A program made the position numbers and the translations under genes. A stretch of 64,000 nucleotides of DNA, from NCBI GenBank assembly GCA_025558095.1, contig JAIVFI010000031.1, positions 186,001-250,000 on the forward strand. The letters run 5' to 3'. This document shows positions 1 through 64,000 of the stretch, in pieces. The notes beneath the pieces were generated by a model. That model made no database searches, had not been told where the DNA came from, and saw nothing but the letters and a program-made list of their open reading frames with translations. Each line of letters begins with the position of its first letter. The first letter of the stretch is position 1. The stretch comes from Hyaloraphidium curvatum SAG 235-1 (Eukaryota > Fungi > Monoblepharomycota).

Positions 1-21
1 CTGACATTCCTGCCGGAGCAG

Positions 22-187
22 GATATCGGACGTCGACCTGCTCCTCTTTGCACACCTCCACGCGGTGCTGACGTCAAAGGCCCCCGACACCCGTTTCCCG
101 GCGATCGTGCCAGAAAATTTGGCCCGCCTGACAAAGGACTGCTTCGAGCTGATCCGTAGAGACGCAAAATCGGATCCTCCGCCATAG
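22..187 (+). CDS. Last exon of a gene entering from the left edge; possibly a metaxin/Sam37-like GST-C domain
   Basis: CTGAC branch-like motif and CAG acceptor at 19-21, then open frame ISDVDLLLFAHLHAVLTSKAPDTRF...PPP* ending in TAG at 185-187. Resembles the metaxin 'D.LVFGHL..IL' helix; family call is weak. Confidence 0.35.
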
Positions 188-353
188 ACGGGCGCGAGGC
201 AGCTCTGATTTTGGCTGAGCTGGCTCTGTTTACGGCGACGCGCTCCGGCACAAAAGCTGCTCCACTTCGCATTCTTCATTCCACGCGTCCCGCACACCGT
301 CTAGCCGCCGAATCCAGCGCATCGCATCGTCCACATCACCATCCGAGAGTACC

Positions 354-1204
354 ATGGCAGTCCGTGGGTCCTGCCGGCCCCGCAAGCCGCGGCACATCGC
401 CGACATTCCTTCCTCCCGCCAGGCGCCCAGTTCGAAAACAGCAACGACATCGGCGTCTTCGCCAAGCTCACCAACTCCTTCTGCCTCGTCGCCATCGGCG
501 GCTCCGAGAACTTCTACTCGGTCTTCGAGGGCGAGCTCGCGGACGTGATCCCTGTCGTGCACACCTCCATAGCCGGCACCCGCATCGTCGGCCGCCTCAC
601 GGCCGGCAACCGCCACGGCCTGCTGGTCCCCAGCACGACCACGGACCAGGAGCTTCAGCACATCCGCAACGCGCTGCCGGACAAGGTGGCCATCCAGCGG
701 ATCGAGGAACGCCTCTCGGCGCTGGGCAACGTGATCGCGTGCAACGACTACGTCGCGCTCGTGCACCCGGACGTGGACCGCGAGACGGAGGAGATCATCG
801 CGGACGTGCTGCAGGTCGAGGTGTTCCGCCAGACTATCGCCAACAACGTGCTCGTGGGATCGTACTGCGCCATCAGCAACCAGGGCGGGCTCGTGCACCC
901 GAGGACGTCGGTCGAGGACCAGGACGAGCTGTCATCGCTGCTGCAGGTCCCGCTCGTCGTGGGTATTGGCCCGTTGGCACTGCCTGTTCATCTTGCTGAC
1001 CGGATTCGACCGCAGGCCGGGACAGTCAATCGCGGCTCCGACGTCATCGGCGCCGGCCTCGTGGTCAACGACTGGTCCGCATTCGCGGGCATGGACACGA
1101 CCTCCACCGAGCTCTCGGTCATCGAGGGCATCTTCAAGCTCCAAGCACAGGGTCCGGGTTTCGTCGTCAACGAACTCCGCGACAGCGTCGTCGACACCCT
1201 GTGA
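354..1204 (+). CDS. TIF6: Eukaryotic translation initiation factor 6 (3 exons; introns 364-422 and 959-1015)
   Basis: Spliced product [42 protein letters not shown]...[24 protein letters not shown]...[11 protein letters not shown] is typical eIF6; both introns are GT-AG. Confidence 0.97.
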
Positions 1205-1334
1205 GCGGGCCCGCCCCGATCCCCTTCCCTTGCCCCGCCGGCCCTCGGCCGCTTCGGGTCGGCGGCTACCCGGCTTATCGGCGGGCCGTGCCTGCGCCGC
1301 TGCCTGGGCGACGCTCGCCTCGCCACGCACCGGT

Positions 1335-4300
1335 TCAGTACGGCACCGAACACCGCTCGATGCCCCATATCCGGCTCGCGTATTCCTGTATGGATCGGTC
1401 GGAGGAAAACTTGCCCATACTGCGGATGGGTCAGCCTTCTGCGGCGCGCCGGCGATGCGGACTGCGCACCTGAAAGCGGCGGTGATGACCTTGCGCGCCC
1501 AGCCCTCGCGATCGCGGAAGGCGGCGTCGACGATTGCCTGCGTGTTGATGTACGAGTCAAAGTCGGCGTTGACGATGTAGTAGTCGCCGCCGTTGGTGAT
1601 GGTGGCTGAACACGGCGGATCAGGGGAGCTGTTCTGCGCGCGCCCGTCCGGCTCACCGATGAGGGGTTCGAAGGTGTTGGGTTCGCCAAAGGTGCCGTGC
1701 TCTATGAGGTCGACGACGACCCGCAGCTTGGGGTCCATGTCCATACGTCTATATCTGCGGGCGCAACTCCGCCTCAGGTCTGCAAAGCCCCGCGCAAAGC
1801 GAAGGACCCACCGGTTGCCGTGCCGCACATCCTCCACCTGGTCGGCCTTCTTGCCAAAGAAAAAGATGTTCTCCTCGCCCACTTCCTCGCCGATCTCGAT
1901 GTTGGCGCCGTCGATGGTGCCCAGGATCAGGCCGCCGTTGAGCACAAACTGTGGCGAACGTCGGTGTAGGGCGCAGGAGATTGGACCGACCGACGTACCT
2001 TCATGTTGGAGGTGCCGCTGGCCTCCGTGCCGGCGGTCGAAATGTGCTGCGAGATGTCGCTTGCCGGGATGATGATCTCCGCGAGGGAAACGTTGTAGTT
2101 GGGGATGAAGACGACCTTGAGCACGTCCCGCACGTCCTCGTCGTTGTTGACCACTTCAGCCACCGAGTTGATCAGCTTGATGACGAGCTTCGCGACGTAG
2201 TAGCCGGGCGCGCTCTTGCCGGAAAAGATGCAGGCGTGCGGCACCTCGGACCTGCGGTCCTCTTTGGACATGGACTTGAGGCGGCTGGCGCAACGTGTGA
2301 GCGTGGCATCGGCATGCACGGTCCGGGTCCACGAACTGGTATCGATATATCACCCCCAGGATGTTCATGAACTGCCGCTTGTACTCCTGGAACCGCTTGA
2401 CGTGGCAGTCGAACAGGAACTCCGGGGGTACGTGGACGCCGCACTGGTTCCTGACATACTCCGAGAGCCGCACCTGTAAGTGGATCTGTTGAGCTCCAAA
2501 CCCGCACTGCAGGACGGCAAAGTCCACCTTGTTCGCGTGCTTCACCGCCATGAAGCGATCCCTGAAATCGGCATCGTTGGCCAACTGCTTCAGCTCGCCC
2601 AACATGGACATGTCTTTGAGAAAGGCCCTGGTACCAAGTCTCTCGGCCACGAGGTCCACAAGGTTGGGGTTGCATTGGTGCAACCATCGGCGGGGCGTGA
2701 CGCCGTTTGTCACGTTGGTAAACTTTTGCAGCCCGTAGAAGTCGACGAAATCCTTGAAGATCTACGGTGGCGGGCTTAGCGCAACGGATGGTGTCGACGC
2801 TTTGGAACATACCACGTTCCGCAGCAAGCTTGAATGTAATGCTGCCACTCCGTTCACCGCATGCGAACCAACGATCGCCAAGTACGACATCCGCACGAAT
2901 TGGGGATGCCCCTGTACGAGATGGAGTTGAGCCACGAGCGGTTTTGCTTGCTCCGCAAACACTCGCCTCCTCGATGATGGACATTCGACGCAAGCGATCC
3001 CGATCATGGGGAAACATCTTCTCCACTCGTTGCAAAAAGAACTGCCGATTTATGGTTGTCAATGTGACTCCCATGCCCCAGACCCTCGTGACCAACCAGA
3101 TTGACGTCAAAGATAATCATCATATGTCGAGGGAGGAGCTCCGCCATGAGCGGAACCGCCCATTTCTCCATCGCCTCCGGCAAAACTGTGTGGTTGGTAA
3201 AGGAGAACGTCCTTGTCCTGCGATCGGTGGATCAGCATCAAGTTGCCCGACGACCTCGGCTTCGCTACTCACACAATATCCCATGCCTCGTCCCATTGAA
3301 TCCCCTCCTCATCGACCAAGATGCGTTGCAACTCGACAACGCCGAGGGTTGGGTGGGTATCTGCCATCGGACGGCCGTGAGCGACTGATGCCCGGCCACT
3401 CTCGAGAGCTCAACCATTCAGTTGAATGGAGACCTGGTTCGGAAAGTCGGCCCATGGTCGCGTGGTTTTCTTGAAACGGCGGATTATGTCTAGGAACCGA
3501 AGTCAGTGAACCAGCTCGCCGCCACCGTATGACCTTACCGGATAGGGTGGCGGAGACGAAGAAGTACTGCTGCTTGAGGCGAAGGATTTTGCCAACCATG
3601 TGGTTGTCGTTGGGATACAGCACTGGAAAACGGTCAGCTCGTTTCTTCGCCGGGCGCACCACGCGCACCAGAGGAGACGTTCTCGGCCGCCTTTTGCTCC
3701 TCCACGGCTTTCTCGTAGTTGCCCTCGTTGAAGGAATGGAAATCGAATTCCTGCGAGGCGATCTCGGTGAAAACCGCTCCAAAAGGGCAGAGATACGCGC
3801 TCGAACCTTCTTGGGCTTGGAGCTCCAGAGACGTATGTTGATGCAGTTCTTTGTGTCGTAGCCGGGTATCGGAACGTCGTACGCGACCGCAATAATCTTT
3901 TCGCCCCCTTCCCAGGTGTACCGAGCCTCTTTGTCGTCCGCGTCTTGCTGATCCTCTATGATCTTACTGACGTAACCCCGAAACCGCACTTCGTACGTGA
4001 CCTGCGACGGCGTTAGAGCTGTTGGCAGACCCAAACTTCGAAGGAGACATGCCCACATCCAATCGCTCTATCTCCCTGTGACAAAGGCGGGTGAGCACGA
4101 CACATATAGCAATCGTCAGAGCGGGCCTTACCAAGGATTACCGAAGTTTAGCCAGTAGTCAGGAAACTGTGTACGTCATCAGCACCCCGGCCACGTCGTG
4201 GACGCGATGTGAGCTCGCCTCCGTTTGATACCCGTCGACGATACGCTGCTGGAAGATCCCGTACGTGTACCGGATTCCGTAGCCCCAAGCGGCGTACTCC

Positions 4301-4989
4301 ATGGTGGCCAACGAGTCCATGAAACACGCGGCCAGCCGTCCAAGACCACCGTTCCCCAACGCCGCGTCCACCTCCTCCTCAAGAAGGTCCTCGATCCGGA
4401 ACCCGAGTTGCTTCAGGGCGTCCCGGTAAACGGGCTTAACGTCCAGGTTCAGCAGGGCATTGTCCAGAGAGCGCCCCAAAAGGAACTCCAGTGAGAGGTA
4501 ATAGACCCGCTTCGGGTCCATTTTGGTGTGGTGCTGCTGAGTAATGTTCCATTTGTCAATGAGACGGTCCCGCAGCCCGTAAGCCAGTGACTGGTAGGCG
4601 GCAAACTGTGGACCCCGTGTCAGCCCCGGAACCCCAAAGGGGCAGCTTGTAGCAAACAGACATTATCCAGGTTAGGAGCTGTCCGCGCCAGAGTCTTCGT
4701 AACATGGCGGCAGAAGTTCCGCTGAATAGCCTCGATGTCTGGGGCCGACCAGCATAAGGGGACGCGTCCAACGCGTCGAACCCGCCCTACCAGAGCTCTC
4801 TGGAGCCGTGAACTTCTGCCAGATGGGCAGCGACTGGAGCAGCACGCGTTATCGGCCCGCCAAAGCCAACGATCAGCATAAAGGTCCCCGTGCTCTCGCA
4901 ACGCAACACACTTCCGGCGGGGGCAACCATGACGGGACCCGCGCACTCGGTGACGGCCCGTTCACGTTGCGCTTTGTCGGCGACGGCAT
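1335..4989 (-). CDS. GPH1: Glycogen phosphorylase (multi-exon)
   Basis: Motifs [101 protein letters not shown]; stop at 1335-1337. Confidence 0.97.
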
Positions 4990-5133
4990 CGTAGTCCCGT
5001 TCAGCCCGCCATTGGGCGACCCTCGGCTAGCCAGCCACGTCACCTCTGAGACGCAAACAAACCGCGCGCGCGCACGCCGCCGCCGTCCCGGCCAGGAGAC
5101 GATTGGACTCTGGTTCTCTCAACGGGATGCTCA

Positions 5134-6404
5134 ATGGCACCGAATCGTGTCTGCGCTCTTTGCGGGGATCGGAGACCGGCACTGAAGAGGCCAAAGACGG
5201 GACAGAACATATGCCGGGAGTGCTTCTTCCGCGTCTTCGAGGAGGAGGTACACAATACCATCGTCGCGGGGCGGCTCTTCCGGAAGGGCCAGAGGGTCGC
5301 CATCGCCGCTTCCGGTGGCAAAGGTAGCGGTTTTCAAGGTCCCTCGAATGTCTGGAGCTCATCGGTCTTTGGAAGACTCCACGGTGTTGGCGTACGTGAT
5401 GAAGCTGCTGAACGAGCGACATTCCTACGGCTTGGAGCTGTTCCTGCTCTCGGTGGACGAGGGTATCGCTGGGTACCGCGATGACTCCTTGGAGACGGTG
5501 AAGCGGAATCAGCAGCAGTACGACCTGCCTCTCAAGATTGTGTCGTACGAGGAACTCTATGGATGGTCCATGGACTCGATCGTGAAGAAGATCGGGCGGC
5601 GCAACAACTGTTCGTCTCTGTCGGAGCCTCGCGGCTGTAGCAGGCGAGGTCATTGAGGCTGATTGCGACGGCGCAGGCACGTTTTGCGGCGTGTTCCGGA
5701 GACAAGCACTCGATAGGGGGGCAAAGCTGCTTGAAGTCGATCACATCGTCACGGGGCACAACGCGGACGACATTGCCGAGACTGTGCTAATGAACTGTGC
5801 GTTGGTGGACGAAGAGCATCGTCGGATCTCGATCGTTGAACTGCTCCCCGGTAGTCCTTCGAGGCGACATTGCTCGCTTGGGCCGCTGCACGGCGATTTC
5901 AACCGACACGGACGCGAAACTACCGCGCTCGAAGCCCTTCAAGTACACATATGAGAAGGAAATCGTCATGTAGGGCTGGAGTCGTGCCGAGCCCCGGAAC
6001 GTTGCCGTAGCATCTTTTTCGCTCCAGGTATGCCTACTTCAAGGGTTTGGACTACTTCACGACAGAGTGCATCTACTCACCGGATGCGTATCGCGGTTAT
6101 GCGAGGACATTTTTGAAGGACCTCGAGTCGATACGGCCGTGTTCGATCCTGGGTGTGTTGCGGCTTCCGTCCTCGCGATGTGAGCTGACGTATCAACCGA
6201 AGACATCATTCACTCCGGAGAAGCCTATTCGGTAAAGGAGACGGTGGCAACTCCTGTTCTCGGTGCGGATCAGTGCATTCATCGCGTCTTCCACCTAACC
6301 ATCGACTGGTAGGGTCGTGCGAACGGTGCGGCTACATGACCAGCAGCGCTATATGCAAGGCTTGCATATTGCTTGACCAGCTTTCGAAAGATGTAGTGAA
6401 ATGA
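5134..6404 (+). CDS. NCS6: Cytoplasmic tRNA 2-thiolation protein 1 (Ncs6/CTU1)
   Basis: N-terminal CxxC...CxxC, PP-loop SGGK|DS split by an intron, [45 protein letters not shown], and C-terminal CERCGY...CKAC; TGA at 6402-6404. Confidence 0.95.
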
Positions 6405-6448
6405 TCAAACGCCTCCCCTTGCGTCGTGTGGCCACCGGCCGATCACCG

Positions 6449-7577
<1,129 letters not shown>

Positions 7578-7580
7578 CGC

Positions 7581-10500
7581 CTACTGGGAGAATGTTTGGC
7601 TCAGGAACTTTTTGAGCGCTTCCGCGACGGCATCGTTCGTGCAGCGAATGGTCAAGCGGAAGATCTTGGGGGGAGTGGTTGGCGATCAATCGCGGGACAG
7701 GGACCAGCGAACCAACCTGGCGTTCCGCATTCGGCTCTAGTCGCACGAGACACCCGACCTTCCCGGTCGAAACGGTGTTAAGGATCCCGGCGGCAACCAC
7801 GTTGTTGGGATTCGGATCCGCTGCGTGGCAGATTCCAAGTTTCACCCCCGCCATGGCCGCCTTGACCTTGCCGAGGTCGATCGGACCTGAAGATGGGAAT
7901 ATTGTCTGGACTTCCCGCGGCGGCCCGCCAATCTGCTTCCATCTGCGAGCGCGATGCCGAGTGAGCGCCGCTGGCCGCGCCACGGGCAAGCACGTACCGA
8001 TTGAAGAAGTCCGTTGGTGTCAAGTCGATGGCTTCCATAAACTTCGCGATGACGATAGGCAGATCCAGGCTATGGGTAATGGGGATCCCCGCCAGGTCGT
8101 ATGAAACAACCAGGACGGGCGGTTTGCTGGGAACGCCCGCGCACTCCACGTTGTAGGTCTGGCTGTACTGCGTCACGGGCGGTATAGAATCCTGCGACAG
8201 AGGTTGCGTGACCGAGATCTTGAGTTCCTGCGGGGACCTAACGTCGATCGCCAGGTTGAGAAGCGTCGACTGTGTCTTGTTGCCAATGAACAGAGCGATG
8301 CGGCCCAGGTGGCCGCGGTACTCGGACTTGACACCAAACTGCACGTTGTCGTCCTCGTACAGCACCCCGTTGGCCGAGGTAACCAGCTTGTTAAAGAAGC
8401 GTTCCGTGGGAGACAGCTCCGGCAGGGCTCGTTTCGGCACCGCGGGCGCGCTGGTCTCCGCAGGGAGGTCCGTGAAACCGCCATTGGCACGTCCATTCAC
8501 GGCGGGCTCGATGTGGCTGGTTCCGTTCACTTTCGCCACTGGCTGCTCCTTCGGCGGCAGAGCGGGAAGAACCTTCTCCGGTACCGCAGGTGCGTCGACA
8601 AGCGGCGGGACAGCTGGCTGCTTCCCGCGGTTCCGCAAGCTCCTCCGTTGACTGTTGGCCTCCTTGCCGCCAATAACCCAGGTCCGCTTGTCCTCGGTGT
8701 CCGCAATCTTCTTCTCCAGCCGGGAAACCAGTGCGGACTCCCTGTCCGGGAAGCCGGGCATTTCGTCGCAGACGCTCTGCAAGACCTCGTCCGTGGGCAT
8801 GCTTGCGATCGCGAGGTACTCCGAGGCCCTCTGCTGCACCTCGAGATCCAGAACGTGGCGATACTGCTGGAAGATGCGCACGACGTCCTGCTTGATCTCC
8901 GGGAACAGATTCACAAACTTCAGGTACGTCGTCAGGAGCAGGGCGCGGGTTGCCATGGAGCAGTTTCCGAACTTGGAGTGAAGGCTCGTCAGCTGTTCGA
9001 TGGGGCTCGCCCCCGGGCTCTCCACGATAAGGTGTCCAAACTCTCCCAGCACGTAGCCGCCGACTTTGACCGTTGTCTCGTGGCACGATGGGGACTTTAG
9101 GCTCTCCAGCACGGTGCGCGCGGCGTACTCCTGAAGCTCCTGGTGGTTCACAATGATCTGTATAACCCTGTGCCACACCTCGTCCCCCACGTGGTCTCCA
9201 GCGATGCTGACCAGCTGGAGCATCACGTCGACGTACCACGAGTAGTCCTCTGCCCATTTCTCCGCGAGGATGGCCAGTTTGAGCACCATCTCCTCGCGAA
9301 TGCCGTACTCCGCAACCATGAGGTACTGGAGCAGCTCGGCGACGATGCCCTTGGCATTGGTCTGGTCGCACATGCTGTAAAGCAAATCCAATGCCCTCCG
9401 GCGCACGCTGATGTCGCGGTCCTTCAGGGACAAAATGATGGCGTCCTGGTGGGTCTTGATGATCTCCAGCCCCGAGTCCGAAAACCCAGCCAGGTGCGAC
9501 ATGGTCTCCAAACCGAGGTAGCGCACGTTGGTTTCCTTCGAAGCGATGAAGCGGCAGAGGATGTTCGCCGCATCGGCCACTATCCTAGACTCGGGATCGT
9601 CTGCGATGGCGAGGCTGATGGCCTCGAACAAGACCGCGTTCTGGGCATTGCTGCTCTGCGGGTTCTTGGAGGCATCCTGGGAGCTGGTTATTATGGCCTT
9701 CAAGACCTCGTTGAGCCGCGAGCGCGTCGTAGGGTCCGCTGAGAACGCGAATGTCCGTCAGCATGTGGAGGCCGAACAGCGTCGGGAACGAAACTGACCC
9801 GGCGGAGCATAGTACTGCAACAGCCGCAGCAGCTTAACCTGCATCCACGGGTTGGGTACCTTGTAGTAAACGTAGTCTGGGGTGAATTCGTGTTCGACCA
9901 CGACCTTCAGCACCAGATTAGACACGTCCTCTGTAACTGGAACGAACCACACACCCTCCGCAACCTATCCACTGCTTTCGGGACACAGCTCACAAAAAGC
10001 TCCGGAGCTGATTGCGCGAACGCCGTGATGAGACTCGTCACGGTGGTGACCACACCCTGTAGCGGCGGCGTTAGGGACGACAGGAGTTCGAGCTGAAAGT
10101 GCCCACCAAATCTGGCTCATCTAACAGAGCGACAATCCGCGGGCTCCAATCCTTCAAAGCTGCCGCAAAAGCGTCCGGGTTCTTCCGGTACAGACGAAGA
10201 AGCGTCAGTGCTGCCTTCTTTTTCACGAACGTCCTGTTTGACCTGGCGGAACCAAGCCCGACTGGTCACGTCGACTGCCATAGCCGCTTCCAAGGCGGCC
10301 CACTTTGACACCAAAACACGCTGAACGTCATTGCCCAAACTCTCCGCCATGTCCTTGCCGGCGATGTTGGCTATGGCATGGAGAGCAAGGCACTGAAACA
10401 CCTCATTGTTGTCGTCCAGGTCCTTCCGGATAGAGTTTATGACCAGCCGCAACAGGTCGCTGTTTTCATTCAGCAGCAAAGTCACGCCCAAGTAGCCCTG

Positions 10501-10948
10501 GAGGCAGAACGGGGGGCGCTCAGGAAAGAAGCGCGCCACGAGAAGGGCGGAGGGCACAAACCACTTGCTTCTCGGTGTACTTGTTGCTCGACAACAGGTT
10601 GACCGCCTCCATGTGACCCATGTCGATGTCGTAGCCCAGGATGTACATGTACAGAAGCTTGCTGACGTACTTCTTGACCTGATAGCCGCTGAGCGAACCA
10701 TCTGGCGGAAACGCGTCGGCCGACGTTCCGTCCCCATGCAAGGCGCAAAAGACCTTTGAATTTGGAACGAATGTTGGCCAGCTCCTTGTTGACGCGTTTC
10801 TCCTCCTGTTCCTTTGCGCGGCCTTTGGTCGGAGTCGCGACGGGCTGAGGCCCTTGTCCGACCGCGCTCCCCGGCAACGCTTACAGTTCCGCAGGTCCGC
10901 GATAAACACCGTGAGCCCACGTGGGACGGGCGTCGAGCGGGAGGACAT
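7581..10948 (-). CDS. APL3: AP-2 adaptor complex alpha subunit
   Basis: [82 protein letters not shown], and appendage domain [18 protein letters not shown]; TAG at 7581-7583. Confidence 0.96.
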
Positions 10949-11131
10949 GGAGCCGTGACCCGCCCGGGGGACCCTCAATGGAACGCTGGTGCTTGCTTTG
11001 TGATCGGCGCGGAGCCTGGCGGCGCGGCGCGGCGAGGGCGGGCCGCGATCGACAGAACATCAAACTCCGTGGCCCCTTGGAAGGGCGACATGGACACTCC
11101 TCTGCAAAATAATTGGCCGCTGTGTTGATTC

Positions 11132-13649
11132 ATGGGGGCCGATGGACAGAAATCGGGGTCCCAGGCGCCCCGGAAACGCGCCAAGGCAGGGAAGCTGAAT
11201 CTCTTCGACGTCATCGAGAGCCAGCTCTCTACGGTCACTGCTGGGGCGAGCGAACCTGCTGTTGGAGGTGGAAAGCCGCCCAAAGTGGCATCGGCTGCTT
11301 CAGCTCCTCGTCGTGCCGGGGAACGGCCGCCCGTGAACTCCGGAACACCACACGGAGGGCCACCGTCGGTCGTTGGTTCCCTCGCGGCATCCAAATCCAG
11401 CACGGGCCTAGTTCAGCGAATTTCCACGCTCCAGGTGGCAGCTGGAGTATGTTGCCACGGTCCAGCTGGTACCCAACCCGAGTGACCACGGCCACCACAG
11501 GATGTCGACAAGCCGGCCGTTGATAAGCACAGAGGCTTCCAGAGGGAAACACCGAGGCCCAAGAAGCTGACTGCAACCAAGCGCGCCGTGTTGCTCCAGC
11601 GTGGCCTTGCCGGGGTTTCTCCGGCAGACCGAACGGGCAGCGGATCAACGACGGGAGTGGTCGTGGACGCCGAAAAAGGAGTGCCGTCGGACACCCTCAC
11701 GTCTGATTCGGAATCTTCTGAGGCATCCGACAATGCGTCAAACGAACCGGAGGAGACGTCGGAATCGTCCCAGTCCAACTCTGAAGGTGTTGAACTCCAT
11801 CGGGATCTGGACGGTGTTGAGTTCCGGTCGGCGAGTGAGGCCGAGGGGCTGCGCATACCCGGGACCGGTGGAGCCTACGACGCGCCTAGCGCCTCGTCAA
11901 CAGGGGCGGCATCCTTGCGGCCGGTTTGGGACGGCGTCAATGCAAGGCTCGGTTGGGAGGGAGAGCGGTCGCGGCCCAGCGATGGTGGTGGCGCAAGTTC
12001 GGACCAAGATGTCCCTCTTGAAGCATCGGAAGCTACAGGCGATCCTGCGCAGCCCAAAACGCGACGGCGCCGGAAAAAGAAGGCATCTGCGGAGACTTCT
12101 TCTGGCACCAGACCTTCAGTGGGGCCCACCCATGTTCAGCACAGGTATAGTGCACCATCTCCGATGGTGCATGTTGCTGAGCATCTTACCGTGTTTCCAT
12201 AGCTACTGCACCCAAAGCCCGAGCTCTTCACACGATTCCTTGGTCCGGGATCTGCTGGACAAGCTCGTGCAGTTCCAAACTCGGAGTCGGAATTTGAATC
12301 CAGTGAAGGTAAGAGACCCGGTCGGTTAATAGCCGGTTCCTGAATCGAAACTCCACAGGCAAAGTCGAAGAGGAGAATCGTGCTCGGTCTGCGAGAGGTA
12401 CTGCGCCACTGCATGCGGGGTAAGCTGAAGAGCGTGATTGTTGCCACGAACGTGGAACCTTCGCCAGGTCCAGGTGAGACTTTTCGCAACTTGCAAGCGA
12501 AGCGATTGTGATGGGTTGCCAGCTGGAACCACGCAGTTCCTTACGTCTCTCCTTGACACCTGCACCCTCAACTCGGTTCCGGTCGTCTTCTCGATGACCC
12601 GCCGGCAGCTTGCCTCTGCCATCGTTCACACGCGGGAGGTTGCGGTGACGTGCGTGGGCATCCTGTCCTATGATGGGGCTGAGGAGCTGTTTCGGGCTGT
12701 CATATCGGGAAGCGAAGCCTTGCATGAGGATTGGCTGGGCAACTTTTGTGCTGGAGACGCAGTTCGGGAGCGAAACGAGAATCCCATTTGGAGGGCATGC
12801 TGGGAAGGTTACCGGGATCCACGCATTGTCTCGCTGTGTCTTGCGAACGGTTGGAGCCCGGATGAGGTCGACAGCGTCAACGGAGAGACTCCACTCATGG
12901 TGGCCGTGAAACGCGGCAATCGCATAGCTGCGGCAAACGTGCTGAAGTTTTCCGATCCCGATATCGGCCTGCGTAACTTCGAGGGGAAGACGGTTGTGCA
13001 CTTGGCGTGCGAGGTTGGCGTGGACTCAATATTGAAGGACATCTTTGAGAGCATAGGCAGCGCCTTGGGTAAGCCGGATTCCGACGGCCTCAAGACATTC
13101 ATTCGTCTGCTGCAGACCAAGTCGTACGCAGGCATGGCACCTGTTGATTACGCAGCAGCTGGAGGACACGCTGCATGCCTGCGCCTCCTTGCCATTTACG
13201 CCAACTCCTGGGGGTGCGTCGCCAATCTGGCCTTGGATCAAAAGGGTTACGATGGGGAGACACCAATTGCTCGGCTGGCCCGGGGAACGCCTCCCGAGTG
13301 CCTTGGTATCCTGCTTCCCTTGACCTCCTCGCTCAATGTGTTGAAGGACGCCCTGCATGTTGCGGTTGATTCTGGTGCTGTGGATGCTGCAAGGCTCATA
13401 CTGTTCCGCATGGAGGCAGTGGTAATGCTGGATACCGTGGCTGCAAACGGAGGAGGAAACACTGGCTCAAGGAAGACCGTATCTGCAAAAGACCGCGGCC
13501 AAGGACTGGCTTCCATCCTGAACATTGCAAACGATGAAAGAAGGCTCCTTCTCGATGTTGCCATGCAGGCAGAAGGAGAAGACGGTGTGATCGTAAAGCT
13601 TCTTCAAGATCATGGTGCATGCATGCCCACCACGTTGGGTGCAGAATAG
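11132..13649 (+). CDS. SECISBP2: SECIS-binding protein 2 (SBP2)-like protein (K-rich SID motif plus L7Ae domain) fused to C-terminal ankyrin repeats; predicted introns 11447-11500, 12145-12202, 12309-12358, 12474-12522
   Basis: HRGFQRETPRPKKLTATKRAVLLQR matches the SBP2 K-rich motif. YCTQ...LVRDLLDKLVQFQTRSRNLNPVK|AKSKRRIVLGLREVLRH...KLKSVIVATNVE...VPVVFSMTRRQLA...VTCVGILSYDGAEELF matches the SBP2 L7Ae module. The same exon continues into ankyrin repeats (GETPLMVAVKRG, GKTVVHLAC, APVDYAAAGGH, ALHVAVDSG). Confidence 0.85.
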
Positions 13650-13915
13650 AAGACTGATGATTCCATTGTGCGGTGCGGGGAAAAGTCTGACGCAGAGGAG
13701 CAGCTACAGTGCCATTGTCAAGGAAACACAAGACACTTTACGGAGCAGATCATGCCACATCTTTTGATGTGATGAAGGCTCAATACTCTTGCAGCAGGGT
13801 TGCAGCAACTAGTGATATTGGTGGATCCAGACTCTTTGAGAAATCTCCCTGGCCGTAGTGGCCATGCCACAACATGTGGGCAGAGGTAAGGTTCCCTCAA
13901 AACAGCGGCTCCGTT

Positions 13916-14086
13916 TCAGTGTCCCTTCAGAGTCTCGGTCTTGAGCTCCTTGTAGAGCAGGGTCAGCTGTTTGATGACCATGAGGAACTTGATGGCTCCC
14001 TCGTGGTCATGGACTGCAAGAGGCGTACTGGCCAGTGAATGCATACAGACAAGCCAGGTGAGGTAGATTTGGGCTGATGGTGGGTG
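13916..14086 (-). mobile_element. Older, degenerate fragment of the LINE ORF2
   Basis: Diverged copy of the sequence at ~14790-14960, with indels and transitions. Confidence 0.7.
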
Positions 14087-17000
14087 TAGAATAGTATTGG
14101 TGACCCGGACCTGCCCCTGCGCTGGCTTGGCCGCTGTTACACCATCAGTTTGCTGCTAATTTGAAGTGTGTCATCGTGCATCTTTTTCATTTTCCCTGTT
14201 TTCTGTCCTTCATGGACTTTGAGATGAAGCTGGCAATGGAGTTGAGGGCCTTCTCCTTCTGCCGCCTCGCTTTGATCGTGGGCTCGAACTCCTTGATGCT
14301 AAGAGCCCAGAGCCAGGTCTCCATGTTCCACTCGCGGCCTAGTGCTTCCAATCTAGTCTGCAGCTTCTGGCGCCGCTCCGCATTTGCTGAACAGTGAAAC
14401 AGAAAGTGTTGTTCGTCTCCAATGTGCTCAGGGTCATGCTTGCACGTTCTCTGCTGCACCTCAAGTCCTTGGTGCCTGCCTGTCTCCACCTCCAGGTCGT
14501 GGGTAGAGCAGAGCAGCTTCTGGACGTCCCTCCGGTGCTTCTCCACCCGGATTAGGGATGGTCCGATGTGGCCAAAGGTCATGTCACACATCCTCCAAAA
14601 GTGCAGTTTGTCGTTGTCCTTGAGCCTCTGGGCATTGATCTCCCTGAACTTGCCCTTCACAAGATTCTCCACAGTCTCCTTGGCCCATGAAAGAGTGTCC
14701 TTCTCCCATGCCACATCTCCCTCCCCTCCTCTCCACCATAGTATACAAGTAGTTCCCCCCCCAGGAAGGCAGCCCAGTTCCAGCACCCCTTCAGTGCCTC
14801 GATCTTGAGCTCCTTGTAGAGCAGTTACAATGCAGGGTCAGCTGTTTTGATGCGCATGAGGAACTTGAGAGCCGACTCATGGTCATGAACTGCAAGAGGG
14901 TACTGGCCAGTGATCGCATACAGACAAGCCAAGGAGGTTGATTTGGGCTGATGAGGGACAGCACGAAGGGCCATGCATGTCACTTTGTCCCTGGTGCTTT
15001 CCCCGGCAAGGTACTCCTCCTTCGGCATCTCAACAATGAATGGGTTCCCATATTGGCCCACCGCCTTGACCTTCGTGTTGTAGAGCTTGAGCTGGACGTC
15101 AGGACTCATCCCAGCCTGCTCCCTGATGTCGCAGAGCCAGAGCCCATAAGCAGCATTCATCTTGGCCTCCCTGCCATGCACATGGTCCTTGCTCCGCCCA
15201 GTTGATGTGAGCTGGTACCCCAGAAGCTTGAAGCTGTCGACCCTCTTCAGCTCCTGGCCCCTGTACAGGAGCTTCAACGGTGGGGTATCCTCCTGGCCAT
15301 CCACTCTGTTTTGCTGACGTTGATCTCCAGCCCATTGGCATTGGCATATGCAGACAAAAGATCCAGCTGCATCTTGGCATCTTTCACCGTCTTCGAGATC
15401 AAAGTGGTGTTGTCTGCCAAGAACAAAGCCAGCAAGCTGACCATCCTTTATTTCCTGATCCTCCTCTTCCTCAAACACCATGCCCAGATCCATCCCTTTT
15501 GCACCATTGGCCTCCATGAAAGCAGTGATGTCGTTGATGAACAAGATGAAAAACAGCGATGAGAGGGTGGGGTTCCCCCTGCTTCACTCCAGTTAGGAAC
15601 TTGATGAAGTCCGACTTTGTGCCGTCCTCATCCCGGAGCCTTCCCCACACCGGACCCGCCCAAACGCCATCTCGAACATGTCAACAATCTGTTTGGGTGT
15701 GTACACCCATCTCCTCCAGCTTCTTCCACAACCTCGGGTGTTCCACCGTGTCAAAAGCCTTTGTGAATTCTACAAACACCATGATCAGCTTCTCCTTGCA
15801 TGCCTTGGCCAACGAGAAGAGTGCCTCAGCGAGAAACACTGCATGAAGGGTTGACCTCCGTGCCTGGAATCCAAACTGCGAGCCTTCCAGCAGCTTGTTG
15901 CACTCAGCCCAGGGAGCTAGCCGAGCGTTACAGACCAGCAGGGAAAAGACCTTCTCCAGCGTCCTCTCTATGCTGATGCCTCGGTAGTTGCCAGCCACGT
16001 TCTTGGGCCCCTTCTTGTGCAGCATCACCAGCAGTGTCTGGCCCCAGTCATCCATCTTGACGCCATTGAGCACGTCGTTGAGGAAGTTGACAACAGCTTG
16101 CTTCAGTACTGCAGTCCCGTACTTGACGAACTCGAGCCGGATCCCATCCTCATCCTTTGCCTTGCCGTTGGGGGCCTTCTTCAAGACCCTCTCCAGCTCC
16201 TTGAGGGTGATGGGGCGCAGCAGGTCTCCAGAAGGCGTGATCGTGGCCTTGGGAAGTGGTGGAAACGTGAGCCTTGGATCCTCCTCGATCTTGGTCACGT
16301 ACTCGGCGCTGGCGACCATCTCCATGTGGCGCACCAGCTCTGCAAAGGGCACGGGGTTGCCCTTGCGCCTTGCGTGAGCCTTTCCAAGCAGCTGGTAGTA
16401 CCCCTTAGGCTCTCGCCTGAAGAGTCGCTCTAGCAGCTTGGAGTTCTCTCGCTCAGCAACCCTCCGCATCCTCTTCTCCAACTTCTTCCGCTCCTTCTCC
16501 AGCTCCCGCGTCTTCCCCTGGTACTCCTTCTTCCACTCGTCTTTCTCCATGAGGGATCGCAGCTCAAGAAGGCGTGACAGCTTCCGATCGATCTCGACCC
16601 TCTCTGCCGAGTCCGCAAAGCCGTTGAGGAACTTGTCCGCCTCTTCGTGTACGCTGACCTTGTCGTACTTCTTCTTCGCGACCTTGTTCACCACTGCCAT
16701 GATCTGGATGAGCCGGTTGCACTTGTCGGATCCAGCTTGAAGTTGCTCGTACTCTTGCATTGCCTCCTTGACCCAGGGCTCATCGTAGAGGTTTCGCATT
16801 ATTGCGAGGAAGTGGAAGTCGCACGGCACGGGCTTGCAGTGCGGCTTGTTCTCTTTCGCAGCTGGTCGCACGAGGTTGGCCTTGATGGTCAGGCTCAGGG
16901 CCATGTGGTCTGAGGTGACGACCCAGCCTTCCTTCACAAATGCAAGCTGGGTGACCGTCCCGTAGCGGCTCTGCGGCACGATTGCGTAGTCCAAGGTGCT

Positions 17001-17249
17001 GTCCTGCTCGCCATCCTTTCCTGCGCGAGTTGTTGCCCCCGGCTCAAGGCGCCCATTCAGGATCACCAGCTCCTCCTCGTGGCACAGTGCAAGTAGCTGT
17101 TTCCTCCTCCGATCCGTGCGCTGCTCCGACCGGATTACACGCTTTCCGAAGCTCGTGCCACGCACGTCGCTGTTTGCCTCGCTTATCCCCACATGTGCGT
17201 TCAGGTCCCCGATCACGATCGGCATGTCGCACCCAGCCACAATCCCTGA
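14087..17249 (-). mobile_element. Non-LTR retrotransposon (LINE, APE+RT, possibly RTEX-like): 3' part of ORF2 and 3' tail, decayed
   Basis: APE C-half (IVIGDLNAHVG, STLDYAIV, TSDH), RT (NYRGISI, SQFGFQ, EFTKAFDTVEH, GVKQGEP), C-terminal LEVETGR...RTC...GDEQHFLFHC, and tail ...GGGTCACCAATACTATTCTA. Frameshifts are present. Clade assignment is tentative. Confidence 0.9.
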
Positions 17250-18539
17250 AACTCCAATCCAGCCACATCCACCCTGCCCCACCCCGCCCGCCGCTCGCGC
17301 ACTCTCTGGGTCGCAAGCGGCGGGGAAGCAGTGTCCGGGGACGTCGTGCTTTAGGGCTCTGGCCTTCTAGCGCGGCGCCGGCGTGGTGTGCGGACTGCGG
17401 AACCGGGGACGCGCTGACGGGACCGGCTGCCCTAACCGGTTCCCCAAGCGTGGCAGGCAACGTCGCGCGGGCGTCTGAGGAGCTCATTGTCCTCTGGAAG
17501 CTCGCGCGCGCTGCCCTGCGGGGCGGCTATGCTCTTCCCCAAGGGGCAACGCGTCTGTTTGGGCTCAAGCAACGTCGCGTGCCAAGAACGCGACGAGGCC
17601 CACCCTACCGCGTGCCTCACGTGCGCCGCTCAAGAAGTGCAACTACAGCCGCGTGGCTCTCTGGCTCTGGGCGCGGATATACCGGCACTTCGACGGGCAG
17701 TGTGCGGCAAACACGAGGTCGCGTCGCTCCCCGGACGCGGCCGCAAACATTCCAGCGGCCAAACGCGTGCGCTTTCTGGTGCGGAAGGACGCGAATGGAG
17801 CAAGCAGCTGCGTGGCTCAGTGGCCCTAAGCGAAGCTGACTGCCCGCGGACGTGCCTCATGAGGAGGGGTCGGCGACCCACAAACAACGGCACTCCGGGG
17901 ATTCCGGTCTCCGGACACGTATCCAGACGCGTGCGTCCTCTTGTGCGAGGGGGCGCGGACAGGTGCAGATTGCTACGCGGCTCACTGGCTCTGTGCGTGG
18001 CCATTTGCCACTGGTGTTCCTGTGCGGCGCCGGTGACGTGTGGTGACAACATCGAGGGGACTCTGGTCTCCAAATTAGCACCCTGACGCGTGCGCTTCTT
18101 CAGTGGGGGCCGCAAATGGGATCATAAATCTGCAGCGCGCTTCGGCGCAATCTGCCGTGGGTCCAGCTGGGGGGCAAGCGGCACCAAACAACCCGTGACG
18201 CGTATTGTCGCGTTGCACAAACACACAACTGCCCTATTGAGGGGCGAACCAAACCAAACTCTTCGGCTTGGGACCTAGATGAAGCTGCACGTTGGACATG
18301 CACCTGCTAGATGGGAAGGTCCCAACCCCAAACCGAAACCAAACTGCTCTTTACCTCTGGAAGGTTTTTCACCTTCGTGGGAAGGTTTTCATGCCAGCAA
18401 ACACACCGGGGACTGTGAACATCCTGTAGGCACATTGGAAAGCGGAGGCAGATAGGTCACCCTAGCTAAACTGATGGTGTAATAGCGGCCAAGCCAAGGG
18501 CAGGTCCGGGTCACCAATACCATTCCATTCCATTCCATT
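17250..18539 (+). mobile_element. Non-autonomous, SINE-like retroposon carrying the LINE 3' tail
   Basis: Flanked by TSD CCTGA (17245-17249 and 18540-18544). Ends with AAACTGATGGTGTAATAGCGGCCAAGCC..GGGCAGGTCCGGGTCACCAATA followed by CCATT repeats, matching the LINE tail. No credible ORF. Confidence 0.8.
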
Positions 18540-18555
18540 CCTGAGAACCTCGACC

Positions 18556-18771
18556 TGTTGCTGGCGATGGATGGATGTGTTTGGAGCCGTTGGATCGAGT
18601 TGGAGTTGGCCTTGGAGTTGGATGTTGGACTTGGATGGATGGGTGGATCTTGGCTAGACAATAACCTAGGAGGGCGGCTCTAAGAAAAGGGAGAATAACA
18701 CAACAAACACCAGGAACGCCACCTGCTTCATCCGCACCTGTCTCTGGGCGCCTGTGACCAAGGGTCTTTGA
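18556..18771 (+). repeat. Copia 5' LTR of element A (216 bp, TG...GA)
   Basis: Near-identical to 22593-22808 (minus), 25053-25268 and 31223-31438. Confidence 0.95.
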
Positions 18772-18785
18772 GATTAAGAGTCTCA
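18772..18785 (+). promoter_or_regulatory. Primer-binding site complementary to the anticodon arm of tRNA-Lys(CUU); second copy at 25269-25282
   Basis: GATTAAGAGTCTCA immediately follows the LTR and is the reverse complement of TGAGACTCTTAATC, nt 27-40 of a typical eukaryotic tRNA-Lys(CUU). Confidence 0.75.
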
Positions 18786-18833
18786 CCTGCTCTGACACGT
18801 ACCTGCTACCCCTGGAAGCCCGCCCGCGACAGG

Positions 18834-20138
18834 ATGACAGCCAATGATGCCGACAAGCCCATCCTGCTCAACACCGGTGATAACATGGTCCAGTGGGACC
18901 GCAAGGCCCCCATCTACCTCAACAAGCTCGGGGTGTACGAGTACGTCGTCAACAACGTCCTCAGCCTCGACTGGCAGCTCGAGCAGGCTCGCAAGCGGGC
19001 CGCTGAGCGCGGCAACGCTCCAGGGCTGACCGACCGGCAGAGGGATGCCATCCTTATCGAGGAAGAGAAGGCCGCGCACGCGACCCTCACGGAACACAAG
19101 TTCAGGACGACGGCCGAAAAGGCCTACGGCGAGCTCATGTTGATGCTCGACGACGTCCTCCAGGAAGCATTCGACGAGCCCAAGACGGCCTACGACCTCT
19201 GGATCGCGATTCACAAGAAGTTCAAGGTTGGAAAGGCGCGCCTGGTACACGCGTCCCAGGTCCGCGTAAACAAGTGGCAGTGGGACGCTTCAAAGACTGT
19301 GGACCAGAACTTCAACGAGCTGCTCAGCATCAAGTCAGAGAGGGCTGCGCACAAGAAACCGCTCTCAGACTACGACGTGGCCCTGATGGTGACATTCACC
19401 GAAGGTTTTCCGTTCGCGGAGCTCCAAGGATTCTGGGGCCGAATCATTGACGAGGACGGACACTTCGACCAAGATGGCAAGAGCGAGAGTATAACGTTCT
19501 CGTTCAATGGCATGCGGGATGCGGCTAACACGGCCCAAGGAAACAAGAAACCGGATGCACCTGTCAAGATGACAGTCCCGGCGACGCTCCCGCCCCCTGC
19601 TGGATTTGGCCCCGGTTTCGCTGCCTATCAGCCGCACCAACAAGTTCCCCGTGGTGGTGGCAACCCCAGTCGGCCTCCGCAGCGCCCCTGTAACGAGCAC
19701 GGTCGCTACGCTCCGTACCCCAGCTACAGGCCGAGCGGCATGGCTCCTATCCAAGGCCAGGGCCATGATCCTCGGATGCGCGGCCGCGGGTTGGCACGTG
19801 GCGGAGGCCGCGGCTACTACCCCGCACCGAGGCCGATGGGCGGCCCAAGCTACCGCCCGGCTGGCGCTGCCGTTTGGAGGCCGGCTCCGGTGACCAGTGA
19901 GATCACCTGCCGCGAATGCGGCAAGCCGGGACACGTGGCATCGGCGTGCCCCGACAAGAAGTGCCACAATTGCAACGGCAAGGGGCACGTACAGCGCGAG
20001 TGCCCGTCACCGCCCCAGCAGCCGTACGCCATGCTGGCAGATGCCCAGATGGAACACAGCGAGGGTGAGAATCGGGGGGGGATCCTGGGCCGAGGTGCCC
20101 GCACCGCGAAGGGGCTGCGGTGCTCGGCGCTTGGTTGA
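18834..20138 (+). CDS. gag: Copia Gag of element A (unspliced form)
   Basis: MTANDADK...KAYGELML...KTAYDLWIAIHKKF, an RG/P-rich region, and two CCHC knuckles (CRECGKPGHVASAC, CHNCNGKGHVQREC). Confidence 0.9.
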   Translation: MTANDADKPILLNTGDNMVQWDRKAPIYLNKLGVYEYVVNNVLSLDWQLEQARKRAAERGNAPGLTDRQRDAILIEEEKAAHATLTEHKFRTTAEKAYGELMLMLDDVLQEAFDEPKTAYDLWIAIHKKFKVGKARLVHASQVRVNKWQWDASKTVDQNFNELLSIKSERAAHKKPLSDYDVALMVTFTEGFPFAELQGFWGRIIDEDGHFDQDGKSESITFSFNGMRDAANTAQGNKKPDAPVKMTVPATLPPPAGFGPGFAAYQPHQQVPRGGGNPSRPPQRPCNEHGRYAPYPSYRPSGMAPIQGQGHDPRMRGRGLARGGGRGYYPAPRPMGGPSYRPAGAAVWRPAPVTSEITCRECGKPGHVASACPDKKCHNCNGKGHVQRECPSPPQQPYAMLADAQMEHSEGENRGGILGRGARTAKGLRCSALG

Positions 20139-20651
20139 AAAGGAGGGCCGCGGGCTCCGCGTCGCGAAGGGCCGAGGGCCAGACGCTTGAAGAAGAGGGC
20201 CGCGGGCTCTGCGTCACGAAGGGCCGAGGGCCAGACGCTTGAAGAAGAGGGCCGCGGGCCCCGCGTCGCGAAGGGCCGAGGGCCAGACGCTTGAAGAAGA
20301 GCGCCGCGAAGGGGCCGCGGGCCCGGCGTGTGGAGTGTGGGCCGCGGGCCCGGCGTCGCGAAGGGGCCCGTGTGCCCAGTGCCTGAGGCCGCGGTTGCCT
20401 GCCAGGAGGGGCCGCGGGCCCAGCGCTAGGTGTGGAGTTTGAGTGCGAGAAGTGACGGGACGCTGGGCACATCACCAGCCGCCGACGCGGGGGACCAGCG
20501 TCGGTGGCTGGTCGCGCACGAAACCTCGCACCCTCGTCCCATTTGATGCTGATCATCTTTCTCATCTTTCTCCTCCTTTCTCCTCTCGCCCATACTTGGT
20601 GCCATGCCTGCTCTTCCCTCCGATGCCGTTTCTTTTTGTTCATCCGGTAAG
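20065..20651 (+). other. Predicted spliceosomal intron in the copia gag-pol junction; second copy at 26167-26753
   Basis: Donor GAGG|GTGAGA, branch-like GCTGAT at ~20548, a ~100 nt AG-free pyrimidine tract, and acceptor TAAG|AT. The phase-1 junction restores the pol frame. Confidence 0.7.
20135..20300 (+). repeat. 52-bp tandem repeat (~3.2 copies) inside the predicted copia intron; second copy at 26237-26402
   Basis: Units TTGAAGAAGAGGGCCGCGGGC...GGCCAGACGC start at 20135, 20187, 20239 and 20291. Confidence 0.9.
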
Positions 20652-20899
20652 ATGGCAGTGCCGCGAACGAAGGTAACTCACCCGCCCCGCACCCCGATCG
20701 CTCTTCATCGCAGCATTGCCTGACAGCCTTTGGCTTCCTGGGATACGGCTCGATGCATGGTGACAGTGAGGGAGCCGATTTTGGCTATGTCGGCTACGAC
20801 CAAGAGTCCGGCGGCGGAGTGACTTACGGCGACGCCTTCGGAGCGACCTACGGCGACGGCTTCGACAACTGACTACGTAGCGGCGGGGAGGCCGCTGCG

Positions 20900-22592
20900 A
20901 TGCCGACCGTGACGGCCAACGCCGTTTCGGGGGAGGACATCGACGGCGGCATGGTACAAGCTCAACACGCTCGCGCGTACATCAACCATATTCGAGCCAA
21001 CAACTGTGATTCCTTCTTCGATTCTGGCGCGAGCCGCAACTCTACCAATACCCTAAGCGACCTGACCAAACTCTACTCGATACCCAAGTTCGTTGTGCAT
21101 GGACTTACGGGGCCCGTGGAGGTGTCACAGGCTGGCACCATGTACGTGCGTTTTCGCACGAGCGGACCCGTTGTTCGGCTTGACAACGTTCTTTTCATGC
21201 CGAGCACACCGTGCCGCCTGTTTTCGGAAACGGCATTGGCCGCCGCCGGCGTTCGATCCAGGAACTGCTACCTGGCTGACAAGGAGATGCAGAAACAGCT
21301 ATACCTCGTGGACGGCACGGAGCTGTGCGTTCTTCCTCAGCAAAACGGCGTATTCCCGATGCCGATCGAGGTCGTCAAACCGGGGTCAACGTCGCAGGCC
21401 ATGTGGGGACTCACCGACGCAGATTTGATCCGACTGCGAGGGGTACGCATGTCACGCCTCTACGATCGCCACCTGTGGCATGCCCGATGTGCGCACGCTC
21501 ACATTGAGCGCATCCGGATAGCGCAGAGGTCGGGTGCGGTGCTTGGCCTTGAGAACGTCGATCTGGGCCCCGAGTCGGAGGTTATCGAGTGCGATGTCTG
21601 CCTGCACGCGAAGCTGACGACCGCGCCGTTCCGCCCCTCGATGCGTGAGCACGTCAAGGACGTCATGGATCTCTGGCACGTTGATCTCAAGGGCCCGGTC
21701 GATATCACTTCCGTGCACGGCGACCGCTACTGGATGGACGTCAAGGACGAGTGGTCGCAGCAGCTTTGGTCGATCCCCCTGAAGACCAAGGACGAAGCAG
21801 CACCTCTCCTTCAACACCTCATCGTGTGGGCCGAGACGCAGACTGGGAAACGCCTCAAGCACCTCCAGTCTGACCAGGGTACCGAGCTCGGGCGGTGGAA
21901 CGCGCGGGAGCTGGGCTGGTTCCAGACCTGGTTACGTGAACGAGGCACTCACTTCCGGGTCTCCATACCCAATACGCCTCAACAGAACGCGGTACCCGAA
22001 CGCGAGCATCGTTCCCAGGTCGAGGGGGTACTTGCGCTCTGCATCCAGGCTGACGTCGAGAAGCGTTTCTGGAACTATGCCCTCGCATACAAGACTGAGG
22101 TCCGCAACATGCTCCCAACGGTGAAGACGATGCAACGGGGCGCAAACGGAACGGTTACCACGCCGCATGAGCTATGGACAGGGACTAAACCCGACCTGTC
22201 ACGCCTCCGCACGTTCGGGTCGGAGTGCTGGTACGGTATCCTCCCCAGCCAGCGCAAGGCTCTGGACGACCGTGCACACCGTGCGATCTTCCTCGGTTTC
22301 CCGAAGCACCTGAAGGCGTACACCTTGCTGGATCTCACCACAGGCAAGATCGTCCATGCACGATCAGTGGTCTTCAACGAGCGCTATTCTAAACGTTCGC
22401 CCGGCTCCTTCCGCGACATTGATGCGCTGGGCAAGCATCGCCCTTTTGCTCTCGTACCTCCCCGCCTTCCTCATCGGCTCTCAAAGCCGGCGGATGCGGC
22501 AGTCGACGAAGACAGCGATGACGATCAGCGGACACCACCAAGGGATGCGGGGACGGGACTTCAGGAACCTGCTCAGCGCAATGAGGCAGGAG
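20900..22592 (+). pseudogene. pol: Copia pol 5' half (protease and integrase) of element A, interrupted
   Basis: FFDSGAS protease, LWHARCAH...CDVC, and integrase HVDLKG/SDQGTE/PQQNAVPERE. Cut at AGGAG by an inverted LTR. Confidence 0.92.
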
Positions 22593-22808
22593 TCAAAGAC
22601 CCCTGGTCACAGGCGCCCAGAGACAGGTGCGGATGAAGCAGGTGGCGTTCCTGGTGTTTGTTGTGTTATTCTCCCTTTTCTTAGAGCCGCCCTCCTAGGT
22701 TATTGTCTAGCCAAGATCCACCCATCCATCCAAGTCCAACATCCAACTCCAAGGCCAACTCCAACTCGATCCAACGGCTCCAAACACATCCATCCATCGC
22801 CAGCAACA
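22593..22808 (-). repeat. Copia LTR, inverted (B-type allele), with polypurine tract at 22809-22819
   Basis: Reverse complement of the 216-bp LTR; followed by CTCCCCCATTT. Confidence 0.95.
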
Positions 22809-23071
22809 CTCCCCCATTTGGAGGCGAGTGGATCGAGTGGAGTCCCCCACCGCATGCTCCTCCACGCCCCGGGATTGAGCTCCTTGGGCTGCCTAGGCCA
22901 GGCTCCCTGATGACACCTCCCCCCAAGACCGGGCGATCCAATCGCCGTACAAAAAGCTCCCCCAGAGACCATACATGCAAAGAAAGTACAAGAAACAATA
23001 CAATCCAGAGGTACACGTAGGGGAGACTCCCCCAGAAGCCAAGGAACGTCTGCCCGCTAGCCTCAGGCTCA

Positions 23072-25052
23072 TCACGGGCAGAGATTCCCGGCAGGGTCCG
23101 GCTCGCAGAGAACGCTGGCCTCAGCCGAACCCGTATCAAGGTCAACAACACCAATGCGCGCACGGAAAAGTTCAAAAAGGGCCGGAGCTAGAGGCTTGGT
23201 AAAGCCGTCCCCAAGGTTGTCGTCTGACACCACCCGTGCAGTCTCAATCGTTCCATTTTGCACAGTGTCGCAAACCAGGTGGTACTTGATATCGATGTGC
23301 TTCGTCCGCTCGTGAAACTTAGGATCACGAGCGAGTTGTTCAGCAGACATGTTGTCCTCGAAAAGTCGCGTAGGTGTCGTCCACGCAAAGCCAAGTTCCT
23401 GCAGGATGGAGCGCAGCCAGAGAATGTTGCGAACTGCATGCGCCATAGCAACATACTCGGCTTCCGTAGTAGACTGTGCAACGATGGATTGCCGCTTGGT
23501 CAGCCAAGCAATACTGGAAGCACCCATGAGGATGACGAGACCCGTGGTCGACTTGCGGGTCATCACACAGCCAGCAAAATCGGCATCTGCATAAGCACAG
23601 AGATCCAAGCAATCGCCAGACGCAGGACGACGGCCAAGAACAAGTCCATAGGTACGGGTGCGGCGGAGGTAGCGTAAGACATCTCGAAGCACCTTGATGT
23701 GAAGAGGTCCGAAGCTGTTGGCAAAGCGAGAAAGAAAGATCACGGCAAAGGCAATATCTGGCCGTGTCGTGATGGCGATCCAAAGTAGAGATCCAACCAG
23801 GCCCTTGTAGTTGAAACTTTTGACGTCGTCTTGGATCTTCGTCGGCAGGCTGTCAAACACCGCGGGATCAAATGGGCGCAGCGTCTGGAGTGCATCCGGT
23901 CGCATCGGCGTGAGAGCAGACTTCGTCTCCTTGCTGGGAACATCACGCGTGAATCCAAACTCGCGGAGGACGCGGTCGATGTACGCCGTCTGCGACAACG
24001 AGATTGTACCGGTGCCGGTGTCGCGACGGATGTGCACGCCCAAGCAGTAAGTGACAGAGCCCAGCGAGTTGATGTTGAAATGCTGCTTGAGGCTGCCAAA
24101 CAACTCGTCAATCTCCAGTTGTGAGGTGGCAGCAACCAGCAAGTCGTCGACGTAGACAAAGATGATCATAATGCGGCCGGCCGTGAAGCGCACGTAGAGA
24201 CAGCTCTCGGAGGCCAGCTTCACGAATCCAGCCTGGCGGAGGAAATGATCAAGCATTGCAAGGAACAAGCGCATCGCTTGCCGTAATCCATAGAGACTCT
24301 TTAGCAGGCGAAGCACCGTGCGCGAGGAAGACTCCTTGAGGAACCGCCAACCCGGAGGCGGTCTGATGTAGACAGTGTAGTCCAGTGGAGCATGCAGAAA
24401 CGCCGTCTTGATGTCCCAGTGATCACAGAGGAGTCCCAGCGTGGCAACAAGAAGGAGGAAGAGGCGGAAGACAACTTGGTTAGGAACGGCAGCGAACGTA
24501 TCGTAGTACGTTTGCTCGGACTGGCGGTTTCCGTCCGCCACCAAGCGTGCCTTGAAGCGCGTAACGTTGTTGTTCTGGTCCTTCTTGACGTCGTAGACGT
24601 AGTGCGAGGGCACCACCTTGTCCTCGTCACCAGCGGGTAGTTCCGTCTCCTCGACCACACCCATCTCAAGAATAGACTTGTTCTCCTCCTGCCGCGCTTC
24701 CTCCCACTGAGCCGCATGCGGTGACCTCTGCGATTCGTTGTATGTGCGCGGAACGGTGACATCGTGCACCGACAGCAGGGTCACCGGGCTCGTGTCTGGG
24801 TCAGGGGCGCTGGCACCTGGTATGCACCACATCTCGAAGGCTGGGAAGCGGAAGGAAGGAGAGCACGTCAGCGGAGTGGCGATCATGGCGTAGGGCATGA
24901 TGAGAGGGTCTGGCAGACCATCATCAGGTCCAGCGAGGGGATGCGGCGCAGCACCCAGCTCATCGCCATCACCAGCGTCCGTTGCCTCCTGCTCCACGTC
25001 GAGCGGGTACTCAATCTCTTCCTCAAGAAGCTCCCACTCGTACGCCTCTCCT
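23072..25052 (-). pseudogene. pol: Copia pol 3' half (RT and RNase H), inverted
   Basis: RFKARLVADG, LLKSLYGLRQ, YVDD, YADADFA and KHIDIKYH; near-identical to 28690-30670. Confidence 0.93.
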
Positions 25053-25268
25053 TGTTGCTGGCGATGGATGGATGTGTTTGGAGCCGTTGGATCGAGTTGG
25101 AGTTGGCCTTGGAGTTGGATGTTGGACTTGGATGGATGGGTGGATCTTGGCTAGACAATAACCTAGGAGGGCGGCTCTAAGAAAAGGGAGAATAACACAA
25201 CAAACACCAGGAACGCCACCTGCTTCATCCGCACCTGTCTCTGGGCGCCTGTGACCAGGGGTCTTTGA
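25053..25268 (+). repeat. Copia 5' LTR of element B
   Basis: 216-bp LTR followed by the primer-binding site; shares the GTGACCAGGGGTC allele with the LTR at 22593. Confidence 0.95.
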
Positions 25269-25330
25269 GATTAAGAGTCTCACCTGCTCTGACACGTACC
25301 TGCTACCCCTGGAAGCCCGCCCGCGACAGG

Positions 25331-26240
25331 ATGACAGCCAATGATGCCGACAAGCCCATCCTGCTCAACACCGGTGATAACATGGTCCAGTGGGACCGCA
25401 AGGCCCCCATCTACCTCAACAAGCTCGGGGTGTACGAGTACGTCGTCAACAACGTCCTCAGCCTCGACTGGCAGCTCGAGCAGGCTCGCAAGCGGGCCGC
25501 TGAGCGCGGCAACGCTCCAGGGCTGACCGACCGGCAGAGGGATGCCATCCTTATCGAGGAAGAGAAGGCCGCGCACGCGACCCTCACGGAACACAAGTTC
25601 AGGACGACGGCCGAAAAGGCCTACGGCGAGCTCATGTTGATGCTCGACGACGTCCTCCAGGAAGCATTCGACGAGCCCAAGACGGCCTACGACCTCTGGA
25701 TCGCGATTCACAAGAAGTTCAAGGTTGGAAAGGCGCGCCTGGTACACACGTCCCAGGTCCGCGTAAACAAGTGGCAGTGGGACGCTTCAAAGACTGTGGA
25801 CCGGAACTTCAACGAGCTGCTCAGCATCAAGTCAGAGAGGGCTGCGCACAAGAAACCGCTCTCAGACTACGACGTGGCCCTGATGGTGACATTCACCGAA
25901 GGTTTTCCGTTCGCGGAGCTCCAAGGATTCTGGGGCCGAATCATTGACGAGCTACCGCCCGGCTGGCGCTGCCGTTTGGAGGCCGGCTCCGGTGACCAGT
26001 GAGATCACCTGCCGCGAATGCGGCAAGCCGGGACACGTGGCATCGGCGTGCCCCGACAAGAAGTGCCACAATTGCAACGGCAAGGGGCACGTACAGCGCG
26101 AGTGCCCGTCACCGCCCCAGCAGCCGTACGCCATGCTGGCAGATGCCCAGATGGAACACAGCGAGGGTGAGAATCGGGGGGGGATCCTGGGCCGAGGTGC
26201 CCGCACCGCGAAGGGGCTGCGGTGCTCGGCGCTTGGTTGA
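25331..26240 (+). pseudogene. gag: Copia gag of element B with a 395-bp frameshifting deletion
   Basis: Near-identical to gag A but lacks the equivalent of 19455-19849 (junction at ~25951, AG microhomology). Confidence 0.9.
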
Positions 26241-27001
26241 AAAGGAGGGCCGCGGGCTCCGCGTCGCGAAGGGCCGAGGGCCAGACGCTTGAAGAAGAGG
26301 GCCGCGGGCTCTGCGTCACGAAGGGCCGAGGGCCAGACGCTTGAAGAAGAGGGCCGCGGGCCCCGCGTCGCGAAGGGCCGAGGGCCAGACGCTTGAAGAA
26401 GAGCGCCGCGAAGGGGCCGCGGGCCCGGCGTGTGGAGTGTGGGCCGCGGGCCCGGCGTCGCGAAGGGGCCCGTGTGCCCAGTGCCTGAGGCCGCGGTTGC
26501 CTGCCAGGAGGGGCCGCGGGCCCAGCGCTAGGTGTGGAGTTTGAGTGCGAGAAGTGACGGGACGCTGGGCACATCACCAGCCGCCGACGCGGGGGACCAG
26601 CGTCGGTGGCTGGTCGCGCACGAAACCTCGCACCCTCGTCCCATTTGATGCTGATCATCTTTCTCATCTTTCTCCTCCTTTCTCCTCTCGCCCATACTTG
26701 GTGCCATGCCTGCTCTTCCCTCCGATGCCGTTTCTTTTTGTTCATCCGGTAAGATGGCAGTGCCGCGAACGAAGGTAACTCACCCGCCCCGCACCCCGAT
26801 CGCTCTTCATCGCAGCATTGCCTGACAGCCTTTGGCTTCCTGGGATACGGCTCGATGCATGGTGACAGTGAGGGAGCCGATTTTGGCTATGTCGGCTACG
26901 ACCAAGAGTCCGGCGGCGGAGTGACTTACGGCGACGCCTTCGGAGCGACCTACGGCGACGGCTTCGACAACTGACTACGTAGCGGCGGGGAGGCCGCTGC
27001 G

Positions 27002-30000
27002 ATGCCGACCGTGACGGCCAACGCCGTTTCGGGGGAGGACATCGACGGCGGCATGGTACAAGCTCAACACGCTCGCGCATACATCAACCATATTCGAGCC
27101 AACAACTGTGATTCCTTCTTCGATTCTGGCGCGAGCCGCAACTCTACCAATACCCTAAGCGACCTGACCAAAGTCTACTCGATACCCAAGTTCGTTGTGC
27201 ATGGACTTACGGGGCCCGTGGAGGTGTCACAGGCTGGCACCATGTACGTGCGTTTTCGCACGAGCGGACCCGTTGTTCGGCTTGACAACGTTCTTTTCAT
27301 GCCGAGCACACCGCGCCACCTGTTTTCGGAAACGGCATTGGCCGCCGCCGGCGTTCGATCCAGGAACTGCTACCTGGCTGACAAGGAGATGCAGAAACAG
27401 CTATACCTCGTGGACGGCACGGAGCTGTGCGTTCTTCCTCAGCAAAACGGCGTATTCCCGATGCCGATCGAGGTCGTCAAACCGGGGTCAACGTCGCAGG
27501 CCATGTGGGGACTCACCGACGCGGATTTGATCCGACTGCGAGGGGTACGCATGTCACGCCTCTACGATCGCCACCTGTGGCATGCCCGATGTGCGCACGC
27601 TCACATTGAGCGCATCCGGATAGCGCAGAGGTCGGGTGCGGTGCTTGGCCTTGAGAACGTCGATCTGGGCCCCGAGTCGGAGGTTATCGAGTGCGATGTC
27701 TGCCTGCGCGCGAAGCTGACGACCGCGCCGTTCCGCCCCTCGATGCGTGAGCACGTCAAGGACGTCATGGATCTCTGGCACGTTGATCTCAAGGGCCCGG
27801 TCGATATCACTTCCGTGCACGGCGACCGCTACTGGATGGACGTCAAGGACGAGTGGTCGCAGCAGCTTTGGTCGATCCCCCTGAAGACCAAGGACGAAGC
27901 AGCACCTCTCCTTCAACACCTCATCGTGTGGGCCGAGACGCAGACTGGGAAACGCCTCAAGCACCTCCAGTCTGACCAGGGTACCGAGCTCGGGCGGTGG
28001 AACGCGCGGGAGCTGGGCTGGTTCCAGACCTGGTTACGTGAACGAGGCACTCACTTCCGGGTCTCCATACCCAATACGCCTCAACAGAACGCGGTACCCG
28101 AACGCGAGCATCGTTCCCAGGTCGAGGGGGTACTTGCGCTCTGCATCCAGGCTGACGTCGAGAAGCGTTTCTGGAACTATGCCCTCGCATACAAGACTGA
28201 GGTCCGCAACATGCTCCCAACGGTGAAGACGATGCAACGGGGCGCAAACGGAACGGTTACCACGCCGCATGAGCTATGGACAGGGACTAAACCCGACCTG
28301 TCACGCCTCCGCACGTTCGGGTCGGAGTGCTGGTACGGTATCCTCCCCAGCCAGCGCAAGGCTCTGGACGACCGTGCACACCGTGCGATCTTCCTCGGTT
28401 TCCCGAAGCACCTGAAGGCGTACACCTTGCTGGATCTAACCACAGGCAAGATCGTCCATGCGCGATCAGTGGTCTTCAACGAGCGCTATTCTAAACGTTC
28501 GCCCGGCTCCTTCCGCGACATTGATGCGCTGGGCAAGCATCGCCCTTTTGCTCTCGTACCTCCCCGCCTTCCTCATCGGCTCTCAAAGCCGGCGGATGCG
28601 GCAGTCGACGAAGACAGCGATGACGATCAGCGGACACCACCAAGGGATGCGGGGACGGGACTTCAGGAACCTGCTCAACGCAATGAGGCAGGAGAGGCGT
28701 ACGAGTGGGAGCTTCTTGAGGAAGAGATTGAGTACCCGCTCGACGTGGAGCAGGAGGCAACGGACGCTGGTGATGGCGATGAGCTGGGTGCTGCGCCGCA
28801 TCCCCTCGCTGGACCTGATGATGGTCTGCCAGACCCTCTCATCATGCCCTACGCCATGATCGCCACTCCGCTGACGTGCTCTCCTTCCTTCCGCTTCCCA
28901 GCCTTCGAGATGTGGCGCATACCAGGTGCCAGCGCCCCTGACCCAGACACGAGCCCGGTGACCCTGCTGTCGGTGCACGATGTCACCGTTCCGCGCACAT
29001 ACAACGAATCGCAGAGGTCACCGCATGCGGCTCAGTGGGAGGAAGCGCGGCAGGAGGAGAACAAGTCGATTCTTGAGATGGGTGTGGTCGAGGAGACGGA
29101 ACTACCCGCTGGTGACGAGGACAAGGTGGTGCCCTCGCACTACGTCTACGACGTCAAGAAGGACCAGAACAACAACGTTACGCGCTTCAAGGCACGCTTG
29201 GTGGCGGACGGAAACCGCCAGTCCGAGCAAACGTACTACGATACGTTCGCTGCCGTTCCTAACCAAGTTGTCTTCCGCCTCTTCCTCCTTCTTGTTGCCA
29301 CGCTGGGACTCCTCTGTGATCACTGGGACATCAAGACGGCGTTTCTGCATGCTCCACTGGACTACACTGTCTACATCAGACCGCCTCCGGGTTGGCGGTT
29401 CCTCAAGGAGTCTTCCTCGCGCACGGTGCTTCGCCTGCTAAAGAGTCTCTATGGATTACGGCAAGCGATGCGCTTGTTCCTTGCAATGCTTGATCATTTC
29501 CTCCGCCAGGCTGGATTCGTGAAGCTGGCCTCCGAGAGCTGTCTCTACGTGCGCTTCACGGCCGGCCGCATTATGATCATCTTTGTCTACGTCGACGACT
29601 TGCTGGTTGCTGCCACCTCACAACTGGAGATTGACGAGTTGTTTGGCAGCCTCAAGCAGCATTTCAACATCAACTCGCTGGGCTCTGTCACTTACTGCTT
29701 GGGCGTGCACATCCGTCGCGACACCGGCACCGGTACAATCTCGTTGTCGCAGACGGCGTACATCGACCGCGTCCTCCGCGAGTTTGGATTCACGCGTGAT
29801 GTTCCCAGCAAGGAGACGAAGTCTGCTCTCACGCCGATGCGACCGGATGCACTCCAGACGCTGCGCCCATTTGATCCCGCGGTGTTTGACAGCCTGCCGA
29901 CGAAGATCCAAGACGACGTCAAAAGTTTCAACTACAAGGGCCTGGTTGGATCTCTACTTTGGATCGCCATCACGACACGGCCAGATATTGCCTTTGCCGT

Positions 30001-30670
30001 GATCTTTCTTTCTCGCTTTGCCAACAGCTTCGGACCTCTTCACATCAAGGTGCTTCGAGATGTCTTACGCTACCTCCGCCGCACCCGTACCTATGGACTT
30101 GTTCTTGGCCGTCGTCCTGCGTCTGGCGATTGCTTGGATCTCTGTGCTTATGCAGATGCCGATTTTGCTGGCTGTGTGATGACCCGCAAGTCGACCACGG
30201 GTCTCGTCATCCTCATGGGTGCTTCCAGTATTGCTTGGCTGACCAAGCGGCAATCCATCGTTGCACAGTCTACTACGGAAGCCGAGTATGTTGCTATGGC
30301 GCATGCAGTTCGCAACATTCTCTGGCTGCGCTCCATCCTGCAGGAACTTGGCTTTGCGTGGACGACACCTACGCGACTTTTCGAGGACAACATGTCTGCT
30401 GAACAACTCGCTCGTGATCCTAAGTTTCACGAGCGGACGAAGCACATCGATATCAAGTACCACCTGGTTTGCGACACTGTGCAAAATGGAACGATTGAGA
30501 CTGCACGGGTGGTGTCAGACGACAACCTTGGGGACGGCTTTACCAAGCCTCTAGCTCCGGCCCTTTTTGAACTTTTCCGTGCGCGCATTGGTGTTGTTGA
30601 CCTTGATACGGGTTCGGCTGAGGCCAGCGTTCTCTGCGAGCCGGACCCTGCCGGGAATCTCTGCCCGTGA
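27002..30670 (+). CDS. pol: Intact copia Pol (PR-INT-RT-RH), 1222 aa from the first ATG
   Basis: Uninterrupted ORF with all catalytic motifs; integrase precedes RT, which defines Ty1/copia. Confidence 0.96.
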   Translation: MPTVTANAVSGEDIDGGMVQAQHARAYINHIRANNCDSFFDSGASRNSTNTLSDLTKVYSIPKFVVHGLTGPVEVSQAGTMYVRFRTSGPVVRLDNVLFMPSTPRHLFSETALAAAGVRSRNCYLADKEMQKQLYLVDGTELCVLPQQNGVFPMPIEVVKPGSTSQAMWGLTDADLIRLRGVRMSRLYDRHLWHARCAHAHIERIRIAQRSGAVLGLENVDLGPESEVIECDVCLRAKLTTAPFRPSMREHVKDVMDLWHVDLKGPVDITSVHGDRYWMDVKDEWSQQLWSIPLKTKDEAAPLLQHLIVWAETQTGKRLKHLQSDQGTELGRWNARELGWFQTWLRERGTHFRVSIPNTPQQNAVPEREHRSQVEGVLALCIQADVEKRFWNYALAYKTEVRNMLPTVKTMQRGANGTVTTPHELWTGTKPDLSRLRTFGSECWYGILPSQRKALDDRAHRAIFLGFPKHLKAYTLLDLTTGKIVHARSVVFNERYSKRSPGSFRDIDALGKHRPFALVPPRLPHRLSKPADAAVDEDSDDDQRTPPRDAGTGLQEPAQRNEAGEAYEWELLEEEIEYPLDVEQEATDAGDGDELGAAPHPLAGPDDGLPDPLIMPYAMIATPLTCSPSFRFPAFEMWRIPGASAPDPDTSPVTLLSVHDVTVPRTYNESQRSPHAAQWEEARQEENKSILEMGVVEETELPAGDEDKVVPSHYVYDVKKDQNNNVTRFKARLVADGNRQSEQTYYDTFAAVPNQVVFRLFLLLVATLGLLCDHWDIKTAFLHAPLDYTVYIRPPPGWRFLKESSSRTVLRLLKSLYGLRQAMRLFLAMLDHFLRQAGFVKLASESCLYVRFTAGRIMIIFVYVDDLLVAATSQLEIDELFGSLKQHFNINSLGSVTYCLGVHIRRDTGTGTISLSQTAYIDRVLREFGFTRDVPSKETKSALTPMRPDALQTLRPFDPAVFDSLPTKIQDDVKSFNYKGLVGSLLWIAITTRPDIAFAVIFLSRFANSFGPLHIKVLRDVLRYLRRTRTYGLVLGRRPASGDCLDLCAYADADFAGCVMTRKSTTGLVILMGASSIAWLTKRQSIVAQSTTEAEYVAMAHAVRNILWLRSILQELGFAWTTPTRLFEDNMSAEQLARDPKFHERTKHIDIKYHLVCDTVQNGTIETARVVSDDNLGDGFTKPLAPALFELFRARIGVVDLDTGSAEASVLCEPDPAGNLCP

Positions 30671-30836
30671 TGAGCCTGAGGCTAGCGGGCAGCCGTTCCT
30701 TGGCTTCTGGGGGAGTCACCCCTACGTGTACCTCTGGATTGTATTGTTTCTTGTACTTTCTTTGCATGTATGGTCTCTGGGGGAGCTTTTTTGTACGGCG
30801 ATTGGATCGCCCGGTCTTGGGGGGAGGTGTCATCAG

Positions 30837-31272
30837 GGAGCCTGGCCTAGGCAGCCCAAGGAGCTCAATCCCGGGGCGTGGAGGAGCATGCGGTGGGGGA
30901 CTCCACTCGATCCACTCGCCTCCAAATGGGGGAGTGTTGCTGGCGATGGATGGATGTGTTTGGAGCCGTTGGATCGAGTTGGAGCCTGGCCTAGGCAGCC
31001 CAAGGAGCTCAATCCCGGGGCGTGGAGGAGCATGCGGTGGGGGACTCCACTCGATCCACTCGCCTCCAAATGGGGGAGTGTTGCTGGCGATGGATGGATG
31101 TGTTTGGAGCCGTTGGATCGAGTTGGAGCCTGGCCTAGGCAGCCCAAGGAGCTCAATCCCGGGGCGTGGAGGAGCATGCGGTGGGGGACTCCACTCGATC
31201 CACTCGCCTCCAAATGGGGGAGTGTTGCTGGCGATGGATGGATGTGTTTGGAGCCGTTGGATCGAGTTGGAG
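30837..31272 (+). repeat. 144-bp tandem triplication spanning the 3' UTR, polypurine tract and LTR start
   Basis: Units start at 30837, 30981 and 31125; LTR starts (TGTTG) occur at 30935, 31079 and 31223. Confidence 0.95.
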
Positions 31273-31438
31273 TTGGCCTTGGAGTTGGATGTTGGACTTG
31301 GATGAATGGGTGGATCTTGGCTAGACAATAACCTAGGAGGGCGGCTCTAAGAAAAGGGAGAATAACACAACAAACACCAGGAACGCCACCTGCTTCATCC
31401 GCACCTGTCTCTGGGCGCCTGTGACCAAGGGTCTTTGA
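31223..31438 (+). repeat. Copia 3' LTR (A-type allele)
   Basis: One visible mismatch to the 18556 LTR (GATGAATGG versus GATGGATGG); followed by TSD CGACC. Confidence 0.95.
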
Positions 31439-32550
31439 CGACCACATCTCGTCCTGCGTGACTATGTCCTTCGTTGGCGTCGGCGGTATGTACGCCCCCA
31501 GCACGTTCACTCCGCCGACTTGGATCTGCACAACGTCCAGGATCGGGTCCAAGTCTGTCCGTACGGTGTGCGGTAGCTCCTTTCGCACAAAGACCGTCAA
31601 CCCTCCTCCACCATGCTCCGAGCAGCTCTTCTCATAAACCTCGAACGTTTCCAGTACCACGGCAACCTCTGCGCGGATGTCGTTGTTGCTCATATGCTCC
31701 TCCCAAGTCCGCTTCTCGCCTTTGCCCGTCCACCTTGCTTCAGCGAAAACGACGATATCGTACTCTACAATGTGTAGCAGCAGCTCACGTATAAAGAGGC
31801 TCTTCTCGAGCTTCTGCTCGACGTTTTGGTAAAGTATCTTAAGGCATGTCCGAGTCTCGCTTTCCTAGCCGCGCGCAAGACGCTCTCCAGCGTTCGCGCG
31901 TGCAGTCTGGCGCGTCTCCCAAAGCTCGCGCGACTTTGCTTCAATCTTTTCCATGGTGAGCGTCGTTTCCAGGCCTGTTTCCGGCGGCGTGTATACGATC
32001 TTCGGGCCGTCGCGGCGGAAGGGAATCCCATCCTTCTCCATCTGCTGGACCAGGTGGTACTGCGCAGTAGACCGGTTCTTCTGCATCCACGTCTTCTCGC
32101 GGCTCGCGTACGCAGCCAGGTGCTTCAGGGCTCCAGCCTCGTTGAGCCGAATGAGCGTCTCGCGGTCCTCCTCGGTCGAGAACATGAGCTGGAGGTCAAA
32201 GGTGCGATTTCCCGTGAGGTACCACTTTTCCACCACGATCTCCTTGAGCGCATCGGTCCGCTGAACGAGCGCCTCACGGTCCTTGTGGTCGTGCGGCAGG
32301 TTGAGGGCGCAGCGCTTGAGGAGGTCACGGGCGCCTTCTCCGGTCTTCGCACTTTCGGGCGCCCGGCGGATCCTCCCTTTGCACGCGAGCGTCTCCTTTA
32401 TGGCACGCTCTTGATCGCGCTCTTCGGGCGTTTGTGGTCCGACGGCCCAAGGGTCCGGCTCAGCAATAGGAGCGGCGGTAGTCGGCCTCCGCGGGCCCCT
32501 CTTCCGAGTTGTGGTCCACCCCGTTCCCGCGGGCGCTTCTTCGGCGAGCA
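31439..32550 (-). mobile_element. 5' part of the LINE: ORF1 C-terminal portion (31865-32550) and APE N-half
   Basis: LKILYQNVEQKL...YDIVVFAE...GGGLTVFVRKEL...VLGAYIPP...DEMWS. It joins RFSG-IVAGCDMPIVIGDLN in frame once the two insertions are removed. Confidence 0.88.
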
Positions 32551-32631
32551 GTTTCGCATTATTGCGAGGAAGTGGAAGTCGCACGGCACGGGCTTGCAGT
32601 GCGGCTTGTTCTCCTTCGCAGCTGACATCTC

Positions 32632-32675
32632 GCATTCAGCGCATTCAGCGCATTCAGCGCATTCAGCGCATCAGC
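32632..32675 (+). repeat. 9-bp tandem repeat (GCATTCAGC)x4 plus a partial copy
   Basis: Directly visible; probably the leader of the second copia family. Confidence 0.85.
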
Positions 32676-33093
32676 GCACCGCCAAAGAGGCTATTCGCGA
32701 TGGAAACATCGCTGGTCCGCGATGCCAAAGTCGAGATCCTGGCATTTCAGGGCGGCAATTGGGTCAAGTGGTTGCCGAAGGCTGAACAGTTCATCCGCAT
32801 GGCCAAACTGGGGCCCTTCCTCAAGAGCAACAACAGGCCTCAGCACATGAAGGAAGGAGAGTTCGAGATTGCTGTCAGCCAGGCAAAGGGATACCTGCAG
32901 ATGCTCACGGACCCGAGCTGGCACAAGGACATTGAGAGCCGCACCCCGGCCGACTTCTGGACATGGATCCAGCAGAGATGCCAACAACTGTTGAACAACT
33001 CAATCCGAATGAATGCCGCATGGCAAGGTCCAAGATTCAGCGCTGGGAGTGGAACCCGGAAGTCGATTCCAAAGCGAACGCGAAGGACTTCCT

Positions 33094-33727
33094 TGTGGGA
33101 GAAGGACACTTTCTCATGGCCCAAGGAGACTGTGGAGAATCTTGTGAAGGGCAAGTTCAGGGAGATCAATGCCCAGAGGCTCAAGGACAACGACAAACTG
33201 CACTTTTGGAGGATGTGTGACATGACCTTTGGCCACATCGGACCATCCCTAATCCGGGTGGAGAAGCACCGGAGGGACGTCCAGAAGCTGCTCTGCTCTA
33301 CCCACGACCTGGAGGTGGAGACAGGCAGGCACCAAGGACTTGAGGTGCAGCAGAGAACGTGCAAGCATGACCCTGAGCACATTGGAGACGAACAACACTT
33401 TCTGTTTCACTGTTCAGCAAATGCGGAGCGGCGCCAGAAGCTGCAGACTAGATTGGAAGCACTAGGCCGCGAGTGGAACATGGAGACCTGGCTCTGGGCT
33501 CTTAGCATCAAGGAGTTCGAGCCCACGATCAAAGCGAGGCGGCAGAAGGAGAAGGCCCTCAACTCCATTGCCAGCTTCATCTCAAAGTCCATGAAGGACA
33601 GGAAAACTGGGAAAATGAAAAAGACACACGACGACGATGAACTTTGCAATTAGCAGCAAACTCATGGTGTAACAGCGGCCAAGCCAGGGGCAGGTCCGGG
33701 TCACCAATACTATTCTATTCTTTCCTA
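33094..33727 (+). mobile_element. 5'-truncated LINE copy inserted in the second-family gag
   Basis: Near-identical to the reverse complement of 14087-14709. TSD TTCCT at 33089-33093 and 33728-33732; removal restores KDFL-AKVQ in frame. Confidence 0.92.
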
Positions 33728-34469
33728 TTCCTCGCGAAGGTGCAACTACAGGCGGAGATCGTCGGATCTCCCATTTCGGACAAGGGACAGCTCGACATCC
33801 TCCTTGACGCGCAGGCGCGTGTTCCTGTCAAGTACATGTACCAGTTGCAGACCTTCTCCACGAGGATGAAGGCGCCAGGCGCGTTCGATGCGAACGAAAG
33901 GAATGCCGCGGGCGATTGCACGGCAAAGGCCCTGTTCAATGAGATACACCAAGCAGACGAACGAATGAAGCTCGAGACACGTTAAGACGCGTACTCCAAG
34001 CCGTTTGTGGGCCTCGGTCTCGCCGCGCGGGGAGGATTCACCCGCGGGCAGGGGAGCTTCCGGGGCGCGTTTCAAGCCACCCGCACAACAGAACGAAGTG
34101 AAAGACGCGTCTCGCCATACTTTGACGGCCAGTGTTCCAACTGTGGGAAGCGTGGCCACCGTGACACGGATTGCTGGAGCGCCCCAGGCGGAAATCGCGG
34201 CCGCGGCCGCGGCACCAGCCGCAGCAACAAGTTCCGCTTCACTGACTCGAAGGGAAGGCACTTCACGGCGGAAAGAGGAAATCACCGCGGACGATGAAGG
34301 TGAGAGTAAAGCTAGATGGAAGGGCCTGACTATGATCGGATGTGAACCTTTACAGAACCCAACGAAGGCCGGACAATGAGCTGCATAGAGATGTGTCAGA
34401 CATTGTGAGAGTCCTGGGAGCCCTTGAAATGAGAGGTGCACGAAGAATCATCGGAGAAAGAGATGAGAA

Positions 34470-34830
34470 GAGACCATGCATGGGAGCACCAGATGGTCCG
34501 ACCGCGCGAGAACTCGGCGAGGAGCACGAGAGAGAAAGAGAAAGATGTCCTGCACGGGAGAACCGGCAGAGCAGAGAAAGGAGATGGCCTGCACGGGAGC
34601 ACCGGCAGAGCGAAGGAAGAGAGATGGCCTGCACGGGAGCACCGGCAGAGCAGAGGAAGAGAGATCACCTGCACGGGAGCACCGGCAGAGCAGAGAAGGA
34701 GAGATCGCCTGCACGGGAGCACCAGCAGAGCAGAGAACGAGAAAAGGCCCGCACAGGAGCACCGGCGGAGTGAGAAAGAAAGACCATGCGTGGGAGAACC
34801 ACGATGGCCCGCATGGGAGTACCAGCGGGA
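34470..34830 (+). repeat. ~38-41 bp purine-rich tandem repeat array
   Basis: CCTGCACGGGAGCACCGGCAGAGCAGAG... repeated about 6 times with degenerate flanking units. Confidence 0.9.
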
Positions 34831-35358
34831 AGACCAGGGGTGGGAGTACCATTGACCATGGCCTGTCGGTTGCCCCGACAGATCGTGAAAGCCAAGTGGA
34901 TGAGAGCCTCATCATAAAATGATTGGGCTGCCAAGTAGTTGCTCACACTGAGACCAGCTTACTAATGTTTTCTACACTTTTCCTCGCAGCACCAAACTCG
35001 AGTCTGGGTTCATGATCTAGAGCTTTGGGGGAAGGATGGAGTTGCCCCAAAGGACAATCTCTGGGGAACACAGGAGCTGCTTTTGGGAAAGGCAACAACA
35101 TGCTCCAAAAGGACATTTTCTGAACACTGAGAGACTACCACAGTCTCTGAAACAATTCCTTGATCAAAGTGGACTTCTCCAGCAGCTTGTGAGCTGCTCA
35201 GTCAACCAAACACACCACAGATTGCTGTGCCCGATGCGCAAATCTGCGGCACTCTGGACAGTTTCTGCAGAGGTGGATTTGGTCGGGTATGCCATGCTGC
35301 TACGGTGCTACAACCTCTAGGAGGTTGGGGGGAGGAGTTGGTCCCGCTTCGGGGGGAG

Positions 35359-35502
35359 TGTTGTGACGGGGCTGCTTTAGCCAGCAGCTCGTAGGGAAGC
35401 GGTCCCAACTCCAATCACAACGCAACGGAATTCCCCACACCAGGGCCACGGCATCCTCACGTCCAGTCCAGCTAGAGGCCGGACGAGCCGTCCGTCACAA
35501 CA
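35359..35502 (+). repeat. 144-bp LTR of the second family
   Basis: Perfect 11-bp terminal inverted repeats TGTTGTGACGG...CCGTCACAACA directly after a polypurine tract. Only one copy lies in the window. Confidence 0.8.
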
Positions 35503-36200
35503 ATGCTCAGTGCCAGAGATCTGAGGTGACAACCCAACCCTCCTTCACAAAGGCGAGCGTGGTGACCATCCCATAGCGGCTCTGTGGCACGATTGCGTAT
35601 TCCAAGTGTTTGACCAAGGTGCTGTCGTGTGTAACATCGTGCTTGCCGTCTTTCCCTGCGCGGGTTGTTGCCCCTGGTTCGAGGCGGCCATTCAGGATCA
35701 CGAGCTCCTCCTCCTGGCATAATGCAAGCAGCTGTTTCCCCCTCCGATCCGTGTGCTGCTCCGACCAAATTACACTACGCTTTCCAAAGCTCGTGCCACG
35801 CACGTCGCTTATCCCCACGTGAGCGTTCAGGTCCCCGATCACGATCGGTATGTCGCATCCGGTTACGATCCCCGCAAACCTCGTCCACATCTTGTCCGAG
35901 CTGAGAATATCTTGCGTTGGCATCGGGGGTATGTACGCCCCCAGCACGTTCAATATGCCGACTTGGATCTGCAACGCTTTGCTCTTTGCAGACGACACCA
36001 CTTTGATCTCGAGGACGGTGAAGCATGCCAAGCTGCAGCTGGATCTTTTGTTTGTATATGCCACTGCCAATGGGCTGGAGATCAACATCAGCAAAACAGA
36101 GTGGATGGCCAGGAAGATACCTCACCACGTGAAGCTCACGTACAGGATCCAGGAGCTGAAGAAGGTTGACAGCTTCAAGCTCCTAAACTCCTTGCTTAGC
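35503..36200. mobile_element. Degenerate LINE relic with an internal inversion (APE on minus ~35503-35975, RT on plus ~35977-36190)
   Basis: IVIGDLNAHVG and ILNGRLEPG on the minus strand abut ALLFADDTTLI...NGLEINISKTEWM on the plus strand. Confidence 0.82.
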
Positions 36201-36517
36201 ATCTCTACCCAAGCAAGCTCAATGGCATAACGTGGGGCAGAGGCCGCTGGAGTCAACTCCTTGTGTGGCTCAGAATGTTGGTCGGCTTTTGCCCACTTTG
36301 CCCCTGATGCTAAGGTCCTTCTCCCACTAACCTTGCAGAAAGTCAATAGATCCAAGCATCAATCACCACCACCAGGTGTGGTTATTTTGTGCATTTGTGG
36401 CTTGACGGGGCGCCGTGCATCGTCGGCAGTCGGCAAGCCTTCTCAGAAAGTTTGAGATTTTTCCCGCCAATGGCAGTTCTGCTTGAATGCCGGGGCGGGG
36501 AACGGGACGGGGACGCG

Positions 36518-37878
36518 ATGGCTCTGCCATCCTCCCCTATGAGCCCGCCAGTGCCGCCATTTCTTCCCGGAACGGGGTTCCACGCGAACGCGGCGGTGCC
36601 GAGTGACCCCGAGCCGCGGGCGCCTTCCCCGTCGGAGCCGTTTGAGGTCGAGGACGAAGGGTTGGACGAAGCTTCTGGCTCTCTTGCGGCTCGGGAAAAG
36701 TCTTGCGCCCACTGCGGCCGGACCTTTCGGAAGCAGAGCAAGCTCAACCAGCATCTTCTGAGCCATACGGGAGAACGGCCCTTTGTGTGCCCGTTTCCGG
36801 GGTGCGGAAAGGCGTACCGCCGCAGGGAGCACCTGAAAAACCACTCGTCGTGCCACGGAGACACGGAGGAGGAGCGCAAGCCATTTGTGTGCGGCCACGA
36901 AGGGTGCGGTGCCGCCTTTTCCAAAGAGCATCACAAGAAGCGGCACGAAAAGTCGCACGCGGGGGGCGGCATCTACAAGGCGGGATCACCGTCGTCAAAG
37001 CTTCGTGCCTCTTGCTGACTCGAGCTACGGCAGTGCGGCGTGGAGGGATGCGGGGAGGCTTTCCCGAAGCACAAACAGCTCGTGGACCACTTGGCCTCCC
37101 ATGCGGGCGACGGTGTCGCAATTGGACATGTCTGCGCAGTTGAAGGATGTGGCAAGACGTTCCGGACCCCGTCGAAGCTCGCGAAGCATGCCAAGACACA
37201 CGAAGGTCCGTTGCGCGGTCGGCGTGGACCGCGGACCGGCTGTACCTAACGGCGGACTGCAGGCGCGCTGAGTTACGCCTGTGGACAGCCAGGCTGCAGC
37301 GAAGCATTTGCCAAATGGAGCCAGCTTCAGCAGCATCTGAAGAAGGATCACCCGATACAGTGTTTGGAGTGCGGAAAAGTCTTCACGCGCCGTATGTTCG
37401 ACGGAACCGCGACGACATCGGCCTGGCATTCATGATCTCTCGCCAGGTGACACCCTCAAGACGCACATGAAGAGCCACGACAAGAATCGCGACCTGTTTC
37501 CCTGCAATTGGCCGGGCTGCACCAAGGTGTTGACGTCGGTGAGGATCCGCTGGCCGGGCATTTGCCCTCGGCCTAACTCCCCGACCCGCAAAGCGCAAGA
37601 TCCTGAACGTCCACGTGCAAGCATCGCATCAGGGCGTCAAGAGGTTCGAATGCAATCGCCCCGGTTGCGGGTCTCGTTTCGCACACAAGCATCTTCTCGC
37701 CCGTCACGTCCGAGCGCACGAAAAAACCGAACAGATGGAGGCGGGCAAGGTCTGTCGCTGTGGCACCGTCTCTGGATCGCCACTGAACAGGCTCCCGCAG
37801 CGAAGCGTGGTGTCCCGCAAAAAACGCTCGGCGGCGCAGATCCTCACAGGGCACATTCAGGGTGACCAGCAGTCCTGA
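36518..37878 (+). CDS. PZF1: Transcription factor IIIA-like multi-C2H2 zinc-finger protein (~9 fingers)
   Basis: HTGERPFVCPFPGCGKAY and successive CxxxGC fingers. FAKWSQLQQHLKKDHPIQCLECGKVF resembles fungal TFIIIA. Start could be 36470. Confidence 0.78.
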
Positions 37879-37922
37879 ATCATCAATGCGATACAGTATA
37901 AATCTGGAATCACGTCATAGCA

Positions 37923-38851
37923 TCATTCTGAATGTTTCGTTGTATCTCGAGCTTTCGCTGTGGTTGGCAATTTGGCAAACTTGTACGCGGGATCGATCAA
38001 TGGTTCAACTAGAATCATGTCGCCATGAAACACTCACCAAGACCAGCAACAAACTTGCCAGGTTAAGGACGAACATTGGGAGGTCTAGTCGCGCGTAGTG
38101 GCACGCCACAAGAAAACTGCACGCCAGGTTCGTCAATCGGTTCGTGGCCGTGCGCGACCGTCCGCGTGCAGCTCACAGAATCACGGGGACAGTCGTGAGG
38201 TACTTCTTCGCAGGTGTGAATTCCGCGCCATTGTCCATTTGCTCCCAGAGTGTCAAGTCCTGGCTGCGAGGTTGTTCCGAGTTGTGGGCAAGCTCCTTGG
38301 AGCAGGCCTCTGCTGCACCCACTATTCTCCTTGGCTGAACTCGAAAGGAACCCCCGACACCCCATGGAACATGATAAAGGTCGACACGTTGTAGACCACA
38401 TTGGTCAAGGTCCAGGAAAGCTCTGGCACGGTCCGATCCGGCGATGAGACGCCGCTTAAGCAAGACGCCTCCGGTTCCCCAAAGCACACCTGTCGTTATC
38501 CCAGGAATCACCGAGAACACGACTTTAAGGCAGATAAGAGCGATAAGGTTCGTGATCCAGCTCCCTAAAGGTTCAGACCATAAGCCCGTCGCCGAGTGCC
38601 CGAGTTGGCGCCAGCACCGGACCTTTCTCGTTCAACCACGCTAAGTGGAGGGCGACGCGATGAGTCTCGTTCAAAATAGCTGAGGAAAGCCAGACGGGTG
38701 CCTACCTGAGTTGGGATTGAGCTCTCTGAAGGCCAGACACTATGCTTCAGTCCGTTGTCCGGAGGACCGTGCTGGCACTCACGTCCGCTTCTCATCTGGC
38801 GAGACCGGCTGCGGATTTTCCATCGGGCCGGCAGCGCGGGTCACTGGACAT
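37923..38851 (-). CDS. ORM1: ORM/ORMDL family sphingolipid regulator (many short exons)
   Basis: NPNS|AWLNEK|GSWITN, FIMFHGVSGVPFEF, LTLWEQMDNGAEFTPAKKYLTTVPVIL, FLVACHYARLD...FAKLP. Confidence 0.9.
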
Positions 38852-38953
38852 GGGGGCCGGCGGAGGCACAGAGGGAAAGGGCGTTTCGGTACCTCTGCCT
38901 TGATCGCCAGCGCAGGGACGTGGCAATTGACGGATCAATTTCCACGACATCAG

Positions 38954-40685
38954 CTACACCCGCAGCTTCGCCGCGATATCCATCCAACCCTCATCCGTAG
39001 CCTCGGAAGATCGATACATGCTGTACGACGGCGACGCAGTCAGTGTGACCGCCGCGATCTCATCGTTCCCGGACTGCACCCACCGTGTGAAGCGAATGAT
39101 CTGATCCGCAATCGCCTGGGGCTTGATGCCCAACTCTGCGAAGCTGACGGCCCCTCCCGACGGCACCTCGTCCACGTACATCTGATTGGAGCCGTCAGCG
39201 AGTAAGACCGCAGGCCGGGACGCTAACGCACCCGTTCCACTTCGTCCGCAGTGATGAGCGGGTTCATGCTGATAGTGTCTAGCACCCTGCCCACAAGTCT
39301 GCCGCCACGTTAGATGCTGCCCCGTAGAGTAAGAGCGACGGGCGAAGCGTACTTTGCAAGCGGCTTCGGAAGGGGGTACATGAGCGGGCCGCGGTGCGAG
39401 ATCTCGACAATGACGTCCAAAATCTGGCGCAGCGTGAACTCCGTGGGGCTGATTTCCGGATCAGTTGCCCTCTCGGTCTGCCGCGCTGCCAGCATGAACA
39501 CACCCGAATAGCTCAACCAGCTTCCCCGTCGCCGCATCGCTCTTGACCATGCTCGCCAAGGCATTGGCCACGTCGCCAACCTGTCCTCCAAGTTAATGTC
39601 TTGCGCAAGGCGAAACGCGCGTGGTGTCCTACGTAAACAGGCCGCACTTTCGTCATGCCTCCGTTGATGAGCGGGATCGAGTAGAAGAACACCATGAAGG
39701 CTTCCCAAGGACGGCGACATTCAGCCCGACCACAAAGAGCCACAAGGTGCCCGACTCACCGCACCACCTGTTGAAGAACTTGTCCTCGGCGCCGTAAATG
39801 GTAGCTGGCCGGACGATGGTGGCGTCAGGGAACTCTGCGAGCACCGCTTGCTCTCCAAGGGCCTGCATGACGGGCCCAAGTCAACTCATGGTGCGAGCGC
39901 ACTGACGGGCAATGGCCACCTTGGAACGCAAGAACAGCGACTTGGAATCCGGGCGGGCGTTCAGCGCAGAGACGTGGATGAACTTCGTGACTCCGTTCTC
40001 CTTCGCAAGCTTCGCAATCTTCTGCGCTCCAGCGATGTGCGTGTCGTGGAAGGTGAAGCTCCTGGCAAGTGCGAGCCTCCGTTAGCGGGCATTGCCGTGA
40101 ATCACCCCCGGGCCCACTTGGTCGCAAAGTCGCGTCCGATGAGGTTAAAGACCGTGTCGGAGTTCCTCAAGCACTCCACAATCTGATCATCATTCCTCAA
40201 ATCGAACCTCTGGGAGCGTCACCGCGATTAGCTAACCCCGAGGGACGCTGCCGGCGGCGACAACTACCGTTGGCACAATCTGCCCCAGGTCCCCCATAAT
40301 CCTCAGATGCCGCTGGTCGTACTCGTCCCCGCGGTATGCAGTCACGACCTGCATGCCTTGCTGCCCTGGAGGCGGCGGTCCCAGCATCAGGCCCAGTCCC
40401 GGCCACCTATAGTCCGGCACCCCCACCAAGCCGATTCACGAGATAGCGGCCCACGAACCCCGTGCACCCAAAGACGGTGACCACGTTCCCGCTGACCGAC
40501 GAGCGCCCGCCGGGTCCGTGGGCGACGAAGCCCTGGCCCGTCGACTCCCGCAGCACGAGGTCGGCATAGGTGCGCTGCGCATCCCGCGTCAGAGGGGCCC
40601 GGCGGCACCGGCGGCCGTCGCGTACTTTGGCGTCGACAGCGACGCGCCGCGCCAAGCGGCCGCTGCGCTGCGCGATGGGGAGCAT
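38954..40685 (-). CDS. NDUFA9: Complex I subunit NDUFA9 (40-kDa, SDR fold)
   Basis: Arg-rich presequence, [65 protein letters not shown]. Confidence 0.95.
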
Positions 40686-40800
40686 CGCGCGGTCCGCCAC
40701 CAGTACCACAGTAGCCCGCGGGGCAGGCCGCGCGGCCGCGCGCGAATCAGCTCCACAATCTCAGAGCTCTTCAATCAGTCTCCCCTCGGAACCCAGAGAT

Positions 40801-41388
40801 ATGGACAACCTCCTCAGGCTCCTACAGAGCCAGAGTTACTCGTCGGCTCCCCCGTCGCCCGGAACCCCGTCGGCCTGGGTTCCGGGCCCCGGTGCCCCGC
40901 CGCCGGCCAATTTACAGCTGCAGAACATTCTGCGCAGCCTCAACGCGGACCATTACCACCACGAGGATGTCGAGCCAGGTCTTGCATCTAGCTTGGGGCG
41001 AGTAGGGCCCATTTGCGAGGACGCGGAGCTGCAATGGGTCCTAAAGGAGCTGGAGGTAAATGGTAGCTGACCGAAGACGACGGCCGATGCTCGAGCTGGC
41101 TTTGGCTGTCAGGCGGAGCAGCGAGCTTTGGAGGCGCAATTGCTTGCGGATCGTGCCAGGGTTGCCCGGAATGTCGAGCTCGAAATCGCGACGGCAAAGA
41201 TCCTGGATCTCGCACCAGCGTCCCGCGCGGACAAGCTCCTTGAGTGCGATCGTGGCATGTTCACCGCCATGGCCGATCTTCGGCACCGGCAGGAGGCAAG
41301 GCTGCGGTCCTTGCGCGTTTTGGAAGGATTGAGCGACCGCCAGCTGTCGGCCATAGTCGAGACAGTTCTAGCATTCTCCGAGGCGTGA
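40801..41388 (+). CDS. Hypothetical helical protein (2 exons, intron ~41056-41112)
   Basis: MDNLLRLLQ...LKELE|AEQRALEAQLL...FSEA*; a GT-AG intron joins two ORFs. No family recognised. Confidence 0.6.
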
Positions 41389-41440
41389 AGCTCTACATGG
41401 GTATGAGTGGGTATGACACAGAGTGCTGCCCGCCAGGGGT

Positions 41441-42820
41441 TCAGTGTGCGAGGGTGCCCAACCAGTCCGACACGTTTCCTTGGGTGCCGGCGACCTTTTG
41501 AACCCAGGGATGCTTCTGCCGATAACCGATCAGCGAGGACGCAAGGTCCCGGGCGCGCGAGCTTACCAGCAGTTCGGCGGGTGTGGGCCTCTTCTCGGGA
41601 TCCTTTTGGAGGCTGGTCGGGAAGGGTCACCTTGCGTCAGCGGCGAGTCACCGAACATCCCCACCATTTGGCTATGAAGTCCTCAAACTCGGGCGTGAAC
41701 TGGCCCGGTGGCAGCGTCGGTGCCGGTTCGTTGACGACAAACTGGAGCAGCTCCAGGATCGACAGCGTACTGCCCGGGAAGGGATGCCGGCCGATCGCCA
41801 CCTCCAACATGGTGATGCCGAGACTCCACACGTCGGATTGGACGGCGTACTTGGATCCCGTTATTCGCTCGGGCTTGCCGGCCGTCATGTCCAGGGCCAC
41901 GCGCACGCGCGGCAACATCACCTACCGACATGTACGAGCTCGTTCCAACAAAGGTGTTGGCCATGGAATTGATCAGCTGGCCGCTGACGCCAAAGTCGGC
42001 GATCTTGACTTCGCCGCGGGAGTTGAGGAGGATGTTGGAGGGTTTCACGTCTGCACGCCGTCCTCAGCGACTCCGTTTGCGCAGGCCGCTGAACCCACCT
42101 CGGTGGATTATCCGGAAAGTGTCGTAGAGGTATACGAGACCGCTCAAGACGGCATACGTGATGCGTGCCACGATGTCCTCGGGCAGCGCGCCGACTTTGG
42201 ACAGCATGTTCTCCAGCGACCTGCTCCTTCGGTCAGCGCACGGAGACGCGGGCGCTCCGCCGACAATCACCCGTAATCCATGTACTCCATGACGATGGAG
42301 ATGTCGCTGTCCAGCAGAAACGACCCAAAGTAGCCCACAATGAAGGGGCTGCTGCAGTCGTGCAGGATCTTCAGCTCCCGCATTATCTGCTTCTGCTGCG
42401 GCACGCTGGCGGCGGCAACGGAGATGATCTGGCGGCAAGAGCGAAAGCGAATTCCGGCGTCCGGAGCTCGATGAATGTGTGCGGCAAGCCGTCGAGGCAC
42501 CAGTGCCGCACCTTCCGTGCCATGACCGTCTCTGTAGGCTTGTACAGCACGCGATTCACGGTCCCGCCGTTGCCGGATCCCAGCTCCTCCAGCATTTCCA
42601 AATCCTCCCCCTTGACATCGAGCTTGCTCGATTTGGGCAGCTCAATGGGCCGAGGGGGAAGCACGAGGCTGCCGGCCTGTCCGGACGAGTCCAGAAGCGA
42701 GTCCGACGCGGTCCGCGGGGCTGTCGGGGCCGCGATTTTCAGCCCAACGGGCGCCTTCTTTTTGCTCGAGGAAGCCGGCCGCGGAGGCTTCGCATCCTGG
42801 CGCGGCGGCGTGGCGGACAT
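41441..42820 (-). CDS. STE7: MAP kinase kinase (Ste7/Byr1/Fuz7-like)
   Basis: [30 protein letters not shown]|[42 protein letters not shown]|PERI. Confidence 0.92.
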
Positions 42821-42918
42821 CGGAGTCGCGTTCGATCGCGTGCGCGGCACCGCACTGCTCAAAACGCCTCGGGACTCTTGTCCCTTGCACCAGTTCGATC
42901 CATGCCCGGCGCGCCACC

Positions 42919-45900
42919 ATGACGCTCCAGGGCTTCCAGCCTTCCAACAGCTTGGACTCGCAACGCCCTCGCCAGCTGGCCGGGAACCGGGACATGGCCA
43001 CTGTTCCGACCACCAGCTTCTACGGCGGCCGCGGGGAGCCCCAACCCGGGAAACGCCCGCCCCAGAGCCGCAAGGGGCACGAGGCGGAGCCCGAGGAGAT
43101 CGTTGATGACGATGAGGGCAGCGGACGCGAAAACGTCCTTCGGACAGGGGAGCGGCAAAGGAAGAGGAGGAAGCTGGAGCGGACTTCTCTTGGCCCTTGG
43201 AGGGACCCTGTCGAACATTACTACATGGGCCGAGAGGATGGCCCGGCCAAAGCCTTCGACCGCCCCCCCAGCATCTCCGGGCAGGCGCGGAGCGCTGCGT
43301 CCCGGGTAGCCGCGATGAAGGGCAAGAACGGAGGCGCGAGCAGCGCGACGCAGCGACCACAAAGCTCGGTCCTCAAGGCCGGCGACTTTCCAAAGATCGA
43401 GCTTAATGCTCTTCTCGTCGGCGAGAGGCTTTTTAAGCCACCGCTGTGCCTTATGTTTGTCCCGGGGAACTGCTTGAGAATCATCAGACAGGGGTCGCAG
43501 AGTCTCTTGGAGGCGAAATACGAGAACGTGAACAATGCTGCCGTAAGTTTAAGCCCCAGTTCTTCTGTGTGGCCGTAACGTCAATGGATTGTGTGTTTTC
43601 CAGGTATCCACGGAATCCGACGCCATTCCATGCTTCATCTTCTCAACAAAGGGAAGCCTGCCGGAAGCTCAGTTTAAGGCACACTACCACGGCGGTGAAG
43701 GTAATTTCGCCCCCTCGGCGAGGGGCCCCGATCTCACCCCTAGAAGCCGGCAAGTTCCTCAAGACACCCAAGAATCAGATCATATGCGTGGCACGCAACC
43801 CGCAGGACCTCCGACGGTTTAAGGCCGAAGTGCAATCCAAGAGCTTTCACCCCCCCATCAGATATCTCAGGTGCGATACCCACCTCCTCCTCCGACCTGC
43901 TTTTGAACTCCCTGTCTCGCAGTCCCGAGGATGCTACCCTCTGTGAAGAGTTCTTGAGGACGAGTAGCTACGTACCCGAGAGCAGTGAGCAATCGGCGGA
44001 AGTTTTTGCCGGCGAGGAGCGGCGAAGATCCGGGCGCCGCACCACCATGAACAGCAGATCCACCCTACTTGGTCTGTGGCACCGCGTGCGTTGCCTTCGG
44101 ATTCAGCTGACGCAGCGACTTTCATAGACGACAGCCCCCCGCCGAGTCCGGCTCCCACGAGGCAATCGACTAGGACTCGCAAGCGAAAGTTGGAGCTGTC
44201 TGAAGAGTACGTCTGCTCTTTGCGCGCACGACTCCCACCCAACGTTTCATCTTCGCAGGCTTTTCACGTACGAGTCCATCGTCATTCGGGGCGAAGACTA
44301 CGGGCGCTTGGAAGAGGGACAGTTCCTGAACGACTCGGTCATTGAACTCCAGCTGAAGTGCTGCGGTGCTCCTGTAGATCGCAATCCCGTCTTAACCCGA
44401 CGCCCTAGGCGCATATTCGCGGAGCTCCCACCCGAAATCCAGGAAGCAACGTACATCTTCAACTCATTCTTCTACCAGCAGCTCAGCTCGGGAGGCAAAA
44501 GGTACGAGGTGGATGTTTGTGCGCGACTAGTGCTTTCAGCTGACTCGGTCATCATGAACAGCGACCCCGCGAGCATGCACAGGAGGGTCAGGCGATGGAC
44601 TTCGAAGGTCGATCTCTTCGAGAAGAAGTACATCGTAGTTCCCATCAACGAATCGTGAGTGGTTTTCGCGCTGCCGACGTGCCGTTATCTAGCTTACAGC
44701 CGCTCTTCAGGCTCCACTGGTACCTGGCCATCATTTGCAATCCTGAGGCCATTCTGAGCGGGGGCTCCAAGTCCGACGCCGCCACTTCGGACTACGCGGA
44801 ACCTGAACCACGGTCGAAGCATCACGTGCCCGTCCTCACACTGGACTCGTCTGACGTCGAGGAAGATTTCCAAGAGCCTGCTGACATTCAAGCCAAACCC
44901 GGTGTAGAGCCGGACTCGGAACCAAAGCCAACCCCTGGTCTCCGGGATGCGGGTTCGCCCGACGACGGTGCTGGGGGCGGTGAATCGTCGGCCGGAGCCA
45001 ACTCGTCGCACGGTGCATCGGCGCAGGCTGTCAACACCGCGCAGGATGCTGACGGCGGTGCTCCTTCACCGGTGGAAGAAGACGTGCAATGGGATGACGA
45101 CGGTGCGCCGCCTGGGGAAGAAGCCTCTGCGGTCGTACGCGACGGCGAAGAGCAAGTGGATGGCGAGAAAGGTATCATGGAGTCCCTGATGGAAGGAATC
45201 GCTTCGATATCCGGTCTCGGTGCGTCTGAATCGCGCTTCGGGATGGCGAAAGGCGCTAATGCCACAACAGCCTCCAGGGCGATGGGCTGGTCTGATCCGG
45301 ATGTCACCAAAACCGCTGGCAACGGTCATGCGGATGTCCTTGGATCTCTTGGGATTGATCCTGGACCGACGGATGATGCCGTTGACGGCGGTGCAGACCC
45401 GGATCGAGATGGAGAGCCGCGGCCGGAGGCTTCGTGGGTCGCAAGCGGACTATTGAACGCACGAGCTAACTGTGTTCTCGCAGTCGCGGCTACATCTTCC
45501 AGTTCGACAGTTTGGGAGGGTCCAAAGGCAACGAGGTCGCAAACGCGCTGAACTCGTGAGTCGGACGTCACCCAGAAAGCGCGCTTGCCTCAGCAGACCT
45601 CGCGCCAGGTACCTGAGGGAGGAGGCACGTGCGAAACGGGGCATTGTGGTCCCAAATTCGAGCAAGCTGCGTGTCGTCCACGCCGACAACGTACGTTCCC
45701 GGCCTGCGTGGACTTAGGGTCGCAAGCCGACATGTTCATGTTGCTTTGCCAGATACCCAAGCAGAGCAACCACAGTGATTGCGGCTTGTTTCTGCTGAAG
45801 TACGTCGAGAAGTTCCTGAAGGATCCGCCGCGGATGATCGGACACCTGCTGGTGCGTCACGTCTGAGCTCGGTGTGATTGCGCTGATTTCCACGAACAAT

Positions 45901-46066
45901 CCAACAGCATCCCGAAGTGGCGAAGAAGGATCTCTGGTTCAAGGGCGCGGAGGCCAAGAAGTTGCGAACGGAAATCCGAGTCTTTCTCAACAGCAAGATG
46001 GAGGAAAAGGAGGCGGCCGCTAAAGCACAGGCGGCGGCGGGAAAGGAAGAGCCTATTGTTGTTTGA
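42919..46066 (+). CDS. ULP2: Ulp2/SENP6-7-like SUMO protease (peptidase C48)
   Basis: EGQFLNDSVI, YIFNSFFYQQL, VRRWTSKVDLFEKKYIVVPINES|LHWYLAIICNP, an acidic insert, FDSLG and PKQSNHSDCGLFLL. Start is 42919 or ~42993. Confidence 0.9.
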
Positions 46067-46141
46067 AGGGCCAAACGGCTGGCTACTTGCGAAATGTGAT
46101 ACCCCAGTTACCGCTGAGCAAACTGAGCAACCCGTGTGAGG

Positions 46142-48161
<2,020 letters not shown>

Positions 48162-48257
48162 GAGAATAGGGCTGTGATATAGGGTAGGGCGGGCTGGAGA
48201 AGACTGCCCCCATTGGGGAGCGAAGCGAACCCAGCATTCCTGTCCCCGGGCATCAAG

Positions 48258-51200
48258 ATGCCGGACGGCGACGGCGGGCCCGGAGACACGCCGCTCGACT
48301 ACTACACGAAGGTACGGCCCCGCGGACGGCGAGCGCGACGGCGCTTGACCCAGGTCCCTCCGACTCGCGCCGATGCCACGCACACCGCCCCGCCTCCGCT
48401 CCTGGCGTGCTCCTCATCGCTGCCGCCGCCTCGTCTTCCGTGCTGGCCGCTGCCTCCTTACCTCCGTGGACACCATTCCTCTCCGTCGTCTCCCCGGCGC
48501 AGGGCGTGAGGGTCTGGCTCACCGACGACGATGAGGGATGGGTCAGCGGCGTCCTGCGGACGCGGGCGCTCGATGCCGCCGGCAAAGTGCGCTTGGTCTT
48601 TGCGGTGGACGGCCGGGACAAGGAGCGGGTCTTCGAGTCGTCTATCAAGGACCTCGAGCGGACGAAATATGCCGACCTCCCGCCGCTGCGCAACCCCCCT
48701 ATGCTCGAGGGCATCGACGACTTGACACTGCTGTCGCACTTGCACGAACCGGCAGGTTGGTAGCGGGCGGCCGGTCGTGTGAGCTCCGCTGAGGGCCGGC
48801 GCGATCCGCAGTGCTCCACAATATCAAGCTGCGGTACTCCCAGAAGCAAATCTACACCTATTCCGGGATCGTGCTGGTCGCGATGAATCCTTATCAGCGG
48901 CTTCCCATCTACTCCCCGGAGGTCATGAGAGCCTGTAGGTGACCGTCGTGCGGCCATCAAAGGTGTTCCTGATCGCGGTGGTGGGATCAGACTCGGGAAG
49001 GAAACGCGGGGAGCTGGAGCCGCACCTTTTCGCGATCGCCGAGGAGGCCTACAGTTCCATGATCCGAGATGACAAGAACCAGTCGATCATTGTCAGCGGC
49101 GAGAGTGGAGCCGGGAAGACTCAGTCGGCAAAGTACATCATGAGGTACTTTGCGACCGTGGACGACCTGGACAAAAATGCCGGGGACTCGGAGTTTGGAG
49201 GCAGCACGGGACCATCCTCGGCGAACCACACGGGGATGAGCGAGATCGAGGAGGCGGTGCTGGCGACGAACCCCATTACCGAAGCGTTCGGCAACGCCAA
49301 AACGACGCGGAACGACAACAGTAGTCGTTTCGGCAAGTACATCGAGATCCAGTTCTCCAAGCCGAACGGCAAGACGCCTGTCCGGATCGTGGGAGCAAAG
49401 ATTAGGACGTACCTTTTGGAGCGGTCGCGTTTGGTTTTCCAGCCTATGAACGAGCGCAAGTGAGCGGTGCCACCGCGCCTCACGCCTCACGACGCTGATC
49501 TCGAGGTGCTTGTTCGGCAGCTACCACGTGTTTTACCAGCTCTGTGCCGGTTGCCCCACGGCCGAGCGACGGGAGTTTGGCCTGAACAGCTGGGAAACTT
49601 TCCACTACCTCAACCAGGGGCAGGACGGAGTCATTGCAGGCGTGGACGACGCGGCGGAGTTCCAGATCACGCAGCATGCCCTGTCGCAGATCAACATCCA
49701 GATCGCGACGCAATGGTGAGGTGGAGATGGACGGCGCCGGTCGCTCATCCTGATTGCGCCTTTTGGTCCAGGCAAATCTTCCGTATCTGCGCGGCATTGC
49801 TTCACATTGGAAACATTCAGATCACGCAAGCGCGGAGCGGGGAAGCACAGATCGGCGACGGCGATGCCGGCCTGCAGTGGGCGACCAAGCTGCTGGAGAT
49901 TGACGGCGCCGAATTCCGGAAGTGGCTCGTTCGGAAACAGCTCGCTGCCAGGACCGAAACGGTTGTTACGAACCTGAACGCGCAGCAGGCCATCACTGGC
50001 CGCGATTCGGTGGCGAAGTACATCTACGTGGCTCTCTTCGAGTGGATCATCAACATGGTCAACAAGGACCTCGATCGTGACGACGCTGCGGCCGCGAAGG
50101 CGCAGGGACGGTCCTTCATCGGAGTCCTGGACATTTACGGCTTCGAACACTTCAAGAAGAACTCTTTCGAGCAGTTCTGTATCAACTACGCGAACGGTTG
50201 GTCGATTGATCGGGCGCCGGTGCGAGTCAGATCCTGACACTCGCCGCAGAGAAACTGCAGCAGGAGTTCAACCAGCACGTGTTCAAGCTGGAGCAGGAGG
50301 AGTACATGGCGGAGCAGATCAACTGGTCCTTCATCGACTTCAACGACAATCAACCATGGTGGGCTCCGATTCGGGCCGTGCGAGCTCTGGGCAGCCGTAC
50401 TGATGGACGTTCAGCATCGATCTCATCGAGGGAAAGCTTGGGATCCTGGACCTGCTGGACGAAGAGTCCCGGCTGCCCTCCGGATCGGACACGGGACTCG
50501 TCGGGAAGCTCTACGCTCGCTTTGCCGGCACGACACCGCAGACGCAGCAGCCTTTCTTCGAGAAGCCCCGATTTTCGGTCAAGGCGTTCACCGTCAAGCA
50601 CTACGCCATCGGTGTCTCTTATGACATCGACGGTTTCCTGGAGAAGAACAAGGACACGGTGACGGAGGAGCTGCTGGCGGTGCTCTCCAACTCCAAGTCG
50701 GCCTTCCTGCGCGACGTTTTGGCCGCGATGCCCGGATCGGGTCCGAGCGAGGACGTTGGTGTGCTTCTCCGGGCGCCGCGGCATGTCCTAAATCTCCCGT
50801 ACAGGCGTCCGGAAAGGTCAAGTCGACCAAGATCAAAAGCACCCTGGGCAGCATCTTCAAGGCCTCCCTGATCGAGCTGATGAAGACTATCCGTTCGACG
50901 GAGGTCCATTACATCCGCTGTGAGGGCCGTCGTTGTCCGCTTTCTGTCATGGTCTGACTGGTTCCGCAGGCATCAAGCCAAATCCTTCAAAGGAAGCCTT
51001 TGGCTTCGATCCGATTATGGTCCTGGCACAACTCAGGTACGGTGCCACTCCATGGCAGGGCGTGTGGTGCCTGCTGACTCGCAATTCGTAGGGCTTGTGG
51101 TGTCCTTGAGACCATTCGCATTTCGTGCGCCGGCTATCCGTCGCGTTGGACCTTCGGGGAGTTTGCCGATCGCTACTACATGCTTATCCCGTCCAAGGAT

Positions 51201-54200
51201 TGGACGTTTGACAAGCCGCGCGACTTCACGCAGCGGCTGGCCGAGGCCACGATCAAGGATCCGGACAAGTACCAGCTCGGCCTGACGAAGATCTTCTTCC
51301 GCACCGGCATGCTCGCTTACTTCGGTGGGACGCCCTGGCGGCTGGCCTCTGTCCATTGTTCTAACGTGTCTGCGTCCTGCAGAGAAACTTCGTACTGACA
51401 GGCTCAGAGCTTGCGTCATCCTAATCCAGAAGAACATGCGCCGGCAGATCGCGCGCAAGAAGTATCAAGAACTGCGGAAGGCGGCTATCACCCTCCAAGC
51501 CGGTTCGTCTTAAGCGCAGTCGCTCTTCCTATGGTCCTTATGTTCTCCGTGCCTTCCAGCAACGAGGGCGCTTCTGGCGCGGAAGCTTTACCGCTACCTG
51601 CGGGACACACGGTCCGCCATCAGGGTCCAGCGCACTTGGCGCGGATATGTTCAGAAGAAGCGCTACGAGCGCGTTCGGAAGGCCATCGTCAAGATCCAGG
51701 CTGGTGGGGCTCGCGCTAGTCGACGTCTCCGATCCGATCGCTGATCCGTTCTGTGAAGTGGTCCGCGGTTACTTCGCCTGGAGGCGCGTGTTTGGCCTTC
51801 GCCAGGAAAAGGCTGCCACGGACATCCAGAGGGTGTTCCGTGGCTACCAAGTCCGCAAGGAGCGCATCAAGAAGATCCGCAAGATCGTCCTCATTCAGTC
51901 GCTTTGGCGGCGTATCCTCGCGAGACGGGAGCTCACGAAGCTCCGGATCGAAGCCAAGTCCCTCAACAAGCTCATGGAAGTCAAGTACCAGCTCGAGAAC
52001 AAGGTCTTCGAGCTGTCGCAGAAGCTCGTCGACCGCGACAGCGAGCGTGGCCAGCTCATCGACCGCGCCAGCCACTTCGAGGCGCTGGCAGCCACTTGGA
52101 AGGACAAGTTCGAACGTGCGGATTCCAAGGTTCGTGGTTGCGTGCGTACCCCCGTTCTTTCGTCGAATGACGCGTTCTTTGCAGATCAAGGAGCTTCTGG
52201 AACCCGCGGTCCAGGCCAAGAAAGACCTGGCGGACAGGGACAAGCTGCTGAGCGAGAAGGAGAAGGAGATGGTGACGGTCGACGAGGCGCGGAAGCAGCT
52301 CCTACGGCAGAATTCCGAGCTGTCCACTTCGATGAAGGCTCAGGAAGTTCGCTTGCTGGAGATGGAGGCCATAATCAAGCGCCAAGCGGAGGCGTACAAG
52401 ACGCTGCAGCAGGACCTGGAGATTCAGAAGGAGGAGATCACTCGCGCGAGGGAGGAAGCTGCCAAGGCTCGGGAAGACTTTATCAAGCAGAAGGAGCTCT
52501 CCGAGAAGCTGCGCAAGGAGATCGCCAAGCAGCCCCCACCGATCTCGCCGGACGAGATCGAGGAGCTGGAGGAAGAACTGGCACGCAGCCGCAAGGAAGT
52601 TGCCAAGCTGCGCCAGCAGCTCTCGGCGACGGGGAGGACCCAGGAGCTCGAACAGCTCAGGGCCGAGAACAAGCGCCTTACGGCTCTCATTGCCCGCCAG
52701 AAACTCGGCCAGTACGCCAACGGCCCCTCGCAGCAGGGCGACGAGAGCGCGTACGATGTGCCTCCCGATGCGCGCAACATGCGCAACGGCAGCAACGTAC
52801 GGATCCTGCCGCAATCACCCCAAGCCGTTGTTTCGGCCGCAGCTCGGAATGCGGCGGACGACGTCGATGTGGACGATTACGACAGCGAGGACGCGGACGA
52901 TTACTCCCGGGGGATGTCGGACGACGAGGTAGGAGAGGGTTGCTCGATGCCGGGCACGTCCTCATTGCGCTCTCCGAAGGCCACGCGTATCCTCGAGGAC
53001 GATCACCTCATTGAGGAGATTGTCGACAAGCTGGTGCGCAACCTCGCGATTCCAGCGCCGAACGGGGAGTTGGATCTGCAACGCCGCGAGGTTTTCTTCT
53101 CGTCGCACCTCATCGGTATGTGGCCGTCTGCCTAACTTTCCGCACGGTGCTTGATGTTGTTCGCTCGTGCAGGCGTGGTGGCAGAGACTATGCTCAAGCA
53201 CGGCCTTGTGGCAAGGATGCAAGCTCTCATGACCAATGTCATGCGGGCTATTCTTTCGGTGACCGTGGTATGTGCATTCATCAGTTTCCGCCCTATGCAC
53301 CTTCCTGAGAGAGCATTCGGCAGAAATCCAACTCGGACGATTACATCAGCTGCTTCTGGCTGAGCAACACGTACGAGCTGTGGTCGATCATGGTGCACTT
53401 GCGGGATGTCGACGAAAAGCGGCGACACAAGCGGCAGGCACACGGGCGGCGCATGTCCGAGGGAAGCGAGTCCGAGAGCGCCCTGATCAAGATTGTCAAC
53501 GATCTGAACTACCTGATCGTGGACATCTTCCGCGGCTGGATGGAGTCGATGAAGGCAAGGTCCACCGATCGCGCTTCATGCCCGTCGCTGACCCGCCCTC
53601 GCAGAAACGGCTGAACCCCATGGTCGTCTCGGCTGTCATCCTTCACGAGGGTTCGTTGGGAGTCACCGCAGACGCTCTCGCATGGTGTGACTGACTCTCC
53701 TCCAGAGCTTCCCAATTTCAAGAGCTCCAAGTCCAGCAAGCAGAAAGCCGGCTGGTTCTCTTCCTTCAACAGTCCAAAGTCCTCGCCGGGGACTGAAGAG
53801 TGCACGATCGAAGATCTCCTTCAGTTCATTTCCAAGATCGACAAGGGGCTTCGGAGCTACTACGTCGAGCCAAGTGGGTTATCACATGGCTTTTCAAGGC
53901 TTTGCTCACACCCTACCGCAGCCATGAGCCGGCAGATCGTTGTGGAATTGATTCGGCTCATTGGGTATTCGAGCACGAACGAGCTGCTGATGAGAAAGGT
54001 GCGCGCCAATGGCCAGACATCGAGCGCTTCTGATGTGTTGTAATCTGCAGAACTTCGCCACATGGAAGCGCGGGATGCAGATCCAGTACAACGGGACCAA
54101 GCTGCAGGAGTGGATCGTCGAGCACGAGGTCCCGGAAGCGACAGTACACCTGGAGCCGCTGATGCAGGCGACTAAGCTTTTGCAGCTGAACAAGTCCAGC

Positions 54201-54488
54201 GCGCAGGACCTCGACACTATATTCGAGGTCTGTTTCCTCCTCAACGCCTACCAAATTCGGCGGTTGCTGTCTCTGTACCACGCGACGGACTTCGACACGC
54301 CCGTGTCCACGGAGCTGCTGAAGGCGGTCGCGAAGCGAACGGGCAACGACTCGGAGGAGGCCGTCCTCCTGAACACTTCGGCGTTTGAGTTTTCCAAGCC
54401 CATGCCGCGGGCGGTAGAGGTGCTGGAGGCGTGGTTCCCGGCATGGCTGCACGTGCCGCGCGTGGTGCAGGTGCTAGAATCCCAGTGA
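48258..54488 (+). CDS. MYO2: Class V myosin (motor, IQ repeats, coiled coil, DIL cargo domain)
   Basis: [47 protein letters not shown], several IQ motifs, [10 protein letters not shown] and [10 protein letters not shown]...[14 protein letters not shown]. Confidence 0.96.
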
Positions 54489-54598
54489 GATTCGAGGGCT
54501 GGGCATGGTGCTGACGGTATTTGCAAAGACGTAGAGCTCTGGCGGATGGCCCGCATCTGTATTCAATTTCGAATTGATTTACTGCACAGACCGTGAGC

Positions 54599-55441
54599 TC
54601 AGCTTCGCCCTTCCACCGTCTCCTCGACCATTGCAGGAGGTGAGTCCTTCTCAACAGGTCGCTCAGCCGCTTCCTGACTTTCTGGCACGTCCGCCCCGTC
54701 GCCCGCCGGGGAAACCGGGGCTTCGGGAGCCGCCGCGGGTTCTGCCGCGCCCGCTTCGGCCTCCGAAGACGCCTTGACGATCGTAGGCTCCGCCTCCCGA
54801 GACCCTTGCTGCGGGATCAGATTGAAAGTGGACGACAGCCAACCGAAAGCATTCGAACCGATCGACTCGACGGCGTCAAGGCCTTTGCCGACGTAGCTTT
54901 CGGCAACGTTCATCGCCTGGTCCGAAACCTTCTCGATGGCGGCCATTGCACCTTCCGAGGCGGCAGATAGCGTTGAAATGCCATCCACGATGACTTTTGG
55001 GAGCTCAAGTCCTTCCTCGGTCTTTGCCGGTCCGCCACTGCGCGCTTTCGCCTTCGCTTTGCGGGCCTTGTCCCTCTCATACTCGGGATCCAGAGCAGTG
55101 TAGACGTCGTCCGCTAGGGCTGACGTCGCCGATGCTACCGACGTTGTAACGGCGGCCGTGGCAGAGCTCATCCAACCCCAGAGCGTTGACCCAATGTTCT
55201 CAATGGAGGCCTCTGAGGTTGCCGGGGCCCCATGCAATTGCGTCGTCGACTCCACAGGCGGTGGAGGAGTCCCGCTCGCTTTGCTTGCAACCTCGGCGGG
55301 TTGCTGTTCTTTCCTTTGCGCCGGCGGCGCGGTATTCTCCGAAGGCATTGCCGCGTCGTTGGGAGCAGAAGCTGACGCGGCTTCAGAGGACGTAGGTGCC
55401 GCTGCCGCCTTCACGGCAGGCATGGAGCTGTCGGATTCCAT
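54599..55441 (-). CDS. Hypothetical low-complexity, acidic protein (single exon, 280 aa)
   Basis: Long ATG-initiated ORF that fills the intergenic gap; LWGW and FGWL motifs. No family recognised. Confidence 0.65.
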   Translation of the reverse strand: MESDSSMPAVKAAAAPTSSEAASASAPNDAAMPSENTAPPAQRKEQQPAEVASKASGTPPPPVESTTQLHGAPATSEASIENIGSTLWGWMSSATAAVTTSVASATSALADDVYTALDPEYERDKARKAKAKARSGGPAKTEEGLELPKVIVDGISTLSAASEGAMAAIEKVSDQAMNVAESYVGKGLDAVESIGSNAFGWLSSTFNLIPQQGSREAEPTIVKASSEAEAGAAEPAAAPEAPVSPAGDGADVPESQEAAERPVEKDSPPAMVEETVEGRS

Positions 55442-55565
55442 TCTCTATGGGCGCGGATCCCAGACGGGGCGCTGGATCCCAGACGGGGCGCTGGCAGGTA
55501 GCAGGTAGGGGGGACGATCGGGACGCCTGATCAGATTCCACACAGTCACGCGATTCCCAGAATCG

Positions 55566-57157
55566 CTACAGGAACGACCTCAAGATGTTGGCGCGGACCG
55601 AAATATCATCCGCCTTGGCACCATCCGTAGACCCGGCCTTGATCAGCTTCTCCAGCCTTGAACGTTGCGTGAGCGCGGGGAAGGGACCAGCCTCGGCAGC
55701 CTTACCTGGCAAGCTCAGTTGCCGCGTGGCCGGTCTTTCCGGACGCGATCTTCTCCATGACTTTGACGTAGCTGCGGGGGCTGTTGGCAACGGCAGGCAG
55801 AAGCGTCCAGCAAGGGCACGTACTATTGGGCTCCCTTGGATCCCAGGTCCGACGCCACCTTCTTGGCCTTCTCCACAAGCTCAGCGTACGCAGATTCCGA
55901 AGCCGACTTGAGCTCCTGTGCAATCTCGTCGAGCTCGGAGATCTTGCCGGCCTGCCCGAGGCTTCAGCGTGGATCGCGAGCACCCAACCAACGCACGCCC
56001 ACCGTCTCGGCCAATCCCCCTCCGACGGTCCGGTGGGTGCCGCACTTTTCGTTCAGGAACTTGATAAAGTCCTCCTCCGAGCGCCCGCCTTTGAATTCGT
56101 CAGCACCGCCTCGCGCGTCTGGCGAAGTACCACTCGAACCTTCGTAGCTCACGGGTTCCTTAGCCCCGCCAGCCGGGAAGAACTTGATCGTAGGGTAGCC
56201 CTGAATGCCGTACTTCTCGGCGACCGAAGTGGCCGCGGTGGCATCCAGGTTGGCGACCACGCAGTTCGCCTCCCGCGCGAAGTCCTTGGCCACCTTTTCG
56301 TAGGTAGGCGCGAGCGCTGAAGGGATGGCACGTTAAGCACCCTGGGCAGAGGAATCGAGTTGCATTACACACATTTCTGGAGCCCGATTCCACGTTGGAG
56401 TTGGAGACAAAGGAAGATCAGGTCCGACGCGCAGCTAGAGGCTCGAGACCACCCACGCAGTGGCCGCACCACGGGGCGTAGAATTCAACGAGCACACCCT
56501 TGTCGTTGTCCATCACCACAGAGTCAAAGTTGGCGCTGTCCAGAACCGTGACTTCCGAGACGACCTTCTTCACGCGGGCCTGGATGCCGGTCTTTTCCGA
56601 AATGAAGGCCGTAAAGTCCTTGAGGTCCCGCCCCCCACTGTAGTCCTCGGGCTGCGTAGAGCCCTTCGGGAACCACTTCAGCGTCGGGAACCCAGAGACC
56701 CCGAACTTCTGGCCGATATCGCGGTGAGCATCCGCGTCGATCTTCGCGATGACGATATCCTTGGCATGGTTGTATGCCTCTCCAAGCTGCTCATAGGTAG
56801 GCGCGAGGTTCTTGCAATGTCCACACCATCTGGCGTCCCGGGCGTGTCATGACGATGAATGCTGGGCGACAGAGCCAAGGGTCCCGGGACTTACGGGGCA
56901 TCTGCGAAGCGGGGACGTGTCAGCGGGCGCAAGCAACTCGCGGCAATAAAATCACGCACAGAATTCCACGAGCGCGGGCTTAGACCCGTCGATGATCTGT
57001 TGGCGAGCGGGGCAGGCTTCAGGGCGGAGGGACGCCGCGACGCGTGCGGCCTCACGGCGTCGAAGTTCTCCGGCGTGAGGTCCACGACGGCGGCCGAAGC
57101 GCTCGCAATGAGCGCCGCGAGCAGCGCGGCGACGAACGCGGCAGCGAGGCGGGCCAT
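55566..57157 (-). CDS. Protein disulfide isomerase, ERp38/TigA type (two thioredoxin domains plus ERp29-like C-terminus)
   Basis: Signal peptide MARLAAAFVAALLAALIASASA, two WCGHCK sites, GVSGFPTLKWF, GIQGYPTIKFF and C-terminal DDISVRANILRSF. Confidence 0.93.
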
Positions 57158-57229
57158 TGTTTCGGTCGTCACTTTGCCACGTCTGAGGGAGTTGAACCTT
57201 AACCGTGCAGAACTGCACCCGGCGTCCCC

Positions 57230-59458
57230 ATGCCCCCGCCGGGACCCGCGGGGCCTCCTGCGTGCCAGATATGCCTGTCAGGCATGCATGAGCCGTGTCG
57301 CACGCCCTGCGGCCACGATTTCTGGTTCGGCGGAGCCCGCGCGCCCGCCGCACCGTTCTCACCGATCGCCCCTCCTCAGCTACGGCTGCGTCGCCCGGCA
57401 CCTCCAATCCTCGCGCGCGTGTCCCGTGTGCCAACAAGGTCTCGATCTCTCCCAGGTCGAGCCCATTCACGTACCGGGGCCCGCCGTTTCCGCTTCCCAG
57501 CCGCGCCTAATGGAGCTGCAGCGGGTTCTGACCGAGGACGGAGCCCGCCTGACGACCAAGGACATCGATTCCCTCATGAGCGTGCTGCTGTCGAAAAAGA
57601 GGAGCCTCGAAGCACCGCAACGGAAAGAGACGTTTGAGCTGCTGGAGCACTTTCTGACTGCGACGCGCTCGTCGAAGGAGGCCCAGCTCAAGAGGCTCCA
57701 GAGCGAGCTCGATGTTGTCCGCTCCGACATTCGCACCGTGCGGACGGAGCTGCGCGCGATGGACTCCAGCCGGGCCGACGAGGACTACGGTCCGCCACGG
57801 GCCGACGATGAAGGCGCTGGCAGCGGGGACGAGGACCTCGGGAGCATCGGATCTGTTCCGGTCGCGCGGGCCAGGAAAAGGCCCCGCACTGCCGATGGTG
57901 AGGATGTGCTGGACATGGGTGGGGGCCCGTCGACGACGGGTGCACCGGACGTTGCGGGCAGGGAGGGCTTGCGAGCCGAGCAGGTTTCCCGCATCGAACT
58001 CCATCAGAAGGATCTCGAGGAAGGCTACTTCGGATTGCGGGTGAAGGATGGAGGGGGGACCGGCGGCCGTGTCGCAGATCTCGAGGACTTTGGCTCGGAG
58101 CTGCAGAAGGTCACCGCGAAGCACAGTCTGAGGACAATCGCCAATCTCTTCTATGGGGACACTCTGTCGAGCAACCAGAACTCGATCGTATCCTCGATAT
58201 GCTTCGACAAGGACGATGAGTTCTTTGCGACCGCGGGGGTGACGAAGCGCATCAAGATCTTCGAGTTTGCGAGCATAGCAGCGGGTGGGTGGCGGGCCGC
58301 CTCGGTGAGAGCCCGCAAGTCTCACCTCCATTAAGGTGACGGCCCAAACACCGATATTGCGGAACCGCGCGTGCCTCGCGCACGCAGCGTGCTGCGCCGC
58401 ATGGCCACCAATGCCCCGCCGGACGACGACAACGCCGATGAAGCCGACGATGCCGCGGACGATATACCCACATACCCTGTCCGCGAAATGACGTGCCGCA
58501 GCAAGATCAGTTGCCTCTCGTGGAACTCGTTCTTCAAGTCGCAGATTGCCTCGGCCGACTACGAGGGGACGGTTACGCTCTGGGACAGCAGCACCGGGTT
58601 GCCCACTCTGCACTTTGACGAGCACGAGAAGAGGGCATGGAGTGTGGACTTTTGTCGCAAAGATCCGAAGGTTTTGGCGAGCGGCAGCGACGACTCGAAA
58701 GGTGACTCTCTAGCGTGCAATGCAGAGACGGCCGCCGACGCTCCGTTCTCAGTCAAGATCTGGACGACGAACGACAAGCGTTCCGTGTGCACTATCGAAA
58801 GCAAGGCCAACGTTTGCTCCGTGAAGTTCAACCCCGAGAGGCCGGAGTACCTTGCCTTTGGTTCCGCGGGTTCGTGTGTGGGAAGCCACGTCCTTCCAGG
58901 CTGACTCTCGGACCCGCAGATCACTCGGTTCATCTGTACGACATCCGAAAGAGCGATGCACCGCTGCACAGATTCGAGGGGCACAAGAAAGCCGTGTCCT
59001 ACGTTTCGTTCCGCAGCGAGGACCAGATGGTCACGGCCTCGACCGACGGGACGCTGAAGCTGTGGAGCGTCGAGACTTCGATACGCGAGGGGAAGTCCAA
59101 GGTGGTCAGGACCTTCACCGGGCACTCGAACGAGCGGAACTTTGTCGGCCTGAGCGTCAGCGCGGACTCGGAGCTGATCGCCTGCGGTGCGTGGCGCGAT
59201 CCGCCCTGCGCACTCCGCCGCTAACCGTGTGCGACGGCAGGATCGGAAACGAATGCCGTCTACGTCTACCACCACAAGGTCCAGAGCCCCATTCTCGTAC
59301 ACAGGTTCGGGGCTTCCAAGAGCGTTTTGACTGGAGAGCCGGCGCCCGAGGACGTGCAGTTCGTTTCGAGCGTGTGCTGGACGCGGAGGTCCCCCAACTT
59401 CCTCGTCTCGGGCAATTCGCTGGGGCGAATGAAGATCAGCCGTTGGCACGATGAGTGA
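57230..59458 (+). CDS. COP1: COP1/RFWD2-like E3 ubiquitin ligase (RING, coiled coil, WD40)
   Basis: CQIC...TPCGHDF|CYGC...[42 protein letters not shown]...[46 protein letters not shown]. Confidence 0.93.
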
Positions 59459-59503
59459 CTGTGTGCACGCTCACGGTCGAGGCCGGGTTGCAATGGGCTG
59501 GTG

Positions 59504-60729
59504 ATGGGGTGGAACGATTCCCACGCGACCACGCGAGACATCCTGTACCCCTCAATGCTCAACGCGACGGTTGCCAGCGCCCCGCTGGCGGGCGGCGCGG
59601 TGCCGTTGACGTACCTGGAGGAGAAATGGATGTCCATGTTCGAGGGACGGAACCAATGGGTCGTCCTGACCGTGTTCCTGTTCGTCATGCACGAGTCGGT
59701 CTACTTCCTGGCCGCACTTCCGTACATGATCAGCGACTGCTTCACGGCGATGCACCGGTTCAAGATTCAGCAGGTCGGTGGCAGCTCGGTCGCGATGCGC
59801 CGGCTGGAGCTCACGGCTAGCGCCGGGACCAGAACCGCGAGAACGACTCGAACCTCCTGTGGAAGTGCCTGAAGCGCATTCTGTTCAACCATTTCTTTAT
59901 CCAACTGCCGATGATGATCTTTTTCCATCCCATGGCGGAGATGCTGGGCATGGAGATCTTTGCGCCGTTCCCGACATGGTGGGTAGGCGACGGACATTGG
60001 GCTGGAGCTCAGTTTCGGGCCGGAACGGACACCGTTCCGGTTTTTGGTGGATGGCCTAGGGCTGCGTCGGGCCGGCAATGTGGCCGTGGGGCGTTTGGTG
60101 TGGTTCAGGACACTGAGCAACCTGCTCGCCAGGTCCACCATGGCATACCAAGTCGCGATCTTCATGGTTTTTGAGGACTTTTACCACTACTGGGCGCACC
60201 GAGCGCTGCACAATGGCATTTGGTACCAGAAGATTCACAAGGTACGCGGAACCGCGGCCGCCTCGCGGCCTGAGCCTTATCGATCCGCCGCGCAGATCCA
60301 CCACGACTTCACATCGCCCTTCGCCATCACCGCCGAGTACGCCCACCCATTGGAGACTCTGATCCTGGGCTTCGGCACGACCGGGGGCCCCATCATCTGG
60401 GTCGGGCTGACGGGCAACCTGCACATCATCACCCTTCTCACTTGGGTCTCGGTCAAGATTCTCCAGGCCCTGGAGTCCCACTGCGGCTATGACTACCCGT
60501 GGTCGCTGCGGCGATGGCTGCCGTTCTGGGCAGGAGCCGACCACCACGACTACCAGTTGGTGATTTCCGGCTTGACTGCGTGGCGATGCTGACTTTGTAC
60601 CGCAGCCACATGGCCTTCGTGGGCAACTTCGGTAGCCAGTTCCGCTGGTGGGATGCCATATTCGGTACCGATTCTGGATACCGGAAATGGAAGGAGCAGC
60701 AAGCATCCGCAAAGGCCAAGAGCTTGTGA
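59504..60729 (+). CDS. ERG25: C-4 methylsterol oxidase
   Basis: His boxes HYWAHRALH, IHK|IHH and HHDYHH, plus AEYAHPLE and SHCGYDYPWSL. Start is 59504 or 59555. Confidence 0.95.
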
Positions 60730-60789
60730 CCTGGCCCAACCTCTGTCTCACGATACCACCATCTAGAGCCGCTATAGAGTAGTTCCACC

Positions 60790-61592
60790 TCATTCGCCCG
60801 CCGCGTCCCGGGCCTGTCCCTCGCTTGCGCGCTTTGGGGCTGCCTTCCCTTCGGAGGCAACACTGTGTTCATCCGCCGAATGGCCCGAATCCGACGATGA
60901 ATCTTCTTCGCCGTTGGCACTGCTGTCCGAGCTATCCGTTTGGCTTAGAACTTCGATCCCCCGTCTTCGGCCTGCCGTGGTCGCCGCCGGCACCGAATTG
61001 TCCAGAGAAGAAGTGTCCGTGCCTTCGTCGTCGTACTCGCCTTCACTGTCTTCGTTGTCTTCCAGAGTCTCAACAGTCCCATCGGCTGGAAGAACGTGGG
61101 AAGGAGCAGCCAGTACCCTTTCTGCGCCTGGCACAACGTCGTAGAGTCCCACTCCCAGGCGCTGCGACGCTGTTTCAGGCGCCCTCGTGGGCAGTTGGCA
61201 CTCAGCAGCGCTCACCATTTCGATGACCGGACCAGCATCCCCGGAAAGCTCCTCCATGTTGTGCTTCGCTGCGGCGTGCGGATCCTTCTCCACGGCCTCC
61301 TTCAGCTCCTTGTTCGCGGAGGCAATCTGGGGCAGGAAAGCCGCCACACGGGAGAGAACTGGATGCAAGAAAGCTATGATGTCACTCGCTGATCGTCGCA
61401 AGACGATGCCGCGGACGCACGTGCGGTTGGTGGCGGTAGTCTCTCTGTCCCCGGGCCCGACGGCCGGAGGAGCGCGACTACAGCATCGTGGGGGTCAGAG
61501 ACCCCGTCTGGGTCACACGGCATTCTTGTACTTATGCGCTGCTCCTTGGTCGTCGCCGGTTCCAGGGATTCGCGCTCCCGGGATTCGGACAT
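60790..61592 (-). CDS. NOPCHAP1/DUF4598-like protein
   Basis: VLSRVAAFLPQIASANKEL...VIEM|RLGVGLYDV followed by an acidic tail. Confidence 0.7.
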
Positions 61593-61639
61593 GGTTGTGT
61601 TGTTTGTTCTGGCGTCGGGAACCGTGCGTCTCTCGTGAA

Positions 61640-62772
61640 TCATCTCTTTGGATACAGGTAACGGAAGGCGAGCGACTGCAGCAGGCTGTACGAGCTTGAC
61701 GTCAGCCAAAACATGCACAAGGCCTGACGAAGGGGACGTCAGCGCAAGCAGCACGAGCGATGGCAGCGACGCACCACGGGTATCTGGGTCGCGATCGGGA
61801 CGCTGGCGACAGCAAACACGCGGAATGCATTGATGATCATCCTCTGCCGGCGCGTGACCATGTTTCCTGCAAACATCTGTCAACGAAGGCGGTGAGTGGC
61901 TACGTGCCTGGGGAAGACCACGCACGTTCGCACCTCAACGTTGATGAGATGCGTCGCTCCAATAAGCAGCGGAAACATCCACGTCGGATCCGGGAGATGG
62001 ATGTCTGTCCACACTGAAAAACCCCCATAGATGAAGCCGGGATTGCACCTGTCCGGGGTTTCCAGGAACGGCAGCGGGAACGCAGACATGTATCGCAGGG
62101 TGAGCGACATTGTCAGGAAGAAGGGGAGCTGCACCCATGGCAGCAGAAAGGTCCGCCGGGGATGACAATCGTACGTCCGGTACAGTTCCTCGACCTTGTC
62201 CCTCATCTGCGACATCCAATTAGGTGCCAGTAACTGTTGAGCCGTTCCCGCCTCACCAGCTGCCCAACGCGCTTCTCTGGTTGGGCCGATCCTCTAGCGC
62301 CCGCTGCCATGGACTCCATGTCTACTTGCCGCCGGAAAGTCTGCTCCCAAGAGAGGATCACGGGTCGGAGGTTGCGGAGCCTTTGCTGACGGGTGCGCTG
62401 CACCACCGCGATCGGAAGAGTAAGGAAAGTCCTCAAAGCCACTGTCACCACGACGATTGTGGCCCAGTACGGCAGTCCAGCGGCGTGAATAGTTTCCAGA
62501 AGAGCCTGCGTGGCGATGAGGGGGTGAAAGGACGCCAGGGCCGGCGTGGTCGACATGTGGCGTCGTGTTGACGGCAGGATCGGTCGGCGACGAAACGGTC
62601 CCGGTACTGAGCTCATGGAAGTCCCAAAGGTCCGCTCCGATAGCTTCCGAGGCCATGCAGGGGTTCCGGAGCTAGGAATCGGAGCAACTGTCCAGCTGCT
62701 CATGGCGCTTCTCCGCATCAGTGCATGTCCTCGCAAAACGGAGCCCCTCCAAAGACGACAAGAAAGAAGCAT
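61640..62772 (-). CDS. COX18: Cox18 (Oxa1/YidC family insertase)
   Basis: Presequence, IHAAGLPYWATIVVVTVALRTFLTLP, CHPRRTFLLPWVQLPFF, PDPTWMFP and LCMFWLTSSSYSLLQ. Confidence 0.88.
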
Positions 62773-62936
62773 TGTTGGCTGCGCAGAACGCGCGCTGTCC
62801 GCAGAGGGCAAGCTCTATGCAGCTTCGCGTGGTCGGTCTTCGAACACGGTCTGGCGCGGCGACCAATCAACGCTTGCCACGCGCCCATCCCCAACCCACG
62901 GTCTCCGCGCGGCAATCATCCGCGCTCAGAGTGGCA

Positions 62937-63972
62937 ATGGGTTCGGCGACGCGACGGACGCGTTTCGCGTCACGCTTCGCGTCCGCCCTGCTTCTGGTTG
63001 CGGTCCTTGCTCTTTCGCTAGGACCCGCCCGCGCGCTCCACTTCTACCTGGAGGGCTCGGAGGAGAAGTGCTTTATTGAGGAGCTTCCGAAGGACACGCA
63101 CGTCGTCGGTTCGTGGCGGCGGGTCTGGCCTGGTCGACGGGAACCTGAGCCTCGGTGTCTTGGATAGGAACGTACCGAACGGAGGAGTTCAATGAGAACA
63201 TCCAGAAGTACGGCGTGAATCCTTCAGTGGCCGTGCAGATCACCGTGGAGGTTGGTCCTCATGGCCGAACAGAGACTCGGCTCCCGCTCAAAGGGCCCGC
63301 AGGAACTGCCGGATCGCCATCGAGTGCTGAACCAGAAGGGTGCAGCGCAAGGCAAATTCACCTTCACTTCCGCAGACGCGGGGGACCATGCGATATGCCT
63401 CTCGACCAGTGCTTCCAGCGGCTGGTTCACACGCTCCAAAATCGTGGGTCGATAGCTGAATTGGCGCGTTCGGCTTCCTAACCACTGCGAATCGGCTAGA
63501 GATTCCACCTGGAGCTTTCGATTGGCGATTCCCCGGCAGAATCAAGCGGGAACCAGGCAAAGGAGCTGCTTGGAGGTTAGTTATCTTGAACCGAATGGGG
63601 GTCCCGTATCAACTTCTATTGCCTCCACCAGACCTGGCGATGAAAGTCAGGGAGCTGAACAGCAGGGTTCAAAACATCCGTCGCGAGCAGCAATACCAGC
63701 GCGAGCGGGAGGCGGAGTTCCGCGACACATCTGAGCTGACAAACTCTCGGGTCATCTACTGGACCATCGCTCAGCTTCTTGTGTTGGGCATCACGGCCTA
63801 CTGGCAGCTCTCGTGAGTCTCTGTGGGCATGTGTTTTGCGATCTGCCGCTCACGTGGACGGACCATCTCCCCAGGCACCTCCAAAAGTTCTTCATTTCGA
63901 AGAAGGTTCGTGGACTCGAGCGGAACGGAGCGTGGTCAACTAATGCAAAGTCCCCACGTTTAGATCGTTTGA
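62937..63972 (+). CDS. p24 (emp24/gp25L, GOLD domain) cargo receptor, alpha/Erp1-like
   Basis: Signal peptide, ALHFYLEGSEEKCFIEELP, GKFTFTSADAGDHAICL, IRREQQYQREREAEFRDTSELTNSRV, transmembrane helix and FFISKK|IV*. Confidence 0.93.
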
Positions 63973-64000
63973 GGCATCCATGTAGTGCCCGTTCGCTGCA

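What the first reader, a model, noticed from the sequence alone, without database searches (positions are those of the whole stretch)
11132..13649. Fungal-type genome encoding a SECIS-binding protein 2 fused to ankyrin repeats
Seen: both SBP2 hallmarks are present, the K-rich RGFQRETPRPKKLTATKRAVL motif and the YCxQ...LVQFQxR...RRIVLGLREV L7Ae module. About 6 ankyrin repeats follow in the same exon with no stop. Known: SBP2 drives selenocysteine insertion at UGA, and most fungi lost this pathway, which survives in only a few early-branching lineages. Animal SBP2 has no ankyrin repeats. Inference: this organism probably makes selenoproteins, and the ankyrin module could be a new interface to eEFSec or the ribosome. 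Alternatively SBP2 has been repurposed.
Basis: partly seen in the sequence, partly recalled or inferred. Interest (0 to 1): 0.8.

Follow-up and report, generated by a model that had tools for sequence, protein, structure and literature searches.

The report
Fungal SBP2 with ankyrin tail
This is the gene for the selenocysteine-insertion factor SBP2 of the early-branching fungus Hyaloraphidium curvatum. It ends in an ankyrin-repeat domain that all detectable selenocysteine-using fungi share, that animal and choanoflagellate SBP2 lack, and that no searchable paper describes.

Summary
Window 11132-13649 (+) holds a five-exon gene of about 768 aa with four GT..AG introns of 49-58 nt. It encodes an SBP2 Sec-incorporation-domain (SID) motif and an L7Ae RNA-binding domain colinear with human SBP2 residues 632-769. 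About seven ankyrin (ANK) repeats follow in the same exon as the C-terminal half of L7Ae.

The genome is Hyaloraphidium curvatum (Monoblepharidomycetes), so "fungal" is right. It also carries tRNA-Sec, SepSecS, an SPS2 with an in-frame UGA (GUGCK), eEFSec, a probable PSTK and one canonical SECIS. Selenocysteine use is therefore well supported and "repurposed SBP2" is not.

The fusion is not peculiar to this genome. Three syntenic relatives have the same exons. L7Ae+ANK proteins also occur in Gonapodya (two species), Thamnocephalis, Syncephalis fuscata, Bifiguratus and, with a marginal ANK signal, Smittium. Animal, choanoflagellate and jakobid SBP2 end shortly after L7Ae. This looks like one ancient fungal acquisition.

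Several of these proteins are already public, one named "SBP2-like". Selenocysteine use in this fungal class is published. No searchable paper mentions the ANK domain.

What the ANK domain does is inferred only. No RNA evidence could be obtained, and the joined spliced protein was never built or searched.

The parts
11132..11446 (+). Exon 1, the N-terminal region. It starts at the first ATG after an in-frame stop. The motif NLFDVIESQL is conserved in relatives. An alternative donor would end the exon at 11434.
11447..11500 (+). Intron 1: 54 nt, GTATGT...CACAG, a multiple of three, and it contains the in-frame TGA at 11483-11485. An alternative donor GTGGCA at 11435 would give 66 nt.
   Evidence: inferred, no RNA data
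11501..12144 (+). Exon 2: a low-complexity, acidic and Ser-rich region that carries the SID motif and a basic patch.
11519..11605 (+). Conserved SID motif VDKHRGFQRETPRPKKLTATKRAVLLQRG.
   Evidence: aligns to insect SBP2 (RHRGKKRETPKKRHMTRLKRAIL; RGKQREVPKAKKPTPLKQIIL) and to Thamnocephalis and Bifiguratus SBP2
12056..12082 (+). Arg/Lys patch KTRRRRKKK just upstream of the RNA-binding domain. L019 has PRRRRRKK at the same place.
12203..12308 (+). Exon 3: start of the RNA-binding domain (YCTQ...LVQFQTR...NPVK). It aligns to human SBP2 632-666.
12359..12473 (+). Exon 4: N-terminal half of L7Ae (AKSKRRIVLGLREV...). It aligns to human SBP2 667-699.
12523..12752 (+). First part of exon 5: C-terminal half of L7Ae plus its last long helix with invariant W70. 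It aligns to human SBP2 710-769.
12774..13619 (+). Ankyrin-repeat domain in the same exon: about seven helix pairs, with an inserted helix and one disordered loop.
13647..13649 (+). Stop codon TAA.

Best explanation
This is the single-copy SBP2 (SECIS-binding protein 2) gene of the chytrid-grade fungus Hyaloraphidium curvatum. Shown: it has five exons and encodes about 768 aa. It contains a SID motif and an SBP2-type L7Ae RNA-binding domain. A solenoid of about seven ankyrin repeats starts about ten residues after the last L7Ae helix, in the same exon. Shown: the genome encodes the rest of the Sec pathway, so the protein most likely does the normal SBP2 job. That job, from established knowledge, is to bind the kink-turn of SECIS elements in selenoprotein mRNAs and help eEFSec deliver Sec-tRNASec to UGA. 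Shown: the ANK domain is aligned position by position across Sec-using fungi of Chytridiomycota, Zoopagomycota and Mucoromycota. It is absent from animal, choanoflagellate and jakobid SBP2. It was therefore probably acquired once, early in fungi, where metazoan SBP2 has only a short C-terminal tail. Inferred: the ANK solenoid is held in a fixed position against L7Ae. It would serve as a protein-binding platform that docks or stabilises the SBP2-SECIS complex on the translating ribosome or on a pathway partner. Candidates are a small-subunit protein such as eS31, eEFSec, or an mRNP assembly factor.
For: Identity. Exons 3, 4 and 5 hit human SBP2 (7zjw_B) colinearly at 632-666, 667-699 and 710-769. 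It is the best hit for all three, and significant for exons 4 and 5 (E 1.4e-5 and 1.1e-5). Exon 3 alone is not significant (E 0.061). The next best hit to exon 4 is eL30 at only E 0.09. The SID motif aligns with insect and fungal SBP2. The gene is single copy, and five other L7Ae loci exist in the genome.

Sec pathway. tRNA-Sec scores 78 bits in Rfam and ARAGORN calls it SeC(tca). SepSecS is present. SPS2 has an in-frame TGA in GUGCK. The eEFSec domains III and IV lie at C1:403987-404920. A probable PSTK is present. One canonical SECIS was found.

Organism. The neighbouring AP-2 alpha ORF is 100% identical to an NCBI H. curvatum protein.

Fusion. One open frame runs from 12438 to 13649. The exon order is conserved in L019, L029 and L030, with the same adaptin neighbour. 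L7Ae+ANK is found in Gonapodya sp. KAJ3338991 (named SBP2-like), G. prolifera KXS16090, Thamnocephalis RKP10265, Bifiguratus OZJ04102 and Syncephalis fuscata. Smittium PVV00852 has L7Ae with only a marginal Ank_2 score. An intron-free 436-aa version is on metagenome contig L031. Conserved junction and ANK motifs are visible in alignment A3. The AF2 model of Gonapodya L7Ae+ANK has pTM 0.77 over 486 aa. Non-fungal SBP2 hits end within about 80-100 aa of L7Ae.
Against: There is no transcript evidence. The intron 1 donor is ambiguous between 11447 and 11435. No binding partner of the ANK domain was tested. I could not inspect the interface in the models, so rigid attachment is suggested only by the high pTM. 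The survey of non-fungal SBP2 covers only what a fungal L7Ae half-domain profile can detect, so ANK-bearing SBP2 outside fungi is not excluded. The lineages of P0182 and P0194 are unknown.
Confidence: 0.85

Rival explanations
1. The ANK domain takes part in choosing the RNA target. It would either contact RNA directly or recruit an extra RNA-binding factor. Fungal SBP2 would then recognise SECIS elements that differ from the canonical form.
For: Mariotti et al. (bioRxiv 10.1101/314781) report that many fungal selenoprotein genes lack recognisable SECIS elements. They link this to a highly divergent SBP2. Here only one Rfam SECIS_1 match was found in 32 Mb. None was found within 1.5 kb downstream of the Sec-encoding SPS2. 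The ANK domain is the one large feature specific to fungal SBP2.
Against: Ankyrin repeats are mostly protein-binding modules (established knowledge). One fully canonical AUGA...AAA...GA SECIS does exist in this genome. The SBP2-like sequence of L7Ae is retained. Failure of the Rfam model is weak evidence that canonical SECIS elements are absent.
Confidence: 0.25
2. The ANK domain has a regulatory or localisation role unrelated to decoding. Examples are stability control, nuclear-cytoplasmic shuttling, or tethering to a membrane or the cytoskeleton. It would take over the regulatory functions of the metazoan N- and C-terminal extensions.
For: SBP2 regions outside the SID and RNA-binding domain are variable between lineages and are thought to be regulatory (PMC2746813). 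The fungal protein lacks the long metazoan N-terminal domain.
Against: The ANK starts immediately after the last L7Ae helix. The junction motif (R.E.P.W.A...GY..P) is among the best-conserved parts of the protein. This fits a structural unit with the RNA-binding domain better than a loosely tethered regulatory module.
Confidence: 0.2
3. The fusion is an artefact. Two adjacent genes, SBP2 and an ankyrin gene, merely look continuous, or the transcript ends before the repeats.
For: No RNA data could be obtained. Prokaryote-style gene callers split off the ANK part as a separate 346-352 aa protein starting at an internal Met (P0001, P0003, P0127, P0128).
Against: Those internal-Met 'proteins' begin inside the L7Ae domain at MTRRQLA, so a separate gene would truncate L7Ae. 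L7Ae and ANK share one open frame in more than ten species of three fungal phyla. These include independently annotated full-length models and an intron-free 436-aa ORF. Conservation runs straight across the junction.
Confidence: 0.03

Closest known systems
Human/rat SBP2 (SECISBP2; PDB 7ZJW/7ZJX chain B)
   Same: It has a SID motif upstream and an L7Ae RNA-binding domain. The YCxQ...FQxR, KxKRRxVLGLREV and GI(F/L)SYDGA blocks are colinear with residues 632-769. It co-occurs with tRNA-Sec, eEFSec, SepSecS, PSTK and SPS2.
   Different: Human SBP2 has a roughly 400-aa N-terminal extension and ends about 85 aa after L7Ae, with no ankyrin repeats. The fungal protein has a short N-terminus and about 290 aa of ANK solenoid after L7Ae.
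SBP2 of other Sec-using fungi: Gonapodya sp. JEL0774 KAJ3338991.1 ('SBP2-like'), G. prolifera KXS16090.1, Thamnocephalis RKP10265.1, Bifiguratus OZJ04102.1, Smittium PVV00852.1, Syncephalis KAI9594998.1
   Same: All have L7Ae followed at once by ankyrin repeats. They share the junction motif and the last-repeat motif (LN..D..G..AL.WA). The window protein is an orthologue, 22-28% identical over the last exon.
   Different: Lengths and N-terminal regions vary, and inserts within the ANK region differ. The Bifiguratus model is merged with an EFR3 gene. The Smittium ANK signal is marginal (Ank_2 29.3 bits against a 27.3 cut-off, no significant single stretch). The Hyaloraphidium clade has ALD(L/W)A where the others have ALWWA.
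Choanoflagellate and jakobid SBP2 (Didymoeca EP00039_P000461, Stephanoeca EP00041_P018904, Stygiella EP01028_P001000)
   Same: An SBP2-type L7Ae domain is detected by the same profile.
   Different: The L7Ae domain lies within about 10-40 residues of the C-terminus, so there is no ANK domain.
Other L7Ae-family proteins (eL30, eL8/L7A, Snu13/15.5K, Nhp2)
   Same: They share the kink-turn-binding L7Ae fold. Pfam PF01248 matches exon 4.
   Different: Their PDB scores are far weaker (eL30 E 0.09 against SBP2 E 1.4e-5 for exon 4, and no hit at all for exons 3 and 5). They are small single-domain proteins. The genome has separate loci for them.

Membership tests
SBP2 / SECISBP2 | An L7Ae RNA-binding domain of the SBP2 subtype, not eL30, Snu13 or Nhp2 | tested here: met
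   Three consecutive exons match human SBP2 7zjw_B at 632-666, 667-699 and 710-769 as the best hit. Exons 4 and 5 are significant (E 1.4e-5, 1.1e-5); exon 3 alone is not (E 0.061). eL30 reaches only E 0.09 on one exon. Pfam PF01248 scores E 5e-7.
SBP2 / SECISBP2 | A Sec incorporation domain (SID) motif upstream of the RNA-binding domain | tested here: met
   Exon 2 residues 7-35 align to insect SBP2 about 100-125 aa upstream of their L7Ae, and to Thamnocephalis and Bifiguratus SBP2. The E-values (1e-4 to 3e-5) come from a 13-sequence database, so the evidence is moderate.
SBP2 / SECISBP2 | The conserved glycine of the L7Ae motif (VLGLREV), required for SECIS binding in rat SBP2 (recalled from the literature, not checked here) | tested here: met
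   RRIVLGLREV can be read directly at 12368-12397.
SBP2 / SECISBP2 | Occurs in genomes that have the Sec machinery and selenoprotein genes | tested here: met
   tRNA-Sec, SepSecS, SPS2 with in-frame UGA, eEFSec domains III and IV, probable PSTK, one SECIS.
SBP2 / SECISBP2 | Binds SECIS RNA and supports UGA-to-Sec recoding | not testable with these tools
   This needs EMSA and an in vitro or in vivo Sec-insertion assay.
Ankyrin-repeat domain | Sequence match to ANK profiles above the curated cut-off | tested here: met
   Ank_2 scores 66 bits against a cut-off of 27.3, and Ank, Ank_3, Ank_4 and Ank_5 also pass. PDB ankyrin-1/2 reach E 7e-20.
Ankyrin-repeat domain | A stacked helix-turn-helix solenoid fold | tested here: met
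   The AF2 model has pLDDT 85.7 and about seven helix pairs. Foldseek finds MIB1 ANK, ankyrin-1 and gankyrin (TM 0.81).
Fungal SBP2-ANK architecture | ANK domain directly C-terminal to SBP2-type L7Ae in one polypeptide, conserved in orthologues | tested here: met
   The architecture is found in six named fungal species with both domains detected, plus two unnamed contigs and three syntenic relatives. Smittium is marginal for ANK, and the short Syncephalis plumigaleata fragment lacks a Pfam L7Ae hit.
Fungal SBP2-ANK architecture | Expressed as a single mRNA and protein | not testable with these tools

The most novel reading that the evidence does not exclude
The C-terminal ankyrin domain is an ancestral, defining innovation of fungal SBP2 that changed how the SBP2-SECIS complex is recognised or docked. 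It co-evolved with divergent fungal SECIS elements. This would explain why many fungal selenoprotein mRNAs show no recognisable SECIS, and it would give a handle for finding them, for example by CLIP with the ANK-bearing protein.
Probability: 0.25. Interest if true: 0.7.

Novelty: new variant of a known kind. Interest (0 to 1): 0.5.

Why it matters
Selenocysteine use in fungi was recognised only in 2018-2019. The authors of that work could not find SECIS elements for many fungal selenoprotein genes and noted a very divergent SBP2. This report shows that every detectable fungal SBP2 carries a conserved ankyrin solenoid attached directly to its RNA-binding domain, and that animal and choanoflagellate SBP2 lack it. 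That gives a concrete structural difference which can be tested for its role in fungal Sec decoding. It also gives a simple sequence signature (L7Ae+ANK) for spotting Sec-using fungi in genomes and metagenomes. It matters for attempts to rebuild Sec insertion in yeast with fungal parts. In other respects the gene is an ordinary member of a known pathway in a lineage where that pathway was already reported.

Tried and rejected

2. The first eEFSec guess was wrong. The best genomic hit to the bacterial selB model (C3:473603) is mitochondrial IF-2. The other selB hits are EF-Tu, EF-1 alpha, eRF3/HBS1-like, eIF5B and eIF2 gamma. The real eEFSec was found with PF21131 and PF21208.

3. PF08433 (KTI12) found only one locus, which is probably KTI12 proper. 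PSTK came from TIGR03575 at low score and is called "probable".

4. Three searches returned only generic ankyrin proteins: the ESM Atlas feature search of the last exon, the PDB sequence search of the whole last exon, and the word-based search with Gonapodya SBP2 residues 400-720.

5. No annotated full-length H. curvatum SBP2 protein was recovered. The length window of the word search excludes it for a 374-aa query.

6. Exon 2 has no significant PDB match.

7. The in-frame TGA at 11483-11485 was considered as a possible Sec codon or a gene break. I rejected both. It lies in a 54-nt GTATGT..CAG intron, and relatives need an intron at the same place because the frame changes there.

8. dN/dS was not computed, because the orthologues are only 38-45% identical and synonymous sites are saturated.

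9. The joined spliced protein was never built, searched or folded. Its length (2307 nt, 768 aa) comes from coordinate arithmetic only.

10. Mariotti et al. 2019 (PMC6551623) is not held, and no supplement of the preprint is held. I therefore cannot exclude that their supplementary SBP2 tree or alignment mentions the ANK region.
Full report
**What is at the coordinates**

The frame changes are explained by short GT..AG introns:

| Feature | Coordinates | Notes |
|---|---|---|
| Exon 1 | 11132-11446 | Starts at the first ATG after an in-frame stop |
| Intron 1 | 11447-11500 | 54 nt, GTATGT donor; an in-phase alternative donor lies at 11435 |
| Exon 2 | 11501-12144 | |
| Intron 2 | 12145-12202 | 58 nt |
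| Exon 3 | 12203-12308 | |
| Intron 3 | 12309-12358 | 50 nt |
| Exon 4 | 12359-12473 | |
| Intron 4 | 12474-12522 | 49 nt |
| Exon 5 | 12523-13649 | Ends with the stop codon |

By coordinate arithmetic the coding sequence is 2307 nt, or 768 aa. The in-frame TGA at 11483-11485 lies in intron 1. I never built, searched or folded the joined protein.

**Is it SBP2?**

- Pfam finds Ribosomal_L7Ae on exon 4 (E 5e-7) and ankyrin families on exon 5 (Ank_2 E 4.6e-18).
- Against all PDB sequences, exons 3, 4 and 5 hit human SBP2 (7zjw_B) colinearly. The matched residues are 632-666 (E 0.06, best hit), 667-699 (E 1.4e-5) and 710-769 (profile E 1.1e-5, the only hit below E 0.1).
- The next best match to exon 4 is eL30 at E 0.09.
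- The exon 3/4 boundary falls exactly between human K666 and A667.
- The upstream motif VDKHRGFQRETPRPKKLTATKRAVL aligns with the conserved motif of insect SBP2 (for example RHRGKKRETPKKRHMTRLKRAIL), which lies about 100-125 residues before their L7Ae. It also aligns with Thamnocephalis and Bifiguratus SBP2.
- This corresponds to the Sec incorporation domain (SID) as defined in PMC2746813. A separate KTRRRRKKK patch lies at 12056-12082.
- The gene is single copy in the genome. Five other L7Ae-family loci exist.

**Which organism, and does it use selenocysteine?**

The divergently transcribed neighbour, AP-2 alpha (7781-9703, minus strand), is 100% identical to an NCBI protein of Hyaloraphidium curvatum. 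The next named relatives are Gonapodya at 58%. The genome is therefore fungal, of the class Monoblepharidomycetes.

The whole assembly (31.9 Mb, 55 contigs) contains the following:

| Component | Evidence |
|---|---|
| tRNA-Sec | 78 bits in Rfam; ARAGORN calls SeC(tca) |
| SepSecS | Pfam match over cut-off |
| SPS2 (selenophosphate synthetase) | Active site reads G-TGA-GCK, so it is itself a selenoprotein |
| eEFSec | Domains III and IV at C1:403987-404920 |
| PSTK (probable) | Walker A and DDNMYY..MR motifs; best family hits are PSTK, below cut-off |
| Canonical SECIS | One AUGA...AAA...GA element |

My first eEFSec candidate was wrong. It is mitochondrial IF-2.

Selenocysteine use in Gonapodya and a few other early-diverging fungi is published (bioRxiv 10.1101/314781). 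Amses et al. mapped the trait over a taxon set that includes Hyaloraphidium (PMC9457484). Other first-stage notes on this genome flag candidate selenoproteins; I did not test them.

**Is the fusion real?**

- The C-terminal half of L7Ae and the repeats lie in one open frame (12438-13649) and one exon.
- An AlphaFold2 model of that exon, built on a 13-sequence alignment, has mean pLDDT 85.7 and pTM 0.80. It shows about seven ANK helix pairs, one inserted helix and one disordered loop.
- Foldseek returns only ankyrin-repeat proteins.
- Three orthologous contigs, one from an ENA metagenome (L019) and two from Logan assemblies (L029, L030), carry all five exons in the same order. Exons 3 and 4 match end to end, and the adaptin neighbour is the same.
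- Last-exon identity is 40-45% by tblastn, and the frame stays open throughout.
- No RNA evidence could be obtained. Transcription as one unit is therefore inferred from conservation.

**How widespread is it?**

I searched a profile of the L7Ae C-terminal half (85 positions, no ANK) against 1.84 billion representative proteins. It returned 98 hits.

Hits with more than about 150 residues after L7Ae carry ankyrin repeats at that position, with one exception (P0132, an unnamed JGI metagenome protein with no ANK hit):

- Gonapodya sp. JEL0774, which NCBI names "SBP2-like"
- Gonapodya prolifera
- Thamnocephalis sphaerospora
- Syncephalis fuscata; a 249-aa S. plumigaleata fragment has the ANK but no Pfam L7Ae hit
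- Bifiguratus adelaidae, in a gene model merged with EFR3
- Smittium megazygosporum, with a marginal ANK signal (Ank_2 29.3 bits, cut-off 27.3)
- Two unnamed contigs, one of them an intron-free 436-aa ORF

The species named in the preprint as Sec-using (Bifiguratus, Gonapodya, Smittium relatives) are among them.

Hits from animals end within about 80-100 residues of L7Ae and have no ANK. These include molluscs, insects, a crustacean, a horseshoe crab and a lungfish. The choanoflagellates Didymoeca and Stephanoeca and the jakobid Stygiella end within about 10-40 residues.

Alignment A3 shows positional conservation across the junction (R.E.P.W.A...GY..P.I...C..NGW..D..D...G.TPL) and in the last repeat (LN..D..G..AL.WA). 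This argues for one acquisition before the three fungal phyla diverged.

A model of Gonapodya L7Ae+ANK has pTM 0.77 over 486 residues. That is compatible with a fixed orientation of the two domains. I could not inspect the interface.

**Mechanism**

- Shown: an intact SBP2 core in a genome with the complete pathway.
- From established knowledge: SBP2 binds the SECIS kink-turn. [quoted passage not shown]
- Inferred: the fungal ANK solenoid sits directly after the last L7Ae helix, where metazoan SBP2 has only a short tail. It is most likely a protein-binding platform that helps dock or stabilise this complex.
- A more novel reading is that it is tied to the unusual or unrecognisable SECIS elements of fungi. 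Only one Rfam SECIS match exists in this genome, and none lies downstream of SPS2. The preprint notes the same problem and links it to a divergent SBP2.
- A purely regulatory role is also possible. An artefactual fusion is very unlikely.

**Novelty and score**

SBP2 and selenocysteine use in this fungal class are known, and several SBP2-ANK proteins are already deposited. I found no paper that mentions SBP2 or SECIS-binding protein together with ankyrin in this sense. However, the published version of Mariotti et al. and its supplements were not available.

I rate this a new variant of a known kind. It is moderately interesting to specialists because it is conserved, lineage-specific and directly testable.

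Noticed in passing
G000:C2:990953-991939 (-), loci L007/L008: The selenophosphate synthetase (SPS2) gene has an in-frame TGA in the active-site motif ...AELKG-TGA-GCKV.... No Rfam SECIS match at E<=1 lies within about 1.5 kb downstream.
   Followed up: partly
G000:C30:527668-527729 (-), locus L006 1501-1562: This is the only Rfam SECIS_1 match over the gathering score in the 32-Mb genome (36.2 bits, canonical AUGA...AAA...GA, 82% G+C). The gene it serves was not identified.
   Followed up: no
window 14187-15544 (-): Two long open frames (199 and 239 aa) lie directly downstream of the SBP2 gene. From their sequence they look like fragments of a non-LTR retrotransposon or reverse transcriptase. 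The syntenic relatives have a C2H2 zinc-finger gene here instead.
   Followed up: no
window 10950-11131: The AP-2 alpha gene (minus strand) and the SBP2 gene (plus strand) are transcribed divergently, with an intergenic region of only about 200 bp. This head-to-head pairing is kept in L019, L029 and L030.
   Followed up: partly
P0147 (Bifiguratus adelaidae OZJ04102.1, 1458 aa): The deposited gene model joins an EFR3 domain (residues 11-355) to the SBP2-ANK protein. This is probably a merge of two neighbouring genes by the annotation pipeline.
   Followed up: no
L031 6001-7311 (+) (ENA ERZ25039595 contig_12801, 367 kb): An intron-free 436-aa L7Ae+ANK protein sits in a gene-dense eukaryotic metagenome contig, next to an intron-free CPSF73. 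The lineage is unknown, possibly a compact-genome fungus that uses selenocysteine.
   Followed up: partly
G000:C3:473603-474418 (+), locus L011 1336-3147: The best genomic hit to the bacterial SelB model is mitochondrial IF-2, not eEFSec. This is a trap for automated Sec-machinery surveys.
   Followed up: yes
L019 1480-1570; L029 3733-3860; L030 3898-4001: All three relatives have an extra intron that splits the SID motif between PRPKK and LTATKRAV. The Hyaloraphidium gene has lost it, or the others gained it.
   Followed up: partly

What the first reader, a model, noticed from the sequence alone, without database searches (positions are those of the whole stretch)
20040..20960. Copia retrotransposon whose pol appears to need both intron splicing and UGA readthrough
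Seen: gag stops at 20138 and the pol ATG is at 20900, with a repeat-filled spacer between. The spacer has a donor GAGG|GTGAGA (20065), a GCTGAT branch-like motif, ~100 nt of AG-free pyrimidine tract and an acceptor TAAG| (20651). Splicing gives ...MEHSE-D-GSAANEGNSPAPHPD...YGDGFDN, open for ~73 codons in the pol frame, then one TGA (20870-20872) followed by CTA and LRSGGEAAAMPT... into the protease. A 9-bp hairpin (CGTAGCGGC-GGGGAG-GCCGCTGCG, 20876-20899) and a second hairpin follow. The arrangement is identical in copy B (intron 26167-26753, TGA 26972). Known: UGA-CUA with downstream structure is a classic readthrough context; Candida Tca2 has a UGA between gag and pol; Drosophila copia splices to remove pol; Ogre (gypsy) has an intron within pol. 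Inference: unspliced RNA gives genome plus short Gag, spliced RNA gives extended Gag, and spliced RNA with readthrough gives Gag-Pol. I do not recognise this double gate from described copia elements.
Basis: partly seen in the sequence, partly recalled or inferred. Interest (0 to 1): 0.88.

Follow-up and report, generated by a model that had tools for sequence, protein, structure and literature searches.

The report
Copia retrotransposon with intron-split gag-pol
A family of copia-type jumping genes in the early-diverging fungus Hyaloraphidium keeps an intron and then a stop codon between its coat-protein gene and its enzyme gene; making the enzymes therefore seems to need splicing plus a way past the stop, a layout not described for copia elements and supported here by comparing copies, not by RNA data.

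Summary
Copy B is identical over the region, so it adds nothing. Other copies in the same genome are informative. They form three lineages (dS up to 0.38), two of which have intact ORFs and near-identical LTRs.

All copies keep the GTGAG donor right after the gag zinc knuckles and the GGTAAG| acceptor block. The spacer between them varies from 564 to 713 nt, with length mod 3 of 0 or 2. Exon 1 still always ends in phase 1, and exon 2 always restores the pol frame. Exon 2 is under frame-specific purifying selection, and the tail read into the spacer is not conserved. An intron is therefore well supported, at about 0.8.

The in-frame stop is always a stop followed by CTA: TGA in two lineages and TAA in one. 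A stable, conserved hairpin follows it. Readthrough is the best reading of how the stop is passed, but it is unproven. A second small intron, or separate initiation of pol, remains possible.

The AAG acceptor and the intron length are unlike 16 host introns, which all end in YAG and measure 43-70 nt.

The host is Hyaloraphidium curvatum or a very close relative. Verdict: a real feature and a new variant of a known kind.

The parts
18556..18771 (+). 5' LTR of copy A (216 nt, starts TGTTG)
   Evidence: Repeat families D2, I4 and I5. LTR pairs in other copies are 99-100% identical.
18834..20064 (+). gag exon 1: ATG 18834, Retrotran_gag_2 region, two CCHC zinc knuckles, ends in phase 1 (...MEHSE + G)
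   Evidence: dN/dS between lineages is 0.19-0.31.
20065..20651 (+). Putative intron of 587 nt, from GTGAGA to TAAG. Unspliced RNA reads 24 further codons and stops at TGA 20136-20138.
   Evidence: The donor is kept in all copies. The length is 564-713 nt (mod 3 = 2,2,0,2,0,0). The read-in tail is frame-shifted between lineages at 24, 42, 59 or 69 aa.
20135..20308 (+). 52-nt tandem repeat, 3.3 copies, inside a strongly structured GC-rich 5' part of the intron
   Evidence: TRF. Copy number varies between relatives. The fold of 20065-20520 is -258.7 kcal/mol, z -3.4.
20540..20651 (+). 3' end of the intron: an AG-free pyrimidine-rich tract with CTGAT at 20548-20552, then the conserved block GTTCATCCGGTAAG (TTCAT at 20639-20643, 9 nt before the AG)
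   Evidence: The block GTTCATnnCGGTAAG is kept while the tract around it cannot be aligned between lineages. The CCGGTAAG core is kept in the C23 relic, where the TTCAT part reads TTGAAT.
20652..20869 (+). Exon 2: 2 nt plus 72 codons in the pol frame. It extends Gag if the RNA is spliced.
   Evidence: Frame-specific purifying selection: winA versus C1 gives 13 synonymous and 9 non-synonymous changes, dN/dS 0.19, p 0.0002. The first 45 codons give 0.18-0.32 in all three pairs. The last 27 codons are ambiguous. The peptide is also recognisable in the C23 relic.
20870..20875 (+). In-frame stop TGA followed by CTA. Together with the preceding C it also reads CTGAC.
   Evidence: The stop is TGA-CTA in winA, winB, C37, C24 and C1. 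It is TAA-CTA in C30, C43, C42, C11 and C27.
20876..20952 (+). Two predicted hairpins: 20876-20899 (9 bp with loop GGGGAG) and 20900-20952
   Evidence: Across the copies 97.5% of cells are paired. One pair occurs as G-C, G-U and A-U. There are no clean double changes.
20873..22592 (+). pol of copy A: nine codons, ATG 20900, protease DSG near 21020, integrase. It is cut at 22592.
26167..26974 (+). The same intron (26167-26753), exon 2 and TGA (26972-26974) in copy B, identical to copy A
27002..30670 (+). Complete pol ORF of copy B, 1222 aa counted from the ATG
   Evidence: pol dN/dS between lineages is 0.13-0.17 for the three pairs among winA, C1 and C30, and up to 0.25 in pairs that include the broken copy C43.

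Best explanation
This is a Ty1/copia LTR retrotransposon family of Hyaloraphidium curvatum or a very near relative. Its gag and pol are separated by a spliceosomal intron and then by one in-frame stop codon. Three RNA fates follow. (1) Unspliced RNA keeps the intron, which every genomic copy retains, so this RNA is the one that is reverse-transcribed. If translated, it gives Gag with a short, unconserved tail. (2) Spliced RNA joins 20064 to 20652, or to an in-frame AG a few codons further on. It encodes Gag with a conserved extension of about 70 residues that ends at UGA or UAA. (3) A minority of ribosomes on the spliced RNA pass the stop, most likely by readthrough in the UGA/UAA-CUA context helped by the hairpin just downstream. 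That yields Gag-Pol. Shown here: the sequence features and their conservation, the preserved splice phase, and coding constraint on exon 2 and pol. Inferred: that splicing happens, which AG is used, that the stop is read through, and any role of the structured repeat-bearing intron. A role in export or packaging of unspliced RNA is speculation.
For: The genome search found ten copies carrying this junction, in three lineages (aligned).

Intron:
- The donor GGTGAG and the acceptor block CGGTAAG are kept in all of them, and in a relic of a sister family on contig C23.
- Spacer length is 564-713 nt with mod 3 of 2,2,0,2,0,0. The genomic frame relation of gag and pol therefore changes between copies.
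- Exon 1 nevertheless always ends in phase 1, and exon 2 is always 2+3n nt up to the stop.
- The tail read into the spacer is frame-shifted between lineages.
- Exon 2 shows frame-specific purifying selection: dN/dS 0.19 with p 0.0002 in the pol frame, against 1.4 and 4.0 in the other two frames for winA versus C1. The first 45 codons give 0.18-0.32 in all pairs.
- The pol frame is closed by the TAA inside GGTAAG, and most copies have no ATG after it, so translation has to enter from upstream.

Activity:
- Copies C1 and C30 have intact gag and pol. Their LTR pairs match at 213/213 and 207/208 positions.
- pol dN/dS is 0.13-0.17, so pol is expressed and selected.

Stop:
- The stop is always a stop followed by CTA.
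- The hairpins are stable (z -3.6) and kept, and one pair runs G-C, G-U, A-U.
- C1 has ATC where the others have ATG 20900, so pol does not depend on that start codon.
- In the fungus Ustilago, UGA followed by CU(A) alone is enough for efficient readthrough (PMC4207609).
Against: - There is no RNA or protein evidence.
- Sixteen host introns read in two genes of the window are 43-70 nt long and end in CAG (14) or TAG (2), never AAG. The proposed intron is about ten times longer and ends in AAG.
- GGTAAG is itself a host-type donor sequence.
- One lineage uses UAA, and in Ustilago UAA or UAG lowered readthrough.
- The stem begins 3 nt after the stop, not about 8 nt as in classic cases (general knowledge).
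- The stop with its flanking bases reads CTGAC or TACTAAC, which is the host branch-point consensus.
- The last 27 codons of exon 2 show no clear coding constraint in two of the three pairs.
- The C23 relic has no in-frame stop.
- In Tca2, a gag-UGA-pol junction with a predicted pseudoknot did not direct readthrough in yeast reporters (PMC2194720).
Confidence: 0.45

Rival explanations
1. The intron is real, but Pol is made separately from Gag. Routes include initiation or reinitiation at ATG 20900 or at the conserved ATG near 20951, an internal promoter in the repeat-filled spacer, or a differently spliced pol mRNA as in foamy viruses. The stop is then simply the end of Gag.
For: The ATG lies 27 nt after the stop in most copies. 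The Tca2 gag-pol junction holds a minor internal promoter, and readthrough could not be shown there (PMC2194720). Foamy-virus assembly differs from that of other retroviruses (PMC7828637, listed); that their Pol is made from its own spliced mRNA is from my own knowledge. UAA in the C30 lineage is a poor readthrough codon.
Against: The intact young copy C1 has ATC instead of ATG 20900. pol is kept in frame with exon 2 in every copy. The C23 relic reads straight through this point as one ORF. Copia Pol is normally brought into particles as a Gag-Pol fusion (general knowledge).
Confidence: 0.2
2. The intron is real, and the stop is removed by a second, short, alternatively spliced intron. Its donor would be TAT|GTCGGC (intron starts at 20789), its branch point the CTRAC that overlaps the stop, and its acceptor GGGGAG| (intron ends at 20890). 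Retention gives Gag and removal gives Gag-Pol.
For: This interval is 102 nt in winA and 78 nt in C30, in frame in both. Donor, CTRAC and GAG| are kept in all copies. C30-type copies read TACTAAC. The length and the branch-to-AG distance (18 nt) are host-like. The AG sits at the 3' edge of the hairpin loop. The codons inside the interval are weakly constrained in two of three pairs.
Against: A GAG acceptor was not seen in 16 of 16 host introns. GTCGGC is an untested donor. winA versus C1 still shows a coding pattern in this stretch (4 synonymous, 3 non-synonymous, dN/dS 0.2). The resemblance of C-TRA-C to a branch point may be chance.
Confidence: 0.1
3. There is no functional arrangement. The spacer is an inserted repeat, the stop is a defect carried by a non-autonomous or dying family, and the splice-like motifs are chance.
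For: All four young copies of the window's own subfamily are defective, each in a different way. The acceptor and the length are not host-like.
Against: Three lineages separated by dS 0.15-0.38 keep the donor, acceptor block, phase and stop. pol (dN/dS 0.13-0.17) and exon 2 stay under purifying selection. C1 and C30 are intact with near-identical LTRs.
Confidence: 0.05

Closest known systems
Tca2 (Ty1/copia, Candida albicans)
   Same: It is a copia element with gag and pol in the same frame, separated by a single UGA and followed by a predicted RNA structure. Pol comes from the gag-UGA-pol RNA (PMC2194720).
   Different: Tca2 has no intron between gag and pol. Its junction alone did not give readthrough in reporters, so its own mechanism is unsettled. 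Here the stop may be UGA or UAA, and it is always followed by CUA.
Ogre (Ty3/gypsy, legumes)
   Same: It is named with EVADE as a plant LTR retrotransposon that carries a functional intron (review PMC12786077, citing Steinbauerova 2008). From my own knowledge, the Ogre intron lies inside the coding region and must be spliced to restore the downstream pol reading frame. The primary paper is not held here.
   Different: Ogre belongs to a different superfamily. From my own knowledge, its intron lies between protease and reverse transcriptase, not between gag and protease, and no stop codon follows the junction.
Drosophila copia, Arabidopsis EVD and other Ty1/copia, barley BARE1
   Same: The splice donor sits just downstream of gag, and the intron is several times longer than typical host introns. 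Splicing sets the balance of Gag to Pol (PMC5580714; PMC3735527).
   Different: The logic is reversed. In those elements the unspliced RNA holds one gag-pol ORF, and splicing removes protease or pol to give a gag-only mRNA. Here the unspliced RNA cannot give Pol, and splicing is needed to reach the pol frame.
Murine leukaemia virus gag-pol readthrough, and the short fungal/animal UGA-CUA readthrough context
   Same: An in-frame stop lies between gag and pol with structure downstream. UGA-CU(A) alone is enough for readthrough in Ustilago (PMC4207609; MLV as summarised in PMC5580714).
   Different: MLV uses UAG-G and a pseudoknot about 8 nt downstream. Here a simple hairpin starts 3 nt after the stop, and one lineage has UAA. 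No efficiency has been measured.
Foamy viruses (spliced pol mRNA)
   Same: From my own knowledge, foamy-virus Pol expression depends on a splicing event. The review found (PMC7828637) covers how foamy-virus assembly differs from other retroviruses.
   Different: From my own knowledge, foamy Pol is made without Gag from its own AUG. Here exon 2 and pol stay in frame with gag.

Membership tests
Ty1/copia LTR retrotransposon | pol domain order protease - integrase - reverse transcriptase/RNase H | tested here: met
   Pfam on the 1222-aa pol gives Pol_BBD at 40-117, rve at 257-360, SH3_retrovirus at 427-496 and RVT_2 at 706-933.
Ty1/copia LTR retrotransposon | copia-type gag with a zinc knuckle, and flanking LTRs | tested here: met
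   zf-CCHC occurs twice (E 7.6e-10). Retrotran_gag_2 scores 24.9 bits, just under the 27-bit cut-off. LTRs of about 213-216 nt are 99-100% identical within copies.
Spliceosomal intron of this host | GT (or GC) donor matching the host pattern | tested here: met
   G|GTGAGA or GTGAGC is kept in all copies. Host donors include GTGAGT, GTAAGG and GTGGGC.
Spliceosomal intron of this host | YAG acceptor preceded by a CTRAY-like branch site 10-25 nt upstream, and length near 43-70 nt | tested here: not met
   The acceptor is AAG, which occurs in 0 of 16 host introns. The nearest branch-like motif is TTCAT, 9 nt upstream. The length is 564-713 nt. C1-type, C30-type and C23 copies also have an in-frame CAG 42 nt further on, which is lost in the window's subfamily.
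Spliceosomal intron of this host | spliced junction seen in RNA | not testable with these tools
Programmed stop-codon readthrough (gag-stop-pol) | single in-frame stop between gag and pol, kept as a stop in active relatives | tested here: met
   The stop is TGA in five copies and TAA in five, across three lineages. Two of these copies (C1 and C30) are intact. The single C23 relic has none.
Programmed stop-codon readthrough (gag-stop-pol) | leaky 3' context and a stimulatory downstream structure | tested here: inconclusive
   CUA follows the stop in all copies. The hairpin is stable and kept, but it starts 3 nt after the stop and covariation is minimal.
Programmed stop-codon readthrough (gag-stop-pol) | measured readthrough, or a peptide across the stop | not testable with these tools
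   This needs a reporter assay, ribosome profiling or mass spectrometry.
Copia gag-only subgenomic RNA strategy (Drosophila copia, EVD, BARE1) | unspliced RNA carries one gag-pol ORF, and splicing deletes protease or pol and creates the gag stop | tested here: not met
   Unspliced gag stops at 20138, and stops occur in all frames of the spacer. Splicing keeps exon 2 in the pol frame.

The most novel reading that the evidence does not exclude
In this fungal copia lineage, splicing separates two RNA fates. The intron-containing RNA is the genome, and its long, structured, repeat-bearing intron may carry export or packaging signals. The spliced RNA is the only messenger for the full Gag and, through readthrough of UGA/UAA-CUA, for Gag-Pol. 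This would be an obligatory 'splice, then read through' route to Pol, the reverse of the splicing logic known for copia elements. Sister families in the same genome (the C23 relic and the C29 type) seem to use the intron alone without the stop, which would show the second gate being added or lost.
Probability: 0.35. Interest if true: 0.75.

Novelty: new variant of a known kind. Interest (0 to 1): 0.6.

Why it matters
Retroelements must make much Gag and little Pol, and they must keep one RNA for translation and another for packaging. The known solutions are frameshifting, readthrough, degradation of Pol, and splicing that yields a gag-only RNA. An element whose Pol can be reached only after splicing, and then only past a stop, would add a new combination. 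It would also show that copia elements can use splicing in the opposite sense to Drosophila and plants.

It is also a natural test case in an early-diverging fungus. It bears on whether weak, atypical introns are tolerated or exploited by transposons. It also bears on whether the short UGA-CUA readthrough context works outside Dikarya and animals.

Tried and rejected
- Relatives elsewhere: gag had no hit in the 5.8-billion-protein search. The nearest pol hits are 27-37% identical, ordinary single-ORF copia polyproteins. A metagenome scan with a pol alignment confirmed none of its 197 pattern matches. The look-up of encoding contigs for the host adaptin had no record.
- Rfam gave nothing relevant. 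The protein atlas gave no taxonomic help.
- Splicing from the gag donor to an AG beyond the stop (20880 or 20890) is out of frame with pol.
- The CAG 7 nt after TAAG| in the window's subfamily is out of frame.
- The 246-aa antisense ORF over the spacer is not conserved in frame or sequence.
- A reassigned genetic code or selenocysteine is unlikely. The stop is TGA in some lineages and TAA in others, and gag and pol hold no internal stops.
- Copy B is not independent support because it is identical to copy A.
- The exons were analysed apart by reference, and the piece after the stop was analysed apart from exon 2.
Full report
**Observation.**
- Gag starts at ATG 18834, has two CCHC knuckles, and runs past a GAGG|GTGAGA site (GT at 20065) to a TGA at 20136-20138.
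- A 587-nt spacer follows. It holds a 52-nt tandem repeat (3.3 copies) and a 110-nt stretch without AG, and it ends in CCGGTAAG.
- The TAA inside that block closes the pol frame. From 20652 the pol frame is open for 72 codons to TGA 20870-20872, followed by CTA.
- Two predicted hairpins follow (20876-20899 and 20900-20952; -44.2 kcal/mol, z -3.6). ATG 20900 is in frame.
- Pfam places the element in Ty1/copia.
- Copy B is letter-for-letter the same from 19848 to 20976, so it is not independent evidence.
- Neither copy in the window is whole. Copy A's pol is cut at 22592 by an inverted LTR plus 3' pol piece. Copy B lacks about 393 bp of gag.

**Host.** The AP-2 alpha adaptin gene in the window is 99% identical to the annotated protein of Hyaloraphidium curvatum. 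The next hits are at about 80%, then chytrids at 55-59%. The genome is therefore this monoblepharid fungus or a very close relative (31.9 Mb, 55 contigs).

**Other copies.** A DNA search of the whole assembly found further members. I cut out eight of them. They fall into three lineages:
- the window type (winA, winB, C37, C24), about 99.5% alike;
- C1;
- the C30 type (C30, C43, C42, C11, C27).

Synonymous divergence between lineages is 0.15-0.38. C1 and C30 have intact gag and pol, and their LTR pairs match at 213/213 and 207/208 positions. They stand for recently active elements. pol dN/dS is 0.13-0.17 and gag 0.19-0.31.

**The intron.** Every copy keeps G|GTGAG directly after ..MEHSE, and every copy keeps the block GTTCATnnCGGTAAG|.
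- Between these two sites the sequence is free to change. The repeat number varies, the 3' half cannot be aligned between lineages, and the length is 587, 572, 615, 713, 588 or 564 nt.
- The length modulo 3 is therefore 2,2,0,2,0,0, so gag and pol stand in different relative frames in different copies.
- Exon 1 nevertheless always ends after the first base of a codon, and the stretch from TAAG| to the stop is always 2+3n bases. Only exact removal of this interval keeps the frame.
- The peptide read into the spacer is frame-shifted between lineages and ends after 24, 42, 59 or 69 codons, so it is not under coding constraint.
- Exon 2 is under constraint. For winA versus C1 there are 13 synonymous and 9 non-synonymous changes in the pol frame (dN/dS 0.19, p 0.0002), against ratios of 4.0 and 1.4 in the other two frames. 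The first 45 codons give 0.18-0.32 in all three lineage pairs.
- The frame is shut by TAA just upstream, and most copies have no ATG there. Translation must therefore come in from upstream, and splicing from the conserved gag donor is the simple way.
- A relic of a sister family on contig C23 (51% identical in pol) has the same donor, an intron of only about 137 nt, the same CCGGTAAG| and a recognisable exon-2 peptide.
- A more distant copia family shows a GTGA donor after the zinc knuckle, a spacer filled with 40-nt repeats, and a canonical branch site plus CAG. It is represented by contig C29 and a fragment at window 33728-34990, which are 75% alike. In C29 an open pol frame follows without a stop.

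I put the intron at about 0.8.

**What speaks against an ordinary intron.** I read 16 host introns in the adaptin and glycogen phosphorylase genes of the window.
- They are 43-70 nt long.
- They end in CAG (14) or TAG (2).
- They have a CTRAY-like branch site 10-25 nt before the AG.

The element's intron is ten times longer and ends in AAG, and GGTAAG is itself a host-type donor. Other in-frame AGs exist: AAG at +18 or +21 in all family copies, and CAG at +42 in C1, the C30 type and C23 but not in the window type. The exact 3' splice site is therefore open and may differ between lineages. A weak site would fit an element that must keep much of its RNA unspliced, because all genomic copies retain the intron.

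**The stop.** All ten copies have a stop at this codon, always followed by CTA: TGA in the window type and C1, TAA in the C30 type. C1 is the outgroup by dS, so TGA is probably ancestral.
- The hairpins are kept (97.5% of cells paired). One pair occurs as G-C, G-U and A-U, but there is no clean double change.
- C1 has ATC in place of ATG 20900, so pol does not rest on that start codon.
- In Ustilago maydis, UGA followed by CU(A) is enough for efficient readthrough, and UAA or UAG lowers it (PMC4207609).

Readthrough is thus the most economical reading, but it is not shown. Four things count against it or leave it open:
- The TAA lineage exists and has been successful.
- The stem starts only 3 nt after the stop.
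- In Tca2, the one copia element known with a gag-UGA-pol junction, the junction did not give readthrough in reporters (PMC2194720).
- The C23 relic reads through this point with no stop. There the CTGACTAC motif is out of frame and a 7-nt insertion follows it.

**A rival I could not exclude.** With its neighbouring bases the stop reads CTGAC or TACTAAC, the host branch-point consensus. It lies 18 nt before a conserved GGGGAG|, which sits at the 3' edge of the hairpin loop. A conserved TAT|GTCGGC at 20789 would give an in-frame intron of host-like size, 102 nt here and 78 nt in C30. Against it, GAG acceptors were absent from the 16 host introns, and winA versus C1 still looks coding there. Separate initiation of pol, or a separate pol mRNA, also remains possible.

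**Comparison with known systems.** Copia elements of Drosophila, Arabidopsis and barley splice from a donor just after gag. There, the unspliced RNA is the gag-pol messenger and splicing makes a gag-only RNA (PMC5580714; PMC3735527). Here the logic is reversed.
- Ogre (gypsy) needs splicing to restore pol, but its intron lies inside pol and no stop follows. The review PMC12786077 only names Ogre as intron-bearing. These details are from my own knowledge, and the primary paper is not held.
- Tca2 and MLV have the stop but no intron.
- I found no description of a copia element with both, or with an intron between gag and protease that must be removed to reach pol. The literature held here is incomplete.

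**What could not be done.**
- No close relatives exist in the protein or metagenome collections.
The exons and the piece after the stop were handled apart by reference.

**Verdict.** The intron is well supported by comparison. Passage of the stop by readthrough is plausible but unproven. This is a new variant of copia gene expression. Interest 0.6.

Noticed in passing
window 18556-31439: Two copies of the element sit in a rearranged block. Copy A (18556-22592) is cut in pol and followed by an inverted LTR plus 3' pol piece (22593-25052). Part of that piece (22951-25052) is a perfect 2102-nt inverted repeat of 28690-30791. Copy B (25053-31439) follows and lacks about 393 bp of gag. This is either a real inversion or recombination, or an assembly problem.
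   Followed up: partly
window 30837-31279: A 144-nt tandem repeat (3.1 copies, 99% alike) lies at the junction of pol 3' end and 3' LTR in copy B. Copies C37 and C24 show one or two units there.
   Followed up: no
window 33728-34990 and L046:6226-7145: A second copia family, represented by two members 75% alike, has the same layout. A zinc knuckle is followed by a GTGA donor, a spacer of 40-nt repeats (34536-34775), a canonical branch site and a CAG acceptor. In the C29 copy an open pol frame of more than 957 aa follows directly, with no stop. Both members look degenerate, with a frameshift in gag and a 1-nt difference at the donor.
   Followed up: partly
L045 (contig C23), reverse strand, positions 2900-3300 of the reverse complement: This is a single relic of a sister family, 51% identical in pol. 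It has the same donor and CCGGTAAG| acceptor but an intron of only about 137 nt and no in-frame stop. The CTGACTAC motif is kept at the nucleotide level although it is out of frame.
   Followed up: partly
contigs C37, C24 and window copies A and B: All four young copies of the window's subfamily (about 99.5% alike) are defective, each in a different way: a TAG in gag (C37), a frameshift in pol (C24), truncation (A) and a gag deletion (B). No intact master copy of this subfamily was seen among the loci fetched.
   Followed up: partly
L048 (contig C2) and contig C15: The C2 copy is cut immediately after the pol ATG by the end of another element (..TCACA|CCGACC). The C15 copy's DNA match starts at the same point, which suggests the same break, but I did not confirm it in sequence. 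If both hold, that would be two independent-looking breaks at one place.
   Followed up: no
window about 4165-4222, minus strand: One intron of the glycogen phosphorylase gene appears to be a GC-AG intron, with donor GCGAGC and about 58 nt long. I inferred it from the conserved ..YQTE|FPDYWL.. join.
   Followed up: no
window 15681-17282 (minus) and 35520-35973: An ORF with an RVT_1 reverse-transcriptase match lies here, with 83-87% repeats of the same sequence flanking the copia block. These are fragments of a non-LTR (LINE-like) element into which the copia copies seem to be nested.
   Followed up: no
window 20065-20520: The 5' three-quarters of the intron is predicted to fold very stably (-258.7 kcal/mol, z -3.4). 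It is built of GGGCCGCGGGC-type palindromic units separated by GAAGAAGAG.
   Followed up: partly
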